Assembly: GCA_038889075.1 (NCBI GenBank)
Contig: JAWAHS010000012.1
Location: 1 to 45,148 of the forward strand
Length of the DNA: 45,148 nt
Reading direction: 5' to 3'
From: Ignisphaera sp.
Lineage (GTDB): Archaea; Thermoproteota; Thermoprotei_A; Sulfolobales; Ignisphaeraceae
Both the position numbers and the translations under genes were made by a program. Positions 1-45,148 of the stretch are shown one piece after another. The notes beneath the pieces are model-generated. The model saw nothing but the letters and a program-made list of their open reading frames with translations. It had not been told where the DNA came from and did not search any database. The number at the start of each line of letters is the position of its first letter. Positions within the stretch are counted from its first letter, which is position 1.

Positions 1-43
1 AAATGTCCTTTCAGCTAGGATTTCGTTATCTCTTTGAAGATAA

Positions 44-328
44 AACCTCACAACTCCGTACGGAGGTGAAAAATATGACATTGCTCCACTCGAGGAGCTG
101 GTGAGGATATACCAGATCTACAAGCTAGAAAACCAGGTTAACTACAAGCTGAGTAAACGAGACCTCAAGCGAATAGTCAAGATGCTAGCCGAAGAAGTAG
201 TTAACTTTCTAGTAAAGCAGGGATGCGGGGGGTGGGATTTGAACCCACGCAGGCCTATGCCATCGGGTCCTGAGCCCGACCCCTTTGACCTAGCTCGGGC
301 ACCCCCGCATTATCTATATAGTAGGTAG
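44..328 (+). pseudogene. Probable SSV-type integrase N-terminal fragment (intN) reading antisense into tRNA-Leu
   Basis: The open frame (…KYDIAPLEELVRIYQIYKLE…KQGCGGWDLNPRRP) runs antisense through the tRNA 3' half, which is the geometry of partitioned SSV-type integrases. IAPLEELVRIY resembles the recalled intN motif (VGPLxxVVxxY). In-frame stops at 35-43 truncate the N-terminus. Confidence 0.45.
224..308 (-). tRNA. tRNA-Leu (anticodon CAG), no intron, CCA not encoded
   Basis: Reverse complement GCGGGGGTGCCCGAGCTAGGTCAAAGGGGTCGGG-CTCAGGA-CCCGA…GGTTCAAATCC…CCCCCGCA folds as a cloverleaf with a long variable arm. Confidence 0.97.
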
Positions 329-383
329 CTATCTAGCAAGGTTTTTATATCTAAGCTATCCGCTTCTCATATGCTAGAATCTG

Positions 384-650
384 CTATCTCTCTAGCGGAT
401 TCCACGATGCTACTAAGGCTACTCTATCACTATCTAGATCTCTCCATATTATGTCGCCGAGATCTGGATCTATTGTAAGGATTTCGTGTATGTTTTGCTT
501 AATGTCTACAATCTCTATTTTGGCTGACAGTCTACTGGATAGCTTCTCTAGCTTCTCTATAGCCTCCTCCCTACTGTAGATTCCCAGTACTGTTTTCATA
601 GATTCGCGTACTACCGTTCCCAGTGGGCTTTTTCTATACTGGTACCACAT
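384..650 (-). CDS. Hypothetical protein, possibly a 5'-truncated gene
   Basis: 88-aa ORF with genome-typical codon usage. Its ATG lies immediately after the 3' end of the structured element at 652-846. Confidence 0.45.
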   Translation of the reverse strand: MWYQYRKSPLGTVVRESMKTVLGIYSREEAIEKLEKLSSRLSAKIEIVDIKQNIHEILTIDPDLGDIIWRDLDSDRVALVASWNPLER

Positions 651-651
651 A

Positions 652-846
652 GGGGTTCAGCTCTGATATGGGTTTGTATTGGTTGGCTTCATCGCCTCAT
701 CTCTTTTCCTCTGCATCGGTCTTGGGTCTGCATCGCCCTTGGAGGTGTTTAGGGCGACCCCGGGCACCCCACATCTTGAGCATCTTGGGGAGAGCCTTCA
801 TCTAGAGCATCACAGCGGCTCTCGAACCCCTCATCGAGACCATTTC
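652..846 (-). ncRNA. Structured K-turn-rich ncRNA / tnpB 3'-end (omegaRNA-like) remnant, copy A
   Basis: TATA-like TTATAAATA at 876-868; stem GAGAGCC/GGCTCTC; several GATGA/GATG motifs. Core CAAGATGTGGGG…AGACCGATG…GCTGAACCCC is collinear with 21838-21963. Confidence 0.6.
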
Positions 847-1004
847 CACGTACCACTACGCATAGAGTATTTATAAGCGTTTCTATCAATATCAACCGAT
901 GCGAACAGATATGAAAACCGAAACAGTTGCACAAGGCTACACTCTCTTCATTGATGTGCTTCACACCTTAACTATATTCTAGATACGATACCAGATCTAG
1001 GTAG

Positions 1005-1352
1005 TTGATAATGCTGTTAGAGGCTATAATATTTATCGGACTTGATGAGGTTAGCAATAGTGCTCTGGAGAATCTTAGGGAGGCGTCTGAAATGCTTGTA
1101 AGAGAGTATGGAATTAAGCTCGTTATAGTACCCGTTAACATGTGGTCCGATCCGATTAGCTCATCGCTTAGATCTCTACCAACGATAGTTATAAATGGAT
1201 TTAAAGCATTCTCAGGGTATGCACCTACAGCTAGTGAGATACGGGACTACGTGCTGAAGATCGCTAAGGCAAAGAATAGAGTAGGGGAATTCCGGCTACC
1301 GGCAGGTGTAGTGGATAGTGGTATGGTGAATGCCTCAGCAATTATAGCGTAG
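1005..1352 (+). CDS. Thioredoxin-fold-like protein lacking cysteines
   Basis: SLPTIVING…FSGYAP resembles the cis-Pro strand region of thioredoxin/glutaredoxin folds; no CxxC present. Confidence 0.6.
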   Translation: MIMLLEAIIFIGLDEVSNSALENLREASEMLVREYGIKLVIVPVNMWSDPISSSLRSLPTIVINGFKAFSGYAPTASEIRDYVLKIAKAKNRVGEFRLPAGVVDSGMVNASAIIA

Positions 1353-1502
1353 ACCGTATACATACAATGGCTGCAATTCTGTAGGCTGAAAATACTCTAT
1401 ACCAAATACGTAGGGAAATGCTTATAATTGCCATAACCACATCCTCTATAGCTGGAAACCTGTAGCAGTGGTTGCGATAGCTGTGATATAGTACGTAGAG
1501 CT

Positions 1503-2741
1503 GTGGATGCAATGGATAGCAGGCTCTGTATACTTTGTAGAGGTGCTAGATATCTATGTGGAAGAGCCTACTGCCCCATAGTTGCTAGAATGTATGTAGA
1601 TACCCAGGTTGCTAATATAGTTAGGTCAAACCATCTATTCGGCTCGTCACCGCCATCCGTATTCATTGGAAGGCTGGGGTATCCCTATGTGTATGCCGGC
1701 CCTCTAGCTCCTCCAGCAACCGGGGATACAAGGATATACGATTACCCGGAGCAGTGGCGGTTGATGAAGCTGGAGGATCTGCTTAGCCTAAGGCTGAGCC
1801 TCGTCCTCGGTAGGAGAACTGTGGATATACATGCTGTAGATGATAGGTTTGTTGAAGCTCTACAGCATGTAGTTCTAGGTCTAAAGCCCATAGATATAGA
1901 GATGCGCTTTTCAAAGGCTCCGAAGGGGTATACTATAAGCGACTACGAGCCTCCAATAGGGCCTAGAGCCCCCATAGACTATATGAGGGTTGTAGGATCC
2001 TCAGTAGTGCACAGAGCTGTAGAGAGACTCTATAGCGATTTCGATGCAAGAGCTTCGGAAGCTATTGTAGAGCTGTATAGAGCTGGTGTAGAGGTTTCAC
2101 ATATACAGAAGATTCTAAGTGTCGGTGCTTTGGGTAGGAGAAGATCTAGAAAGCTCGTTCCAACACGATGGGCTATAACAGCCGTTGACGATACCCTATC
2201 AAGGCATCTGATTGAGGATAGAATAAGGTGGTATGGTGAGCTTAGCGAGATACAGGTGTTTGTGAGAAACATCCACAGGAATCTATTCATAGCCATACTG
2301 ATACCAGGTAGATGGAGTTTTGAGTGGATGGAGGCGTGGTTCCCCAGATCTACATGGAATCCGAATGGAGAGTCCGTAGCTATAGAGGGGGACTACGAGA
2401 TTGCCAGACCAAGGGATGAGTATGCCTCTATAGGTGGCTGCTACTATGCATCTAGATTAGCAACATCGGAATACCTAGATAGAATAGGGAAGCAGGCTAT
2501 AGCAGTAGTGCTTAGAGAGATCTACCCAGGATTCGATATACCTATAGGTGTATGGTTTGTAAGAGAGCAGCTGAGGGAGATGTACAGACAGAAGCCGCTG
2601 AGGGCCACTACCATAGAGGAGGCACTGGCTATAGTAAATGAGTACAGTGTGGTTGGAGCTGAGAGATGGATGGAGAAATCCAGACTACTGCAGCTTCTTA
2701 CTAAGAATAGAAAGCTGGATGCTTATTACACCAAGAGATAG
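1503..2741 (+). CDS. nreA: Nre-family DNA repair protein (DUF650/DUF651)
   Basis: N-terminal CxxCRG…CG…CP zinc motif, GSSPPSVFIG, LVPTRWAITAVD, GGCYYA, and C-terminal PIP-box-like NRKLDAYY. Confidence 0.9.
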   Translation: MDAMDSRLCILCRGARYLCGRAYCPIVARMYVDTQVANIVRSNHLFGSSPPSVFIGRLGYPYVYAGPLAPPATGDTRIYDYPEQWRLMKLEDLLSLRLSLVLGRRTVDIHAVDDRFVEALQHVVLGLKPIDIEMRFSKAPKGYTISDYEPPIGPRAPIDYMRVVGSSVVHRAVERLYSDFDARASEAIVELYRAGVEVSHIQKILSVGALGRRRSRKLVPTRWAITAVDDTLSRHLIEDRIRWYGELSEIQVFVRNIHRNLFIAILIPGRWSFEWMEAWFPRSTWNPNGESVAIEGDYEIARPRDEYASIGGCYYASRLATSEYLDRIGKQAIAVVLREIYPGFDIPIGVWFVREQLREMYRQKPLRATTIEEALAIVNEYSVVGAERWMEKSRLLQLLTKNRKLDAYYTKR

Positions 2742-2929
2742 CACCATCAATCGGAATCCGGTAGATCACCGTATTCCAGCCTCCGTAGCCTTGCATATAC
2801 AAAACATCTCCTCAGCCATCGCTATGGAAGGGCTGCTCTTCCCCTAACCACCTCCAGATGTTGACATAGATATATAGGTTTTGCGTTGCATACTAGCTAG
2901 TGTCCATAGCTATGGCTTTGTGATACGAT

Positions 2930-4525
2930 ATGGCTAGAGTGCTTATTGTTACAGGTAGGGTAGCTGAGGATATCGTTAGGAAGGTTGTAGCCTATAGTGG
3001 AACGAAGCACTGTATCGATATAGTTGTTACACCGATTCCGATAGCAGCATTTCTAACAACTGAGTACATAGCTCTCTATCTTAAGAAAATGGGAATAGGC
3101 TCCGGAGACTACGACTATATCCTTCTCCCCGGTCTGGCTAGAGGTTCCGGAAAGGTTATCGAAGATACTATTGGTATCAAGGCTGTTAAGGGTACAGTCA
3201 ACGCCTATGATCTTACAGATATTCTAAAGCTTGACGATCTCGGTATACTCTCACCTGATAGACCCGCTGATGAGATTGTACAGGATATGGTGATCGGTAG
3301 CATAAAGAGGATTTTAGCGGATATCGAGGCAGGTCTAAACGATTCTAATAGTGTACTGGTTGGTGGGTTAAGGGTTCCGGTAAACCCTCCACCAATTAGG
3401 GTTGTAGCTGAGATTGCTGAAGCACACACCCTTACAGTTGATGGACTTGTTAGAGAGTTTCTAAGACTTGCTGAGAGTGGAGCGGATATTGTGAGCATCG
3501 GCTTTGAGGCGTATAGCCCCCATCCAGATGCTGTAAGAAGGATAATTCCGCTACTTAGAAGGGAGCTCGATATACCCATAGCGATCGATACATCCATTCC
3601 AAGTGAGATAGATGCTGCTGTAGAGTGTGGAGCTGATATGGTGATAAATGCCGATCTTACAAATATCGATATGATTAAACAGGTCGATAGTTCTGTAGCC
3701 ATTGTTACAACGCCTAGGGATCCCAATACACACACAGTACCAGATGATGTAGATACGAGGGTACTCCTTCTGGAGAAGGCTGTAGATTCTGTTAGGGCGA
3801 GGGGGTTTGAAAAGGTGTTTGCCGATGCGGTTCTAGATATACCGCTATCTACATTCAGATCCATACTCGCATTCCATAGATTCAAATCTCTGCATCCAGA
3901 TGTTCCAATGTTTATGGGTGTAGGTAATGTTGTGGAGATGGTTGATATAGATAGCGTAGGTGTAAACGGTATTCTAACAACGATTGCACAGGAGGTGGGG
4001 GTAAGCGCTATACTAACTGTTGAGAAGAGTACTAAGGCAAGGGGATCTACACTAGAGTGTAAGCTGGCTAGCCAAATGGCCTCCGTAGCAAAGGTTAAGA
4101 AATCGCCTCCCAAGAATATAGGGATACAGCTTCTGATTCTAAAGGATAAGAAACTCTATGAGGAACCCTATGAAGATCAGGTTGACGAGATTGTGGAGGC
4201 TACCGAGGATGAGAAGCCGTATACACCCGATCCAATGGGTGTATTTAGAATTAGAGTTGATCATGAAAATGGATACATAGAGGCTCTATACATAGGTAGA
4301 AGGGGAAGGATACTGATAAGAGGGAGATCAGCAAAAGCAGTAAGGTACGAGATTGCTTCCCGGGGACTCATCTCCCAAATATCCCATGCACTATACCTTG
4401 GACAGGAACTTGCTAAAGCTGAAATAGCACTCAAGCTTAGGAAGAGCTATATACAGGATGCACCTCTATTTAAAAGACCCCAGTTCATCAAATTAGATAG
4501 AGATAGTGAAATCCCTGAAAAATAG
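2930..4525 (+). CDS. Dihydropteroate synthase-like protein (pterin-binding TIM barrel plus C-terminal DUF4346-like domain)
   Basis: GADIVSIG, IAIDT, MGVGNVVEMVDIDSVGVN and C-terminal DPMGVFRI…HALYLGQELAKAE are typical of the archaeal DHPS-related family. Confidence 0.85.
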   Translation: MARVLIVTGRVAEDIVRKVVAYSGTKHCIDIVVTPIPIAAFLTTEYIALYLKKMGIGSGDYDYILLPGLARGSGKVIEDTIGIKAVKGTVNAYDLTDILKLDDLGILSPDRPADEIVQDMVIGSIKRILADIEAGLNDSNSVLVGGLRVPVNPPPIRVVAEIAEAHTLTVDGLVREFLRLAESGADIVSIGFEAYSPHPDAVRRIIPLLRRELDIPIAIDTSIPSEIDAAVECGADMVINADLTNIDMIKQVDSSVAIVTTPRDPNTHTVPDDVDTRVLLLEKAVDSVRARGFEKVFADAVLDIPLSTFRSILAFHRFKSLHPDVPMFMGVGNVVEMVDIDSVGVNGILTTIAQEVGVSAILTVEKSTKARGSTLECKLASQMASVAKVKKSPPKNIGIQLLILKDKKLYEEPYEDQVDEIVEATEDEKPYTPDPMGVFRIRVDHENGYIEALYIGRRGRILIRGRSAKAVRYEIASRGLISQISHALYLGQELAKAEIALKLRKSYIQDAPLFKRPQFIKLDRDSEIPEK

Positions 4526-4750
4526 ATGGGCTGTTTTTCCTTCTATCTTCCGGGAGAATATCTATACACCTTGCACCCAACCATTTTCCATTAGCATTTA
4601 AGAATAGGAGCATCTACAGGATCCGAAGCCCGTTTACCTATTATCTGTGCTATGCAGATTAGGCTAGGGTTCCTAGATGGATAGGGGCTGGAAACATGCC
4701 AATAGCCATCCAATGGAAGATGGCTGGTGTACCTGTTGTACATAATAATG

Positions 4751-4758
4751 TTTATAAG
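4751..4758 (+). promoter_or_regulatory. TATA box of hsp20
   Basis: TTTATAAG upstream of SD AGGTGA (4789-4794) and ATG 4801. Confidence 0.5.
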
Positions 4759-4800
4759 CTTAGTAGCACTATAGTAGCCGTGCACTGTAGGTGAAATTGT

Positions 4801-5367
4801 ATGAGTGATGAGGAGAGGTATAGGAGAAGGAGGAGGGATATATTCGATTTATTCAACGACCTCTTTAAGGAACTTCAGGAGGAGATGGAGGAGTTTGAGA
4901 GGCAGATATCCAGATATCTAAGAGTTTCACCGGAGGAGTTAAAGAGTATGGAGAGATTCAACAAACCTATTCTATACGGTTTTAGGATCGAAATAGGTCC
5001 TGATGGCGTTCCGAGGATATATGAGTTTGGCAATGTTAGAAGGGCTGAAAGGGGTAAGCCACATGTTATTGTAAGTGAGGAGAGGGAACCACTCACAGAT
5101 ATATATGAGGAGGATGATAGGATTAGAATTGTTGCTGAGATGCCCGGTGTCGATGAGAATAAGATAAAGGTTGAGGCTATAGATGATAGACGTATAGTTA
5201 TAGAGGCTTCGAATCACGATAGAAAGTATAGGAAGGAGGTTGACCTACCCTCAGAGGTTGACATAGAAACTGCAGAGGCTGTTTATAAGAATGGTGTACT
5301 GGAGATAAGGATTAGAAAGAAGCGTGAAGGTAGGAAGAGCAGGGTAATACAGATTAAGAAGGAGTAG
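4801..5367 (+). CDS. hsp20: Archaeal small heat shock protein Hsp20
   Basis: YGFRIEIGPDGVPRIYEFGNV, EREPLTDI, AEMPGV and YKNGVLEI alpha-crystallin motifs; C-terminal IxI. Confidence 0.95.
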   Translation: MSDEERYRRRRRDIFDLFNDLFKELQEEMEEFERQISRYLRVSPEELKSMERFNKPILYGFRIEIGPDGVPRIYEFGNVRRAERGKPHVIVSEEREPLTDIYEEDDRIRIVAEMPGVDENKIKVEAIDDRRIVIEASNHDRKYRKEVDLPSEVDIETAEAVYKNGVLEIRIRKKREGRKSRVIQIKKE

Positions 5368-5372
5368 ATCGT

Positions 5373-5903
5373 CTAACAGTAGCTGTAAACACCATCCCTA
5401 TAGCTCTTCAAAACCTTCAACGGGCTGTAGACACTCTTTATCCTTACCGTAACTGGCTCCCCAATTCTACCACTACTCAACTCCTTCAACCTCTCAATAG
5501 CCTCCCAATGACATCCAGGCTCACTGCTGCAAATACCCTCTAGTACATCCACGATATACCGCAGTATAGCTTCTACAGTAACTATCCTCCCTATCCTAAG
5601 GGTTCTAGCTTCAAAAGCTATATTGAGCTGAGGCACCTCGATATCCACTTGAGATGGTAGATGCAGGGTGGTATTCAGATCGCTGTCCCTATCAATATGC
5701 AGCTCTACACATACTACACCATCTACCTCCGATAGAGATATGACATCTCTAAACCAATAGCCACAGCTTCTACACACTAGTGTTAATATGGCAACAGCAT
5801 CATCTTTAGAAATACTATAGCTGTACAATACGGTCTCAGCCCTACCGCCACATGCAGGGCATTCCACATAGTATCTATCAATTTCAGATAGCCTATCGCT
5901 CAA
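5373..5903 (-). CDS. ZPR1-related zinc finger protein
   Basis: CPACG…CRSCGY zinc ribbon followed by DLNT…IEVPQL…GRIVTVEAIL, typical of ZPR1. Confidence 0.85.
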   Translation of the reverse strand: MSDRLSEIDRYYVECPACGGRAETVLYSYSISKDDAVAILTLVCRSCGYWFRDVISLSEVDGVVCVELHIDRDSDLNTTLHLPSQVDIEVPQLNIAFEARTLRIGRIVTVEAILRYIVDVLEGICSSEPGCHWEAIERLKELSSGRIGEPVTVRIKSVYSPLKVLKSYRDGVYSYC

Positions 5904-6022
5904 GAATGCACCACCACTATAGCTACGGATTCCCCTATCAAGAAATTGTATAGAGTGTATCTACAGTTGGAAGTCCTCTGAATATAGAGATGCGGTGTTT
6001 GGCTACCTTCAAAATGTCTCGA

Positions 6023-6214
6023 TTAGTATGCATATTTAGGTATGTTTTTCTCTCTTGCATATACCTCCACCTCCCTTTCTATAAGGGATCCCGCTAGAAT
6101 ACCTATAACTTTCTTCTGTGGATAGTGCTTTCTAACGGTATCTACCTCCATCCTTGCGTTCCTAACCCTCCTCACTATTCTAAGCTTCTCCTCCTTATTC
6201 AGTACCTCTCTCAT
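6023..6214 (-). pseudogene. Probable C-terminal fragment of a crenarchaeal PD-(D/E)XK-type hypothetical family
   Basis: KKVIGILAGSLIEREVEVYAREKNIP resembles the C-terminal strand-helix of such families; the catalytic N-terminal part is absent. Confidence 0.35.
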
Positions 6215-6358
6215 ATTGAATACCGCTAGAGGCTATGTATATAGAGGGTTAATTAGCATTACTAGGAGTATTGCTGTAATAGGTTTTTAGGTTTCTTGTG
6301 CTATCTTTGGGTTGCGGAAAGATTGCATCTTATGGATAGAGCATCTCGGTGTAGTGCA

Positions 6359-7402
6359 GTGGTTTTGACTAAGCTGTTTAGAGTTGATGCTCTACAGCCC
6401 GATCCCGGCGTCTTGGACGAGGTCTGTAGGGATGTTTTAGATGGTAAGCTTATTGTCTTCCCCACGGAGACTGTATATGGTTTGGGAGCCTCTATATATA
6501 GACCCGAGGCTATCAGGAGGATCTTTATAGCTAAGAATAGACCTATGGACAACCCGCTCATAATCCACATATCCAGAGTAGAGCATCTGTACGAAACTGC
6601 TATAGATATTCCAGACTCTGTGTGGAGGCTTATAGAGCTTGCCTGGCCAGGGCCGCTAACACTTGTACTGAAGAGGGGGAGAGCAGTTCCACCAGAGGCT
6701 ACAGCAGGGCTACCAACAGTAGCTATTAGAATGCCTGCCCATCCAGTTGCCCAGAGACTCATAGACTGCACAGGCCCTCTAGCAGCACCAAGTGCAAACA
6801 TATCAGGAAGACCAAGCCCAACCACAGGCCACCACATCCTCACTGACATGTTTGGAAGGGCAAACGATATTATAGATGCAGGGGATACCATATTCGGTGT
6901 AGAGTCCACAATAGTGGATTTCTCTACAGAGCCTCCAAAGCTGCTGAGGCCGGGCGCCATGCCCATAGAGAGAATCACCGAAACTCTAGGTATAGAGGTT
7001 GTAGTGACGGATATCAGTAGGGGGTATAGAGAGGCTGAAAAAGCAGTAGCACCAGGAATGAAATACAGACACTATGCACCAGCAACACCACTAGTGGTTG
7101 TAGAGAGACGGAAATCCGAAGATGTCGTTGAAGTAGCCCTGGGCCTTAGGAGAGAGGGGAAGAGAGTAGCAGTTATCACCTGTAGGGAGAATGCTGAAGT
7201 CTACCAGGGGGCTGTAGATAGAGTTGTCACAGTTGGTTCAAGGGAGAACCTCTTTGAGGTAGCCAAAAACCTATTTGCAGCACTAAGAGAGCTCGACAGA
7301 CTTGGTGTAGATATAGCTATAGCAGAAAGCTTTCCAGAGAGGGGAATAGGGCTAGCAATAATGAATAGGCTTAGAAAAGCAGCAACGAAAATCCTCAGAT
7401 AA
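6359..7402 (+). CDS. sua5: L-threonylcarbamoyladenylate synthase Sua5 (YrdC + SUA5 domains)
   Basis: FPTETVYGLG, KNRPMDNPLIIH, AAPSANISGRPSPT, GVESTIVD, PGMKYRHYAP. Start moved to the in-frame GTG at 6359 after SD GGTG. Confidence 0.95.
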   Translation: MVLTKLFRVDALQPDPGVLDEVCRDVLDGKLIVFPTETVYGLGASIYRPEAIRRIFIAKNRPMDNPLIIHISRVEHLYETAIDIPDSVWRLIELAWPGPLTLVLKRGRAVPPEATAGLPTVAIRMPAHPVAQRLIDCTGPLAAPSANISGRPSPTTGHHILTDMFGRANDIIDAGDTIFGVESTIVDFSTEPPKLLRPGAMPIERITETLGIEVVVTDISRGYREAEKAVAPGMKYRHYAPATPLVVVERRKSEDVVEVALGLRREGKRVAVITCRENAEVYQGAVDRVVTVGSRENLFEVAKNLFAALRELDRLGVDIAIAESFPERGIGLAIMNRLRKAATKILR

Positions 7403-7483
7403 GGGATGTAGCTCGAGTTAGCGCTGTAAACCATTCTAAGTAGATATGTTTATATACCCTTTTAGCTATAGAATGTAATATTA

Positions 7484-8074
7484 GTGGGGCTGCTGTTTGT
7501 GAAAGGTCAAAGCGATCTAATAACAACTGTAATACTTGTGGGTGTAACCATAGTAATTGGTGTGGGCTTTCTGTCATTTGTAGCACCGAATATCTCCAGA
7601 GTAGTAGGTGAAAGCAATATGAAGGCGGTACTCTATGAAGAGCAGAGCAATATAGTTGTATACAAGGAGTTTGAAAATGCTACACAGCTATGTATAGGGT
7701 TACTAAGAATAGCACCAGGTACCACAGTATACAGTATAGCAATCTTAGATGAGAATCTAAATAGCATTATAAATACAGGCCACACCAACCTCGTATACTT
7801 TCCACCAAACCCGCAACCTGTAGCTACAAGCCGCATAACCCCACCTAAAAAGGTGTACTACATAGCTGGAGGAGACTACTACCCCATTCCACACGAGATA
7901 TCCGTTGTATACATTCCGCAAAACCTTACATCAAACTATATAGGAAAGGGAAGACCGCTCCTCCTATGCATACGTAAAAACAGCATACCCGGGGATCAGA
8001 TGGCCAGAATTTTTATACTTATTTCTCTAAATAACAACCTATACGAGGTGGGTAGAGTATATGTATCTAAATAA
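7484..8074 (+). CDS. Type IV pilin-like protein (class III signal peptide)
   Basis: KG|QSDLITTVILVGVTIVIGVGFL cleavage motif plus hydrophobic helix. Confidence 0.8.
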   Translation: MGLLFVKGQSDLITTVILVGVTIVIGVGFLSFVAPNISRVVGESNMKAVLYEEQSNIVVYKEFENATQLCIGLLRIAPGTTVYSIAILDENLNSIINTGHTNLVYFPPNPQPVATSRITPPKKVYYIAGGDYYPIPHEISVVYIPQNLTSNYIGKGRPLLLCIRKNSIPGDQMARIFILISLNNNLYEVGRVYVSK

Positions 8075-9254
8075 AGGCCAGGCCGAAATAATAGGAGGCA
8101 TAATAGTTCTAGCAGTATTCATATCAGCCATAGGGCTCCTCTACACAACACTAATGCAACTCTCATCAACATCAACAAAAGGCTTCTCAGAAAGAGCGAA
8201 CTTCGAAGCTGAGAAAAACATAGAGAAGCTAACCGTCGACTACGACTCTACAAATAAAAGATGCATCCTAGTAAATCAAGGGCCGATCCCTCTAGCCATT
8301 ACCAGAATATGGATTGGCGGCAAACCGATAGACGTAGATCCAATACAGCTAAAACCAGCAGAATCCATCAGTAGCATAGGAGAGTATGGAGTAGACAATA
8401 TAGATATGGTAGTCACAAATAGAGGTAACGTTATAGAGGTAAAGAAAACATGTGAAATACTTAAAAAAAGCAGACCAGAATCCACACCCTCATCATCGCT
8501 ATTTACAAGCGAAGATATTCTAAACATCAACAGAATATCGAAGGGGTTAAACCAAGGTTACCTTTACGTCAACATTATTAAAATATCTAGCAAGTCATCT
8601 AGCAGTTCTATAGATAGAGCTGTGGTATACTTTAACGGAAGTTACTGGCTCTGTAGTAGCAGGAATAACGATAAGAAAGTTTTTGCTGAAAGCTTCAGCA
8701 AAATTAGCAGTAGAGACATGGATGGAAATAGAATAAATGAAATAATAATCATAGACATACAAAAATGCTCAAACATATCAACACCTGGAGATGTAGAAGA
8801 GTACAGCAAATATCTTGACAGCGGCAATGTAAATAGCGGCAATGTAAATTACATATTTGTAAACTACATATTTCAGAATCTTGTATACATACCAAATAGA
8901 GTAGATACCGTTACAATACACTTCAAACTAGTTATGGATATAGGATCGGGTGGTGAATCGAAAGAATTATCACTCCTACCAACAGTTTCAATTAAAGGTA
9001 GTGGAGGGGTGAGCATTTCATCGCCATCAACAGTATCTATAGCCTCTAGCCGTTCTGGAATAGTTGTTGTTAGTGGCTATGCCATATTTCCTATAAAAGC
9101 CTTTAACCTAAACATTGCAGAAAATGAAGTCTACAATATGGAAATCAACATCGAGATTAAACCGCCTTCAGGTTCCAGCCTAAATCTAAAGGCAGTAAGA
9201 CTTGAATACCTAGCCATCACAGGAGCCTCCATAGCTGACCCGTGGCGTGAGTAA
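8061..9254 (+). CDS. Large minor pilin / adhesin-like protein (class III signal peptide)
   Basis: KG|QAEIIGGIIVLAVFI; pilin globular motif (LVNQGPIPLAITRIWI…VVTNRGN) followed by a long Ser/Asn-rich extension. Confidence 0.8.
   Translation: MYLNKGQAEIIGGIIVLAVFISAIGLLYTTLMQLSSTSTKGFSERANFEAEKNIEKLTVDYDSTNKRCILVNQGPIPLAITRIWIGGKPIDVDPIQLKPAESISSIGEYGVDNIDMVVTNRGNVIEVKKTCEILKKSRPESTPSSSLFTSEDILNINRISKGLNQGYLYVNIIKISSKSSSSSIDRAVVYFNGSYWLCSSRNNDKKVFAESFSKISSRDMDGNRINEIIIIDIQKCSNISTPGDVEEYSKYLDSGNVNSGNVNYIFVNYIFQNLVYIPNRVDTVTIHFKLVMDIGSGGESKELSLLPTVSIKGSGGVSISSPSTVSIASSRSGIVVVSGYAIFPIKAFNLNIAENEVYNMEINIEIKPPSGSSLNLKAVRLEYLAITGASIADPWRE
8820..8873 (+). repeat. In-frame 15-bp tandem repeats
   Basis: AGCGGCAATGTAAAT x2 (perfect), then TACATATTTGTAAAC TACATATTT; encodes SGNVN SGNVN YIFVN YIF. 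Confidence 0.85.
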
Positions 9255-9470
9255 CGGTCCTCAGAATACTTGAGGAGAAAAAGCCTATGAATAAGATGTC
9301 TCGTTATAGTTTCAAGAGGATTTCTTGGACTTTTTATTACACAATTATTAAATTGCGGGAGAGTATGTATTATATGTATTAAATGATAGAATATACCTTT
9401 GATTAGAGCCTCTGGGATAAAAATGGGATAAAAAAGGAAGCTCTATTCTACAAAATTCAGAATTCTGATT

Positions 9471-9917
9471 TTATTTAGCCTCTAGCACTATGCTATAGAC
9501 GTTGCCAGCTTTTGTATAGACCCTAACAGTATACCTAGTGCCAGCAGTAGGAGAGCCGCACCCAGTGATCTTCACTTCACACTCAGCACCACCATTTACT
9601 ATAGCAATTTTTCCAGTGCTATCATACTTACAACCGGTTCCTCCATTACAGCTCACAATTTCTTGGCATGGGCCTAGTCCTGCTACTTCAGCTTTGACTA
9701 TATATGAGGTTGTGGTCCCCAAATTCGTTACATATATAGTTAGATTACCATCATCATACAGTTCGCTGTATGGCATTATTTGTAGGGTTTCTGTTCCTCC
9801 TAGTGTTCCCCACCAGCCCATTATCCATCCTATTACTCCTATTGCTAGTACTAGTGTTACTGCTACTAATATCACTACTGCTATTATTGGTTCGATTCCT
9901 CTGTATAGGCTTCTCAT
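9471..9917 (-). CDS. Type IV pilin, probable major pilin
   Basis: RG|IEPIIAVVILVAVTLVLAI class III signal; own TATA (TTTATAAA ~9959-9966) and SD GGAGGT; C-terminal YTVRVYTKAGNVY. Confidence 0.9.
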   Translation of the reverse strand: MRSLYRGIEPIIAVVILVAVTLVLAIGVIGWIMGWWGTLGGTETLQIMPYSELYDDGNLTIYVTNLGTTTSYIVKAEVAGLGPCQEIVSCNGGTGCKYDSTGKIAIVNGGAECEVKITGCGSPTAGTRYTVRVYTKAGNVYSIVLEAK

Positions 9918-10014
9918 ATATGTGTTACCTCCTATCTAGTATATATTGTTTACGAAGGTTTATAAATGCCATGGTTTTCTTTTGTCTGAACTGATTCTAT
10001 GTGTTCAGCTTCTT

Positions 10015-10410
10015 TCATGTTTTTGTTACTTTTTCGAGTACTGGGTATAGTGTTCCTGTTTTTAGATACAGTTTTATGGTGTACATCGTTTCGTAGCTGT
10101 ATTCTCTGTCTAGCTTTATATGTCTCTGTATTGTTTGTCCTGGTTCAACTTTTATCGAGGGGTCTATTGTGTGTTCCTCTACACCGTATATCTCTACTTT
10201 ATGGATTTCTGCTGTGGAGTCTCCTGCGTTATACACCTCTATGTATAGCCACCAGCCACTCTCATTTCTATATATCCTTGTTTCAAGTATTTTTAGTGAT
10301 TCTGGTCTCCACATCATTGAGTTGTACATTGTTGTTACTAGTGCTATGCCTGCTACTGTTAGTGCTATGGATAGCCCCACCACAAATATCGTGGCGAGCA
10401 GTCTATTCAC
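10015..10410 (-). CDS. Minor pilin-like protein
   Basis: Hydrophobic N-terminus, VYNAGDSTAEIHKVEI and YTIKLYLKTGTLY pilin-like motifs; lacks a clear K/R-G cleavage site. Confidence 0.7.
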   Translation of the reverse strand: MNRLLATIFVVGLSIALTVAGIALVTTMYNSMMWRPESLKILETRIYRNESGWWLYIEVYNAGDSTAEIHKVEIYGVEEHTIDPSIKVEPGQTIQRHIKLDREYSYETMYTIKLYLKTGTLYPVLEKVTKT

Positions 10411-10413
10411 AGT

Positions 10414-12252
10414 CTATGCACCTAGATAGGTGAGTGTTGCTATTAGTGCTGTTGCTGATAGTGTTGATAGTATTGCTGCGTGGAGGAATCCTGCTGCTAT
10501 TGTTGCCTGTGACGATTTTCCTGCTATCAGCCCCATTATGTAGGAGTTTACGATGTTTCCAATACCCATTACGAATAGAAGTGGTGTTGCCGTCGCCAGT
10601 GATATGTTTGCCATTGTGAGTAGCATGTAGAGTATTATTATAGGCATTGTTGCAAGCATTACTGCTCCAAAGTATGGGAGGATTACCTGTGTTCTCATTC
10701 TCCTCCTAGTCTCCTCCTCGAGCTCGCTTAGAATCTGGGTGAATCTAGCCAGCACATCTACTACCTCTGGCGACCCTCCACCAACAACAACGGAATCTGC
10801 TAGGAATCTAAGCGATGCTACTACAAACCACTCCTTTACACCCCTAAGGGCTCTTCTAAGAGCATCCTCTAGGCTAAAGCCTATGGAGAGTGCAGCTGCA
10901 GCTCTCGTAACGATTGGCGATAGCATTCTGTAGTCTCTTGCAGAGAGCATCACTATACACTTCTCTGGAGCTAGACCTGTCTTCCTAACCTCACTCAAAT
11001 CCCTTAGAAAATCTGCAGTTGCTCTAACAATACCTCTGTATCCCTTCACCATAGCTCTGTAGACGAGCCACGGAGGTAGGGAGAGGGTTAGAATAGCTAC
11101 AGCTAGCGATATCATTACGGACTTTACCACACCTAGATTTAAGACACCGAGAAGCAGATCCATACCACCGGTAGCTACAAGAGCAACTACAAATGCTGCT
11201 ATGGATATGGGTATAAATGTGATAAAGGTTGCATAAGCCCTTCCATAGTTTACAGGAGTTCTCGGCTGGTTTAGGTGGATTGCAAATGCGATAGCTATAC
11301 CCATTAGTGGAAGTACTAGGAAGTTGTACAGCGATGGCATTGTGATATCCATGGCTATAGCTATCTCTCCAGGGCTTCTCGCAGCCTGTGCAGCTGTAAT
11401 TGCACCAGAGACTGCAAAGAATACAAATAGTGTTACAGAGACTATTACACCGAATATGGTGTAGACCTCGAGATAGGATGCAAGTCTACCCATGATGGCC
11501 TTAATCTCGTTTGTCCTTGACTCAAAGAGCTCCCTAGTCCTAATCTCGAGATAGTGAACAACATCACCACCACTTCTAAGCGTTGTTGTATAGCCTAGCA
11601 TGAGATCTCTAAACCTTGTACTTGGATGTCGAATAGCGACATACTCTAGAGCAGTCAGTGGATCGTCTCCAAACATCCTAATCCTTGTCATAATCCTCTG
11701 GGCCTCTCTCCTAATACCTCTAAATATCTTAAGATGGGCAACTCTTTCAATAACCTTCTCAAAGCTGTAGCCACCTCTAACCATAGTCGATATGTATGCC
11801 ATGAAGAAGGGAAGCTCATTCTCAACCTCAGCTCTCCTCATAGAGGCTAGTATACCTGGGTATGAGAGTCTGTAGGAGAATACAACTATAGGCAGTACTA
11901 TGGCTATGAGGATGGCTATGACCATGTATGGAAGCGGTGGAGGTGCGAAGATGTATATGAGGACTGTAGTTAGTGTGGTGAATAGTGCTGTGAATAGGGT
12001 GAGGGCTATAGTTGATGCAGCGTATTTGACCGGGTGTATCGAGAGGCCTGCTCTATCTATAGCTTTATTAAGCTCAAATGTCTTTGCAAGTGCTCTTCCC
12101 CATGATTCAAAGAAGCTGAGGGAGAGAGCTGTAAAGACTTCCCCTACAGTTGGTGTTCTCCTTCTCATACCGGTTCTAGATTTCTGTAGGGCATCGGTAT
12201 CGGTACTGCCCTCCTTTTTCTTTCTTTTTATAAGCTGGAGCTTTGGTGCTAT
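10414..12252 (-). CDS. Type IV pilus assembly membrane platform protein (TadC/T2SS-F, two repeats)
   Basis: ENELPFFMAYI and DFLRDLSE T2SS-F domains, multiple TM helices. ORF-track ATG is at 12168; the frame is open to an SD-linked ATA at 12252. Confidence 0.9.
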   Translation of the reverse strand: MAPKLQLIKRKKKEGSTDTDALQKSRTGMRRRTPTVGEVFTALSLSFFESWGRALAKTFELNKAIDRAGLSIHPVKYAASTIALTLFTALFTTLTTVLIYIFAPPPLPYMVIAILIAIVLPIVVFSYRLSYPGILASMRRAEVENELPFFMAYISTMVRGGYSFEKVIERVAHLKIFRGIRREAQRIMTRIRMFGDDPLTALEYVAIRHPSTRFRDLMLGYTTTLRSGGDVVHYLEIRTRELFESRTNEIKAIMGRLASYLEVYTIFGVIVSVTLFVFFAVSGAITAAQAARSPGEIAIAMDITMPSLYNFLVLPLMGIAIAFAIHLNQPRTPVNYGRAYATFITFIPISIAAFVVALVATGGMDLLLGVLNLGVVKSVMISLAVAILTLSLPPWLVYRAMVKGYRGIVRATADFLRDLSEVRKTGLAPEKCIVMLSARDYRMLSPIVTRAAAALSIGFSLEDALRRALRGVKEWFVVASLRFLADSVVVGGGSPEVVDVLARFTQILSELEEETRRRMRTQVILPYFGAVMLATMPIIILYMLLTMANISLATATPLLFVMGIGNIVNSYIMGLIAGKSSQATIAAGFLHAAILSTLSATALIATLTYLGA

Positions 12253-13877
12253 TGCATTTCACCTACTCCAGCTATACCAATTGCCTTAAGTGTGCCGATG
12301 GGATCCATATAGTATCTGTAGATATATGTTGCAACAGATCTATAGTCATTTTTACCCGTCTCTACAAGCCATTCAAGTATAGCTCTTCTCCTCCCAAGCT
12401 CCTCTAGTAGGCTGTCGATTGAGAGTCCCGATAGTTCACCTATTCTCCTCAGCATAACACTGTTTTTAAGGTCTATGGAGAAGGTATCCTCTACAGGATT
12501 CCACCTGGCTATCTCTACATAGTCGTTGAAGCCCCTAACCTCCCATATATTTGTTATTCTTCTAGCAGGTCTTATCCTACCCCTTTCATCTCTTATCTGA
12601 ACCCTTCTAATAACCATAGCAATGTTTACTAGGGGTATGTACGACTCTGGTATATCCATAGGCTTTGATGTAAGCCTCTTTACAGCAGCATCTATACTCT
12701 CTGCATGTAGTGTTGTCATACCGCTGTGTCCTGTTGCAATGGCCTGGAAGAGTACGAATGCTTCCTCACCCCTCACCTCGCCAACTATAATTACATCGGG
12801 TCTGTATCTAAGGGAGAGTCTAACTAGGTGGAAGAGGGAGACCTCACCAACACCGCTACCTATATACGATGGTCTTGAGACGAGCTGTACCCAGTTATCG
12901 TGGGGAAGCCTAAGCTCGGGGGTGTCTTCAATGGTTACCACCTTGTATGTTGGTCTGAGAAGTGTTGCTAGGGCATTTAGTGTAGAGGTTTTACCCGAGC
13001 CGGTGACACCGAGTATGAGTGTTGTTAGTTTGTAGTCCATTGCAAGCCAGAAGTAGGATGCTATCTCGGGGGAGATGGTTTTGAAGCTAATCATGTCAGC
13101 TATAGTTATCGGAGATTCGCTGAACTTTCTAATGGTGAATGTCGAGCCTGATGTAGAGACCTCTCTCCTAAATGTTGCAGCAAGTCTGTGTCCACCAGGT
13201 AGGATAGCATCTAGAACGGGGTAGGCTACAGAGATGTGCTTTCCAGCCATATGGGCGAGCTTGAGTATGTATTCATCGAGCTCCTCCTCACTGGAGAACT
13301 CTATATTTGTTGGAATGGATTCGTACTTCCTATGCCATACATAGACAGGCTTCTTAGGACCGTTGCAGGATATATCCTCTATATACCTATCCCTGAAGAT
13401 GGGATCCAGAATACCGTAGCCAGCCAAATCCCTCTCAACATAGTACTCTATCTTACTCCACGATAAGCCGGGTGTCTTTGTAAATCTGATCTGAAACTCT
13501 CTGATAACCCTTCTAGCTGTCTTCAGAACCTCTCTAGTAGCATCAACATCTAGAGAAGTTACGGGCTTAAGTTCCCATATAATGAAATCCTTAATCTGGT
13601 TGTATATCCTCTGCTCATCCTCAGAGAGGGAGATCTCGTAAACCTCGTAGTATATTCTTCCAGTAGCTTCATCTTCAACGATATTTATGTATGCAAAGGG
13701 TTCTCGAACAGGGTAGGACTCTATCTTTCTATACCCTTTCAATGTACTGAACAGCTTGTGTAGAGCTCTATAGGATATCTGAAGAGAATGCTCATCCACT
13801 TCAGGCTTAGCCTCTACAGACCGAGTCCTAGACCCCCGTCTAAACATCTGTATAAACCTGTCAATAGGGTTTGCCAT
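12249..13877 (-). CDS. Type II/IV secretion system (pilus assembly) ATPase
   Basis: GVTGSGKT Walker A, TIEDTPEL Asp box, LRYRPDVIIVGEVRG, TGHSGMTTLHA His box. Start set at ATG 13877 (MANPIDRF). Confidence 0.95.
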   Translation of the reverse strand: MANPIDRFIQMFRRGSRTRSVEAKPEVDEHSLQISYRALHKLFSTLKGYRKIESYPVREPFAYINIVEDEATGRIYYEVYEISLSEDEQRIYNQIKDFIIWELKPVTSLDVDATREVLKTARRVIREFQIRFTKTPGLSWSKIEYYVERDLAGYGILDPIFRDRYIEDISCNGPKKPVYVWHRKYESIPTNIEFSSEEELDEYILKLAHMAGKHISVAYPVLDAILPGGHRLAATFRREVSTSGSTFTIRKFSESPITIADMISFKTISPEIASYFWLAMDYKLTTLILGVTGSGKTSTLNALATLLRPTYKVVTIEDTPELRLPHDNWVQLVSRPSYIGSGVGEVSLFHLVRLSLRYRPDVIIVGEVRGEEAFVLFQAIATGHSGMTTLHAESIDAAVKRLTSKPMDIPESYIPLVNIAMVIRRVQIRDERGRIRPARRITNIWEVRGFNDYVEIARWNPVEDTFSIDLKNSVMLRRIGELSGLSIDSLLEELGRRRAILEWLVETGKNDYRSVATYIYRYYMDPIGTLKAIGIAGVGEMQ

Positions 13878-14005
13878 ACAATCACTCAACAGATAATAGC
13901 TATAGGAAGATATATGGGTAACAGGGTATATAAACATCTCTGAAAAATTTATAAAACCATCTCTAGATATATAATAACAAGTATCTAACGCTATAGGTTT
14001 GTTAT

Positions 14006-17000
14006 ATGAACTGTAGATCAACCCTCTATACCCTAATAATTGTAGCCTCCATGCTATTACTATCCCTACCTAATATATATGCGGAATTTGTACAGCCAAG
14101 GAATATGACGATCAGCTACAATTTTGATATATCGCATCTGGGGGTGGCACCAAGGTATATAGCCGCTATAGATATTGATAGACTACTTGTAGCAGGCTCT
14201 GTAAATAATAGTAATGGAGTAGCCATACTAAATGTTAACGACCCCTATATAGGGGCCGTTGTTGAGCAGATATATCCATTGACGGGTAGCCCAACATGTG
14301 TAGCTGTAGATGGCTTCCCTATAAAGAGGATTGCCGTTGGCAGTGACAGAGGCGAGATTCTGCTATTCAATATTGAAGGTGGTAGAATAACAGGGTATCT
14401 ATATACTGTGCTGGGAGCGGACTTCTATATAAACAAGGTATACCTTGTAGAAGCACCAAACTCATCTAAGGTAATCGCCCTTGCTAGCGAAGGCGGTCCG
14501 AGAACAGTACCGTGTACAAGGTGCTACGTATATGTATTCGACGAACGTTCACCGGGGATTATGAGAATTGGTCCGAGAACAGGCAACGCTACTACAAGTA
14601 TTGAAAGGGTGTATGTACAGGATATAGCACCTCTAACGATATTCGATTCCTCTAAGATATATCGTAACGCATCGCTGGTTGCCCTAACCTATATACCAGC
14701 AGCTCTTATAACGCTAGAGTTCAGTATCCTGTATCTATACAACAATACGCTCTATCCAGCTGCAAATACATTGGTAGAGGTCTTGGCATACGATAAAGCT
14801 AGAGGTATAAGCTATCTATATGGTGTCAATGCCGATAGTAGAGGGAACATATCCATACCGGTGCTTATGGGGCTATATGCAAATCTTACAATAAGGGATA
14901 TAACTGGGAGAGTTATTTGGAGCACGGTATTCGATCCATCGAAACACGTAGCTATCGATAACACTGTTACACTTCCACCGGTTATAGTAACAGCTCCACC
15001 TGATACGAGGCGTGCTACGAGAGTCTATGGAACACCAGAGTTTCTCAAGGTCGCCATAGAGGTTCTAGATGTATCTAGTGCTCCAGCTAGATATACTACT
15101 GTTGCTTCTGCAAACTTTAGACTCGATATAGATACAGAGGGCTTCAACTTTATAGCAAATGCGAGAGAACCCATCTATACACTTGTGTTTGGAAATCCGT
15201 CTAGGGGGGAGCTGAGTCTCATTAGGGTAGCGGTAGCTGGTAAAACTCTTCGGAGGATACTTCAAACGGTAGACTATATAGGTCTTGCTACAGTACCTGT
15301 AGCAACGGTGACATATGTAGATGGTAGCTATATACATGTAGCTCTCTCAGATGGAAGGATAAGGGTCTTTAGAATCACACCATATAACTATACACTGTAC
15401 TACATCTATCCGATGGATGCACCGATAAGGAAGTTCCTACCTATACCAACGATAGAAGGCTACACATATACAGCGATAACAACTAGAGGCATACAAATCC
15501 TAACAGCATCACCAATACAGATACCGGTAATAAGAAACTTGACAACACTGTATGGAACCGTGCCAAACTATGTAGATAGCGATGCCCTAGCCGATCTATC
15601 AGCAATATTCCTAGCATCCTCAAATAGCATAACTGTAGTTAGAAATATGGTTAATGCTGCTAGGGAGAGGAGAGTACTTACACTAGATGAGATTAGAGCT
15701 CCAACCATAGTGGTGAAAATATCTCTACCTGGGAACGAAACCTATGAAAAAATCGTTGCCAACTTTACCTATCCTCAGAATACAGTTAGGCTTAAACCTG
15801 ATGAAAATGGCTTTATGAGAATCGCTAATTTAGTACCGGGAATAAGGTACAGCCTACATATATCGTATAAAGAGCCGTATGTGGTACCAGAGAATAGAAC
15901 TATAGTGCTTACAAGCTTTAGAGACGAGTTCATCGAGGTTCCAATGAAGTATAGAGAGTATACAGTCAAGGTAAAGGTTAGCGATCCGCTGAGTAGAGAG
16001 CCGATAGCACCATACAATATGTATATGGATGGTAGGCTAGTTGCTGAAGAGGTAAAGCTACCAGAAATCTCAATCAAGGCTATATACGGTTCCCACACAA
16101 TTGCTGTAGAGCCCGCCAAAGGCTATGAGGCGGTGTATGAACCGTCTATCCAGAGCCTATATGTTGATAGCGATAAGGAGCTGGAGATCCAGCTATTTAG
16201 GAAGAGCTATACGCTGACACTCTATATCGTAGACCGGGTATCGAATACCTCACCTATAGCCCCTGTACAGATAAGGCTTCCAGCAACCGGAATGGTATAC
16301 ACCCTACCACCAGGCGACCATCTAGAGATAGCAGTTCTCTTCGGTAATATGACAATCTATGTAGAGCCAGCAAGAGGTTGGGAGCGGGCCTATAGCCCAA
16401 CAGCAACTATTGTCGAGGTTTCAAGAGACACCGTATATATTGTCTATATAGATAGGGTAAAGTATGGAGTAAGGCTAAATGTACTTGACGGGTATACACA
16501 TAGTCTGGTAGCACCTGTAGAAATCCTCGTTAATGGTACCACGGTCTATAGAGGTTCTAGGAATACCGTAGATCTCGTATTGGATTATGGTGTATGGAAC
16601 CTGACAATCGCACCGCATAGAGAAGGAGCATACACCACCTACACCACGGTGTTGTATATTGATAGTGATAGGGAACTGATGTATGTACTGAATAGAACAC
16701 TATATGGAGTTGTACTTGAGGTTAGAGATGTATATGGATCACTGCTAACACCATTAAACATATCTATAAGCGGTGTAGTTAATACTAGCCAGGTAATAAA
16801 GCCCCCTACAACGAGAACAAGCTTCACCCTACCATATGGAGTATACAAAGTGTATGTAGAGCCTGTAGGGGATGCAAGGAAAATCTATATACCAGCGGCT
16901 ATAGACCTTACAGTTAAATCGGACTTACTTGAAACGATAGAGATTGAGAGGATTAGATATAAGCTGGATATAGCTATCCGTGATGTACCTATAGGAAGGC

Positions 17001-17581
17001 TTGTTGGTATATTTGATCTATATGCAAACAAGAGTAGAGTATATAGTGGAATTAAAGGTACAGCCTCTATAGAGATCCCATGTGGAGTCTATAGTATAGA
17101 ACTGGTGCCCCAATCACCATGGGATGCATTCTACGAGCCTTCAAGACCCATTGTTACACCTATATTCAATGATACATCCATCATCGTTTCCGTAAATAGA
17201 AAAAGCTTTAACCTGAGGATAACTGCGGTAGAGGGGGTATCACCGGTAAAGAATGCGGTTGTAGCTATAGAGAGTCTCGAGACTGGTATTACGATAACAC
17301 AGCTGATAACCGATGAGAATGGGATTATATCCACAAAGGTGCCGTATGGAACCTATAGAGTGGCTGTTACACACCCAGACTACTATCCATACGAGCTAGT
17401 GGTGAACATTGCTAGCGATGTCTATGAGATTGCCTATTTGAGACCAGCTATAGTAACCCTTGTAATGAGATACCTGCCCATAGTGCTTACACTGGTTGGT
17501 GTAGCAGTGGCTATATACATTATCCTAAAGATTAGGGCTATTATAGCGAGAAGGCTTGCTCCTGAGGAGGAGCTGTTCTAG
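14006..17581 (+). CDS. Large membrane-anchored surface protein (signal peptide, beta-propeller-like region, repeated PEGA/Ig-like domains, C-terminal TM)
   Basis: Sec signal; repeats of roughly 85 aa containing YGxYxxxVxP…YxP; many N-x-S/T sequons; C-terminal TM helix plus basic tail. Confidence 0.85.
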   Translation: MNCRSTLYTLIIVASMLLLSLPNIYAEFVQPRNMTISYNFDISHLGVAPRYIAAIDIDRLLVAGSVNNSNGVAILNVNDPYIGAVVEQIYPLTGSPTCVAVDGFPIKRIAVGSDRGEILLFNIEGGRITGYLYTVLGADFYINKVYLVEAPNSSKVIALASEGGPRTVPCTRCYVYVFDERSPGIMRIGPRTGNATTSIERVYVQDIAPLTIFDSSKIYRNASLVALTYIPAALITLEFSILYLYNNTLYPAANTLVEVLAYDKARGISYLYGVNADSRGNISIPVLMGLYANLTIRDITGRVIWSTVFDPSKHVAIDNTVTLPPVIVTAPPDTRRATRVYGTPEFLKVAIEVLDVSSAPARYTTVASANFRLDIDTEGFNFIANAREPIYTLVFGNPSRGELSLIRVAVAGKTLRRILQTVDYIGLATVPVATVTYVDGSYIHVALSDGRIRVFRITPYNYTLYYIYPMDAPIRKFLPIPTIEGYTYTAITTRGIQILTASPIQIPVIRNLTTLYGTVPNYVDSDALADLSAIFLASSNSITVVRNMVNAARERRVLTLDEIRAPTIVVKISLPGNETYEKIVANFTYPQNTVRLKPDENGFMRIANLVPGIRYSLHISYKEPYVVPENRTIVLTSFRDEFIEVPMKYREYTVKVKVSDPLSREPIAPYNMYMDGRLVAEEVKLPEISIKAIYGSHTIAVEPAKGYEAVYEPSIQSLYVDSDKELEIQLFRKSYTLTLYIVDRVSNTSPIAPVQIRLPATGMVYTLPPGDHLEIAVLFGNMTIYVEPARGWERAYSPTATIVEVSRDTVYIVYIDRVKYGVRLNVLDGYTHSLVAPVEILVNGTTVYRGSRNTVDLVLDYGVWNLTIAPHREGAYTTYTTVLYIDSDRELMYVLNRTLYGVVLEVRDVYGSLLTPLNISISGVVNTSQVIKPPTTRTSFTLPYGVYKVYVEPVGDARKIYIPAAIDLTVKSDLLETIEIERIRYKLDIAIRDVPIGRLVGIFDLYANKSRVYSGIKGTASIEIPCGVYSIELVPQSPWDAFYEPSRPIVTPIFNDTSIIVSVNRKSFNLRITAVEGVSPVKNAVVAIESLETGITITQLITDENGIISTKVPYGTYRVAVTHPDYYPYELVVNIASDVYEIAYLRPAIVTLVMRYLPIVLTLVGVAVAIYIILKIRAIIARRLAPEEELF

Positions 17582-17628
17582 TAGATGGGTTTTAGGAAAA
17601 ATAAAAATATTTATGTATTTTTCCAACG

Positions 17629-18051
17629 CTATATAAATCTGAGTAGGACTACCTTAGGTATATCATCGCTGTATATTACTGTTAGCCTAATCTCAACATC
17701 TATATTGCCGAGAATTTCAACCTCTTTTCTAATAGCTGTAAGAAGCATTATCCTATTATTGAGGGATTCTATAGCAGTTTCGTAGGCTGTAAGCTCCTGT
17801 GCTGGTACAGGATTTACAACAATCCTTATGTTCCTCAGTGCTATCTCGTTTTGTGATGAGGGTTCTGGTAGCCCTAATCTACCAAGGATGCTTCTAAGCT
17901 TCTTTTCCTGCTCAACCTTTACTCTAAGTTCCTCAACCTTCTTAAGCATCTCCCCAAGTCTTCTCCTAAGCTCTGCAATACTGTCATCGATATATTTCAT
18001 AAATTCTCCGATGCTATTAAACTCCTTTACACTACTACTCATATGCTCCAC
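17629..18051 (-). CDS. Conserved hypothetical coiled-coil protein
   Basis: Heptad-rich helices and typical codon usage; probable ATG at 18042 after SD GGGTGG. Confidence 0.75.
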   Translation of the reverse strand: MEHMSSSVKEFNSIGEFMKYIDDSIAELRRRLGEMLKKVEELRVKVEQEKKLRSILGRLGLPEPSSQNEIALRNIRIVVNPVPAQELTAYETAIESLNNRIMLLTAIRKEVEILGNIDVEIRLTVIYSDDIPKVVLLRFI

Positions 18052-18168
18052 CCATTGTATCCTCTAGAAATAGATTTAAGAACCGCTATATATATATTTT
18101 GGAGTAGCAACTACTCCCAGTTTGGAATACATACTGTGATCTAGAGGTATCTAGGTGATGCATATACA

Positions 18169-18918
18169 ATGTTTCTAAGTAAGGGGAATACCATTGAAAC
18201 CGTTAGTGCTGGTGTAAGAACCTTTAGAAATGTTCTCAGTAGCTATATTAGCAAAAGGTTTACCGGTCGCATAACCTATAGGTATCCGGCTGAAGGAATC
18301 TTCATATCTATAGAGATGGTAGAAGGTGCTATTACAGCATGTAGAGGTGTAGCTCTGGGGAATCTATACGAAGGTGTTAGCTGTTGTGAGGTTGCTGTAG
18401 ATTATCTAGATAGTGTGGAGGGTAGCATAGAGGTTGTGGAGATCAAAGCAGATGCAATTATAAACGATACGCTGGTCTTTCCATCCTCTAAAATAGAGGG
18501 GGAGACAGTGCTACACAAACAGCTTGCAGCACCGCTGAAACTGGTTGAAGAGAAGCAGACTAAGCAGATAGAAATAGCACAACCTATACCCATAAAAAGG
18601 ACTACAGTATCTAGTGAGTGCATAGATCCACTCCAGCTCTATAGCATACTAAAAACATCCCAGCTAGTCTTTCAGACAAACAACCCACTTCAGCACATAG
18701 ATATCGAGAAGATGGTAGACGAGCTAAAGAATAGAAACCCAGTACACATCTATATAAGCAGTACCGTAGATGGCCAAACGCTACGCATACTCATAGATAT
18801 AGCCAACAGAATAGAATACTATCAACTTGAAACGGAAGGAGATAACATATGTGGTGAGGAAGCCTATAGACAATATATTCAGAAAAAACTCCTAAATACA
18901 AAAATATGGCTACAATAG
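18169..18918 (+). CDS. DUF2226/PATAN-like domain protein, possibly two repeats
   Basis: FTGRITY…IEMVEGAITAC…LYEG and a second-half …ICGEEAY pattern; SD AGGTGA. Confidence 0.6.
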   Translation: MFLSKGNTIETVSAGVRTFRNVLSSYISKRFTGRITYRYPAEGIFISIEMVEGAITACRGVALGNLYEGVSCCEVAVDYLDSVEGSIEVVEIKADAIINDTLVFPSSKIEGETVLHKQLAAPLKLVEEKQTKQIEIAQPIPIKRTTVSSECIDPLQLYSILKTSQLVFQTNNPLQHIDIEKMVDELKNRNPVHIYISSTVDGQTLRILIDIANRIEYYQLETEGDNICGEEAYRQYIQKKLLNTKIWLQ

Positions 18919-19010
18919 CTCTAGCTACATAAAGGGCACCTCAATCCATCGGGCAATTTGTACCCATTCTTATAAACACCAGTATTGCATAGCTATATAC
19001 CGGTGGATCT

Positions 19011-19298
19011 ATGACCAATCCGTATACTGAGGAATGGATTTGGAAAATGGTTGGCGACGCATATAGGAGGGCAGAGGCTATGAGGAGCGTAGGGCTCTAT
19101 AGAGAGGCTAGAAACGAGATTCTCACAGCAATAGTAACAGCTCTAATATCGGTGAGAATCCACTGTAGCTATAGTGAGCTAGATCCTGCTGCATGCGGCT
19201 ACATTGAAGATTCTCTAAAGAATGCGATTAGAGAACACAGTTCGTATAGGGCATCGGACGACGGTAATCTCCTAGATATAGAGCTGCTTCCCTCCTAA
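19011..19298 (+). CDS. Hypothetical protein
   Basis: 95-aa ORF with TATA-like TTATAAAA (~18970) and SD GGTGG. Confidence 0.6.
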   Translation: MTNPYTEEWIWKMVGDAYRRAEAMRSVGLYREARNEILTAIVTALISVRIHCSYSELDPAACGYIEDSLKNAIREHSSYRASDDGNLLDIELLPS

Positions 19299-19349
19299 TT
19301 TTCTATGGAAATGTTTACAGGCTATGTTTTTGTTTATATTTTTGCAAAG

Positions 19350-19535
19350 GCTTTGGATGGTGATGGGAGCAGTGATCCAAGCTACCTAGGGCTACCTGTA
19401 GATGGGAGCTGTATTCTATTCGGCTTGACAGCCGCCCACGGATCCACAGGGATTACACAAATTCAATCAATGAACAGATATGAAAAACGAAACAATTGCG
19501 CAAGGCGGAAGTCCCTAGATATGAATAAACATTAA
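19350..19535 (+). ncRNA. Structured ncRNA / tnpB 3'-end remnant of a second lineage, copy D
   Basis: TATA-like TTTATATT at 19333; stems TTGGA/TCCAA with internal TGATG…GTGA, CCTGTAGAT/ATCCACAGG and CTAGGG/CCCTAG. Translation (…VDGS…GLTAAH…ARRKSLD) resembles recalled crenarchaeal TnpB C-termini. Confidence 0.45.
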
Positions 19536-19669
19536 GTAGCAAAAATGTATATCCAGGGACAAACAGTGAGAAAAGTGCTGAGCTTTTTATAGGGAGATTA
19601 GCTGTAGAAGAAGGAAAGGATTGATGTAGGAATTTGGTATGGAAGATTGCACTACTTGGCAGTGCTTTA

Positions 19670-21538
19670 CTATATAGCTATATCCTCTATGTCTTTTGAC
19701 ATGTCTTTCCTTAAGTTGAACTCTGCCACCCTTCCACTATTCCATGATTTTACGGGTCTGTAGTACCCTACTATTCTACTCCACAGATCTATGGATGTTC
19801 CGCAGTTAGGGCATCTAGTAGCTCTTCCAACTATTCTGTATCCACATGATGGGCATACTGCTATGGTTGGTGTAACTGATATGTAAACTACATCGCTATT
19901 CTTTAATGTTCTCATTACAAATCTTGCTATGGTATCTGCGGATAGCTCTCTATCGATAAATACGTGCTTTATTACACCACCTGTAAACAGCTTCTGGCAC
20001 TGGGACTCTATCTCTAGCTGATGTCTTAGGTGGAGTGCTGTATATGGTGGTGATAGTTGGTTTGTGTAGAATGGCACTTTCTTACCCTCTACCTCACCAA
20101 CTGGTATGTATATCGATAGATCCTCAGATCTCGTCAGCTCCTTGGCAAACGCTACATCCTTCCAAGCAAGCTTTACACCAAGCGTCTCACCGGGAACCTC
20201 CTCAACGTTGTAGAGAACATCGTCGTACTCCTCAAATTCCTTTAACCTTGAATTCACATAGTTTAGAACATCGTTGTAGTGCTTAACTATCTGTGGTATA
20301 ATTGATGGCGATGCCTTTAGCCATAGATAGGGTTCGCCAAGCATTATCGAGGCGTACTCTGCCAACCCTATTAACCCAATAGTATTGTAGTAGAATTTGA
20401 ATGGGTTAACAGAGTCTATGTACTCCCTGGTCATTGGGTAGAGCCCTTCTGCAAATAGCTTCATATACATTGTTCTAAACCACATAAGGGTCTTTCTAGA
20501 GATTTCTAGAAGTTCATCGAGCTTATCCCACATAGCCTTATCATCACCGGTTCTTGCAATCATTGCAAGCCTCGGTAGGTTGATTACAACAACATTTATG
20601 GAGCCCACCGATGGCGGCATGTCCCATACACCCTTTGCTTGGTGTAGAACGTCTCTAACTCTAGACATGTCGCTTAGCAGTCTGCAGCAGAAGGAAAATA
20701 GATCCTCTGCCTTATGCCTATAGCCGTTTAGGAAATACATCTGCCCCGTCTTTGCAACCATCTGCCAGTAGAGATTCCACAGCTCCTCATCCTCTCTAAG
20801 ATACCTCTCGAAATCGCTATTAACAATAGATGTGGGTATGGGGAATGTAAATGGCTGCCCAACGGCATCACCTTCACTAAAAACCTCCGCAAAGGCCTTC
20901 AGAATCTTCCTAGTCTCTTCAATATAGTTTTCATACATATCTATAACAAATCTAAACCTCTTATCGCCAGAAGCTACAGGCATTGTTCTATAGAATTTGT
21001 TACTAAATGCAAACACTATATTGGTAAACGGGCTTTGTCCAGACTTCAGAGGGTAGTTGAGATTGTATACGAATCTCTGTATATTCTGCTTAACACTTCT
21101 ATAGTCGAGCCTATCCCTAGAGATGTATGGAGATAGCACAACATCGATACCGTAGAGACCAACGGCCCCCGTTCTCTCATGGCTAAACATATACGTTGCG
21201 TTAACAAGTTGATCAACAGCGGAATCGAGGTGTTTAGGAGGCTTTGAGATAACAGTTACGGTTTTCAGCCCACTCTCAATAATGGGTCTTGCATCGAGAC
21301 CTCCGCAGTAGGGTCTGGTTATAGAGCCATCCCTAAGCTTGTATATGTATATCCAGCCATCCTCGTGAAGTTTTACCGAATCCCTTGGAAGTATTCTCAT
21401 AGCCTCACTATATATAGCAGAGCCGAGTACATGTGACAGTAAACCGCTTACAGCCTTAGGCACGTTAGCATTATCCTTAACAGCCCATTCAAAACCCGAG
21501 AGATACTCCTCTAGGAGAGACTCAAGCTGTTGCAACAA
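19670..21538 (-). CDS. nrdD: Anaerobic (class III) ribonucleoside-triphosphate reductase, no ATP cone
   Basis: PYCGG, GQSPFTNI, FTFPIPT, FSFCCRL, CPSCG…CPNCG zinc site and WSRIVGYYRP glycyl-radical loop. Start set at TTG 21538/21535 after SD GGGTG. Confidence 0.95.
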   Translation of the reverse strand: MLQQLESLLEEYLSGFEWAVKDNANVPKAVSGLLSHVLGSAIYSEAMRILPRDSVKLHEDGWIYIYKLRDGSITRPYCGGLDARPIIESGLKTVTVISKPPKHLDSAVDQLVNATYMFSHERTGAVGLYGIDVVLSPYISRDRLDYRSVKQNIQRFVYNLNYPLKSGQSPFTNIVFAFSNKFYRTMPVASGDKRFRFVIDMYENYIEETRKILKAFAEVFSEGDAVGQPFTFPIPTSIVNSDFERYLREDEELWNLYWQMVAKTGQMYFLNGYRHKAEDLFSFCCRLLSDMSRVRDVLHQAKGVWDMPPSVGSINVVVINLPRLAMIARTGDDKAMWDKLDELLEISRKTLMWFRTMYMKLFAEGLYPMTREYIDSVNPFKFYYNTIGLIGLAEYASIMLGEPYLWLKASPSIIPQIVKHYNDVLNYVNSRLKEFEEYDDVLYNVEEVPGETLGVKLAWKDVAFAKELTRSEDLSIYIPVGEVEGKKVPFYTNQLSPPYTALHLRHQLEIESQCQKLFTGGVIKHVFIDRELSADTIARFVMRTLKNSDVVYISVTPTIAVCPSCGYRIVGRATRCPNCGTSIDLWSRIVGYYRPVKSWNSGRVAEFNLRKDMSKDIEDIAI

Positions 21539-21837
21539 ATAACACCCTTGCAACACATAACAAACGCTACAAATGATTATAGACACTGCCACTATATCTG
21601 TAGAGGGAGAGGATCGTAAGTGAAAGTAATACTCCTGTCGTACCACGAAGCACATACGGAAATGTGACCATAAAATCAGCATACTAATAAAAAATCAATT
21701 ATATAAAGAATACCTGGCAAAACGATTTAAACAGATATTTAATGAACCACTCTCCATGCTAGCCTCTATAGAATTCAAATCTATATAGCATACTAACAGT
21801 TTGATTTAATTGCATGTATGGACTTATTCATAAGGTG

Positions 21838-21963
21838 TTCAAGATGTGGGGTTTTGGGACACCCTTGAACATCCCTAGGCCCGATGAGAACCGGAGACTG
21901 ATGTGGGTAACGAAGATGGGCAAGGATACTAATCTATATAAACCAATACAAGGGCTAAACCCC
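21838..21963 (+). mobile_element. tnpB 3'-end (omegaRNA-like) remnant, copy B
   Basis: TCAAGATGTGGGG…CCGATGAG…AGACTGATG…AAACCAATAC…GCTAAACCCC, collinear with the reverse complement of 652-780. Confidence 0.6.
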
Positions 21964-22224
21964 ATCTATAGATATAACATATATTATCAGCTTCGAGAAA
22001 GGTGTAAAGAGGTAAAGATTTAAATATACTCAGATGTAGAAACCTTAAATGGGTAGGGTATATGTCTAAGAAATGTGGTAGGAGAGCAAAAGATAAAGAG
22101 AAGGAAAGGAAGGAGGGTCAATAGCTCGAACTAAAGGTCGCATCCCTATGCTAAACCATATATACACACCTTCACTTGAATTAATTTTTAATCTGTACAT
22201 TAATTAATAATTAATAATGCTGAT

Positions 22225-22282
22225 GGCTCAGCTGAAACCGGGATCAGATCATAGTTCAATTGGGTAACTCTTCATCATTGCC
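22225..22282 (-). ncRNA. C/D box sRNA (2'-O-methylation guide)
   Basis: GGC-a-ATGATGA (C)-AGAGTTACCCAA-TTGA (D')-act-ATGATCT (C')-GATCCCGGTTTCAG-CTGA (D)-GCC with a terminal stem. Guides are complementary to recalled 23S rRNA motifs GGGUAACUCU and CUGAAACCGGG. Confidence 0.85.
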
Positions 22283-22357
22283 GCATGAGCTGAATAAGGT
22301 CTACACTGCGATTTAGGTAATAGATTTACCCGATATGGGCTGTATTTACGAAGCTTC

Positions 22358-22437
22358 CAAGATGTGGATGTACAACGTAGAGCTATAACCTTTCATTAAA
22401 CTGAGGATCTTATCCTTTAGAGTGGGGAGGAGATCAG
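22358..22437 (+). mobile_element. Degenerate IS200/IS605 right end, copy E
   Basis: ATCTTATCCTTTAGAGTGGGGAGGAGATCAG resembles the recalled archaeal IS605 right end (…CTCGCCCTTTAGGGCGGGGAGGAGGTCAG); CAAGATGTGG at 22358 is shared with copies A/B. Confidence 0.55.
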
Positions 22438-22747
22438 GCCATCTCTACTATTTAATAGGCCTCTGAGACCTATGTTTCTATCAGTGCATCTTAGGCGTGT
22501 GGAGGAGTACTGTGAAAGCCTTTTCAATAGAAGGCGAGCTCTTTTGTAGCCCGTTTGAGAGCAACTGTTGGGTGGTAGATGGTGGCTCATTTATTTATAT
22601 CAATTTTCAGTTTCTCTACCATGTGCTGAGAAACGGTACGGCTACAAGATGGTGGTCAGCATGAAACTTGGAACAATTTTGTGAGGCGGTATTTCATATA
22701 GGTAAGGGTTTTTATTTTGATTGGAGGTGTATTAACTTTGGTGCTAT

Positions 22748-24091
22748 ATGTTGGATAGGGTTGTTGTAGTTGGTGGTGGTGCTGCTGGTGCTTCGGCTGC
22801 TGCTCGTGCTAGGAGGCTTGAGCCTCGTGTAGAGGTTGTATTGGTTGAGGCAAGTGGTATGATTACGCATGCTCCTTGTGCTATACCCTATGCTATTGCT
22901 GGCATTGCTGTAGGTGGTATGGTTACGTATACTGCTGATGAGTTTGAGAGGGAGAGAGGGATAAAGGTGCTGTTGAACGCTAGGGTTACGGATATCGATG
23001 TTGATAAGAGGGTTGTGTATATAGATAGGGGTGGTATGTATGAAAGATTAGCGTGGGGTAGACTTGTAATTGCTACAGGTGCTGCACCTTCCATCCCTAG
23101 GATACCGGGTACAGATTTGAAGGGGGTAGTTACACTGAGGCACCCAGCCTACATAGATGATATTAGGAGGGTTCTGGAGACTGCTAGCAGGGTAGCTATT
23201 GTCGGTGGTAGCTATCTAGGCATTGAGATGGCTGAGGCCTTACTGAGTATTGGTAAGAAGGTTCTACTTATAGAGAAGGAGAATAGACCCCTACCAACAG
23301 CTCTAGATAGCGACATGGGTGAGGTGGTTGCTAGGGAACTTATCTCTAGGGGTGTCGAACTCCATTTAGGTGAGAGTTTGACGGAGATTAGAGGTAGGGA
23401 TAGAGTTGAGAATATAGTAACGGATAGGGAAAGCTATAGTGTTGATGCAGTTATTCTTGCCACTGGTGTAAAACCGAATACAGAATTGGCGTTGAGAGCT
23501 GGTATAAGGTTAGGTTCAACGGGGGCTATACAGGTCAATGAGTATATGGAGACTAGCATAGATGGTGTATATGCAGCTGGTGATGTTGTTGAGAAGTTTC
23601 ATAGAGTTCTTAGGAAGAGTGTATGGATACCGCTAGCAACAACAGCTAATAAGGAGGGTCAGGTAGCTGGTGCAAATAGTGTTAGGGGAAGAGCCCTGAA
23701 ATTCCCAGGTGTGCTGGGTACCACTGTAACACGCTTCTTCAATCTCTATATAGCTAGAACGGGGCTGAGTACAAGGGAAGCTCTAGAGAATGGTTTAAAT
23801 GTTGAGAGTAGAACTGTAAAGGCTAGAACCAAGGCGCACTACTTTCCAGGAGCCTCAGAGGTATATGTTAAGCTTATTGCAGAGATGCCTAGTGGAAGGA
23901 TAGTTGGTGCACAAGTAGTTGGGTGGGATCATGCAGTAGCAAGCTACATAGACGTGGTAGCAGCGGCTATAGCCGGCGGCATGACCATAGATGATCTATT
24001 CTTTCTAGATATGGGATATACACCATCGACAGCACCGGTCTGGCATCCTCTAATAGTTGCTACCAGGGTACTATCAAGGGGAAGATTCTAG
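22748..24091 (+). CDS. CoA-disulfide reductase / NADH oxidase family flavoprotein
   Basis: GGGAAG FAD motif, HAPCAIPY single redox Cys, GGSYLGIE NAD motif, YAAGD, C-terminal YTPSTAPVWHP. Confidence 0.9.
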   Translation: MLDRVVVVGGGAAGASAAARARRLEPRVEVVLVEASGMITHAPCAIPYAIAGIAVGGMVTYTADEFERERGIKVLLNARVTDIDVDKRVVYIDRGGMYERLAWGRLVIATGAAPSIPRIPGTDLKGVVTLRHPAYIDDIRRVLETASRVAIVGGSYLGIEMAEALLSIGKKVLLIEKENRPLPTALDSDMGEVVARELISRGVELHLGESLTEIRGRDRVENIVTDRESYSVDAVILATGVKPNTELALRAGIRLGSTGAIQVNEYMETSIDGVYAAGDVVEKFHRVLRKSVWIPLATTANKEGQVAGANSVRGRALKFPGVLGTTVTRFFNLYIARTGLSTREALENGLNVESRTVKARTKAHYFPGASEVYVKLIAEMPSGRIVGAQVVGWDHAVASYIDVVAAAIAGGMTIDDLFFLDMGYTPSTAPVWHPLIVATRVLSRGRF

Positions 24092-24131
24092 GAAGATAGC
24101 AATATCGAGTATAGAGGTGGGTGTGTAAAAA

Positions 24132-24818
24132 TTATCTTCTATATGCCTTAGCAGCAGCTGATGCCATATCCGAGATTACCTTCTCTGGACTCTGAGCCTT
24201 CATTATTGCTGAAGCTACTAGAACACCTGCTGTTCCAAGTTTTATCGCAGCCTCTACATCCTCTGCAGTTGATATTCCTGCACCTGTTAATATTATTACC
24301 TCTCTATTCACTTCTCTTACCTTCTCTACGGTACCTGTTATCACCTCAGGTTTAGCCTTTGAAACAGCTATACCAGTTCCTATAAGTTCCGGTGGTTCAA
24401 CAGCTATAGCTGTAGGCTTTACGGCTGATACAGCAGCTGCTGCTATTGGTGTATCGGCACATACTAGAGTCTCTAAATTATATTTCTTTGCCTTCTCTAC
24501 TAGAGCTACAATCTCATCTAATCTAAGCCTATGCTCACTATGGTTTATGAGGATACCCTTGACACCCATATCCTTTAGAGCTACTATTGGTAGCCATCCT
24601 GTATAGGCACCAAATTCATATGGATCTGCATGCTGTACGTATACAGGTATCGATACCACTTCAGCTAGCTTTCTTATCTCCGTTGCAGGTGGAATCACTA
24701 TAACCTCTATGCCATACTCCCTAGCAGCCTTCTCGGCAGATTTTGCTATCTCTACTGCCTTAGACCCAAATGATGTATTGTATGTCTTGTAGTTTATTGC
24801 GAGTACGGGAACATTCAA
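24132..24818 (-). CDS. tpiA: Triosephosphate isomerase, archaeal type
   Basis: INYKTY, INHSEHR, AVEPPELIGTG, GAGIS, GVLVASA. Confidence 0.97.
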   Translation of the reverse strand: MNVPVLAINYKTYNTSFGSKAVEIAKSAEKAAREYGIEVIVIPPATEIRKLAEVVSIPVYVQHADPYEFGAYTGWLPIVALKDMGVKGILINHSEHRLRLDEIVALVEKAKKYNLETLVCADTPIAAAAVSAVKPTAIAVEPPELIGTGIAVSKAKPEVITGTVEKVREVNREVIILTGAGISTAEDVEAAIKLGTAGVLVASAIMKAQSPEKVISDMASAAAKAYRR

Positions 24819-24874
24819 ACTGAGTACACCAGGGGGTGCAACTGTATGTAAAAAATAAAAATTGGTTATCGTAA

Positions 24875-26032
24875 TTACTCGTGTAGGAGCTCTGTCTTTA
24901 CCTTTGGTCCCTTAACCTCGTATAGTCTTGCCTCCATAAATCTATTCTGGAGCTTCTGTAGCACGGCAGGTAGTGTGGTGTACTCCATCTCTTCAGGTCC
25001 TAGCCTATGTGGCATAAACGGTCCGTGTCTCCTCATGTAGTCAGCTATAGCCTGTGCCATTCTTCTAGATTCATCGAATGCTGGATCGTCAAATAGATCA
25101 GCTGGTCCTATCAGTCTAGCATTCTTTATCTGGAACCCTAGAGCAACTACCCTTGGTGGTCCATCGAATCTGGTGCACCTTGCATTCCTCTGACTTACGG
25201 GCATCAGTGGTCCAAAGTGGCTACCTCTCATCCAGCCAGCTACGAGGTGTGGAAATGCAAATGGTTCTAGAACTTCACCAACTGCTGGAAATCCTGACTG
25301 GGCACGAACTACAGCTACAGGGTCGTCCTTACCTACATACTGACCGGCAATTAGATTGAGTCTCTCAACAGCTACAACAGCTCCTATCTCATTATCACTC
25401 TTTCTGTAGACTTTCCTTACAACAAATCTTCCAGGTGTTCCAATAAGTGCTAGAATATCGTACAGCTCTTCGGGTGAATTCATAACAACATACTTTCCAG
25501 CCATAACATCATATATCTCAAACTTAAATCCGTCGTGAAGCTTTGGATCGATTACAAGACCTGCTGTTGTGAATGGATCTGCAAATACTCTAAATAGTGG
25601 CAGGTTGAATGCGCCAGGCTCAGTTTTATCAGCCATAAACACTATAACAGGTTCAGCTGGTCTTTCAACAAATTCCATCTCAGCAGCTGAAGGTCCTAGA
25701 CCCCTTACATTACCTGAGAACGCATCTGTTAGGAGATCTTGGCCTGCGGCATACAGCCCTAGATCCTTAGCAACCTTTGCAGCTTCTCTAAATGCATTCC
25801 ATGCTGTCTCGTGTACCTCTGGAGCATCTACACCCCGTCTATGGGTCATTATAAGCTCTAGATCGTCTCCCGTATGTGTTACATAGTAGTCTGCTATAAT
25901 TCCCTTACTCTTAGCCTCTGCAAGAACTTTGGCCGCAGCTGCCATTGTGTCTGGATGTACTACGTGGTGACCTGCTAGTGAGCCTATATCAGCTTTTATA
26001 ACGGATATTGTTGTCTTTACCTTCTCGGCCAT
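24875..26032 (-). CDS. fbp: Fructose-1,6-bisphosphate aldolase/phosphatase
   Basis: SVIKADIGSLAGHH, GLYAAGQDLL, DKTEPGAFN, YVGKDDP, GWMRGSH, EYTTLP. Confidence 0.97.
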   Translation of the reverse strand: MAEKVKTTISVIKADIGSLAGHHVVHPDTMAAAAKVLAEAKSKGIIADYYVTHTGDDLELIMTHRRGVDAPEVHETAWNAFREAAKVAKDLGLYAAGQDLLTDAFSGNVRGLGPSAAEMEFVERPAEPVIVFMADKTEPGAFNLPLFRVFADPFTTAGLVIDPKLHDGFKFEIYDVMAGKYVVMNSPEELYDILALIGTPGRFVVRKVYRKSDNEIGAVVAVERLNLIAGQYVGKDDPVAVVRAQSGFPAVGEVLEPFAFPHLVAGWMRGSHFGPLMPVSQRNARCTRFDGPPRVVALGFQIKNARLIGPADLFDDPAFDESRRMAQAIADYMRRHGPFMPHRLGPEEMEYTTLPAVLQKLQNRFMEARLYEVKGPKVKTELLHE

Positions 26033-26159
26033 CGAATAACACCTACAGGTAGGTTACTGTATTTAAAAACTATAAAGCTATCTATTTTAACTGAAAATTA
26101 CGAGTGTACCTAAAACATGTGAAGCTATCGATACAACATTCAATTACCGCAGTTCAGTG

Positions 26160-27971
26160 CTATTCTACATAGAAGTATTGGTTGAGGGCTCTCTGCTGTC
26201 TATCGAGATAGCTATCGGGTTTATTTATTCTAGGTCTTCCGTTATCCGGATCTCTCCTAACGGTTATACCCATAGATTTTAAAAAGCTATTCAGTACCTT
26301 AGCGACGGAATCTGGTGCACTTCCATAGCCCTCCCTACCAGGTACACCACTGAATACCATTAATCTATCCACAGAATAGTCGATGAGTAGGAAATTATGG
26401 TCTATAACAAAGATAGGGCTCTTTCTCAATCTGGCAATTCTCTTTATTGTTCTTGCTACCGAGAGCTGATCCTCTACATCGATATGCGATGACGGTTCGT
26501 CTAGGAGGTATACATCGGCATCTCTTATTAGAGTATAGGCTATGTAGAATTTCTGTAGCTCTCCACCGCTTAGAGACTCAAGCTCTTTACTCAATAGCCT
26601 ATCCACCCCTAGTCTCTTGACAACCTCTACATACAGCCAGCTATCCTCCTTTATAGCATCGCTATTTACACTCTTTAGGCACTCCAAAACTGTGTTGCAG
26701 TCCTTTACTACCCTTTCGAGGTACTGGGGCTTATAGCTCATCTTGAATGCTGTAGATGTGGTATAGCCTGTATCGGGCTCCAGCTCACCTACGAGAATCC
26801 TGATAAATGTCGTCTTGCCTATAGCATTAGGACCAACTATACCTATTACCTCACCTCTATAGGCTTGGCCCGGCTCAACATTTAATGTAAATCCGTCCAG
26901 CTTCTTCACAAGATTATCCCATACAAAGACAACCTCACTCGATTTTGCTATGTATCCATCTTCTCTAGCCTCGTGGAGCCTAAAGCTTATCTCCTCATCC
27001 CTGATCCTCATATTCTCTGATGGTAGAAACCCCTTTAGATAGTGGTCTATACCAGCCTTGGCCGTATAGACCTTTGAGAACATTCCATACGACCCAGGGA
27101 TGCCGAAAGCTATAGCGATAAGATCCGCTATATAGTCTAGAAACATTAGGTCGTGGTCTACGATAAATATGTAGCTATTTCTCGGCAGTAGCCTATCTAG
27201 AGCCATTAATACATGCAACCTCTCTCTAATATCCAGAAAACCTGTCGGCTCATCGAATATGTATACATTGGCATCTCTAAGAAGAGTAGCGGCAACTGCA
27301 AGTTTTTGAAGCTCACCACCGCTTAGCGTAGAGATATCCTTACCCAGCATGGGGTTTATATGGAGAGCGTCGATTACATCTCTATACATCCCTCTCTCAT
27401 CGATTCGCTTAAGTAACTCCTCTACTCTACCACTTCTAATGTACTTGGGTATCAGCTCGATATACTGAATCTTTTGGATAACCTTTAGCTGGCCCTGGTA
27501 TAGCTTACTGAAGTAGTCGTAGTATACAGTACCCTTGAACTTCTCTAGAACACGATCCCTAGAGGGTTCTATATCAAAGCGACCTATGTTTGGTATTAAG
27601 GATCCTGAGAGAATCTTCATAGCAGTTGATTTGCCAATACCGTTAGGACCTAGGATCCCGATTATCTTACCCTCAATAGGCATTGGGAGACCGTACAGCT
27701 TAAAGGCGTTCTGTCCATATCTGTGGACGAGATTTTCTTCTACCTCCTCTGGAAGGTTTACAACACTAATAGCCTTGTAGGGACACTTCTTAACACAAAT
27801 TCCACATGCTATACACTTCTCCTCATAGATTACTGGCTTCCCCTTCTTCTCCGTACTTAGTTCAATAGCTTTATAGGGCTTTGTTTTATTAATGGGGCAG
27901 AATCTTACGCAGGGAATGCCACATTTATCTGGATGGCACATCTCATAGTCTATTGTGGCTACCCTGGCCAT
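26160..27971 (-). CDS. ABCE1/Rli1 ribosome recycling ATPase
   Basis: N-terminal two-[4Fe-4S] domain (CHPDKC…CP; CIACGICVKKCP) and two ABC domains with LSGGELQ. Confidence 0.97.
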   Translation of the reverse strand: MARVATIDYEMCHPDKCGIPCVRFCPINKTKPYKAIELSTEKKGKPVIYEEKCIACGICVKKCPYKAISVVNLPEEVEENLVHRYGQNAFKLYGLPMPIEGKIIGILGPNGIGKSTAMKILSGSLIPNIGRFDIEPSRDRVLEKFKGTVYYDYFSKLYQGQLKVIQKIQYIELIPKYIRSGRVEELLKRIDERGMYRDVIDALHINPMLGKDISTLSGGELQKLAVAATLLRDANVYIFDEPTGFLDIRERLHVLMALDRLLPRNSYIFIVDHDLMFLDYIADLIAIAFGIPGSYGMFSKVYTAKAGIDHYLKGFLPSENMRIRDEEISFRLHEAREDGYIAKSSEVVFVWDNLVKKLDGFTLNVEPGQAYRGEVIGIVGPNAIGKTTFIRILVGELEPDTGYTTSTAFKMSYKPQYLERVVKDCNTVLECLKSVNSDAIKEDSWLYVEVVKRLGVDRLLSKELESLSGGELQKFYIAYTLIRDADVYLLDEPSSHIDVEDQLSVARTIKRIARLRKSPIFVIDHNFLLIDYSVDRLMVFSGVPGREGYGSAPDSVAKVLNSFLKSMGITVRRDPDNGRPRINKPDSYLDRQQRALNQYFYVE

Positions 27972-28041
27972 GGATGTGCATCACCTAGAAGTTAGCTGGC
28001 TTCTTAAAAAACATTGATTTGATTAAGGCATTTCGGATTTT

Positions 28042-28122
28042 CTACCACTCTTCTTCTTCCCATTCCTCTTCTTCTTCCCACCACTCTTCTTCCTCTTCTT
28101 CCCACTCCTCCTCTAGGAGCAT
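28042..28122 (-). CDS. 26-aa Glu/Trp micro-protein MLLEEEWEEEEEEWWEEEEEWEEEEW
   Basis: TATA-like TTTAATAA (~28168-28161), SD GAGGTG, ATG 28122, TAG 28044-28042; mixed GAA/GAG codons, frame intact. Confidence 0.75.
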   Translation of the reverse strand: MLLEEEWEEEEEEWWEEEEEWEEEEW

Positions 28123-28206
28123 CGTTAGCACCTCACATCTTAAAGCTTCACAGCACGGGGTTATTAAACATATCTTCTGTTACAACATATAGAATCAATA
28201 GATTTG

Positions 28207-28767
28207 CTACTCAATTAAAATACTATTACAGCCTGAAACCCCTATGAGAATCTCATTCAAATACCTCTCGAGACCTCCAGTATCGATATCCTTAGTCTTC
28301 TTAAAGACGCTCAGCACATCGATTATATGTAGAGTAGGCTTTTTAAGTACCTCATTCCAGGCTATAGTTACGCATCCACAGTCCCTAATGGTACCCCCTA
28401 TAGCATCAACCACTACATCAACCCCTAGATTTCCATCAAGCTCTTCAGACCCACTGTATACTACAACTATATGCCTATCGTCGTAGAGCTGTGGGGATAT
28501 ACTGTTTAGTATTGTTGATATCTGTCTCTCACTAAATAGTCTCACCATATACTCCAGCTCCATCTTCTTAGCAATATTTGTACCCCTATTAAATGAGGTA
28601 CGGGATGTGAGGAATGCTATTACATGACTCTGCCAGGGCATGTTGTAGAGCGATGTAGCTAGGCACTCTATCTTAGTAATACCAGCTTTAGCTAGCCTAC
28701 TACGTAGTTCTGAGCAGATCTCATCATATATATTGGAGCTACAGCGTATTGGTATTAGGAGTATCAG
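28207..28767 (-). CDS. cgi121: KEOPS complex subunit Cgi121
   Basis: SHVIAF…FNRGTNIAKKMELEYMVRL…RQIS motif; S17e/ThiS/ABCE1 neighbourhood. The frame is open 42 codons upstream of ATG 28641 to an SD-linked CTG. Confidence 0.75.
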   Translation of the reverse strand: MILLIPIRCSSNIYDEICSELRSRLAKAGITKIECLATSLYNMPWQSHVIAFLTSRTSFNRGTNIAKKMELEYMVRLFSERQISTILNSISPQLYDDRHIVVVYSGSEELDGNLGVDVVVDAIGGTIRDCGCVTIAWNEVLKKPTLHIIDVLSVFKKTKDIDTGGLERYLNEILIGVSGCNSILIE

Positions 28768-29057
28768 CTACGACCACCATGTGTAATAGGTACTAGCAGA
28801 ATCTCATCGTCATCATCAACGTACAGTTCATCAAGGTTATCAAAAACATTGATATCGATGCCGTTAACTAGCACCATTAAATCGTAGCTAGGAGCACCAT
28901 CATCATTTATTACGCTACTCAGAGCTTTAAAGTTCCTCCTCAGCTCTTTTAATAGAAGTTTTAGAGAGGCTCTACCGCCTATTGGAATATCTATGGAGGC
29001 TGCCCCAACATCGGTCTTGAATCTCCCTAAAAACTTTATCTTAACTATACATTTCAC
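28764..29057 (-). CDS. Ubiquitin-like MoaD/ThiS (Urm1/SAMP) protein
   Basis: VKIKFLG…VLVNGIDI…DEILLVPITHGG beta-grasp pattern; ends GG-RS. Confidence 0.9.
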   Translation of the reverse strand: MKCIVKIKFLGRFKTDVGAASIDIPIGGRASLKLLLKELRRNFKALSSVINDDGAPSYDLMVLVNGIDINVFDNLDELYVDDDDEILLVPITHGGRS

Positions 29058-29279
29058 CTACATTTCCTCCTGCGTTTCTCCACCGGCTCTACTCTTTTGA
29101 ATCTTAACTAGATGAGTGATATATCCAGCTATCTGGTTTCGCAGCTTCTTTGAATTAACTGTGACAAACTTTCTAACCAGCTCCTTATTCTGTTGGAAAT
29201 CCTCTGAAAAGAGGTCTGGGTATGTGGATACCAATCTGCGTGCAGTTCTCTTAACTAATCCTATTCTCACCTTACCCAT
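29058..29279 (-). CDS. rps17e: 30S ribosomal protein S17e
   Basis: MGKVR…VKRTA…F..DF..NK…SKKLRNQIAGYIT. Confidence 0.97.
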   Translation of the reverse strand: MGKVRIGLVKRTARRLVSTYPDLFSEDFQQNKELVRKFVTVNSKKLRNQIAGYITHLVKIQKSRAGGETQEEM

Positions 29280-29474
29280 ACTATGGCCACCACATTACTC
29301 TAAAGTCATCTCATTCCTCTAGAACTTAAGATACAGAGTATATAAGGTATTCTGAATAACATAGCTAAGGTAGCTGTGCACTGCAATATCTAGGGCTTAA
29401 TGTAGAGAGCACCGGCGAAGATTTCATAAAAGCTTATATAGAACCTCTGCAGTTGAACCCAATTGGTGTAAGAT

Positions 29475-31142
29475 ATGGCTACACCACAGCAGCCAATGGC
29501 ATATGAACCAACAGGCATTCCGGTAATAATACTTAGAGAAGGTACATCAAGGAGTACTGGGAAGGATGCTCTCAGGGCAAATATGATGGCTGCTATGACC
29601 ATAGCTGAAATGATTAAAACCACATATGGACCGAAAGGAATGGATAAGATGCTTGTAGATGCGCTAGGAGATGTCACGATAACGAATGATGGTGCCACAA
29701 TACTTGATAAAATGGATGTTCAGCACCCTGCCGCTAAAATGCTTGTCCAGATAGCCAAGGGTCAGGATGAGGAGGCCGGGGATGGTACCAAGACAGCTGT
29801 AGTGTTTGCAGGAGAACTCCTTAAGAGAGCTGAAGATCTGATTGATAAAGGGCTGCATCCGACAACAATTATATCTGGGTATAAGAAGGCCCTAGAGTAC
29901 GCGATCCAGGTTGCTCATCAAATAGCTGATGATGTTAATGTAGAGGATCCATCATCAGATGCAATTCTAAGAAATGTTGTTGTATCAGCTCTTACAAGTA
30001 AGGCTGTGCACGGTGCTAGGGAGTATCTAGCAGATCTTGTTGTAAAGGCAGTTAGGCAGATAGCTGAAAAGAGAGGAGATAGATGGTATGTTGATATCGA
30101 TAATGTACAGGTTATAAAGAAGAAGGGTGCAAGCTTACTGGATAGTCAGCTTGTCTATGGTATTGTTCTTGATAAGGAGGTTGTGCATCCAGCAATGCCT
30201 AGAAGGGTTGAGAATGCAAGAATAGCACTCCTAGATGCACCACTAGAGATAGAAAAGCCGGAAATCGACGCAGAGATCAGAATCAGCGACCCAATGCAGA
30301 TGCGTAAATTCCTAGAAGAGAAAGAGAATATTCTTAGGGATATGGTTGAGAAGCTTGCTTCTGTTGGTGCTACGGTTGTTATATGTCAGAAGGGTATTGA
30401 TGATGTTGCTCAGCACTATCTTGCTAAAAAGGGTATTATGGCTGTTAGAAGGGTTAAGAGAAGCGATATGGAGAAGCTAGAGAGAGCAACAGGAGGAAGA
30501 ATAGTTAGCAACATCCAGGATTTGACTGAGAGGGATTTGGGTGTTTGTGAGGTTGTTGAGGAGAGGAAGGTTGGAGAAGATAAGATGGTGTTTGTAGAGA
30601 GGTGTAAGAATCCCAAATCGGTATCCCTTGTCCTTAGAGCTGGACTAGAGCGTCTGGTAGATGAAGCAGAGAGAAGTGCTAGAGATGCTCTAAGTGCAGC
30701 AGCCGATGTATTTAGATTACCCAAGATTGTATACGGTGCTGGAGCATTTGAAATGGAGCTAGCTAAGTATGTGAGAGAGTATGCTAATAAGATTGGTGGT
30801 AAAGAGGGTCTAGCGGTAGAAACCTTCGCAAAGGCTCTCGAAGGTATAGTAGAGACTCTAGTTACAAATGCTGGTCTCGACCCAGTAGATTTCCTAATGA
30901 AGCTAAGAGCAGAGCATATGAGCCCGAGTGGAAAGTGGGCAGGTGTAGACGTATTCTCAGGTAAGATTTTGGATGCTAAGAGTCTCGGCGTTATGGAGCC
31001 ACTCCTAGTAAAAATATCAGCGTTGAAGGCTGGCACAGAGGCAGCGACACTAATAATGAGAATAGATGACGTGATAGCGGCGTCAAGGAAGAGAGAGGAG
31101 GAGAAGAAGGAGGAGAAAAAGAGAGAAGAGGAAGAGAAGTAG
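29475..31142 (+). CDS. thsB: Thermosome subunit, probably beta
   Basis: [38 protein letters not shown] group II chaperonin motifs. Confidence 0.93.
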
Positions 31143-31146
31143 TATT

Positions 31147-32715
31147 CTAGAGTCTAGCTATTTTTATCAACACAGGTTCGGCAAACTCTGGCATTGAAAT
31201 TAAGGCTTCGCCTGGTTTTAGAGATGAAATCACTTTTTTATATTCACTTCTAAGTACTATAGTTGATAGAATAGCATCTACATCACTCGACGATTTTATT
31301 GTATGTATGATCTTTGTATTTGTATTTTTCAATATCATTGGAGCTAGCATAGATGGAGCCTGGGTTACCACTACAAAGCCTATGCCCCACTTCCTTACTT
31401 CTGCTATCAGATTCGAAATAGGATTGTCCGTGGAGAGGATGTTGTGAGCTTCATCAACTGCTACTAGAAGTGGCTTCTCTATACTATTGTACTGAGCCTT
31501 TAATGCTATGGATCTTATCAATAGCGATGCGAAGATTCTCTTAACCCTTACATTAGGAATTTCAGATACGTCGAATACATATATTCTGTTTCTAGCTATA
31601 GCGACCTTCTTTAGGCTATGCCACTTTATTTTAAGATAGTTTGCTGAAAGAGGCTTAAGCTTTCTGATTAGGGCCTCCCGCGATTCAGTAAACCATCTTG
31701 CAGTAGTTGGACTATTCTGCACAATCTCTATGATAGCATCAATTGTATCGATTGCGGAATTCCTTCTCTGGGAAGCTATACTAACAGCATCCTCTAGTAT
31801 ATGTGCTTGTGCAGGTGTTAGATCTAGAGAACTCTCTAGTATCTCTATAAATGCTAATGGCTCTACCCTTATCATCTCCTCCATATCCAGCGGTTCAAGA
31901 ATAGTACCTCTAACAGGATTTGTGTATACAACCATACTACTGTTGTTTATTAGAGATGTATACTCACCATGCCAATCGATAACAACAACACCATAGCTAT
32001 TTAGAGCCGCCTCCTGTACCAGTATCGATGCGGTTGTGGATTTTCCACTACCTGTTGACCCCACAATTGCTATGTGCCTTAGGATATGGTCATCGCTTAA
32101 CGCAACGGCTATATTTGGATTTGAGTACAAGTATCCGATTCGTATCCTACCTCTACTAAAGACCTCCAACAGATACTTGTACTCATCAGCATCTAGAGCC
32201 TTGAAGCGTGGTATAAGGGGTACTGGATGCTGTACAGGGGTAGCAGAATTGCCACTACTCCGTTTAAGATATTGGAGTATTCTGTTAATTGCACTTGATA
32301 CATTTAGGCACTGTAATACCATCCTTATGGTAGCATCAGAACTGATAATCTTGCATGTTATATTGCCTTGGCTAAGTGTTGTAATTAGAGAACACACTAT
32401 CTCTGGCTCTCTTCTAATACTATCTACATCACGAGATACTATAGCGATGTACGTAGCCAGCTGACTTGGTTCAACACATGTTAAAATAATGTAGGAAACA
32501 GTGCCGGATCTGGAGCTCAGAGTCTGGATAAATTCTAGTGTAAGCGTAGATAGTGCATCTTCATTCTCCAATTTCTGAATTGTTGAAATCTCTATGGTAG
32601 AGGTATAGATGGTGTGATTTCCTGGCAATATACTTAGGGCTACTACATGGTCATCGATACGCTCTACGAATAAACCGATACTCCTTCTACTACCAAGGAT
32701 ATTCAGTATATCCAA
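31147..32715 (-). CDS. HerA/FtsK-superfamily (DUF87) ATPase
   Basis: RHIAIVGSTGSGKS, IDWHGEY, VAVDEAHN, RKWGIGFVVVTQ. Confidence 0.9.
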   Translation of the reverse strand: MDILNILGSRRSIGLFVERIDDHVVALSILPGNHTIYTSTIEISTIQKLENEDALSTLTLEFIQTLSSRSGTVSYIILTCVEPSQLATYIAIVSRDVDSIRREPEIVCSLITTLSQGNITCKIISSDATIRMVLQCLNVSSAINRILQYLKRSSGNSATPVQHPVPLIPRFKALDADEYKYLLEVFSRGRIRIGYLYSNPNIAVALSDDHILRHIAIVGSTGSGKSTTASILVQEAALNSYGVVVIDWHGEYTSLINNSSMVVYTNPVRGTILEPLDMEEMIRVEPLAFIEILESSLDLTPAQAHILEDAVSIASQRRNSAIDTIDAIIEIVQNSPTTARWFTESREALIRKLKPLSANYLKIKWHSLKKVAIARNRIYVFDVSEIPNVRVKRIFASLLIRSIALKAQYNSIEKPLLVAVDEAHNILSTDNPISNLIAEVRKWGIGFVVVTQAPSMLAPMILKNTNTKIIHTIKSSSDVDAILSTIVLRSEYKKVISSLKPGEALISMPEFAEPVLIKIARL

Positions 32716-32773
32716 AAATCCCTACATAGTAAGGGAAATATATTATGTTATAGAGCCTTCCATAACAGATTAG

Positions 32774-33130
32774 CTACACACTTATCTTTATGTATACTTT
32801 ATCCATATAGTTGAAAAAGTCCGCTACAGCACTATTGCTTGTATCAATTACTACTAAATAGCCCCATATACTTACGTATATACGGGTGTTACCATCAGCA
32901 CCTCTCTTCGATATCACATATCCATGGGCTACCAAGTCCTTTCCTTCAACATATGTAGGTACCTCCCTATCTACCACTACCTCAGCTAAATCCCCTTCTT
33001 TAACAACATTTATGCTTCTATGGATATCCATCTGTATAGAGGTCTCACCGCAACTCATGTTAATAAGGTATATATTCGGTATCCTAGATTCACTCAATTT
33101 TATAACACGGCATTTCAGGGTTATGCCCAT
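32774..33130 (-). CDS. rpo8: DNA-directed RNA polymerase subunit Rpo8 (G)
   Basis: OB-fold pattern SRIPNIY…MDI…AHGYVI…VSIWGY…DKVYIKI; location opposite Lsm. Confidence 0.88.
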   Translation of the reverse strand: MGITLKCRVIKLSESRIPNIYLINMSCGETSIQMDIHRSINVVKEGDLAEVVVDREVPTYVEGKDLVAHGYVISKRGADGNTRIYVSIWGYLVVIDTSNSAVADFFNYMDKVYIKISV

Positions 33131-33457
33131 ATCTAGTCACACAGTAGCTGTATGCTCAAGGATAGTATGTAGATTCCGATTTCTAAACTTAAATTTTTTA
33201 GAGAATAAAACCGATTATAACCAAACGCTACATCTATGCAGATCTAGAAAACATAGTAATGCTAGAGTTTTTCTAAGGGAAATAACCATGAATAGAATAC
33301 GGCATCCCATCGACGTCGCGACTTTAAAAGCTCAGCCAAGGTATTTCTAATCGAATTGCAATGCGGAGGTCTGGAGTGGTAGGAATAGCACAATTTGTTC
33401 ATGTAAGATGAATACTTATTATTTGAGACATCGATATTCGTATCTAAGTGAGGGATT

Positions 33458-33898
33458 ATGAGCTATACATCTAGATCTTTAGCTGGTGAACTTGCTAGGC
33501 TAGTTGACAAGAAAGTACTAGTTAGGCTTGTAGATGGTAAGGTGTATACGGGAAGACTCATGTCATTTGATCAAGCTTCTCTACATATTGTTTTAAGCGA
33601 TGTTGAGGGCTCTGATGGTGGAAAATACCATAGGGTTATAATAAACGGTTCGAGGATTTCCGAGATACTAGTACAGGAGCAGCCAACCTTTAGCGCTGAG
33701 GAATTTGCTTCAATGGTTTCACTGAAGCTTGGTTTAAGAAGTGATGTGATAAAGATTCTCCCAGATGTAAATGCGGTTATTATATATGATAGAATAAGGG
33801 TTACAGAAGCAGGTGTAGAGGGTTCTGGTAGTCTAGCTCAAAAAATATATGAGATTTATACTGAGTATATGGAGAGTAAGAAGAAGGGTGCTAGGTAG
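33458..33898 (+). CDS. Sm-like (Lsm, SmAP3-type) RNA-binding protein
   Basis: Sm1 (VLVRLVDGKVYTGRL…HIVL) and Sm2 (VIINGSRISEI) motifs plus a C-terminal domain. Confidence 0.92.
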   Translation: MSYTSRSLAGELARLVDKKVLVRLVDGKVYTGRLMSFDQASLHIVLSDVEGSDGGKYHRVIINGSRISEILVQEQPTFSAEEFASMVSLKLGLRSDVIKILPDVNAVIIYDRIRVTEAGVEGSGSLAQKIYEIYTEYMESKKKGAR

Positions 33899-33900
33899 AG

Positions 33901-35446
33901 TTGTTTCGAGATAAAGGAGATAGATTTAGCGGGGCGCATAGGTAGAATATCAACCAGACACGGATATATAGAAACACCATATATTTTTCCTGTAGTGGAT
34001 CCCATTTTAAGAAATCAGTATGTATCTCTAGATGAAATTCTCAGCATAGGATTCAATGGAATAATAACCAACGCCTACATTCTTAAAAAGCACAGAGGTG
34101 CTGTAGGCGATATACATGGATACCTAAACTTCAGTGGTGTGGTAATGACGGATTCGGGTGCCTATCAAATTCTAAGATATGGTGATGTAGAGGTCGGTAA
34201 TAGGGAGATAGTGATGTATCAGTGTGAGGCTAAGAGTGATATAGGTGTGATTCTCGATATACCTACATCAGCTGGTGTTGATAGAGAAACCGCGCTAAGA
34301 AGTGCTGATGAAACCTATAGAAGGGCTGTGGAGGCACTAGATGTAGTGGAGAGCTGTAGAGATACTCTATGGACGCTTCCAATACAAGGTGGTACGTATC
34401 TCGATATTCTAGAACACTATGCAGAAAAATCTGTTGAGCTATTCTATAGCGGCTATAGCCTATACGCGCTCGGGAGTCCAACAACACTACTAGAACAGTA
34501 TGATCTCGACAAAATAATTGATATGATATTTACAGTAAGAAGTGTAATACCCTTTTCAGCACCGCTCCATCTATTTGGAGCAGGCCATCCACTAATAGTA
34601 CCATTTGCTGTAGCCCTCGGCATCGATACAATGGATTCTGCCAGCTACATACTGTATGCAAAGGATGGTAGATATATGACCAGTAAGGGTACTTATAGAT
34701 TAGAGGATCTAGGCTACTTTCCATGTACATGTCCATTATGTTCAAAGCATTCGCCAGAGGATATTCAGAGGATGCCAAGGAGTAAGAGAGTCGAATTTCT
34801 AGCACTTCACAATCTCTACACCATACTGAGGGAGTTCAGAGAGGTGAAGCAAGCAATAAGAGAGGGAAGGCTATGGGAGTATATAGAGGGTAAGGCAGGC
34901 AGCCATCCGGCTGCTCGTAGAGCATTTGAGCAGCTCAAGAAATATGCAGAGTTCATATATAGGCACTCTCCAATAGTAAAGCCAAATGCTAAGGCGGTGT
35001 TCATACTATCAAGGGATTCTGTATACAACCCCAGGATTATGGTTCCACGAAGGAGAGTTGTTGAAAGATTCAATCCAAAGACTAGGTGTATAGATTTGGT
35101 ACCATATACTAGAGGAAGGATACCATTAGGTAATAGGAGTAGGGGCTCTGAGTGTCTAAGCTATATATACTTCCCTATACTAGGTGTAGCCCCTCTACAG
35201 CTGGCTAACCGATATCCATATTCACAGTTCGAATTTGGTTTAGAAGTAGCGGACGATATTATCGACGATCTCTCCTATCTAGTTTTTGAAATACTATTGA
35301 AGGTAAGGAGAATAGGTAGCACAATCACGGTAAACATGTATGTATGTCAAGGTGAAGAGTGGCAGGAGAAACTCTACAGCAGATTACTCAGTTTAGCAAC
35401 AGGAGAAATCGATATAAAAATGGAATTGAAGACCATCAACTGCTAG
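33901..35446 (+). CDS. tgtA: tRNA-guanine(15) transglycosylase (archaeosine TGT), start apparently frameshifted
   Basis: ITNAY, MTDSGAYQ, PIQGG, HLFGAGHP, DTMDSASY, CTCPLC…H zinc site. Conserved FEIKEIDLAGRIG…ETP begins at 33905 with no in-frame start. Confidence 0.93.
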
Positions 35447-35481
35447 TAAAACAATATTTCCTACGAACGCTAAACCACCAT

Positions 35482-36219
35482 CTATGTATGCATAACGCTT
35501 TCCTTCTTTTCTGCTGATTGTTGAAGCTGCATACTCTGGATGAGTTTTTCCATCTCTTCAATCTTTTCAGCATAGCTTACAAGCTCAGAAATATCTATAT
35601 ATATGTTTAGAATTGATGATACTACCCTTATAGCTGATGCTGCTGCTCTGTGGTCGATACTCTCCGGCTCCGTATAGGGAAAGATTGCTAAAGCTGGTAT
35701 ACCATGTTCCTCAAGAGCTAGGAGTAGCGATGCTAATGGTCCAACGATATACGCCCCCTTCATAAAATATGGTGCATCTAGACTCCTTTTACTCCATTTA
35801 GTCTTTAACCATCGGAACTCCTCTTTATTTTCACGGAATCTAACATCTAAACCTCCAATGAGAAACACCTCCTCAACATTAAGCATCTTAACCACGTTCA
35901 CGAAAGCCTTAATGTAGCTTACCATAAATCTTCTATCAGGATTTACTCTATTTAATAGAGCCACCACTCCTATGTTATCAAGTTGCTTCATAAATATCTC
36001 ATGCGGTTTACTGAAACCGTAATCCTCTATAGATGTGAAATCGACAACCATTGGAGTCTCTATAAAGCCCACTAATTCCATACTAAGCTTTGAAACCGTG
36101 TACCTCGTTGCTAGATATCCAACAGCTCCATATCCATGGAACCCTGTTATAAGTACCGAGGCCGTTTTTAGTGAAGCAGGCTTTACTATATTTACCTTGT
36201 ATCTCTTCATGTCGTACAA
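35482..36219 (-). CDS. PAC2-family proteasome assembly chaperone
   Basis: LITGFHGYGAVGYLA, FLIGGLD, IVGPLASLL; clustered with PAN. Confidence 0.88.
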   Translation of the reverse strand: MYDMKRYKVNIVKPASLKTASVLITGFHGYGAVGYLATRYTVSKLSMELVGFIETPMVVDFTSIEDYGFSKPHEIFMKQLDNIGVVALLNRVNPDRRFMVSYIKAFVNVVKMLNVEEVFLIGGLDVRFRENKEEFRWLKTKWSKRSLDAPYFMKGAYIVGPLASLLLALEEHGIPALAIFPYTEPESIDHRAAASAIRVVSSILNIYIDISELVSYAEKIEEMEKLIQSMQLQQSAEKKESVMHT

Positions 36220-36704
36220 CCCTCACTATATTTTTCTCGTATTTGAACAGCAGCACCTCTCGTTGCTGTAATCATGCTCTCATAGTCTAGAAGTGCTCTA
36301 CCAACACCTATTAAGCTATCATTCTCATCGACAATCATCACCTCATCGTAGGGTTTTATGCGTGGATCACCAGAAATAATGTGTCTTGAAAATACTGTAT
36401 AGCTATTCAGTATATCCTCCACGAATTCATTCAACACAACGACTCTGTAGCGTGGATATGGAAGTACTTTGTGTAGATATCTAGCAAATATAATATGGGG
36501 TACGATCATGTAATCGGAGGCTCTAATTGTAGCAAATATTCTGCCACCATCATAGAGTATGCATCTCATTCTCTTGGTATTTTTTGAATAGCATACACGC
36601 AACAAATTTCTATCTATCTCACTAAATATTCTTGATGATTCTGATCCATACTGATAGACTACCAGCTTTTCTAGCATATCGAGCACCTCTTCATTCAATT
36701 CCAT
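36207..36704 (-). CDS. PUA-domain protein (stand-alone TGT C2/PUA module)
   Basis: YQYG…YSKNTKRMR…ATIRASD plus VFSRHI…DPRIKPYDEV…GVGRA PUA motif. Confidence 0.88.
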   Translation of the reverse strand: MELNEEVLDMLEKLVVYQYGSESSRIFSEIDRNLLRVCYSKNTKRMRCILYDGGRIFATIRASDYMIVPHIIFARYLHKVLPYPRYRVVVLNEFVEDILNSYTVFSRHIISGDPRIKPYDEVMIVDENDSLIGVGRALLDYESMITATRGAAVQIREKYSEGCTT

Positions 36705-36734
36705 ACACTCTAAATTGATCAGAAACGACCACCC

Positions 36735-37952
36735 TTACAGATGGTATCTATTGAATTCTTCTACATCTCTATTGGAAATCCTTGATGTGTAGAGGGATGT
36801 ATAGGGTCTATACCGCTCCTTCATCACCTTCCTTATAGCTTCTATGAAATCCTCTCTATAGACTATCTCTCTACCCATTCTTATCGCTCTTAACGCAGCC
36901 TCGGTACATATAGTCTTTATATCAGCACCTGTAGCACCCTCTGTAAGCCTGGATAGTTCAACTAAATCAACATCGCTGGATAGAGGCATTTTCCTTGTGT
37001 GTATCTTAAATATATCGTATCTTCCTCTTAGATTTGGAAGGGGAATCGCTATGATTCTATCAAATCTGCCAGGTCTTAGAATAGCTGGATCTAGAACATC
37101 TATTCTATTAGTAGTTGCCAATACCTTAACATTGTCGAGGGGATCGAAACCATCTAACTCCGCTAAAAGCTGTGTCAATGTTCTATGGATCTCCCTTTCA
37201 CCACTTGTACCAACATCAAGCCTCTTTGAGGCTATAGCGTCTATCTCATCTATTAATACGATAGATGGTGCTTTCCTTCTAGCCAAACTGAATATCTCCT
37301 TAACTACCCTTGCACCCTCGCCAATGAACTTCTGTGCCAGTTCGGAAGCAACAATTCTTATAAAGGTTGCATTAACCTCGTGCGCCACAGCCTTTGCTAA
37401 CAATGTTTTACCACAGCCCGGGGGGCCATATAGGAGTACACCTTTCGGAGGTTCTATACCTATAACCCGGAATATGTGTGTATTCTTTAGCGGAAGCTCA
37501 ACAGCCTCCCTCAACTCCAGTATCTGCTCATCTAAGCCACCTATATCACTGTAGGATACATTAGGTCTTTCGATAACCTCAAACGCCTTTACATACGGAT
37601 CCTCAATCCTAGGCAGAACCTCAACAATAGCTGAACCCCTCTGGTTCAACGCTACTGAAGCCCCTGGCTTCAGCAAATTCTTATCAATCGTCTCAAGTAT
37701 TTGAACAATAAGAATAGGTCCTGAGGAGCTTTTAACCAGAGCTCTACCATCGGGTAGAACCTCCAGTAATGTAGCCTCTATTAGCGGTGGCGCCATAAGT
37801 TTTTCAACTTGGGTCTTGTAGTACTCGAGTTCCTCTCTATACTTCTCTACGATCTCTCTTAGTAGCAGAATCTCCGATTCTTGCTCCTTGATCTTCAGAC
37901 CCGCTCTAGTGTATATATCTTCTACTTCTCCCTCGTTATCATCGATGCTCAT
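36735..37952 (-). CDS. pan: Proteasome-activating nucleotidase
   Basis: Coiled coil + [31 protein letters not shown]; C-terminal YHL. Confidence 0.95.
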
Positions 37953-38048
37953 TTAGTACACCACTTATGTAAAACTTACAACGGTATAAAGCTAAAAACA
38001 GTTTTTCTCAAAAATACTACTAAGTCTGAGTAGCTAAGGTGGTTACAG

Positions 38049-38612
38049 ATAAAGGAGTTCATATACTGTGATATGTGTGGAGCACCTATTGAGAAGGGCA
38101 AGGAGCACCACGTAAGTATAGAGGGATCTACGCTTACAGTATGCAATAACTGCTTTTCACGTATAGAGTCTAGAGGTGGAAAGAAGCAACAGGATACTCA
38201 GCAGGGTACTGTAAAATCAAAATCTACAGGCTATCTACAGCATTCTCCAATGAGTAGACAGGTTAAACAGCAGCCGACACGGGGTGCGGTCTCTACCAAT
38301 AATCCAACTAGATCCACGGTTTCCCAGAATATGGAGCTTGTAGAGGATTATGCTGAAAGAATTCGCAGAGCTAGGGAGAAGCTGGGCTGGAGCCAGTCTA
38401 TACTGGCTGGTAGAGTAAAGGTGAGTGAAAATATTGTGAAGAGAATTGAGAGTGGTAAGCTTCGTCCAACTCTAGAACTTGCCAGAAAGCTTGAGGAGGT
38501 TCTCGGTATAAAGCTTCTTATGCCCTCCATTGAGGAGGAGCTTAAGCAGCAGAAGGTACAGAAATATGTAACCCTAGGCGAGATAGTTAACGTTAAAGTA
38601 GATGATAAGTAG
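38049..38612 (+). CDS. mbf1: Multiprotein bridging factor aMBF1
   Basis: Zinc ribbon YCDMCG…VCNNC plus HTH (IRRAREKLGWSQ…IESGKLRP) and TLGE. The first Cys lies upstream of ATG 38073; proposed start is ATA 38049. Confidence 0.92.
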   Translation: MKEFIYCDMCGAPIEKGKEHHVSIEGSTLTVCNNCFSRIESRGGKKQQDTQQGTVKSKSTGYLQHSPMSRQVKQQPTRGAVSTNNPTRSTVSQNMELVEDYAERIRRAREKLGWSQSILAGRVKVSENIVKRIESGKLRPTLELARKLEEVLGIKLLMPSIEEELKQQKVQKYVTLGEIVNVKVDDK

Positions 38613-38632
38613 TAGAGGGTAAGGTATACCGG

Positions 38633-39727
38633 ATGGAATCAGCGATACTCATAGTTAAGACAGACTCCATGGACAATATTGAGGAGGTTGTAGCCCTCGT
38701 AAAGGAGGCTGGATTATATCCAAAGGAGATTGTAAGTGTAAGGAAAGTTGATAATGCATGTTTTTTAACACCTGGTAAGATAAGCAGGCTGAAGCATCTT
38801 ATAGAAAGCAATTCGATTAAGAAAATATGCATCTATGCTGAGCTGAAGCCCAGACAGGTAACTTGTTTAGTTAAAGAATTGAAAGTAGATGTGATTGACA
38901 AGGTAATGCTAATTCTAACAATATTCCAACAGCATGCAGGATCTAAGGAGGCTCTACTACAGATTGAAATGGCTAGATTGAGGCACGAACTACCCCTTAT
39001 CCGTGATTGGATTCGAAGAGTTAAAATGGGAGAGCTACCCGGCTTCCTAAGCATGGGACGCTATGCTGTGGATGTCTACTATAAACACATCAAGCGGCGT
39101 ATAGCTAGAATAAGTAGGGAGCTTGAGAATCTTAGAACTCGAAGGTCTATAGAACATGAGAAGAGGAAATCTGCAGGATATGTACACATAGCAATAGTGG
39201 GCTATACAAATGCTGGAAAGACAACACTATTCAATGCACTTACAAATCTAAATAAGCCAACCGGAAATGAGATGTTTACAACACTATCAGCTAAATCATA
39301 CGCTATTAGGCTATGCAATACGACATTCGTCCTTATAGATACAATAGGATTTGTAAGAGATATACCAATCGGCATTATAGAGTCGTTTAGAGCTGTCCTA
39401 GAGGAGATAAGCAACGCGGATATGATTTTCCTCGTCATTGATGGTAGTAAAGGTTTAGAAAAACTCCTTACAGAAATAGATACCTCATTGAATATTTTAA
39501 AGGATGTTGGCGCTTTAGGTAAACCTGTATTCGTTATAATAAACAAGATAGACCTCTTAGATGCCGTTAGCATAGATGAGTATAGGAGGACTGTGGAGGA
39601 TTACATCAAGAAACATATAGTTTCACTAATTGATGTGATACCTCTATCAGCTTTAAAGAAGATAAATATAGATACTGTTAAGGATAGCCTATGTCGCTAT
39701 GTCCAGAAGAACGCGACATACAGTTAG
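38633..39727 (+). CDS. hflX: GTPase HflX
   Basis: ILTIFQQHAGSKEALLQIEMA, GYTNAGKT, FTTL, DTIGF, NKID. Confidence 0.95.
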   Translation: MESAILIVKTDSMDNIEEVVALVKEAGLYPKEIVSVRKVDNACFLTPGKISRLKHLIESNSIKKICIYAELKPRQVTCLVKELKVDVIDKVMLILTIFQQHAGSKEALLQIEMARLRHELPLIRDWIRRVKMGELPGFLSMGRYAVDVYYKHIKRRIARISRELENLRTRRSIEHEKRKSAGYVHIAIVGYTNAGKTTLFNALTNLNKPTGNEMFTTLSAKSYAIRLCNTTFVLIDTIGFVRDIPIGIIESFRAVLEEISNADMIFLVIDGSKGLEKLLTEIDTSLNILKDVGALGKPVFVIINKIDLLDAVSIDEYRRTVEDYIKKHIVSLIDVIPLSALKKINIDTVKDSLCRYVQKNATYS

Positions 39728-40269
39728 CATTAGATAGAAATGTACATGTACTCAGACTTGGACATAGACCCGGTAGAGATCGTAGAATTACAACACATGT
39801 CGCACTGGTAGCTAGAGCCTTTGGAGCAAAAACCCTCTTTTTAGCGGATGTCAGCGATCCAGCGATCGTTAGAAGTATTACTAAGGTCATCAATAGATGG
39901 GGCGGTAGCCACTTTCGAATACTCGATAATGTCAATCCACTCAACGTAGTGAAGGAGTTTAGAGAAAAGGGAGCTTGCATAGTGCATCTGACTATGTATG
40001 GGCTGCCTATTGCTAAGATCATAGATGAGGTTAGGAGTAGGTGTTGGGAGATACTTGTTATAGTTGGTGCTGAAAAGGTCGAGAGAGTTTTCTATGAGCT
40101 CTCAGACTATAACATAGCTATAGGAAATCAGCCACATTCAGAGGTTTCAGCACTGGCGATTTTTCTTGATAGGCTTTGGAAAGGGATTGAACTCGAGCTA
40201 TGCTTCCATGATGCAAAATACTATATTATACCCTCTGCAAAAAGTAAAGTGGTGAGAAAAGTTGAGTGA
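39691..40269 (+). CDS. trm56: tRNA (cytidine(56)-2'-O)-methyltransferase
   Basis: VLRLGHRPGRDRRITTHVALVARAFGA, VHLTMYG, GAEKV, GNQPHSEVSALAIFLD. Confidence 0.95.
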   Translation: MSLCPEERDIQLALDRNVHVLRLGHRPGRDRRITTHVALVARAFGAKTLFLADVSDPAIVRSITKVINRWGGSHFRILDNVNPLNVVKEFREKGACIVHLTMYGLPIAKIIDEVRSRCWEILVIVGAEKVERVFYELSDYNIAIGNQPHSEVSALAIFLDRLWKGIELELCFHDAKYYIIPSAKSKVVRKVE

Positions 40270-40762
40270 GAATATCATACTAAAGATTATAGAAGTGTTG
40301 GCTGGAGAGAATGGTAAGAAGATAGTTGAGATACTATTGAATTCTCAGGGTGGAAAGAGTGATGAGGAGTTGGCACAGGAGCTGAATGTAAGGGTAAATG
40401 ATGTTAGAAAGCTACTCTATGAATTGTCTAAACAAGGTTTTGTAGCCTATACCAGGATGACCAAAGGTGATAGTAGGTGGTATAGCTACTACTGGTATAC
40501 TGACATGGATATGTTGAAACAGAGCATTAATAGGAGAATGAACGAGATTAGAAGAGTTTTAAATGAGCGTCTAGCCTATGAGGAATCGCAGACCTTCTAT
40601 ATGTGTCCAAATGATCTATCCAGATACACATTTGATGAAGCATTTGAAAACAATTTCAGATGTATACACTGTGGCTCTGAGTTAATAGAAATCGATAACT
40701 CTAGAACGGTACAGTACCTTAAGAGACTGATTGAAGCACTTTCACTAATCCATAGAGCATAG
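40262..40762 (+). CDS. tfe: Transcription factor E alpha
   Basis: Winged helix (SDEELA…VRKLLYEL…WYSYYW) plus zinc ribbon FYMCPND…FDEAFENNFRCIHCG. Confidence 0.93.
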   Translation: MSENIILKIIEVLAGENGKKIVEILLNSQGGKSDEELAQELNVRVNDVRKLLYELSKQGFVAYTRMTKGDSRWYSYYWYTDMDMLKQSINRRMNEIRRVLNERLAYEESQTFYMCPNDLSRYTFDEAFENNFRCIHCGSELIEIDNSRTVQYLKRLIEALSLIHRA

Positions 40763-40773
40763 ATGGAGGTTGT

Positions 40774-41730
40774 ATGGGGAAGCTTACAGTAGTAGATCTC
40801 TTTAGTGGTGGTGGGGGATTTGCAAGAGGGTTTAAGAAAGCTGGTTTCAATATAGTCCTAGCAGATGACAATGATGAGGCGTGTGGTGAGACATATAAAC
40901 TGAACTTTCCTGAAGCTATGGTTCTTGTTGAGGATATACGCGATGTGAGTGGAAGGGATATCAAGTATCTACTCGGGTTTCAACCAGATATAATCATCGG
41001 GAGCCCACCATGCGAGCCATTTACAGGTGCGAATCCGAATAGAGAGCCGAATCCCCTTGACCGTCTGTATAGAGATGCCTTAGGCATCCTAACGCTAGAG
41101 TTCATAAGAATTGTTGGTGAGGTTAGACCGAGAATATTTGTAATGGAGAATGTACCTCCATTAGCCGAGGGTCCTTTAAGGAACGTTATAAGAAGAGAAT
41201 TTGAATATGTAGGGTATAGCAGGGTGTTTTTCAACATTCTAAGGGCCGAGAATTTCGGTACTCCAAGTAGAAGGACAAGGCTATTCATTTCAAATGTTGT
41301 AATAGAACCTACACCATCTAGTAGATACATAACCGTTGAGGAAGCTCTTAGAGATCTACCTCCTCCAGAAAACTCGTACATACCTAACCATGAGGCTACT
41401 CCATTGAGTGAGAGGAGGCTGAAGAAAATTGCTAGGGTTAGAGTAGGTAAAGCTATGTATTATTACCAGGGGGCCTCCAAAAAATTACCAAATTTCATAA
41501 GGCTTGACCCCAGCGATATTGCACCAACTGTATTAGGTTCATCGAGATTTATACACCCATATGAGGATAGACTCCTTACTGTAAGGGAGCAGGCTAGGTT
41601 AATGGGTTATCCAGATGACCATGTATTTGTAGGTGGTAGGGATCAGCAGTATAATCAAGTTGGTGAATCCGTTCCCCCGCCACTTTCATACGCAATAGCA
41701 AGCCATATCCTTAAAATATATCTGCTCTAG
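40774..41730 (+). CDS. C5 cytosine methyltransferase (Dcm-like), orphan
   Basis: Motif I DLFSGGGG, IV GSPPCEPF, VI MENV, VIII SRRTR, IX LTVREQARLMGYP, X QVGESV. Confidence 0.92.
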   Translation: MGKLTVVDLFSGGGGFARGFKKAGFNIVLADDNDEACGETYKLNFPEAMVLVEDIRDVSGRDIKYLLGFQPDIIIGSPPCEPFTGANPNREPNPLDRLYRDALGILTLEFIRIVGEVRPRIFVMENVPPLAEGPLRNVIRREFEYVGYSRVFFNILRAENFGTPSRRTRLFISNVVIEPTPSSRYITVEEALRDLPPPENSYIPNHEATPLSERRLKKIARVRVGKAMYYYQGASKKLPNFIRLDPSDIAPTVLGSSRFIHPYEDRLLTVREQARLMGYPDDHVFVGGRDQQYNQVGESVPPPLSYAIASHILKIYLL

Positions 41731-41741
41731 GTGGATAGGTA

Positions 41742-42263
41742 GTGATAGAGGGTTGTAGTGAATTGAAGGTGTATCTAGTAGCATATGCTCCCACGAGTCC
41801 TCAGAGGCTAGTTGATCTAGCGAAGGTTGCATATTCAATTAATATTGTTAAAGGCTTTGTAGTTATAAAACCTATTGGTGTAGCTGCACAGGTAGGTGTA
41901 CCAGAGGCTTTTAGAATTGCCTATAAATTGGGCAAGAGCTTCCTTGTTCTATCCCATATTAATGAATTGAAAGAACTCCTAAATATAGATAACATTGTAT
42001 TTATAGTCCAGAGCTTAAAGGAAGCTGATGATATTAGTAAACTAATGCACAGGATAGAGAATAGCGTTGCAGTAGTAGTTCAGGCAGGTGAGACGCCCTT
42101 TTCAAAGGAGGATCTATCGAATGGCTATATAGCTAGGGTAGAGGAATTCGATGACAAACTTTCACCTAACGCTGTAGCAGAGGCCACAGCCTCTCTACTT
42201 AAGATCTACTCATATTTACAGATGTGTGGAAAACCACATCAAGGTAGTAGTGATATTAATTAA
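41742..42263 (+). CDS. DUF2122 family protein (annotated RecB-family nuclease; SPOUT-like pattern)
   Basis: SPQRLVDLAKVAY…GVAAQVGVPEAFRIAYKLGK matches the recalled family consensus. Confidence 0.75.
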   Translation: MIEGCSELKVYLVAYAPTSPQRLVDLAKVAYSINIVKGFVVIKPIGVAAQVGVPEAFRIAYKLGKSFLVLSHINELKELLNIDNIVFIVQSLKEADDISKLMHRIENSVAVVVQAGETPFSKEDLSNGYIARVEEFDDKLSPNAVAEATASLLKIYSYLQMCGKPHQGSSDIN

Positions 42264-42326
42264 AAATTGGAGATGCATTGAACAAATTCTCAATACAGCA
42301 ATTATTAGCCTCACACAACTGTTTCA

Positions 42327-42615
42327 GGTTTCATATAGGTTTATAAGGGTTGATGGTGGTTGTTTTACTGTTTGAGCCCATCCACGATGTGGGTGTATGG
42401 TAAAGACCCAAGTGGATGAGTACTCAAAGCCAGGATGTGGGGGTTTCCCCACAGCTGTGAACCGGAACCATATGAGGGGGAGCTGTGGGTAGGGGTTTCC
42501 CCGAAGGGGTGGAGACCGATGACATGGGCACCGATGAAAGGTGCCCCAAGGTCGATGAAACCAAGGGTCGAGATCAAACAGCATCAACCAACATGAAACC
42601 CAAACCCCGTCAACC
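42327..42615 (+). ncRNA. Large multi-K-turn structured ncRNA / MITE-like element, copy C
   Basis: Nested inverted repeats GGTTTCAT/ATGAAACC, GGTTGATG/CATCAACC, CTGTTTGA/TCAAACAG; inner stems CATCCAC/GTGGATG and CCCACAGCT/AGCTGTGGG; GATGAA-loop hairpins. Shares GATGTGGGG, AGACCGATG and AAACCCC with copies A/B. Confidence 0.6.
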
Positions 42616-42682
42616 ACTTTCCTATTCACGGTAAAACTAATTATAGTTGCTTAATAAAATGCTGTAATAAGTAGTAAGTATA

Positions 42683-44335
42683 GTGAGGATAGAGATATTG
42701 GATAAGGTAATGGTTATCGATGCTAATGCTAGAGGTAGAGGAAGGAGATTTTCAACACTAGATGTTATAGGTGTTGGTCCACGTCTTATAGTATCTCTAC
42801 TGAAAAGCTATGGTCTATACGCTGATCTGATGCCCTATGAGGTATTTGTTAGAGACCCTAGTATTGCTAAAGAATTCGATGTTCTAGCGATATCCTATAT
42901 GGTGAGCGATGTCGTAGCTGTGAAAAAGGCTATAGAGATTTGGCGTAAGCTTAATAGGGATGGTATTGTTGTTTTGGGTGGTCCAGGTACACTCGATACC
43001 GATACATTAACGGAGCTAGATTTTGATCTAGCCTTTAAGGGAGAGTCCGAGGTCACCCTCGATAATATCTTCAGCAGGTATCGGAGTCTATATGATGTTT
43101 TACATGGTGTTAGGGAGCAGGAAATACAGCCAGGGTTGGTTGTAAAGCTATCTGGTAGAAGGTTAATCGATGGAGGGATAGGATGCTGGGTACCGAGGGA
43201 GTTGATCAACAGAGTGATGCCGGATGTGGATAGTGTTACAAAGTATCCATTCTACTGGGCATCTAGGGTGTATGTAGAGGTTGTTAGAGGTTGCAGTAAC
43301 TTTTATAGACCTGTTTTAGCGGCTGGTGCCTCCTGTCTAGGTTGCAACATATGTAGGTCTGGTAATCTTAGTTCAAGAATTAGATGTCCCATTGGAATAC
43401 CGCCTGGATGTGGATATTGTAGTGTTCCAGCAATACACGGACCAGCACGTTCTCGCGAGATGGATATTATAGTTAGGGAGGTAAAAGCTCTCATAAAAGC
43501 AGGTGTTACAAGGGTTGTTCTTAGTGCTCCTGATTTTCTCGACTATGGTAGAGATTTCCTTGTAGACGATCTACTGACTGATCCGTGCAATCCAAAGCCA
43601 AATGTGGATGCCATTGATAGACTTTTACATAGCCTTACCTCTATTACGGAGGTTGCTGAGGGGGGTGCTACAATCTCTATTGAAAATGTTAAGCCGTGTC
43701 TCGTAACGGAGGAGGTTGCCGAGATTCTTGGTAGATATCTTAAGGATTCGGTGGTATATATTGGTGTTGAGAGCTGCAGTGATAGGCTTTTAAAATCTAT
43801 TGGAAGACCATCGATGTATAGCGAAAGTCTTAAGGCAATAGAACTTCTATCCAAATATGGTCTAAGACCATATGTATATTTAATGCATGGACTTCCATCC
43901 GAGTGTGATGAGGATATAAAGAGCACCCTAGCTTGCATTGACATATTTAGATCCCTTGGTGTGGAAAAAATAGTGTTATATAGGTTTACACCCCTTCCAT
44001 ATACAGCCTTCAGTAGTTCTCCAAGACCAGAGCCAGCTGTATCGAATCCTATTAAGGCCATACTCTATAGAAGTGTTACGAATTTTAATAGGGATCGGAA
44101 GTACGGATTGCTAAATAGGGTTATAGATGTGGTTATAGCTGCTAGGTATAGGGATCCACGCTACCTAGTATCCTATCCTCTGAGGCACGGTCCGGTAGTG
44201 CTCATTAGAGCATCTAAAAACTTCATAGGTACTATAGCAACCATTCGTGTAACAGGTGTTAAAAGCGATAGACTTGTTTATGGTGAGCTCATCTATGTTA
44301 AAAAGAGGTTAAAACCTAGACAGCATATACAATAA
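42683..44335 (+). CDS. Radical SAM protein with N-terminal B12-binding-like and C-terminal TRAM-like domains
   Basis: VVLGGPG, KGESE, VEVVRGC…GCGYC, ARSR, IGVESCSD, YLMHGLP; C-terminal beta-rich domain. Confidence 0.88.
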   Translation: MRIEILDKVMVIDANARGRGRRFSTLDVIGVGPRLIVSLLKSYGLYADLMPYEVFVRDPSIAKEFDVLAISYMVSDVVAVKKAIEIWRKLNRDGIVVLGGPGTLDTDTLTELDFDLAFKGESEVTLDNIFSRYRSLYDVLHGVREQEIQPGLVVKLSGRRLIDGGIGCWVPRELINRVMPDVDSVTKYPFYWASRVYVEVVRGCSNFYRPVLAAGASCLGCNICRSGNLSSRIRCPIGIPPGCGYCSVPAIHGPARSREMDIIVREVKALIKAGVTRVVLSAPDFLDYGRDFLVDDLLTDPCNPKPNVDAIDRLLHSLTSITEVAEGGATISIENVKPCLVTEEVAEILGRYLKDSVVYIGVESCSDRLLKSIGRPSMYSESLKAIELLSKYGLRPYVYLMHGLPSECDEDIKSTLACIDIFRSLGVEKIVLYRFTPLPYTAFSSSPRPEPAVSNPIKAILYRSVTNFNRDRKYGLLNRVIDVVIAARYRDPRYLVSYPLRHGPVVLIRASKNFIGTIATIRVTGVKSDRLVYGELIYVKKRLKPRQHIQ

Positions 44336-44396
44336 AACCTTTTATCCCAAGAATACTCTATCTATATTCTCAGGGGTAGAGCTGAGGTAAACTATA

Positions 44397-44723
44397 GTGG
44401 TAAAGGTATCTCTAATAGAACTTGAAACCTTTGACGACATCATACTACTGCTACATTCAAGAATGTCAGCAGTAAGCATGACATCGTCACTTCTATGTAG
44501 CGAGAAAAGCTGCTTCACCATAGTTACTGTAAGCGATGAACAGATACTCATAATATCGTCACCGCCTCCATCAACAAAATGTAAATTCGCATCAGTCGAT
44601 GACCAGGGAAAGGTAAGGTGCGGAGAACTTCCACCAGTAGGAAGACCTGTAGTATTCATACTGAATGTCAAGGATATAAAGGAGACCGACTCAATACCAA
44701 TTACACTACTGCTACATAAGTAG
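44397..44723 (+). CDS. Conserved crenarchaeal hypothetical protein
   Basis: 108-aa ORF with SD GAGGT and typical codon usage. Confidence 0.65.
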   Translation: MVKVSLIELETFDDIILLLHSRMSAVSMTSSLLCSEKSCFTIVTVSDEQILIISSPPPSTKCKFASVDDQGKVRCGELPPVGRPVVFILNVKDIKETDSIPITLLLHK

Positions 44724-44804
44724 ACCAAAACAATTTTTCATATCAACACCTTATAAAACCAGCTACAAGTATACTGAAAACCAGATCTGGAATTAGAAAC
44801 CTGT

Positions 44805-44892
44805 GCGGGGGTGCCCGAGCCAGGTCAAAGGGGTCGGGCTGAGGACCCGATGGCATAGGCCTGCGTGGGTTCAAATCCCACCCCCCGCACCA
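44805..44892 (+). tRNA. tRNA-Leu (anticodon GAG), CCA encoded
   Basis: GCGGGGGTGCCCGAGCCAGGTCAAAGGGGTCGGG-CTGAGGA-CCCGA…GGTTCAAATCC…CCCCCGCA-CCA; TATA-like TTATAAAA at ~44751. Confidence 0.97.
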
Positions 44893-45148
44893 ACATTTCC
44901 CAATTCTATGACTGTTCCGAACAAGAAGCTCTAATACGTCACATCTATTGACGGTTTTGGACATCTCTTTACATCCAGTTTCAGCACTGAGCTATCTACG
45001 TAGTCTCTTGTACACCTATCCCATGATATGATGTAAAATAAAAGCTTGTATACTGATATTCTATTACTAATCAGCTATGTATTTGAATCGCAACCGCGAT
45101 GCGTTAAATGCTTAAAACATCATGCTCATCGAAATCTATAGATGAATA

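Follow-up and report, generated by a model that had tools for sequence, protein, structure and literature searches.

A GATG-rich stretch resembling a structured RNA lies near the start of a 45,148-nt DNA from Ignisphaera sp. (the window, meaning this whole stretch), where its core forms one of the few GC-rich islands in a sequence with a GC content of 42%. The earlier note placed at 652..876 a stand-alone omegaRNA-like element with its own promoter and an added 5' K-turn module (copy A), and put it forward, together with four further copies (B to E), as the best candidate for an undescribed system. The locus thus raises the questions of where such an RNA comes from, how far it extends, whether it still works, and whether it represents anything new. 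The answer to the first question is nearly certain: copy A is a non-autonomous element that arose by internal deletion from a tnpB-only insertion sequence of ~1.5 kb (IS200/IS605 superfamily, IS1341-like) found in Desulfurococcales-like archaea. An obscure GATG-rich structured RNA thereby becomes an annotated miniature TnpB element with ends, a candidate promoter, a scaffold and a putative guide position.

Origin and extent of copy A

The collinearity of the core with copy B was confirmed, with 779..652 on the minus strand aligning to 21839..21965 on the plus strand; over 176 columns the mean column identity is 78%, and all of the motifs are in common. In six related loci an uninterrupted TnpB ORF of 412-455 aa spans the whole core and has its TGA stop codon inside GCTGAACCCC. 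In these full-length relatives, found in Desulfurococcales-like archaeal assemblies, the stop is located 5 nt before the core end, and the core therefore corresponds to the omegaRNA scaffold and to the transposon right end. The Pfam family PF07282 (Cas12f1-like_TNB) was matched by all three of the ORFs tested, with E values from 2e-15 to 2e-17, and the best PDB relatives of these ORFs are TnpB/Cas12f chains. Upstream of the core, the in-frame translation C..CGF.GDRDV.A..N is present in at least 22 of the 61 copies listed. In the window itself, tblastn with the TnpB of a related locus aligned positions 794..660 of copy A to aa 368-412 (69% identity, E 6e-14). The homology to tnpB 3' ends on which the earlier note had staked its proposal is thus present at the level of ORFs, Pfam and tblastn. 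The GATG motifs of the core, previously taken for RNA features, are former tnpB codons (GAT GAA, GAT GAG, ATG ...).

As had been stated, no tnpB or tnpA gene is present in the window: none of its 52 ORFs of at least 110 aa has a TnpB or TnpA match in Pfam, and tblastn with TnpB detected C-terminal remnants only, at copies A and B.

The region in front of the core comes from the opposite end of the same gene. The order of parts in the alignment of full-length and short elements is a left end (LE) of about 48 nt, a segment of about 165 nt present only in the full-length form, the box AGAAA(G/C)(C/G)CTTATAAA, and then TCGATGAGGGAGGAAGAGC...GGCTCTCCCCGAGGG. The module of copy A aligns to TCGATGAGGGAGGAAGAGC...GGCTCTCCCCGAGGG, which in the full-length loci L014, L057 and L053 encodes MREEELVEALRMRALPEG of TnpB, the start of the TnpB reading frame; the ATG inside its GATGA motif is the parental tnpB start codon (834..832). 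The putative promoter of copy A, with the TATA-like CTTATAAAT at 877..869, aligns with AGAAAGCCTTATAAAC upstream of the tnpB start in the full-length elements, and the predicted TATA box is conserved across the short copies. The LE of the full-length elements is found 1372-1376 nt upstream of the core (five loci). The internal deletion therefore joins the first ~20 codons of tnpB (~60 nt) to its last ~45 codons (~135 nt), and what had been described as an added 5' K-turn module is a retained tnpB promoter, start codon and first ~20 codons.

Copy A as a whole is a minus-strand element of 286 nt (937..652), extending from the left end GCCT... to the right end ...AACCCC, with a core of 125 nt (776..652). 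The element originally delimited as 652..876 is therefore real but was drawn too short, since it continues to a conserved left end; positions 8-50 of the full-length element L014:626-2125 align to window positions 930..888 at 79% identity (blastn). The nhmmer profile used to delimit it (Table 1) was built from 29 short copies, copy A among them. A TATA box and a hairpin module with GATGA-type motifs do precede the core, on the minus strand within 880..650; the arms of the hairpin lie at 823..817 and 796..790, with GATGA-type motifs on both sides. The description as a stand-alone element with a conserved, predicted TATA promoter thus holds.

The frame that opens at the old ATG reaches a stop codon after 10 codons in copy A, so the element is non-coding. 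A mini-protein made from the old start codon was considered and rejected, the frame being closed after 10 codons in copy A and after 18 in the commonest type; it is in frame with the C-terminal remnant in a few copies only.

Table 1. Parts of copy A and related sequences in the window
Feature	Positions	Strand	Basis
Whole short gene-less element (copy A)	652..937	-	nhmmer, profile positions 1-282, E 2.8e-84
Left end (LE), 48 nt, common to full-length tnpB elements	890..937	-	blastn
BRE-like AGAAAC and TATA box CTTATAAAT, putative parental tnpB promoter	869..884	-	alignment to full-length elements
5' module: hairpin derived from the tnpB start codon and the first ~20 codons	784..840	-	alignment
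Core: omegaRNA scaffold, former tnpB 3' end, right end	652..776	-	tblastn, covariance model
Putative guide position, flank just 3' of the scaffold	632..651	-	expected from TnpB literature
Copy B, decayed 3' remnant of a tnpB-bearing element, without LE or promoter module	21803..21963	+	tblastn, nhmmer
Copy E, divergent longer gene-less relative with the same LE	42308..42608	+	nhmmer, profile positions 1-282, E 2.9e-9
Solo left end	19466..19506	-	nhmmer, profile positions 1-43, E 1e-4; blastn, 78% over 37 nt; repeat D14

The right end of copy A (652) is located 1 nt before the ATG (650..648) of an 88-aa ORF, 384..650 on the minus strand, which has no Pfam match. The promoter of copy A would read straight into this ORF, and the putative guide position overlaps the start of the ORF and would coincide with its first codons. 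No T-rich terminator was recognised after copy A by reading of the sequence, and a scan of 300..1300 for terminator-like sites of bacterial type, which is not designed for archaea, returned none.

Spread of the short form

A scan of genome contigs with a pattern of three conserved motifs returned at least 117 loci, about half of the loci listed being chance matches in bacteria. After the removal of duplicates and of L063, a chance match in Desulfovibrionaceae, at least 61 non-redundant copies with the family signature were retained; they are near-identical and measure 121-131 nt from motif to motif. Among the matches listed, the hosts are Desulfurococcaceae, Ignisphaera, Thermosphaera and assemblies labelled 'Sulfolobales/Thermoproteota archaeon', with one further assembly labelled Nezhaarchaeota; the genome from which the window derives is absent among them. 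A dispersed family, as proposed, is thus represented by at least 61 copies in related archaea, and its short members would need TnpB in trans.

At least 34 of the copies are short, have unrelated flanks and occur in 9 assemblies of several genera, while at least 22 are linked to tnpB. The short class comprises 29 copies recognised by the pattern of the hairpin module and five with a variant module (L033, L048, L089, L097 and L065). A further five copies among the 61 are ambiguous or cut off at the edge of the locus (L030, L062, L067, L088 and L116). One assembly contains at least 17 short copies against at least four tnpB-linked ones. The short form has therefore moved as a single unit to many sites, and it is commoner than its parent in at least one genome.

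The boundaries of the unit were defined by an end-to-end alignment of 28 short copies from the loci and copy A, each taken with 260 nt of its upstream flank. Among these 29 copies conservation sets in sharply at GCCT, some 160 nt in front of the core, and breaks off just as sharply after AACCCC; the flanks on both sides are unrelated between copies. In 40 copies of the LE the G of GCCT carries 2 bits of information, against at most 0.7 bit in the positions before it; at this boundary GCCT alone is invariant, position -1 being an A in 27 of the 40, and a TAM could not be defined from these left flanks. Since the short form occupies many unrelated sites with common boundaries, it was propagated after the deletion.

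Near-terminal palindromes were not found in the LE and right end (RE) of copy A and of one full-length element, and the DNA folds of these four ends were no better than those of shuffled sequences (z of +1.28, +0.56, -0.23 and +0.06); the usual TnpA (Y1) route of IS200/IS605 elements is therefore not evident. Terminal inverted repeats were not found either, the LE and the reverse-complemented RE agreeing at 9 of 30 bases, nor was a target duplication, the substring shared by the two flanks averaging 3.18 nt in 28 copies against 3.17 nt in permutations.

Two core sub-types, CCC..CGG and GGT..ACC, are each found both among short and among tnpB-linked copies, which suggests either a repeated origin of the short form or exchange between copies. 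In one assembly, two short elements (L069 and L070) are located 1.7 kb apart on the same contig and in the same orientation.

RNA structure and possible function

The structure of the core was predicted by RNAalifold from an alignment of 63 sequences. The 18 pairs obtained are all located in the 5' half of the core, and no pairs were predicted in its 3' half. Canonical pairs are found in 97.3% of the cells (63 sequences, 18 pairs), as counted on the same alignment from which the structure came, against 89.2% in column shuffles, none of 500 of which reached the observed value, and at most 59% when the partners were slid by 1-3 columns. Six pairs change on both sides among the 63 sequences; these compensatory changes represent few independent events, because the copies fall into few sub-lineages. 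Pairing is kept in short copies (597 of 612 cells) and in tnpB-linked copies (387 of 395). Covariation of the stems, which had been put forward as a check, is seen in these compensatory changes.

Copy A has canonical bases at all 18 pairs, including a private compensatory change from C-G to U-A, and copy B at 13 of 17. In the covariance model of the core copy A scores 149.4 bits without a non-canonical pair and copy B 91 bits, scores that follow by construction because both copies are in the seed alignment. Compensatory pairs are absent in the two-sequence consensus fold, and folds of single sequences were uninformative (z of -1.46 for copy A and -2.84 for copy E). With the 63-sequence alignment, this model provides a description of a crenarchaeal omegaRNA family that is missing from Rfam.

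The entropy of codon positions is alike in short and tnpB-linked copies and did not discriminate coding from non-coding constraint; much of the variation is therefore a legacy of the coding parents and gives no sign of RNA-level selection in the short copies. The same resemblance would be expected of an element of identical origin that is functionally dead, a recent deletion relic that has not yet decayed and whose only possible effect is that of a portable promoter reading into the 88-aa ORF. The absence of tnpB from the window, the position of the right end next to the ATG of that ORF, and the decay of copy B in the same window (13 of 17 pairs and a lower GC content) are consistent with such a relic. 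Speaking against a dead relic are the at least 34 short copies that share sharp boundaries between unrelated flanks in 9 assemblies of several genera, and the 18 of 18 pairs of copy A with their compensatory change. Further evidence against it comes from the 5' module: the hairpin stem is more perfect in the short copies than in the coding parent, and the length of its loop varies; the retained tnpB start region is now a perfected hairpin. Inactivity of copy A is on balance somewhat unlikely.

A second alternative takes the GATGA-type motifs as K-turns and the element as a domesticated L7Ae ribonucleoprotein with a host function independent of TnpB. The K-turn consensus comprises a three-base bulge and tandem sheared G.A pairs, located between a canonical and a non-canonical helix. 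The module can indeed be drawn to fit it, as C-helix / GAU / GA / GGG ... CCC / GA / G, and the GA after the bulge is present in all 31 analysable copies. This invariant GA, however, is made up of the last base of the start codon, a G, and the base that opens codon 2; the GATGA motif contains the start codon of the parental tnpB, CCC GAG likewise goes back to codons of the parent, and the motif therefore needs no explanation at the RNA level. The C-helix has only 2 bp in 23 of 27 short copies, a finding that also speaks against the K-turn module of the earlier note. The 2n position is occupied by G in 24 of the 31 copies, by A in four, copy A included, and by T in three; among the 27 short copies these numbers are 22, 2 and 3. 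On the opposite strand GA is found in 24 of the 31, AA in four (again with copy A) and TA in three, and three further copies lie outside the pattern. On our reading, the stems of the core that are supported by covariation cannot be drawn as a K-turn, and the C/D-box models of Rfam match with 17 bits, far short of the gathering score of 40. There is a precedent in the L7Ae-binding RNAs sRkB and sRkC of Pyrococcus abyssi, which are related to the 3' end of OrfB, as described in the relevant part of PMC3124441. Given this precedent the RNA may bind L7Ae, but the view that the module was added for that purpose is rejected, and a domesticated L7Ae particle is very unlikely.

In the full-length elements L014 (~860-960), L053, L057 and L028 the start codon lies within a putative K-turn-like fold that consists of a helix of 3-6 bp, GAU or AGU, GA, GGG ... 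CCC, GA or AA, and GGG. Such a fold at the start of the gene could allow control of tnpB translation by L7Ae.

An ordinary archaeal guide sRNA, of the C/D-box or H/ACA type, or another known structured RNA would also give a GATG-rich, GC-rich island in an AT-rich genome, and weak alignments to C/D-box models of Rfam are present. The best of these are far below the gathering scores (snoR60 with 17.0 bits against 40, and sR53 with 12.1 bits against 49), the best sub-threshold matches have E values of about 1 or higher, and at gathering thresholds the whole window yields nothing but two tRNA-Leu. Permissive Rfam scans around copies A, B and E gave noise only (C/D-box models, a CRISPR repeat with E 9.2 and a coronavirus UTR). 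The sequence is moreover explained base by base as parts of a tnpB element, which leaves such a guide RNA a negligible probability. Readings as H/ACA RNA, RNase P RNA, SRP RNA or C/D RNA that had been drawn from motifs were dropped given the tnpB homology.

The most likely mechanism, favoured with some confidence, is that copy A is a non-autonomous element that is transcribed from the retained promoter into an omegaRNA requiring TnpB in trans. RNA polymerase would start about 25 nt downstream of the TATA box, near 845-850, cross the leader and the scaffold and read on into the flanking DNA, so that the first ~16-20 nt after 652 would serve as the guide. A TnpB from another site in the genome would take up this omegaRNA and, as shown for bacterial IS605 elements, would then cut the empty site left by excision, after which recombination would restore the mini-element. 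The chances that copy A itself still works as a trans omegaRNA are about even.

If the short copies are active, they would offer a natural system for the trans loading of guide RNAs at high temperature and a compact thermostable scaffold whose minimal 5' boundary has already been mapped by nature. Otherwise they are ordinary mobile-element debris, to be masked in ncRNA screens of these genomes. In a more far-reaching proposal, which we regard as rather doubtful, the short elements would be self-propagating, guide-RNA-only parasites of TnpB in hyperthermophilic Crenarchaeota that persist through borrowed TnpB homing, and the retained start region would be a functional RNA in both forms: in full-length elements a K-turn-like fold through which L7Ae gates tnpB translation, and in short elements a hairpin that stabilises or marks the omegaRNA precursor.

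Relation to known systems and further copies in the window

The claim of an undescribed system does not stand. Gene-less elements known as PATEs (PMC3119063; 10.1101/2023.03.14.532601) and the ncRNAs of P. abyssi (PMC3124441) have already been published, and the kind of element represented by copy A, whether viewed as a gene-less omegaRNA-bearing element or as a promoter-bearing OrfB-related archaeal ncRNA, is therefore already known. The PATEs of Haloquadratum walsbyi are described in the pertinent part of PMC3119063 as gene-less IS605/IS1341-type derivatives that arose by core deletion and outnumber their parents. For Geobacillus stearothermophilus, passages of the preprint of Meers et al. 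(10.1101/2023.03.14.532601) state that PATEs often encode omegaRNAs requiring TnpB in trans, and that TnpB cuts the empty site and recombination restores the element. Like PATEs, copy A is too short for a protein (286 nt) and shares its ends with tnpB-bearing elements; its family arose by core deletion, and the short form is more numerous than the parents in one assembly among the matches listed. The lack of terminal inverted repeats and of a target duplication is likewise common to this family, PATEs and IS200/IS605 elements. Unlike PATEs, it has ends without near-terminal palindromes, the feature from which PATEs are named; it has retained the tnpB promoter along with the first ~20 codons, which now form a hairpin, and it resides in crenarchaeal assemblies of hyperthermophile type.

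The closest analogue in layout is the group of P. abyssi RNAs sRkB/sRkC and sRk48/sRk52. In the sections of PMC3124441 devoted to them, these ncRNAs are described as arising from repeated intergenic loci that resemble the 3' end of a solo OrfB (tnpB) gene, with a BRE/TATA promoter of their own that precedes the mapped 5' end by about 24 nt and primary transcripts of about 211-218 nt. sRkB and sRkC bind L7Ae at two K-turns, as established by EMSA, footprinting and GA mutants. The sRkB RNA runs into the start of the downstream ORF PAB0571, in the same way as copy A adjoins the ATG of ORF 384..650. The P. abyssi RNAs are, according to this part of the source, experimentally expressed and bound by L7Ae, whereas the present family is known from sequence alone and its K-turn case is weak. 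They are also euryarchaeal and the present family is crenarchaeal, the likeness described here being one of layout.

The omegaRNA/reRNA of TnpB (PMC8612924) and the archaeal sotRNAs of IS1341-type genes (PMC4615843) share with copy A an RNA that covers the tnpB 3' end and extends to the right end, conserved stems and, for copy A putatively, a guide in the flank. Copy A, as expected of an omegaRNA, derives from the tnpB 3' end and ends at the right end; a conserved scaffold structure was observed for the 5' half of its core; and the flank after AACCCC, where the guide would lie, is unrelated between copies. Unlike in these omegaRNAs and sotRNAs, the RNA gene here is set apart from tnpB and has a relocated tnpB promoter. 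In Halobacterium, a truncated tnpB pseudogene of 120 bp harbours a probable sotRNA, which PMC4615843 mentions as a possible reason for the persistence of such remnants. A literature search returned no paper on this family in Desulfurococcales. The novelty is modest and consists of the retained tnpB start region, reshaped into a hairpin, and of ends without palindromes.

Within the window, the covariance model of the core detected no further core copies, and the family of five copies was therefore an overstatement: only copy A is intact, and it is accompanied by the decayed copy B, the divergent copy E and a solo left end. A motif search with three mismatches allowed, which gave 19 matches in the window against 10.4 expected, was uninformative by itself. 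In copy B, aa 361-379 of TnpB correspond to 21803-21859 (tblastn), and the nhmmer profile is matched from position 150 to position 282 only (21833-21963, E 4.3e-20). Its GC content is lower than that of copy A and its broken pairs are marked in the covariance-model alignment; such remnants also simply decay.

Copy E scores 22 bits (E 0.002) in the covariance model. The element is GC-rich; its LE is 90% identical to that of the full-length element but its core is divergent, and homologues of copy E were found in the flanks of loci L080 (78% over 302 nt) and L015 (87% over 126 nt). It is flanked by the gene of a RecB-family nuclease (DUF2122) and a radical SAM gene, and lies just downstream of a C-5 cytosine methylase gene. 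The solo left end sits between a small ORF and the anaerobic ribonucleotide reductase gene, and the sequence downstream of it has a faint likeness to the module only.

A site just upstream of the small ORF at 28039-28143, with two mismatches to the 5' motif of the core, was discarded as a chance likeness (2 bits in the covariance model). At 28039-28143 on the minus strand, just upstream of an ABCE1/RLI-like gene, a small ORF reading MLLEEEWEEEEEEWWEEEEEWEEEEW runs over 18-nt tandem repeats. The two tRNA-Leu genes, 221-309 on the minus strand and 44805-44892 on the plus strand, have the anticodons CAG and GAG, respectively; they are 98% complementary over 86 nt and stand as an inverted pair, one at either end of the window.

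What the first reader, a model, noticed from the sequence alone, without database searches (positions are those of the whole stretch)
28042..28170. 26-aa Glu/Trp-only micro-protein encoded directly upstream of ABCE1
Seen: TATA, SD GAGGTG, then MLLEEEWEEEEEEWWEEEEEWEEEEW-stop (18 Glu, 5 Trp). Mixed GAA/GAG usage and preserved frame argue for a coding sequence rather than a microsatellite. It is co-oriented with and 70 bp from ABCE1. Known: acidic Trp motifs mediate protein docking (eIF3j/Hcr1 N-terminus), and a C-terminal Trp in Lto1 recruits the Fe-S machinery to eukaryotic Rli1. Inference: an unannotated ABCE1/ribosome partner, nucleic-acid mimic or leader peptide.
Basis: partly seen in the sequence, partly recalled or inferred. 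Interest (0 to 1): 0.7.

Follow-up and report, generated by a model that had tools for sequence, protein, structure and literature searches.

The report
Conserved Glu/Trp micro-gene before ABCE1
A 26-codon gene that encodes almost nothing but glutamate and tryptophan sits just upstream of the ribosome-recycling gene ABCE1 in four Ignisphaera archaea, and its peptide has stayed identical while everything around it changed, so it is probably a real, unannotated gene whose role is still unknown.

Summary
On the minus strand, ATG 28122 to TAG 28042 encodes MLLEEEWEEEEEEWWEEEEEWEEEEW. A TATA-like box and a GAGGTG motif precede it, and ABCE1 starts 70 nt downstream.

All three carry the same 81-nt ORF with the identical peptide.
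- 12 of 81 columns vary. All are silent: 10 at codon position 3, one CTA/TTA, one ATG/GTG start.
- The flanking spacers are only 31% and 56% invariant and contain indels.
- No other frame on either strand keeps a conserved ORF.
- The GAA/GAG pattern itself is conserved (p=0.0002), although Glu codons in ABCE1 are fully randomised.
- The rarer GAA codon is enriched.

So this is a real coding micro-gene (about 0.85). It is absent from a 15-billion-protein collection and from the literature I searched.

Function is inferred only. I slightly favour a cis-acting leader ORF that ties ABCE1 expression to how ribosomes handle an acidic nascent chain (0.4). The main rival is a free polyanionic/Trp peptide that binds ABCE1 or the ribosome (0.35).

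Distribution beyond this clade could not be checked.

The parts
28161..28168 (-). TATA-like box TTTAATAA (CTTAATAA in L003), starting 46-48 nt before the micro-ORF start codon
   Evidence: Sequence. It sits in a conserved block, TTAATAACCC, in 4 of 4 genomes. Distances are 46, 46, 46 and 48 nt. Its role as a promoter is inferred from general knowledge of archaeal promoters, not measured.
28129..28134 (-). Shine-Dalgarno-like GAGGTG, 6 nt before the start codon
   Evidence: GTGAGGTG is invariant in 4 of 4 genomes. The spacing is 6 nt; in L001 the conserved copy is the second of two GAGGTG. SD-like motifs precede 18 of 31 window genes.
28042..28122 (-). Micro-ORF: 26 codons plus TAG, encoding MLLEEEWEEEEEEWWEEEEEWEEEEW
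   Evidence: The peptide is identical in L001 (GTG start), L002 and L003. 12 of 81 columns vary, all silent, with 0 gapped columns. The GAA/GAG pattern is conserved (p=0.0002).
28006..28011 (-). T6 tract (U6 in the RNA), 30 nt after the stop codon and 34 nt before the ABCE1 ATG. It could be a terminator/attenuator, the TATA-like box of ABCE1, or both.
   Evidence: TGTTTTTTA is invariant within a spacer that is otherwise only 31% invariant. The stop-to-T6 distance is 30, 31, 30, 31 nt; the T6-to-ATG distance is 34, 31, 32, 54 nt. Only 14 runs of six or more T occur in the window on both strands, 5 of them intergenic.
27982..27991 (-). Conserved block CTTCTAGGTG containing the SD-like motif of ABCE1
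   Evidence: CTTCTRGGYG is present in 4 of 4 genomes and ends 6-10 nt before the ABCE1 ATG.
26160..27971 (-). ABCE1/RLI (603 aa), the downstream gene
   Evidence: Pfam ABC_tran, Fer4, Fer4_RLI. NCBIfam NF009945 RLI, 810 bits against a cutoff of 469.
28207..28641 (-). Upstream neighbour: a divergent KEOPS subunit Cgi121-like gene. It is context only and has not been shown to belong to the system.
   Evidence: NCBIfam NF011465 matches 16 of 16 family members (best E 4.4e-13). The window's own copy scores 27 bits, below the cutoff of 40. It is 62, 60 and 49% identical to the copies in L001-L003.

Best explanation
The 81-nt ORF is a real, translated gene. It has its own TATA-like box, SD-like motif, start and stop, and selection preserves its exact peptide.

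Most likely it acts in cis, as a leader ORF of the ABCE1 transcription unit. The steps below are inferred, not shown.
1. Transcription starts about 15 nt before the ATG and can run on into ABCE1.
2. A ribosome translating the ORF builds a 26-residue chain that never leaves the exit tunnel.
3. That chain consists of Glu runs, which in bacteria and eukaryotes destabilise the early elongating ribosome. Trp, the bulkiest residue and of the kind shown to counteract that destabilisation, punctuates the runs every 5-7 positions.
4. How fast and how completely ribosomes pass this ORF and terminate at UGG-UAG would therefore depend on the state of the translation machinery, including termination and recycling capacity.
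5. The stop lies a fixed 30-31 nt ahead of a conserved U6 tract and about 70 nt ahead of the SD-led ABCE1 start. Ribosome behaviour on the ORF would thus set read-through of the U-tract and/or re-initiation at ABCE1, giving feedback on the recycling factor.
For: Shown: the ORF is a gene.
- The same 81-nt ORF and the identical peptide occur in 4 of 4 Ignisphaera sources.
- All 12 variable columns are silent: 10 at codon position 3, one CTA/TTA, one ATG/GTG.
- A random substitution is silent with probability 0.11-0.24. Eleven silent out of 11 therefore has P of 3e-11 to 1.4e-7. Under a purine-tract-only model, P is 1.6e-5.
- There are no indels in a triplet-repeat-like tract, while the downstream spacer has 32 gapped columns out of 96.
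- The antisense Ser/His frame is an ORF in only 2 of 4 genomes. The +2 frame shows R/G and V/M changes.
- Neighbouring proteins have diverged: ABCE1 82-87% identical, S17e 75-86%, Cgi121-like 49-62%.

Consistent with cis action.
- TATA-to-start, SD-to-start and stop-to-T6 distances are conserved. ABCE1 keeps an SD-like block, which is only useful on a transcript with a leader.
- Synonymous sites are constrained: GAA/GAG pattern identity is 0.741 against 0.551 when shuffled (p=0.0002). In ABCE1, conserved Glu codons are randomised (0.589 against 0.574, p=0.36).
- The rarer codon GAA is enriched: 11 of 18, against 30% in 31 window genes (p=0.008).

Precedents, from passages I read.
- N-terminal D/E runs abort translation in bacteria, yeast and a human system (PMC9718836).
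- Bulky residues near the peptidyl-transferase centre, and about 30 aa of tunnel occupancy, counteract this (bioRxiv 10.1101/2021.02.02.429294).
- The 8-codon mgtQ ORF uses this effect to control the next gene (PMC8092293 abstract).
- ABC-F translation ATPases relieve it (PMC11162784).
Against: - No step of the mechanism has been observed.
- My searches found no archaeal leader-peptide control of ABCE1.
- PMC9718836 states that the Pyrococcus furiosus proteome shows no N-terminal D/E avoidance. Hyperthermophile ribosomes may therefore not suffer this destabilisation.
- The transcript has no structure beyond chance (z = -0.04). The consensus fold is weak: -11 kcal/mol at 37 C, with no compensatory change in the one long-range helix. 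That leaves no RNA switch to transmit a signal.
- The T-rich box could simply be ABCE1's own TATA box. A similar T6 sits 31 nt before the TIM gene. The two genes would then be separate transcription units.
- L003 has a 23-nt insertion between the T6 tract and ABCE1, so that spacing is not critical.
- Strict conservation of every residue fits a free peptide with a specific partner equally well.
- Only four closely related, fully syntenic genomes were seen.
Confidence: 0.4

Rival explanations
1. A free (trans-acting) micro-protein. The 26-mer (18 Glu, no basic residue) is released and binds a basic or hydrophobic site, folding into a helix on contact. W7, W14 and W21 would then line one face (7-residue spacing). 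Candidate sites are the peptide-binding cavity on ABCE1 NBD1 (used by the acidic-plus-hydrophobic tail of stalk protein aP1 and approached by the eIF3j N-terminus), the ribosome, or an RNA/DNA-binding protein (nucleic-acid mimic or chaperone of basic proteins).
For: - The gene has its own conserved TATA-like box, SD-like motif, start, stop and a T6 tract that could be its terminator. That is the layout of an independent small gene.
- Every residue, the exact Trp spacing and the length are fixed in 4 of 4 genomes, with no Glu/Asp exchange.
- ABCE1 NBD1 binds a short helical peptide through L103, L106 and F107 of aP1 (PMC6125642 passages). The eIF3j N-terminus occupies a similar position (PMC7780240 passages).
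Against: - No partner has been identified.
- The hydrophobic spacing of aP1 (i, i+3, i+4) is not present.
- Enrichment of the rarer GAA codon and constraint on synonymous sites are not expected for a simply abundant peptide.
- A chain of 69% Glu is unlikely to fold alone. Structure prediction was not possible at this length.
- No fused form exists: 0 of 120 ABCE1 homologues and 0 of 16 Cgi121-like proteins carry an E/W-rich stretch.
Confidence: 0.35
2. It is not translated. The tract is a nucleic-acid element, for example a polypurine/polypyrimidine DNA tract, a protein-binding GAR-repeat RNA, or a purine-rich 5' leader of ABCE1. The open frame would then be a by-product.
For: - Synonymous positions are themselves more conserved than chance.
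- The ORF is 89-95% identical at nucleotide level between genomes.
- The tract is almost purely purine on the sense strand.
Against: - All 9 varying Glu-codon sites fall at codon position 3, although positions 1 and 2 are purines too (P=1.6e-5).
- The two Leu codons change only silently, including CTA/TTA at position 1.
- The start codon stays ATG or GTG, the stop stays TAG, and the SD-like motif stays 6 nt upstream in 4 of 4 genomes.
- There is no length change in a slippage-prone tract.
- No Rfam family matches: none at gathering score, and only a 15.6-bit hit against a threshold of 55. There is no RNA structure signal.
Confidence: 0.1
3. The peptide is a precursor that is modified, for example a ribosomally made Glu/Trp-derived cofactor or cross-linked peptide, or a carrier with a reactive C-terminus.
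For: - The peptide is short and of extreme composition, with invariant Trp positions.
- From recall, not from a call: small precursor peptides such as PqqA supply Glu and an aromatic residue for a cofactor.
Against: - No maturase is adjacent. The neighbours are Cgi121-like, Urm1/MoaD-like, S17e and ABCE1.
- The only radical-SAM ORF in the window lies 14 kb away, at 42683-44335.
Confidence: 0.03
4. The real gene is the antisense ORF that reads the same tract as poly-Ser/His (57 aa, 28019-28192, plus strand).
For: In that frame the Glu third-position changes are also silent (TCT/TCC), and the frame is open across the tract in all four genomes.
Against: - With a canonical start, it is an ORF in only 2 of 4 genomes: 57 aa in the window and 159 aa in L002. 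L001 and L003 have none.
- Its flanks are not conserved and carry frame-shifting indels.
- The silent Leu-codon changes of the sense frame become R/S/K changes here.
- It has no relatives among predicted proteins of 31-100 aa.
Confidence: 0.02

Closest known systems
Acidic 'ribosome-destabilising' leader ORFs of bacteria (mgtL, mgtQ of Salmonella)
   Same: A very short ORF directly upstream of the controlled gene on the same strand. Acidic residues early in the nascent chain are the active feature, and the ORF acts in cis through the ribosome (PMC8092293 abstract; bioRxiv 10.1101/2021.02.02.429294 passages).
   Different: Here there are 18 Glu and 5 Trp in 26 codons, against 2-4 acidic residues (with Pro in mgtL). 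No alternative RNA stem-loops are detectable. The host is archaeal, the downstream gene is a translation factor, and nothing has been tested.
Nascent-peptide arrest leaders that stall at their stop codon and control a downstream terminator (TnaC of the E. coli tna operon; recalled, from no call)
   Same: A leader peptide of about 25 residues whose length and Trp position are fixed relative to the stop codon, followed at a short fixed distance by a transcription-termination zone and then the structural gene.
   Different: There is no sequence similarity. Archaeal termination at U-tracts does not use Rho. Stalling has not been shown here.
Leader-peptide control of ABC-F translation ATPases
   Same: A soluble twin-ABC ATPase that acts on the ribosome, preceded by a short ORF. 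ABC-F proteins relieve acidic-chain problems (PMC11162784 passages). That paper also refers to regulated expression of resistance ABC-Fs.
   Different: ABCE1 is a different ABC subfamily with a different job (subunit splitting). The details of ABC-F leader attenuation are recalled, not read here.
Acidic-plus-hydrophobic peptides that dock on ABCE1: the archaeal stalk aP1 C-terminal tail and the eIF3j/Hcr1 N-terminus
   Same: Short, otherwise unstructured segments that become helical on ABCE1 NBD1 (PMC6125642; PMC7780240). That the aP1 tail is preceded by an acidic run is recalled, not read here.
   Different: Those are tails of larger proteins. The aP1 contact residues are L-x-x-L-F, not Trp. 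Archaea lack eIF3j (recalled).
C-terminal [LIM]-[DES]-[WF] tripeptide and Lto1 C-terminal Trp of the eukaryotic cytosolic Fe-S assembly pathway that matures Rli1/ABCE1
   Same: A C-terminal Trp preceded by an acidic residue, with a link to ABCE1 (search listing and abstract starts of PMC4523923 and PMC10245660).
   Different: Position -3 is Glu, not Leu/Ile/Met. The recognition complex is eukaryotic, and its presence in this organism was not examined.

Membership tests
Protein-coding gene (as opposed to a simple repeat) | Substitutions between relatives respect one reading frame | tested here: met
   All 12 variable columns out of 81 are silent in the E/W frame. P is 1.4e-7 or lower under random substitution.
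Protein-coding gene (as opposed to a simple repeat) | Start, stop and ribosome-binding signals are conserved; there are no frame-breaking indels | tested here: met
   ATG (3 genomes) or GTG (1), TAG in 4 of 4, GAGGTG 6 nt upstream in 4 of 4, ORF length 81 nt in 4 of 4.
Protein-coding gene (as opposed to a simple repeat) | Evidence of translation (ribosome occupancy or peptide detection) | not testable with these tools
   No expression data were available.
Microsatellite / non-coding simple repeat | Copy-number (length) variation between related genomes | tested here: not met
   0 gapped columns out of 81 in four genomes. The adjacent spacer has 32 gapped columns out of 96.
Acidic ribosome-destabilising leader ORF (mgtL/mgtQ type) | Short ORF immediately upstream of, and co-oriented with, the regulated gene | tested here: met
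   68-91 nt upstream of ABCE1 in 4 of 4 genomes. Co-transcription was not testable.
Acidic ribosome-destabilising leader ORF (mgtL/mgtQ type) | Cluster of D/E within the first ~10-30 residues of the nascent chain | tested here: met
   Glu occupies positions 4-6, 8-13, 16-20 and 22-25.
Acidic ribosome-destabilising leader ORF (mgtL/mgtQ type) | Alternative mRNA structures that couple leader translation to the downstream ribosome-binding site or terminator | tested here: not met
   Fold z-score is -0.04. The consensus fold is -11 kcal/mol, and its one long-range 7-bp helix has no compensatory change.
Acidic ribosome-destabilising leader ORF (mgtL/mgtQ type) | Premature peptidyl-tRNA release during translation of the ORF | not testable with these tools
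   Needs in vitro translation.
CIA targeting tripeptide [LIM]-[DES]-[WF]-COOH | Trp/Phe at -1 and Asp/Glu/Ser at -2 | tested here: met
   The C-terminus is ...E-E-W. The motif is as given in the PMC10245660 abstract start.
CIA targeting tripeptide [LIM]-[DES]-[WF]-COOH | Leu/Ile/Met at -3 | tested here: not met
   Position -3 is Glu in 4 of 4 genomes.
Stalk-tail-like ABCE1 NBD1 ligand (aP1 C-terminus) | Hydrophobic triad with i, i+3, i+4 spacing (L103, L106, F107) | tested here: not met
   Hydrophobic residues are at positions 2, 3, 7, 14, 15, 21 and 26, and no such triad exists. The motif is from PMC6125642.
Stalk-tail-like ABCE1 NBD1 ligand (aP1 C-terminus) | Physical binding to ABCE1 | not testable with these tools
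   Needs a binding assay.
Any Rfam RNA family | Match at the family's gathering score | tested here: not met
   No match in the region at gathering score. The best sub-threshold hit scores 15.6 bits against 55.

The most novel reading that the evidence does not exclude
The E/W micro-ORF is a 'tunnel gauge'. Its chain is built only from the residue class that destabilises the early ribosome (Glu) and the bulkiest stabilising residue (Trp). Its translation and termination would report the cell's ribosome-splitting and termination capacity and feed back on ABCE1 synthesis. This would be the first leader-peptide control circuit described in archaea and the first autoregulation of the universal recycling factor.
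Probability: 0.25. Interest if true: 0.85.

Novelty: new variant of a known kind. Interest (0 to 1): 0.65.

Why it matters
ABCE1 is essential in all archaea and eukaryotes, yet how its level is set is largely unknown.

A 26-codon ORF made of two amino acids is a very unusual object. It is invisible to gene callers, and it is conserved to the letter while ABCE1 itself changed at 13-18% of residues.
- If it acts in cis, it would bring nascent-chain sensing, known from bacteria and eukaryotes, into archaea. It would also link that sensing to the recycling factor.
- If it acts in trans, it would be a minimal natural polyanionic/Trp ligand of the translation apparatus.

Either way it can be tested directly with a synthetic peptide, a reporter fusion and transcript-end mapping. 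It also shows that low-complexity filters and length cut-offs hide real genes.

Tried and rejected
- **Homologue search with the peptide:** not possible, because the tool needs at least 40 aa.
- **Exact look-up:** the 26-aa sequence is not in the 15-billion-protein collection. In that call the L001 reference was one base off, so that row is void. The 29-aa GTG-start forms may have been read with V rather than M, so those rows are weak.
- **Antisense search:** I searched with the 57-aa antisense ORF, hoping gene callers had predicted it in other genomes. 63 candidates were found, none at E<=1.
- **Co-folding with ABCE1:** the peptide was folded against ABCE1 (61-row alignment). The result was no verdict, score 0.00 against a mark of 0.32. 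The tool notes that it was not calibrated for partners under 30 aa. This counts neither for nor against binding.
- **Structure prediction or atlas search of the peptide:** not possible below 30 aa.
- **AlphaFold2 of the Cgi121-like neighbour:** too poor to use (mean pLDDT 50), so I ran no fold search. phmmer against PDB found nothing.
- **RNA explanations:** no Rfam match and no structure beyond shuffles. The 7-bp pairing between codons 2-5 and CUUCUAGG next to the ABCE1 SD is kept but never compensated. It would not be stable at about 90 C (growth temperature recalled).
- **Stop-codon read-through into ABCE1:** rejected. The distance from stop to ATG is 73 nt in the window and 71 nt in L001, so the frames differ, and a second in-frame stop follows.
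- **A split-off tail of a neighbouring gene:** rejected. 0 of 120 ABCE1 homologues and 0 of 16 Cgi121-like proteins have an E/W-rich stretch.
- **Other copies:** a regular-expression scan found exactly one such ORF in the window and in each of L001-L003, and none in L004.
- **Literature:** no paper holds 'Ignisphaera' with 'small open reading frame'. Nothing relevant turned up on ABCE1 with archaea and upstream ORFs (35 papers, 10 listed). The same goes for archaeal leader peptides with ABCE1 (2 bacterial reviews), archaea/uORF/Sulfolobus/leader peptide (3 unrelated papers), and microprotein/archaea/glutamate-rich/tryptophan (41 papers at 3 of 4 terms, 8 listed, none on such a peptide). PMC10802582 was read for a Trp-before-stop effect and holds none.
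- **Not checked:** The single genome-collection scan reached only ABCE1 relatives of 82% identity or more. The next relatives (72% and 69% identical, P0006 and P0007) could not be inspected.
Full report
**1. The observation**

The feature is on the minus strand. Reading 28170 to 28042 gives TTTAATAA (28168-28161), GAGGTG (28134-28129) and ATG (28122). Then follow CTC CTA and 23 codons drawn only from GAA, GAG and TGG, ending at TAG (28044-28042).

The product is MLLEEEWEEEEEEWWEEEEEWEEEEW: 18 Glu, 5 Trp, 2 Leu, 1 Met. The ORF listing reports the 29-aa version from an in-frame GTG at 28131, inside the GAGGTG motif.

ABCE1 (603 aa, 26160-27971, same strand) is secure. It matches Pfam ABC_tran, Fer4 and Fer4_RLI and the NCBIfam RLI model at 810 bits against a cutoff of 469. 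The gap between the two genes is 70 nt.

A 21-nt GAR/TGG pattern occurs only here in the window. It occurred in none of 100 shuffles. The window's genes hold 6.7% Glu and 0.65% Trp codons.

**2. Relatives**

53 stretches matched a pattern, 5 encoded a relative, and these fell into 4 loci. Three loci are Ignisphaera MAGs whose ABCE1 is 85, 87 and 82% identical (L001-L003). The fourth is an unrelated Flavobacteriaceae ABC protein at 25%.

All three Ignisphaera loci carry an 81-nt ORF at the same place, and it encodes the identical 26 residues. L001 starts with GTG instead of ATG.

In the four-way alignment the three segments differ sharply:

| Segment | Columns | Invariant | Gapped | Pairwise identity |
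|---|---|---|---|---|
| Upstream spacer | 86 | 56% | 2 | 0.69-0.81 |
| Micro-ORF | 81 | 85% (12 variable) | 0 | 0.89-0.95 |
| Downstream spacer | 96 | 31% | 32 | 0.41-0.65 |

All 12 variable ORF columns are silent: ten third positions (nine of Glu codons, one of Leu), one CTA/TTA first position, and the ATG/GTG start.

A random substitution in codons 2-26 is silent with probability 0.11-0.24, depending on transition bias. Eleven silent out of eleven therefore has P between 3e-11 and 1.4e-7. If only A/G exchanges in a purine tract were allowed, nine of nine at position 3 has P=1.6e-5.

The three codons between the upstream GTG and the ATG do change the amino acid (LT, LA, PT, LV). This favours the ATG (GTG in L001) as the start.

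**3. Other frames**

Third-position Glu changes are also silent in the antisense Ser/His frame, so I checked that frame. With a canonical start it is an ORF in only 2 of 4 genomes (57 aa in the window, 159 aa in L002). Its flanks are unconserved, and the silent Leu changes of the sense frame become R/S/K there. It has no relatives among predicted proteins.

The sense +2 frame (GRRGRR...) shows R/G and V/M changes and variable ends. Only the E/W frame behaves like a gene.

**4. How strong the constraint is**

Amino-acid identity of the neighbours to the window's copies:

| Protein | L001 | L002 | L003 |
|---|---|---|---|
| ABCE1 | 85% | 87% | 82% |
| S17e | 86% | 82% | 75% |
| Cgi121-like | 62% | 60% | 49% |
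| FBPase | not retrieved | 95% | 96% |
| E/W peptide | 100% | 100% | 100% |

Across all six genome pairs, ABCE1 identity is 80-87%. FBPase was not retrieved from L001 by my script.

At Glu positions shared by all four ABCE1 proteins (32 columns), codon choice is fully randomised. Mean pairwise identity is 0.589 against 0.574 for shuffles (p=0.36). In the micro-ORF the GAA/GAG pattern is kept: 0.741 against 0.551 (p=0.0002).

The micro-ORF also prefers GAA (11 of 18; 10-14 of 18 in the relatives). The 31 window genes use GAA for only 30% of Glu codons (235 GAA, 541 GAG; p=0.008).

So selection acts on the peptide and, beyond that, on the codons or the RNA/DNA sequence. Possible reasons, all inferred:
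- control of translation speed;
- avoidance of long GAGGAG anti-SD-binding runs;
- interruption of pure GAA repeats, which slip.

**5. Architecture**

Distances in the window, L001, L002 and L003, in that order:

| Interval | Distance (nt) |
|---|---|
| TATA-like box to ORF start | 46, 46, 46, 48 |
| GAGGTG to start codon | 6 in all (in L001, for the conserved second copy) |
| Stop to T6 tract | 30, 31, 30, 31 |
| T6 tract to ABCE1 ATG | 34, 31, 32, 54 |

The sequence between the stop and the T6 tract has diverged, yet the distance holds. L003 has a 23-nt insertion between the T6 tract and ABCE1. A block CTTCTRGGYG, holding an SD-like motif, ends 6-10 nt before the ABCE1 ATG in all four genomes.

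Runs of six or more T are rare: 14 in the window on both strands, 5 of them intergenic. One of these lies 19 nt after the FBPase stop and 31 nt before the TIM start. This layout therefore recurs, and the T6 tract may be a terminator, a TATA-like box, or both.

SD-like motifs precede 18 of 31 genes, and TAG is the commonest stop (21 of 31).

From general knowledge of archaeal promoters (TATA centred near -26), the micro-ORF mRNA would start near 28138. A start driven by the T-rich box would fall at about 27981. That would exclude ABCE1's conserved SD-like motif from the transcript. I take this as a mild argument that ABCE1 is at least partly expressed from read-through transcripts.

**6. Surroundings**

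The gene order is thermosome (opposite strand), S17e, a 97-aa MoaD/Urm1/SAMP-like protein, a Cgi121-like protein, the micro-ORF, ABCE1, FBPase and TIM. L002 and L003 keep this order.

The 144-aa upstream gene has no Pfam match. All 16 of 16 members of its family match the NCBIfam Cgi121 model (best E 4.4e-13). The window's own copy scores 27 bits, below the cutoff of 40.

Nothing adjacent looks like a peptide-modifying enzyme.

**7. RNA-level tests**

No Rfam family matches. The 191-nt putative transcript folds no better than shuffles (z = -0.04).

RNAalifold proposes a 7-bp pairing of codons 2-5 with CUUCUAGG beside the ABCE1 SD. All four genomes keep it, but only through one-sided changes. 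The total consensus energy is -11 kcal/mol at 37 C. I do not rely on it.

**8. What it does**

Two readings fit about equally.

*Cis-acting leader ORF (my preference, 0.4).* N-terminal D/E runs make bacterial and eukaryotic ribosomes abort (PMC9718836, passages). Bulky residues next to the catalytic centre, and a tunnel filled by about 30 residues, counteract this (bioRxiv 10.1101/2021.02.02.429294, passages). An 8-codon acidic ORF uses the effect to switch on the next gene in Salmonella (PMC8092293, abstract). ABC-F ATPases relieve it (PMC11162784, passages). In human cells eIF2D recycles the 40S subunits left behind (PMC12673854, abstract).

The E/W chain alternates the destabilising residue with the bulkiest one, and at 26 residues it never leaves the tunnel. 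It ends a fixed 30-31 nt before a U6 tract and about 70 nt before an SD-led ABCE1 start. Rare-codon enrichment and synonymous constraint fit a sequence whose decoding kinetics matter. A ribosome that lingers at, or falls off, this ORF could change read-through of the U-tract or re-initiation at ABCE1. That would be a feedback loop, similar in spirit to RF2 autoregulation and TnaC control (both recalled, not from a call).

Against this reading:
- No archaeal precedent turned up.
- The P. furiosus proteome shows no N-terminal D/E avoidance.
- There is no RNA switch.
- ABCE1 may have its own promoter.
- L003 carries an insertion in the spacer.

*Free polyanionic/Trp peptide (0.35).* The ORF has the signals of an independent gene, and every residue and the 7-residue Trp spacing (W7, W14, W21) are fixed. 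ABCE1 NBD1 has a cavity that binds the helical C-terminal tail of stalk protein aP1 (PMC6125642, passages). The eIF3j N-terminus sits in a similar place (PMC7780240, passages).

However, the aP1 hydrophobic spacing is absent. The C-terminus E-E-W fails position -3 of the eukaryotic [LIM]-[DES]-[WF] Fe-S targeting tripeptide. No partner is known.

*Less likely readings:* an untranslated nucleic-acid element (0.1), a modified-peptide precursor (0.03) and the antisense ORF (0.02).

**9. Novelty**

The exact 26-aa sequence is not among about 15 billion predicted proteins. Five literature searches found nothing on such a peptide or on leader control of archaeal ABCE1. No fused form exists among 120 ABCE1 and 16 Cgi121-like homologues.

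I file it as a new variant of a known kind (small or leader ORF). It is real with about 0.85 confidence, and its function is unresolved.

**10. Limits**

- Only four closely related, syntenic genomes were seen.
- Relatives with ABCE1 at 69-72% identity exist, but their DNA could not be fetched.
- The peptide is too short for the homology, structure and atlas tools.
- No expression data exist here.

Noticed in passing
window 28642-28767 (-): The Cgi121-like frame stays open for about 42 codons upstream of its ATG (28641). There it matches the N-terminal extension seen in relatives (P0122, P0123 and the more distant 164-190-aa members). However, it holds no ATG, GTG or TTG: the window has CTA where L002 has the TTG start. 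Either the start is non-canonical or the product is N-terminally shortened.
   Followed up: partly
window 28764-29057 (-); L002 about 3205-3222: The 97-aa MoaD/Urm1/SAMP-like protein ends in HGG followed by two more residues (RS in the window, LA in L002). The di-glycine would need to be exposed by processing if the protein acts as a modifier or sulfur carrier.
   Followed up: partly
window 24850-24855 (-): A second intergenic T6 run has the same layout as the one after the micro-ORF. It lies 19 nt after the FBPase stop and 31 nt before the TIM start, and TIM also has a GGTG motif upstream. This may be a recurring terminator/promoter design in this genome.
   Followed up: no
L003, alignment A1 columns about 234-256: A 23-nt insertion lies between the conserved T6 tract and the ABCE1 SD block, in L003 only. 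It lengthens the stop-to-ATG distance to 91 nt.
   Followed up: partly
window 224-308 (-) and 44805-44889 (+): Two tRNA matches span 85 nt for a 71-position model. This suggests an intron or a long variable arm. Anticodons were not determined.
   Followed up: no
window 14006-17581 (+): A 1191-aa ORF with no Pfam match lies beside T2SSE- and T2SSF-like (type IV pilus/archaellum-type) genes at 10414-14021.
   Followed up: no
window 6296-7402 (+): Sua5 (threonylcarbamoyl-AMP synthase) lies in the same window as the Cgi121-like gene. Both belong to the tRNA t6A pathway. aTrm56, archaeosine TGT and a PUA-domain partner are also present.
   Followed up: no

Follow-up and report, generated by a model that had tools for sequence, protein, structure and literature searches.

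The mbf1 locus and its start codon

The window, i.e. the whole stretch of 45,148 nt analyzed here, is one contig (C12) of a metagenome-type genome of a hot-spring Ignisphaera of 1.95 Mb in 25 contigs with a G+C content of 39.4% (labeled G000 in this text). It carries the mbf1 gene, which has the following features in its upstream and coding region:

37983..38016, no strand assigned: intergenic block GGTATAAAGCTAAAAACAGTTTTTC..., conserved in the genus, which separates mbf1 from the divergent PAN ATPase gene; probably the promoter region
38031..38033, + strand: TAG that closes the mbf1 frame upstream, found by reading the sequence
38037..38042, + strand: Shine-Dalgarno (SD) site AGGTGG, complementary to the 16S rRNA 3' end and newly placed with respect to the nearest relatives
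38043..38045, + strand: TTA where G009, G012 and G014 have their TTG start; no longer a start in G000
38049..38051, + strand: ATA, the proposed mbf1 start codon, 7 nt after GGTG
38049..38612, + strand: proposed mbf1 reading frame (187 aa plus stop) with an N-terminal zinc ribbon and a C-terminal HTH_3 domain
38067, 38076, 38142 and 38151, + strand: zinc-ribbon Cys codons of mbf1
38073..38075, + strand: first canonical ATG, located between both Cys of the first CxxC pair; the start in public gene predictions

No known RNA elements were detected in the mbf1 leader, and an Rfam search over the whole window matched just two tRNAs.

According to the original prediction, mbf1 needs a non-canonical start, since its first zinc-ribbon Cys is encoded upstream of any canonical codon. 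Direct reading confirmed this arrangement. Following the TAG at 38031, the frame continues CTA AGG TGG TTA CAG ATA AAG GAG TTC ATA TAC TGT GAT ATG TGT GGA. It contains no ATG, GTG or TTG before the ATG at 38073, which is where ORF calling starts, and the first Cys codon (38067) precedes this ATG. The ATA at 38049 is one base away from AUG and lies 6 nt after AGGTGG (with ttacag between), which corresponds to 7 nt after the GGTG core. The 3' end of the G000 16S rRNA reads GGATCACCTCCT, so that AGGTG in the mbf1 leader is a true complement of the anti-SD.

The 187-aa protein predicted from the ATA scores 144.9 bits against the NCBIfam model TIGR00270 (the aMBF1 equivalog), well above the cut-off of 110. 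The alignment runs from residue 6 to 183 and covers the profile completely (positions 1–159 of 159), and its position 1 is the Tyr that precedes the first Cys. Pfam HTH_3 is found at residues 105–156 (E 2e-11), the C-terminal Cro-like helix-turn-helix expected of the family. If translation starts upstream of 38067, both Cys pairs (CDMC and CNNC) are present, while the ATG form has three Cys. A zinc ribbon with two Cys pairs is described for all archaeal MBF1s in the excerpted text of PMC3062615, and the first Cys is kept in 30 of 30 mbf1 orthologue loci. By score, zinc ribbon and helix-turn-helix, the ATA-started MBF1 would qualify as a member of TIGR00270.

With a metagenome-type assembly of 25 contigs as source, the ATA and TTA might be assembly or sequencing errors, or mbf1 might be a pseudogene that is decaying in this strain. 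However, three further studies provide contigs over 37850–38650 (X3, X4 and X9), and none of these differs at 38031–38075; one of them, X9, is from a variant strain, whose 6 differences and 3-nt deletion all lie at other positions. The presence of the same letters in three other metagenome assemblies argues that the ATA context is no sequencing or assembly error, and that an ATG has not been misread here. The mbf1 ORF is intact and exceeds the equivalog cut-off, and the same type of start occurs in a complete, single-contig Ignisphaera genome (G015, see below). Both error and decay therefore seem extremely unlikely. A metatranscriptome contig (X15) spans the region from 38038 onward into the next gene, a weak indication that the mbf1 SD and ATA are present in RNA; as one assembled contig, it cannot define the 5' end.

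The three nearest species, with 71–76% identity, are G009, G012 and G014. There, GGGTG or AGGTG is followed after 7–8 nt by TTG CAG GTA/CCA AAG GAG; the TTG start of these species thus lies two codons upstream of the G000 ATA, behind its own SD. The homologous letters in G000 are ...GAGTAGCTAAGGTGG TTA CAG ATA AAG GAG. Here the former SD has been lost and TTA has replaced TTG, while a new AAGGTGG is found 7 nt before the ATA, a codon that was formerly GTA. Judged by this alignment, the mbf1 start has apparently migrated in recent evolution and not decayed. The sequence KEF[IV]YCD is kept in all three relatives with synonymous changes (GAG/GAA, TTC/TTT, TAC/TAT), and among the four species the codons between ATA and ATG also display conservative I/V changes and one whole-codon indel. 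This pattern of synonymous, conservative and whole-codon changes indicates that the seven codons between ATA and ATG are coding. The codon that corresponds to the ATA is CTG, with an SD before it, in 9 of 16 Ignisphaera species, and in five of the 16 (G000 and four CTG species) there is no ATG, GTG or TTG before the first Cys of mbf1. In G040, which belongs to another family (locus L026), GGTGAT is followed by ATA at SD spacing, and an in-frame GTG lies inside the SD itself; this is possibly another ATA start.

These comparisons also bear on the possibility that translation begins at the ATG at 38073, leaving a zinc ribbon that lacks its first Cys and is either degenerate or completed by another ligand. 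This ATG is the sole canonical codon and the start of the public gene predictions, and a GGAG at 38054–38057, 15 nt before it, could serve as a weak and badly spaced SD. However, the codons upstream of it display the coding pattern of change just described, and they include the Cys that is kept in all 30 orthologues. The good SD, AGGTGG, is 31 nt away from this ATG and 7 nt from the ATA at 38049. The ATG codon is ATA in G009 and G014 and hence no conserved start. We regard initiation at 38073 as unlikely.

Initiation might also occur at another non-canonical codon. TTA 38043 is orthologous to the functional TTG start of the relatives, but it differs from AUG in two positions and abuts the SD, only 1 nt after GGTG. 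A second ATA at 38061 would still include the first Cys; it is located 19 nt after GGTG, outside the 5–10 nt range of ATG genes, and is GTG/GTA or deleted in the relatives, so that it is no conserved start either. A start at one of these two codons appears very unlikely. ATA 38049 is most likely the start codon of mbf1, and the N-terminus of the protein is deduced from sequence comparison. SD geometry, the relatives and the genome-wide tallies presented below all support the start that had been predicted.

In the mechanism that we propose, the AGGTGG of a short mRNA leader would pair with the 16S rRNA 3' end and thereby set the P site 7 nt further on. An ordinary Met-tRNAi with a CAU anticodon would accept AUA with a mismatch in the third position, and the product would be a 187-aa aMBF1 with all four zinc-ribbon cysteines. 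In the G000 lineage, the old SD and TTG would have decayed, a new SD would have arisen and GTA would have become ATA. mbf1 would then be one case of a habit of the genome and genus, in which several per cent of SD-led genes, essential ones included, use CUG, AUA, AUU or ACG. Presumably, these very codons are where the ribosome initiates, with insertion of Met, and a lowered stringency of start selection (aIF1/aIF1A) may lie behind the habit.

Near-cognate codons at SD spacing in the genome

In G000, GGTG peaks 5–10 nt before the first ATG of long ORFs. The original prediction had proposed a genome-wide tally of the codons that follow GGTG. We ran it on 2907 stop-to-stop ORFs with a minimum length of 100 codons, taking each GGTG that precedes the first canonical start and dropping 487 GGTG with a canonical start 3–12 nt downstream. 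Three codons stood out in frame at a spacing of 7–8 nt:

ATA after GGTG: in frame at 7–8 nt 28/319; out of frame at 7–8 nt 3/344; in-frame control spacers 20/591
CTG after GGTG: in frame at 7–8 nt 17/319; out of frame at 7–8 nt 9/344; in-frame control spacers 2/591
ATT after GGTG: in frame at 7–8 nt 19/319; out of frame at 7–8 nt 4/344; in-frame control spacers 17/591

For ATA, the enrichment has a Fisher p of 5e-7 against the out-of-frame positions and of 6e-4 against the control spacers. ATA, CTG, ATT and ACG taken together account for 68 of 319 in-frame codons, compared with 19 of 344 out of frame (p 8e-10) and 44 of 591 at control spacers (p 3e-9). ATC and ACG individually were not enriched in this in-frame tally at 7–8 nt in G000.

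A second line of evidence comes from starts defined by orthologues. All stop-to-stop ORFs of G000 were compared by blastp with those of G015, the complete genome (a single contig of 1,875,953 bp) of a second Ignisphaera species, which yielded 1508 pairs after removal of antisense shadow ORFs. We discarded 23 pairs with masked N, 9 from the rRNA region, 121 that matched only within the partner and 4 with short alignments. In 1269 of the remaining 1351 pairs, the alignment extends at most 4 residues upstream beyond the first canonical start. It begins at least 5 residues upstream in 74 pairs with at least 25% identity and in 8 with lower identity. Upon inspection, some extensions of 5–8 residues proved to be conserved SD sites read in frame (e.g. 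AGG TGT as 'RC'), and we therefore limited the counts to extensions of at least 10 residues. The extension of mbf1 comprises just 8 codons, a length at which such artefacts occur, so the case for this gene rests on the conserved Cys and the synonymous changes.

In 43 of the 1351 pairs, the alignment extends by 10 or more residues upstream beyond the first canonical start. For 21 of these genes, a GGTG precedes, by 7–8 nt, an in-frame codon that lies no further downstream than the first aligned residue. This codon is CTG (9), ATA (5), ATT (3) or ACG (2) in 19 of the 21 genes. The two exceptions, arcTGT and g0_3078, have no near-cognate at SD spacing, meaning that the near-cognate model does not cover every case. 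About ten of the G000 near-cognates fall precisely on an ATG, GTG or TTG in the alignment with the G015 orthologue (IPRFNID with MPKFAID, for instance), and five genes have a near-cognate start in both genomes. The mirror analysis in G015 gave 33 long extensions in 1211 pairs, 15 of them with an SD, and in 11 of these 15 the codon is ATA (6), CTG (2), ATT (2) or ACG (1). In a stricter comparison, the G000 codons aligned with SD-led canonical starts of G015 (n=228) are ATG in 101, TTG in 29 and GTG in 19 cases; ATA, ATT and CTG occur 3 times each, no more often than AAA (7) or TTT (5). This comparison had little power, and starts shift often at this divergence.

g0_3078 (G000 C9:7445) encodes a 412-aa protein whose conservation between G000 and G015 reaches about 50 residues further upstream than any canonical start in either genome; the codon at SD spacing is CTT/GGA, which is no near-cognate.

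Protein domains point in the same direction. In 11 of 20 candidates scanned with Pfam, the domain begins (at profile position 1–8) upstream of the first canonical start:

CMP kinase: CTG start
dTMP kinase: CTG start
HAD hydrolase: ATA start
ABC ATPase: CTG start
Obg-like GTPase: ATT start
NTPase_1: ATA start
aldo-keto reductase: ATT start
L7Ae/L30e-family protein: ATA start
ERCC4 nuclease: ACG start
S-Me-THD protein: CTG start
Mpt_N protein: ATT start

The domains of the other nine start downstream and thus decide nothing. The portions upstream of the first canonical start comprise the P-loops of the CMP and dTMP kinases, the DxDGT motif of the HAD hydrolase, the Walker A motif of the ABC ATPase and G1 of the GTPase; a start at a canonical codon would cut off P-loops or the HAD nucleophile motif. 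Taken as comparative evidence, these data support at least 20 orthologue-validated genes of G000 with predicted starts at CTG, ATA, ATT or ACG.

Among first starts with GGTG at 7–8 nt, we counted 129 ATG, 57 GTG, 65 TTG and 20 validated near-cognates including mbf1, so that near-cognates make up about 7% of such starts in G000. The claim that near-cognate initiation is routine is supported by at least 20 genes in G000 and by the 11 of 15 in G015. The recurrent use of ATA and CTG that had been proposed holds for both codons, but the set is wider and also includes ATT and ACG. It had further been suggested that a strong SD is needed. This part was not supported: SD matches average 5.45 nt for near-cognates (n=20), 5.04 for ATG (n=129), 5.33 for GTG and 4.98 for TTG, i.e. 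the SDs of near-cognate genes are ordinary and not clearly stronger than those of ATG genes.

The habit had been regarded as a trait of the lineage. This is true of the genus, but confinement to it is not supported by G034, an outgroup genome from another family, for which our tally covers 919,206 of 1,319,206 bases. In frame at 7–8 nt, ACG and ATA each account for 8 of 97 codons in G034. Out of frame the numbers are 1 of 106 for ACG and 0 of 106 for ATA, and at control spacers 1 of 192 and 3 of 192, respectively. Examples are an ATA at the IEYIYASL N-terminus of an acidic stalk protein and a CTG on the Rio1 kinase. The orthologue test with extensions of at least 10 residues, a more distant comparison in this case, validated 2 genes of 618 pairs, both with CTG. 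The in-frame enrichment of ACG and ATA suggests that the near-cognate habit exists outside Ignisphaera, and we have dropped the idea of an Ignisphaera-specific habit.

Initiation machinery and relation to known systems

An unusual initiator tRNA had been considered as a possible cause. The G000 initiator tRNA proved to be ordinary: it has A1:U72, its anticodon stem is rich in G:C, and the anticodon is CAU. Over the first 60 nt it does not differ from that of G015, and the molecule is nearly identical in G000, G015 and G034. We therefore rejected this explanation. The gene (C17:4984-5090) has an intron in the T-loop region, whereas the intron in G034 is located around the anticodon loop. The 16S rRNA 3' end occurs twice on the minus strand of the G000 contig C19, at about 5066 and 5293 from the contig end and 227 nt apart, possibly because of an assembly duplication.

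The original prediction had also pointed to aIF1 and aIF1A. aIF1 is described as a discriminator against non-AUG codons, in Sulfolobus solfataricus and Pyrococcus abyssi, in excerpts of PMC6237735, and as such also in excerpts of PMC8211752. The G000 aIF1 gene (C1:2029-2244) starts at a normal ATG. In loop 1 of the protein, the residue at the position of P. abyssi Y32 is M in G000 and G012, L in G015, V in G017 and G018 and I in G020 and G021. One of these residues is thus present in 7 of 8 genomes of Ignisphaera's family; the eighth, G019, has Y/F/W, as do 14 of 14 genomes of other families. According to the same excerpts of PMC6237735, Y32A in P. abyssi aIF1 abolishes the synergy between mRNA and factor binding. 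G034 has F in loop 1 and yet uses near-cognates, so the exchange in loop 1 can be a modifier at best.

The aIF1A gene itself has a predicted weak start. An SD followed by ATA and the basic tail P-D-K-K-K-K is found in G000 (C1:267665-267994) and in G015 (1057-1380 of its locus, minus strand). In a survey of metagenome loci, 31 of 35 could be read: all 12 related ones (60–100% identity) have SD and ATA, while the 19 more distant ones, several of which are near-identical to each other, start with TTG (13), GTG (4) or ATG (2). The aIF1A gene of G034 starts at ATG. Although ATG is only one transition away from ATA, it was never seen in the aIF1A clade, which suggests that the weak start is selected. 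The Rio1 kinase gene directly downstream (G000 C1:267998) has SD and CTG in G000, G015 and G034, which makes this start conserved across families.

Weak-start feedback is known for bacterial IF3 and eukaryotic eIF1; the E. coli infC gene, which encodes IF3, has an AUU start codon and is autoregulated. The Ignisphaera case is similar in that the gene of a start-proofreading factor carries a weak near-cognate start, and that this start is conserved in the factor's own gene. It differs in that the factor is aIF1A, a homologue of IF1/eIF1A and not of IF3, and feedback for aIF1A is hypothetical. A tentative scenario, which we consider possible rather than probable, is that stringency has been deliberately lowered in the family of Ignisphaera, through feedback on the AUA start of aIF1A together with loss of the loop-1 aromatic residue of aIF1 (a stabilizer of the 30S:mRNA complex). 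CUG, AUA, AUU and ACG would then tune dozens of genes, and starts would drift freely between canonical and near-cognate codons.

The archaeal start codons are given as AUG, GUG and UUG in excerpts of PMC4705826. Near-cognate starts resemble GUG and UUG starts in that Met-tRNAi would act, with the help of an SD, on a codon one base away from AUG, and CUG completes the NUG series. Unlike these, the Ignisphaera codons also include mismatches in the third position (AUA, AUU) and in the second (ACG), apparently as primary starts of essential genes. Near-cognate initiation in eukaryotes involves the same codons (CUG, ACG, AUA and AUU) and homologous fidelity factors (eIF1/eIF1A). In Ignisphaera, however, the codon would be placed by SD pairing and not by scanning and a Kozak context, and the near-cognates would be the only starts of their genes and not a source of isoforms. 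In open-access full text, our searches brought up no account of near-cognate starts used throughout an archaeal lineage. In Haloferax volcanii, near-cognates make up about 30% of the putative alternative initiation sites obtained by ribosome profiling, and the authors set them aside to limit false positives, as stated in excerpts of PMC7261190. The sites described there are alternative ones, whereas we propose main starts in a crenarchaeal genus on comparative evidence.

If the interpretation is correct, start-codon fidelity would be tunable between archaeal lineages, and Ignisphaera would offer a natural system for studying proofreading by aIF1 and aIF1A, a core shared with eukaryotes. With its conserved AUA start, aIF1A would provide the first case in archaea comparable to the weak-start feedback of IF3 and eIF1.

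Annotation and other genes of the window

Gene callers assume AUG, GUG and UUG alone for archaea. If CUG, AUA, AUU or ACG serve as starts in several per cent of the SD-led genes of this group of hyperthermophiles, many proteins predicted from their genomes and metagenomes would be truncated, some of them without their catalytic motifs. The systematic mis-annotation that had been anticipated is evident for mbf1: the protein is present in public collections in its 179-aa ATG form, on 21 contigs, and 4 of 4 cluster members are no longer than 179 aa. It is not uniform, however. For the CMP kinase, truncated forms of 159 aa exist beside 182-aa NCBI entries that begin with M-D-R-N-K, which implies that the CTG start was called there.

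Of the genes in the window, 37 have an orthologue pair, and a near-cognate start is well supported for two of them, ATA for mbf1 and CTG for a cgi121-like gene. The following genes are relevant here:

28207..28767, − strand: cgi121-like gene, 186 aa; CTG start at 28767, with GGTG at 28775–28778, 7 nt before
10414..12252, − strand: tadC/FlaJ-like membrane protein (T2SSF); candidate ATA start at 12252, with GGTG 7 nt before
36210..36722, − strand: TGT_C2+PUA protein; candidate CTG start at 36722, with GGTG 7 nt before and the first ATG 6 codons downstream
33899..35446, + strand: archaeosine tRNA-guanine transglycosylase (arcTGT)

Three near-cognate genes had been proposed for the window, namely mbf1, cgi121 and tadC. 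The first two are supported, and the ATA at 12252 of the tadC-like gene, whose first ATG lies 28 codons downstream, is a plausible candidate start. The candidate CTG of the TGT_C2+PUA gene is plausible but ambiguous. As for the name of the cgi121-like gene, the Cgi121 model NF011465 matches the protein with 26.3 bits (E 6e-6), below its curated cut-off of 40, and Pfam gave no match; the label as KEOPS subunit Cgi121 is nevertheless likely.

arcTGT, one of the two exceptions mentioned above, lies behind an Lsm gene whose TAG is in the arcTGT frame. Canonical starts are missing over 32 codons in G000 and 35 in G015, and there is no near-cognate at SD spacing; in the start region (33896–33915), neither a canonical nor a near-cognate start precedes the conserved C-F-E-I-K. 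The SD points at AGT in G000, whereas the codon concerned is GTT in G015. Both genomes share a TTG in the +2 frame with TTT C behind it. Speculatively, a start at this TTG with a +1 slip would give M-F-E-I-K. Read-through of the stop codon seems unlikely, since the upstream ORF encodes an unrelated Lsm protein.

The minus-strand starts of the cgi121-like gene and, if the candidate ATA is used, of the tadC-like gene overlap the stop codon of the gene upstream, as CTGA at 28764–28767 (TGA) and ATAG at 12249–12252 (TAG), respectively. These overlaps look like near-cognate counterparts of the usual ATGA coupling overlap.

Follow-up and report, generated by a model that had tools for sequence, protein, structure and literature searches.

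A 298-bp repeat of Ignisphaera is probably an IS607-derived MITE with an omega-RNA-like scaffold

Introduction

Between a DUF2122-type gene and a radical-SAM gene of Ignisphaera sp. lies a short intergenic island that is rich in hairpins and inverted repeats. We wondered whether this island is an RNA gene of the cell or a piece of mobile DNA. A first-pass annotation, made from the letters alone, had described it as a multi-hairpin element of about 290 nt at 42327–42615 and offered both readings: a novel noncoding RNA (ncRNA) scaffolded by L7Ae, or a MITE built from tnpB-end modules. Here, we examine the copies of the island, its ends, its relatives and its predicted fold. The window that we analyzed is the whole 45,148-nt stretch of contig JAWAHS010000012.1 (assembly GCA_038889075.1), and all coordinates refer to its forward strand.

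Results

The island is a repeat with common boundaries

We searched the genome from which the window derives (1.95 Mb in 25 contigs, completeness 99.58%, hereafter the own genome) with a 306-nt query of the element and obtained 11 matches. Sensitive BLAST combined with flank alignment resolved six near-full copies, counting the studied one, on contigs C12, C4 (two copies), C1, C2 and C17; these are 78–92% identical. BLAST also detected one internally deleted copy on contig C6, plus fragments. Every aligned copy begins with GCC-T and finishes with AAACCCC, showing that the copies have common boundaries. The flanks of eight copies are mutually unrelated and display no target duplication, and the element is thus multi-copy at unrelated sites. 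Homologues are abundant, and a single-copy ncRNA gene is ruled out by the six near-full copies and the deleted copy of a 298-bp repeat.

The alignment of copies, together with an empty site described below, places the ends at 42309–42608 when both flanking copies of a CC dinucleotide are counted, and 298 bp are inserted. The base that flanks the left end is G42308. The bounds of 42327–42615 given earlier were therefore wrong. The features of the element are collected in Table 1. As first described, the element is GC-rich relative to its surroundings (0.545–0.60 inside versus 0.355–0.38 in the flanks). The open reading frames that overlap it are relics of at most 101 aa, and the element has no transposase gene of its own. 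Rfam models run on the whole window at gathering thresholds matched two tRNAs only, with no RNase P, SRP, group I intron or other family at the element; at E up to 10, the region 42100–42800 gave two chance-level lncRNA matches and nothing relevant. The earlier remark that RNase P and SRP signatures are absent thus holds even at a permissive threshold, and the RNA module discussed below matches no Rfam family at either setting.

Three nested perfect 8-bp inverted repeats had been reported to close the element. All three are present: GGTTTCAT (42327–42334) with ATGAAACC (42593–42600), GGTTGATG (42348–42355) with CATCAACC (42582–42589), and CTGTTTGA (42368–42375) with TCAAACAG (42574–42581). In a scripted count, the element contains four long-range inverted 8-mer pairs, against a mean of 0.37 in 1000 dinucleotide shuffles; three or more pairs occurred in 39 of the 1000. 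The 7-bp hairpin GGGCACC/GGTGCCC and the 9-bp pair CCCACAGCT/AGCTGTGGG named in the first-pass annotation were both located in the element. Folded as a single sequence, however, the element was not clearly better than its shuffles: on the + strand (z score −1.73), 5 of 100 shuffles did as well, and the result for the − strand (z score −2.56) was not decisive either. The case for a fold is carried by covariation only (see below).

Table 1. Features of the element and its immediate flanks (window coordinates).
Feature	Position	Strand	Evidence
GCC abutting the left end; CC 42309–42310 is one copy of the 2-bp crossover core	42308–42310	+	Empty-site joint; GCC in 22/26 left ends
Left end (LE); GGTTK/TGTTT motifs start at 42320, 42327, 42338, 42348, 42358, 42369	42311–42375	+	Motif scan
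TTTATAA, TATA-box-like, candidate promoter	42340–42346	+	Retained, in the form GTTTATAAG, by MITE copies from several genomes and genera
5' hairpin from the zinc-finger-coding part of tnpB	42372–42427	+	Element nt 74–107 align within the tnpB genes of the copies on C5 and in G003
Omega-RNA-like scaffold (tnpB 3' end plus right end)	42429–42608	+	Covariance model R1, 191.8 bits
53-codon relic ORF, remnant of the TnpB C-terminal tail	42435–42596	+	MWGFPHSCE...WRPMTWAPMK parallels C-terminal tails of TnpB ORFs
Scaffold helices, first part	42448–42455/42482–42489; 42492–42495/42499–42502; 42508–42510/42560–42562	+	Covariation
Scaffold helices, second part (42526–42532/42540–42546 is the hairpin GGGCACC/GGTGCCC; 42568–42573/42582–42587 is a weak 3' hairpin)	42514–42517/42550–42553; 42526–42532/42540–42546; 42568–42573/42582–42587	+	Covariation
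K-turn-like motif	42514–42553	+	C stem 42514–42517/42550–42553; bulge 42518–42520; G42521 A42522 opposite A42548 A42549
Right end (RE); GGTTK motifs, inverted, from 42606, 42600, 42589, 42580, 42562	42555–42608	−	Motif scan
Terminal CC, second core copy	42607–42608	−	Copy alignment; empty-site joint
Flanking DNA, would-be guide part on read-through past the right end	42609–42628	+	Inferred from the TnpB model in passages of bioRxiv 10.1101/2023.11.20.567912 and PMC10055086

A closely related strain probably carries an empty site

We compared the locus with four sequencing runs, all in the form of contigs; their depth across the repeat adds up the contributions of many elements and organisms and so carries no information on transcription. 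In the DNA runs X1, X7 and X8, contigs run from each flank into the element and thus represent the occupied form. A 3267-nt contig of run X17, an RNA-labelled library, joins 42308 to 42607 and skips 298 nt, with CC at both ends and two ambiguous letters; the joined form is known from X17 alone. This contig, from a ∼99%-identical strain, differs from the window by 11 letters and one gap over ∼1000 nt. The joint is the signature of a 2-bp crossover core without target duplication. X17 also covers the element itself, and coverage in this RNA-labelled run is no sign of transcription.

Removal of the element at the RNA level at 42308/42607 was considered and found less likely: the flanks are not complementary, no bulge-helix-bulge was seen by inspection, and no group I intron matched. 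Because there is neither a bulge-helix-bulge nor a match to an intron model, the X17 joint is preferably read as a strain without the insertion, that is, as a DNA polymorphism.

The DUF2122-type and radical-SAM genes are also adjacent in other genomes of the genus; in three of these relatives (G012, G009 and G014), the gap between them is 64–153 nt versus ∼480 nt here. The first-pass annotation had suggested that relatives might show an empty site between these genes, and a search of the short intergenic regions of all three found no match to the element, nor did a separate search with the element list one at these loci. BLAST with the two flanks matched the gene ends only, the regions being too diverged to reveal the exact target.

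The parent is a tnpA–tnpB insertion sequence

An insertion sequence (IS) of 2 kb from the IS607 family, with a serine-recombinase tnpA and a tnpB, matches the element at both ends: its left end corresponds to the left ∼60 nt, and its tnpB 3' end and right end correspond to the right ∼180 nt. On contig C5 of the own genome, element nt 123–300 match at 92% directly behind a 445-aa TnpB ORF (PF07282, E 7.8e-15), and the first 46–48 nt of the element match at 93–94%, 3.2 kb upstream of the right-module match. This left-end match precedes a MerR-HTH/Resolvase ORF (PF00239, E 8.5e-18; PF12728). The C5 tnpA is interrupted, having been shortened by another insertion. Over its RuvC and zinc-finger region, the TnpB of C5 can be aligned with ISDra2 TnpB, for which a structure is available (8H1J, E 2.5e-6). 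Intact ∼2.0-kb copies with the same ends are found in the relatives G008 and G038, where a tnpA of 200–209 aa overlaps a tnpB of 420–437 aa.

The interior of the element also comes from tnpB. The 5' hairpin derives from the part that encodes the zinc finger, and the alignment of copies shows that ∼75 nt of the parent are deleted just 3' of it. The outer stem of this hairpin varies while its pairing is kept (CCCAC/GTGGG, TCCAC/GTGGA and CCTC/GAGG), as read by eye rather than by formal count. The 53-codon relic ORF further downstream has no match in Pfam.

From the end and internal homologies, the element can be written as LE, zinc-finger hairpin and tnpB-3'/RE module. It is almost certainly an IS607-derived MITE that arose by internal deletion of a ∼2-kb IS. 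The proposal of a MITE built from tnpB-end modules was thus well founded: the element joins the LE and the tnpB-3'/RE module of an IS607-family IS, is multi-copy and has a precise empty site.

Both Resolvase matches in the own genome are truncated, the second being an 87-aa fragment, and the Resolvase profile found no intact serine transposase there. The copies may therefore be stranded in this genome. The Y1 transposase profile PF01797 had no match in the own genome at its 99.58% completeness, which argues that the element is not of the IS200/IS605 type. An origin as a PATE of a Y1 element was rejected on the same result and because the parent carries a serine recombinase.

The ends combine a 2-bp core with phased motifs

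Among 93 pattern hits in the own genome, 26 left ends were recognized, and GCC precedes 22 of them; left ends from other genera likewise follow a GCC. By analogy with TnpB systems, G42308 is a candidate base of the target motif or TAM, and GCC a putative short TAM. At 3 nt and C-rich, GCC differs from the G-rich 4–5-nt TAMs of tested IS607 TnpBs. The right end finishes with CCC-C, so that its −3 base is not the G of GCC, and the terminus AACCCC occurs in all 41 sequences of an order-wide alignment (A2, see below) except for single substitutions.

The motifs of the LE are ∼10–11 bp apart, at positions 13, 20, 31, 41, 51 and 62 from the tip, and those of the RE stand in inverted orientation at positions 3, 9, 20, 29 and 47. 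The "nested inverted repeats" exist because phased GGTTK motifs stand in both ends. The element has no terminal inverted repeats; a subterminal inverted repeat begins 20 nt inside the left tip and 8 nt inside the right one.

This organization is that of the IS607 family as portrayed in the passages of Chen et al. (eLife 2018, PMC6188088) that deal with element ends: terminal inverted repeats are lacking, an imperfect subterminal inverted repeat lies at unequal distances from the tips, and short direct motifs are present. According to the same passages, IS1535 has four helically phased 9-bp motifs 20–60 bp from the LE that are bound cooperatively by TnpA, and in the family the two tips and the target share the dinucleotide GG, and no duplication is made. 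The present element likewise has phased motifs ∼20–60 bp from the end and a 2-bp core common to ends and target, again without duplication, and its parent resembles IS607, IS1535 and ISC1926 (Sulfolobus islandicus; PMC6188088, in part) in pairing a serine-recombinase tnpA, with an N-terminal MerR-type HTH, with tnpB. The likeness to ISC1926 is one of description. The present element differs from the family in being gene-less, and on the tnpB-sense strand its core reads CC instead of the GG described for IS607 and CboIStron. By analogy with IS1535, the GGTTK motifs are probably binding sites of the serine transposase.

The left end also contains the TATA-like box of Table 1. In the full-length IS, as read in the C5 copy, such a box lies ∼35 nt before the tnpA start codon. 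In the MITE, TTTATAA would be a promoter directed at the RNA module.

The right module has a fold supported by covariation

In full-length copies, the right module directly follows the zinc-ribbon domain of tnpB and ends at the last base of the element; TnpB guide (omega) RNAs are encoded at this place. We aligned 30 right-end modules from eight genomes, 22 from MITE and eight from IS copies (alignment A1). RNAalifold returned 28 pairs, nine of them with compensatory changes. Under a 40-pair structure, 89.3% of the A1 cells were paired versus 35–51% in slid controls, both-sided changes filled 51 cells versus 9–16, and none of 500 shuffles reached the covariation score. An alternative with a local hairpin at the 5' end of the module scored similarly on A1, and either 5' fold may be the right one. 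Alignment A2 holds 41 sequences from across the order that were fitted to the covariance model R1, and it leans towards structure: 92.7% of its cells were paired versus 35–49% in slid controls, both-sided changes occurred in 123 cells (versus 8–25) and at 21 of the 36 pairs, and again no shuffle of 500 scored as high. The frequent G-U pairs of A1 and A2 fit the tnpB-sense strand only. Thus, the right module has a covariation-supported fold on the tnpB-sense strand.

Pairing is also preserved in one of the sister copies in the own genome: copy C4b has GGCCTCC/GGAGGTC where its sisters have GGGCACC/GGTGCCC, a change on both sides of the hairpin. In our own reading of the alignment columns, the studied copy forms three of the six pairs of the 3' hairpin.

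R1 found 11 places in the own genome. A search of relatives with this model, a step that the first-pass annotation had suggested, was positive for 50 of the 121 genomes that we sampled across the order, representing 24 of 52 genera, and several genomes had at least 21 scored matches. One genome (G099) had 51, and four aligned loci in it place the module at the 3' end of the tnpB coding sequence. A scan of named genomes with a 16-mer of the right terminus gave, among the matches listed, mostly chance bacterial hits. When R1 was run on loci among these listed matches, 16 of 18 archaeal and none of six bacterial loci were positive. The positive records among the matches listed came from Desulfurococcaceae, Desulfurococcales, Sulfolobales, Thermogladius, Stygiolobus and one Nitrososphaerales MAG.

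We sorted 20 loci from other genera by their organization. Seven are linked to tnpB, eight are unclear or cut off, and five are deletion derivatives whose left end lies 62, 81, 115, 115 or 167 nt before the module. The five have different junctions. All of them retain the whole ∼190-nt right module but only a short left part. That five independent derivatives keep the full module argues that the RNA matters to the MITEs themselves. The covariation could nevertheless date from the full-length ISs and have passed to MITEs in which the module has no function of its own. We lean slightly towards the view that the MITE RNA is still made and used by TnpB. The truncated transposases of the own genome, the small defects of the studied copy, its undistinguished single-sequence fold and the shortness of GCC count against this view.

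The scaffold contains a K-turn-like motif

A K-turn consists of a canonical stem, a 3-nt bulge, tandem G·A/A·G pairs and a second stem. In a K-loop, tandem sheared G·A pairs close a terminal loop of several nucleotides. The first-pass annotation had assigned K-loops to the GATGAAA loops, and inspection against this definition does not bear this out: GAUGAAA, seven nucleotides closed by a Watson-Crick stem of 7 bp, has no room for two G·A pairs and a loop. Nor is the mini-hairpin GGT-CGATGAA-ACC kept in relatives (A1, by eye). Instead, GGTC pairs with GACC 42514–42517, and ACC pairs with GGT 42508–42510.

The scaffold does contain a K-turn-like motif (Table 1). In A2, the bulged strand carries GA in 39 of 41 sequences; the other strand carries GA in 37 and AA in four, including the studied copy, which has A and not G at 42548 (position 2n). 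Three of the four C-stem pairs have substitutions in both partners. The second stem of the motif is broken in this genus by two bases that do not pair. In copies of family f13, the motif is canonical and has a continuous, covarying stem. A k-turn with A at 2n is bound by L7Ae in the solved structure described in passages of PMC3985660.

These data raise a tentative, rather doubtful idea. A conserved K-turn of the box C/D kind in the scaffold might make the host protein L7Ae an integral part of the TnpB RNP at high temperature. In that case, each MITE would be a guide-RNA gene with a promoter of its own, the tnpA promoter fused to a scaffold, and would borrow TnpA and TnpB from full-length elements. 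A limited literature search found no paper on a K-turn in TnpB RNAs. We found no mention of transposons in the text of an L7Ae RIP-seq paper (PMC5539422), and in the text of PMC11061315 "K-turn" does not occur and "kink" occurs three times.

Discussion

Taken together, these results are best explained, with a probability of roughly 0.6 for the whole, by a non-autonomous IS607-derived MITE that carries an LE, a zinc-finger hairpin and an omega-RNA scaffold and that acts as follows. A serine transposase supplied in trans would bind the GGTTK motifs and pair the two ends. Strand exchange at the CC core would excise a circle, which would re-insert at (G)CC. The left-end promoter would give transcripts that start near 42370, at the foot of the 5' hairpin, pass through the scaffold and take in ∼20 nt of the flank. 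This MITE RNA would be loaded by a TnpB that a full-length copy encodes. After excision of the MITE, TnpB would cut the restored site, recognized by GCC and a guide match, and recombination would put the MITE back. Parts of this scheme have precedents in bacteria, in the sections of the two sources that describe them: restoration of the element by TnpB and its guide was shown for IS605 and IS607 (PMC10055086; bioRxiv 10.1101/2023.11.20.567912), an engineered mini-IS607 without both genes was excised by TnpA in trans (bioRxiv 10.1101/2023.11.20.567912), and PATEs often encode omega RNAs that must act in trans (Meers et al., PMC10055086).

The element may instead be a dead MITE, a once mobile relic whose RNA module is no longer transcribed or used. 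We consider this improbable, though it deserves weight. In such a relic, the stems would be kept simply as young copies of the IS fold: the MITE modules are 92–93% identical to the resident IS module in the own genome, which indicates that the MITE copies are young. The lack of an intact transposase in the own genome and the deviations of the studied copy in the K-turn-like motif and the 3' hairpin point the same way. A relic would not predict, however, that five of 20 loci in other genera, with different junctions, all keep the full ∼190-nt module, that the C4b hairpin differs from its sisters on both sides, or that none of the aligned MITE copies has lost the TATA-like box.

Very unlikely is a co-option of the element for host regulation, in which its promoter or RNA acts on the radical-SAM gene or guides a nuclease-dead TnpB repressor. 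The radical-SAM ORF does follow the element at a distance of 75 nt and in the same orientation, and the TATA-like box is directed towards it. Domesticated TnpB regulators are known (from literature consulted in part), and the G008 TnpB has, by eye, N in the LDRQ motif where other TnpBs have D. However, the insertion is missing from relatives and from a near-identical strain, which marks it as recent and not as a fixed regulatory part; its copies stand at unrelated loci, and the guide that the flank would provide is linked to no other target. A stand-alone cellular ncRNA gene, scaffolded by L7Ae and not mobile, can practically be dismissed: a GC-rich structured intergenic island with a K-turn-like motif in an AT-rich genome would suit it, but the K-loops as described are absent, and the island is a multi-copy repeat with transposon ends, homology to the ends of a tnpA–tnpB IS and a precise empty site, missing at the orthologous site in relatives.

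The derivation from an IS607-type element sets the MITE beside several known systems. The PATE-like elements of the Geobacillus stearothermophilus IS605 (PMC10055086, in part) and of CdiIStron (bioRxiv 10.1101/2023.11.20.567912, in part) are likewise gene-less, keep both ends and a guide-RNA module, and are proposed to use TnpA and TnpB in trans. As described in these sources, PATEs belong to IS200/IS605, with a Y1 transposase, single-strand hairpin ends and a 4–5-nt TAM, whereas the parent of the present element encodes a serine recombinase, which works on double-stranded DNA. A closer likeness is found in the mini-IS of the Clostridium botulinum IS607-family IStron, which consists of LE and RE only and is excised precisely by TnpA in trans (bioRxiv 10.1101/2023.11.20.567912, in the passages on this construct). 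In CboIStron, by the same account, the core forms part of the TAM (TGGG) and also closes the scaffold (UCGG), and TAM and RE differ at the −3 base, just as G (GCC) and C (CCC) do here. CboIStron differs in being bacterial and in having a TGGG TAM and a group I intron; the present element has GCC as a putative motif and no intron match. The reRNAs of bacterial IS607 TnpBs, derived from RAGATH-18, are structured RNAs encoded just downstream of tnpB and overlapping it; they direct DNA cleavage to sites beside a TAM, and the LE is bordered by this TAM too (PMC11061315, in part). Their TAMs, in the portions of that paper on hand, are AGGAG or GAGGG, and the present module, in contrast to these RNAs, is without any relevant Rfam match at E up to 10. 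In archaea, a TnpB of the IS605 type with the TAM TTTAA has been characterized.

SMN1 may be a named relative of the present element. The primary paper on it is reportedly that of Berkner and Lipps, from 2007. The transposase on which it depends is of the type of ISC1733, which we take to be a tnpA-resolvase/orfB element. By the account in parts of PMC3718332, SMN1 is a 320-bp MITE of Sulfolobus islandicus, a hyperthermophilic archaeon related to the present one, and is similar to ours in size and in its dependence on an IS (of ∼1.7 kb); the two were likened by description only. Judging from those parts of the literature that we consulted, gene-less derivatives with omega RNAs are already described for IS605-type elements, and IS607 ends and the TnpB/guide partnership are well studied in bacteria. 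The C-rich core and flank motif and the K-turn-like element may be new details.

What these results mean is first that a false lead is removed, because the island is not a new housekeeping ncRNA. In hyperthermophilic archaea, IS607-type elements give rise to derivatives that lack genes but retain the guide-RNA module in full. This module is common (50 of the 121 sampled genomes) and has no Rfam model, and our alignment and structure can be used to annotate such repeats, which otherwise break assemblies and mimic novel RNAs. The family also offers a candidate TnpB/guide pair from a thermophile, in which the C-rich flank motif is unusual, and its candidate K-turn could link L7Ae to RNA-guided nucleases. 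If that link were true, the MITEs would be a second layer of parasitism on the full-length elements.

The resident IS and its TnpB proteins

In this genome just one copy bears a tnpA; it lies on contig C5, and an insertion breaks the gene. A 376-aa ORF within this insertion had no Pfam match. The tnpB frame of the same IS passes the last base of the element and finds its stop in flanking DNA, whereas the frames of the intact ~2-kb copies in two relatives' genomes, G008 and G038, stop within the element. Because the C5 frame exits the element while the other two end inside it, the C-terminal tail of TnpB is probably not under protein-level constraint. At the position where the TnpB sequences from C5 and G038 have LELDRQ, the one encoded by the intact copy in G008 has GLEMNRQK, judged by eye to be a possible loss of a RuvC aspartate.

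Coordinates of the features discussed (L009, piece of C5; L051, locus in G008; L136, record titled Nitrososphaerales MAG)
Feature	Location	Strand
Second MITE family	window 653-937	-
DNA directly 3' of tnpB, matching second family	C1:444705-444843
DNA directly 3' of tnpB, matching second family	C9:16875-17007
376-aa ORF of the insertion in C5 tnpA	L009 2157-3287	+
C5 tnpB frame	L009 477-1814	-
G008 tnpB	L051 414-1727	-
Right-module model match	L136 149-316	+
tRNA gene	window 224-308	-
tRNA gene	window 44805-44889	+
Left-end-like piece	window 19472-19506	-
Left-end-like piece	window 22661-22687	-
Region of back-joints	window 42379-42608

Other elements in the window

A second MITE family has the same design as the main element: it shares the left end type and the TATA-like box but carries a different right module. 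Its 3' half matches the DNA following two other tnpB genes on contigs of the same genome, which holds at least nine near-full copies. This family is probably what the first-pass annotation called copies A and B.

In two isolated left-end-like pieces, with the pattern GCC, six nucleotides and AATTGTT, no right module could be recognised; each may be a truncated element or match by chance. Near either end of the window stands a tRNA gene of 85 nt whose variable arm is long; the two genes are nearly identical and differ in the anticodon loop.

Back-joints over the main element

Five back-joints link 42608 or 42540 to 42379, 42383, 42428 or 42434, and 1-8 other letters separate the joined sides. 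They occur in the RNA-labelled public run X17, whereas the three DNA runs show none. They may reflect circular or permuted RNA. Given such short sides and a likeness setting of 85%, the joints may be artefacts or elements from other organisms.

Relatedness of MITEs and resident ISs

The right-module covariance model matched, at 70.1 bits, a Nitrososphaerales-titled record, beyond the sampled order. We compared the aligned right modules for our genome and three relatives (G003, G005 and G008). MITE modules were 83-93% identical to the full-length IS in their own genome, versus 68-82% to the MITEs of other genomes. This closer kinship in sequence suggests that MITEs have been born repeatedly, or that they evolve in concert with the resident IS.
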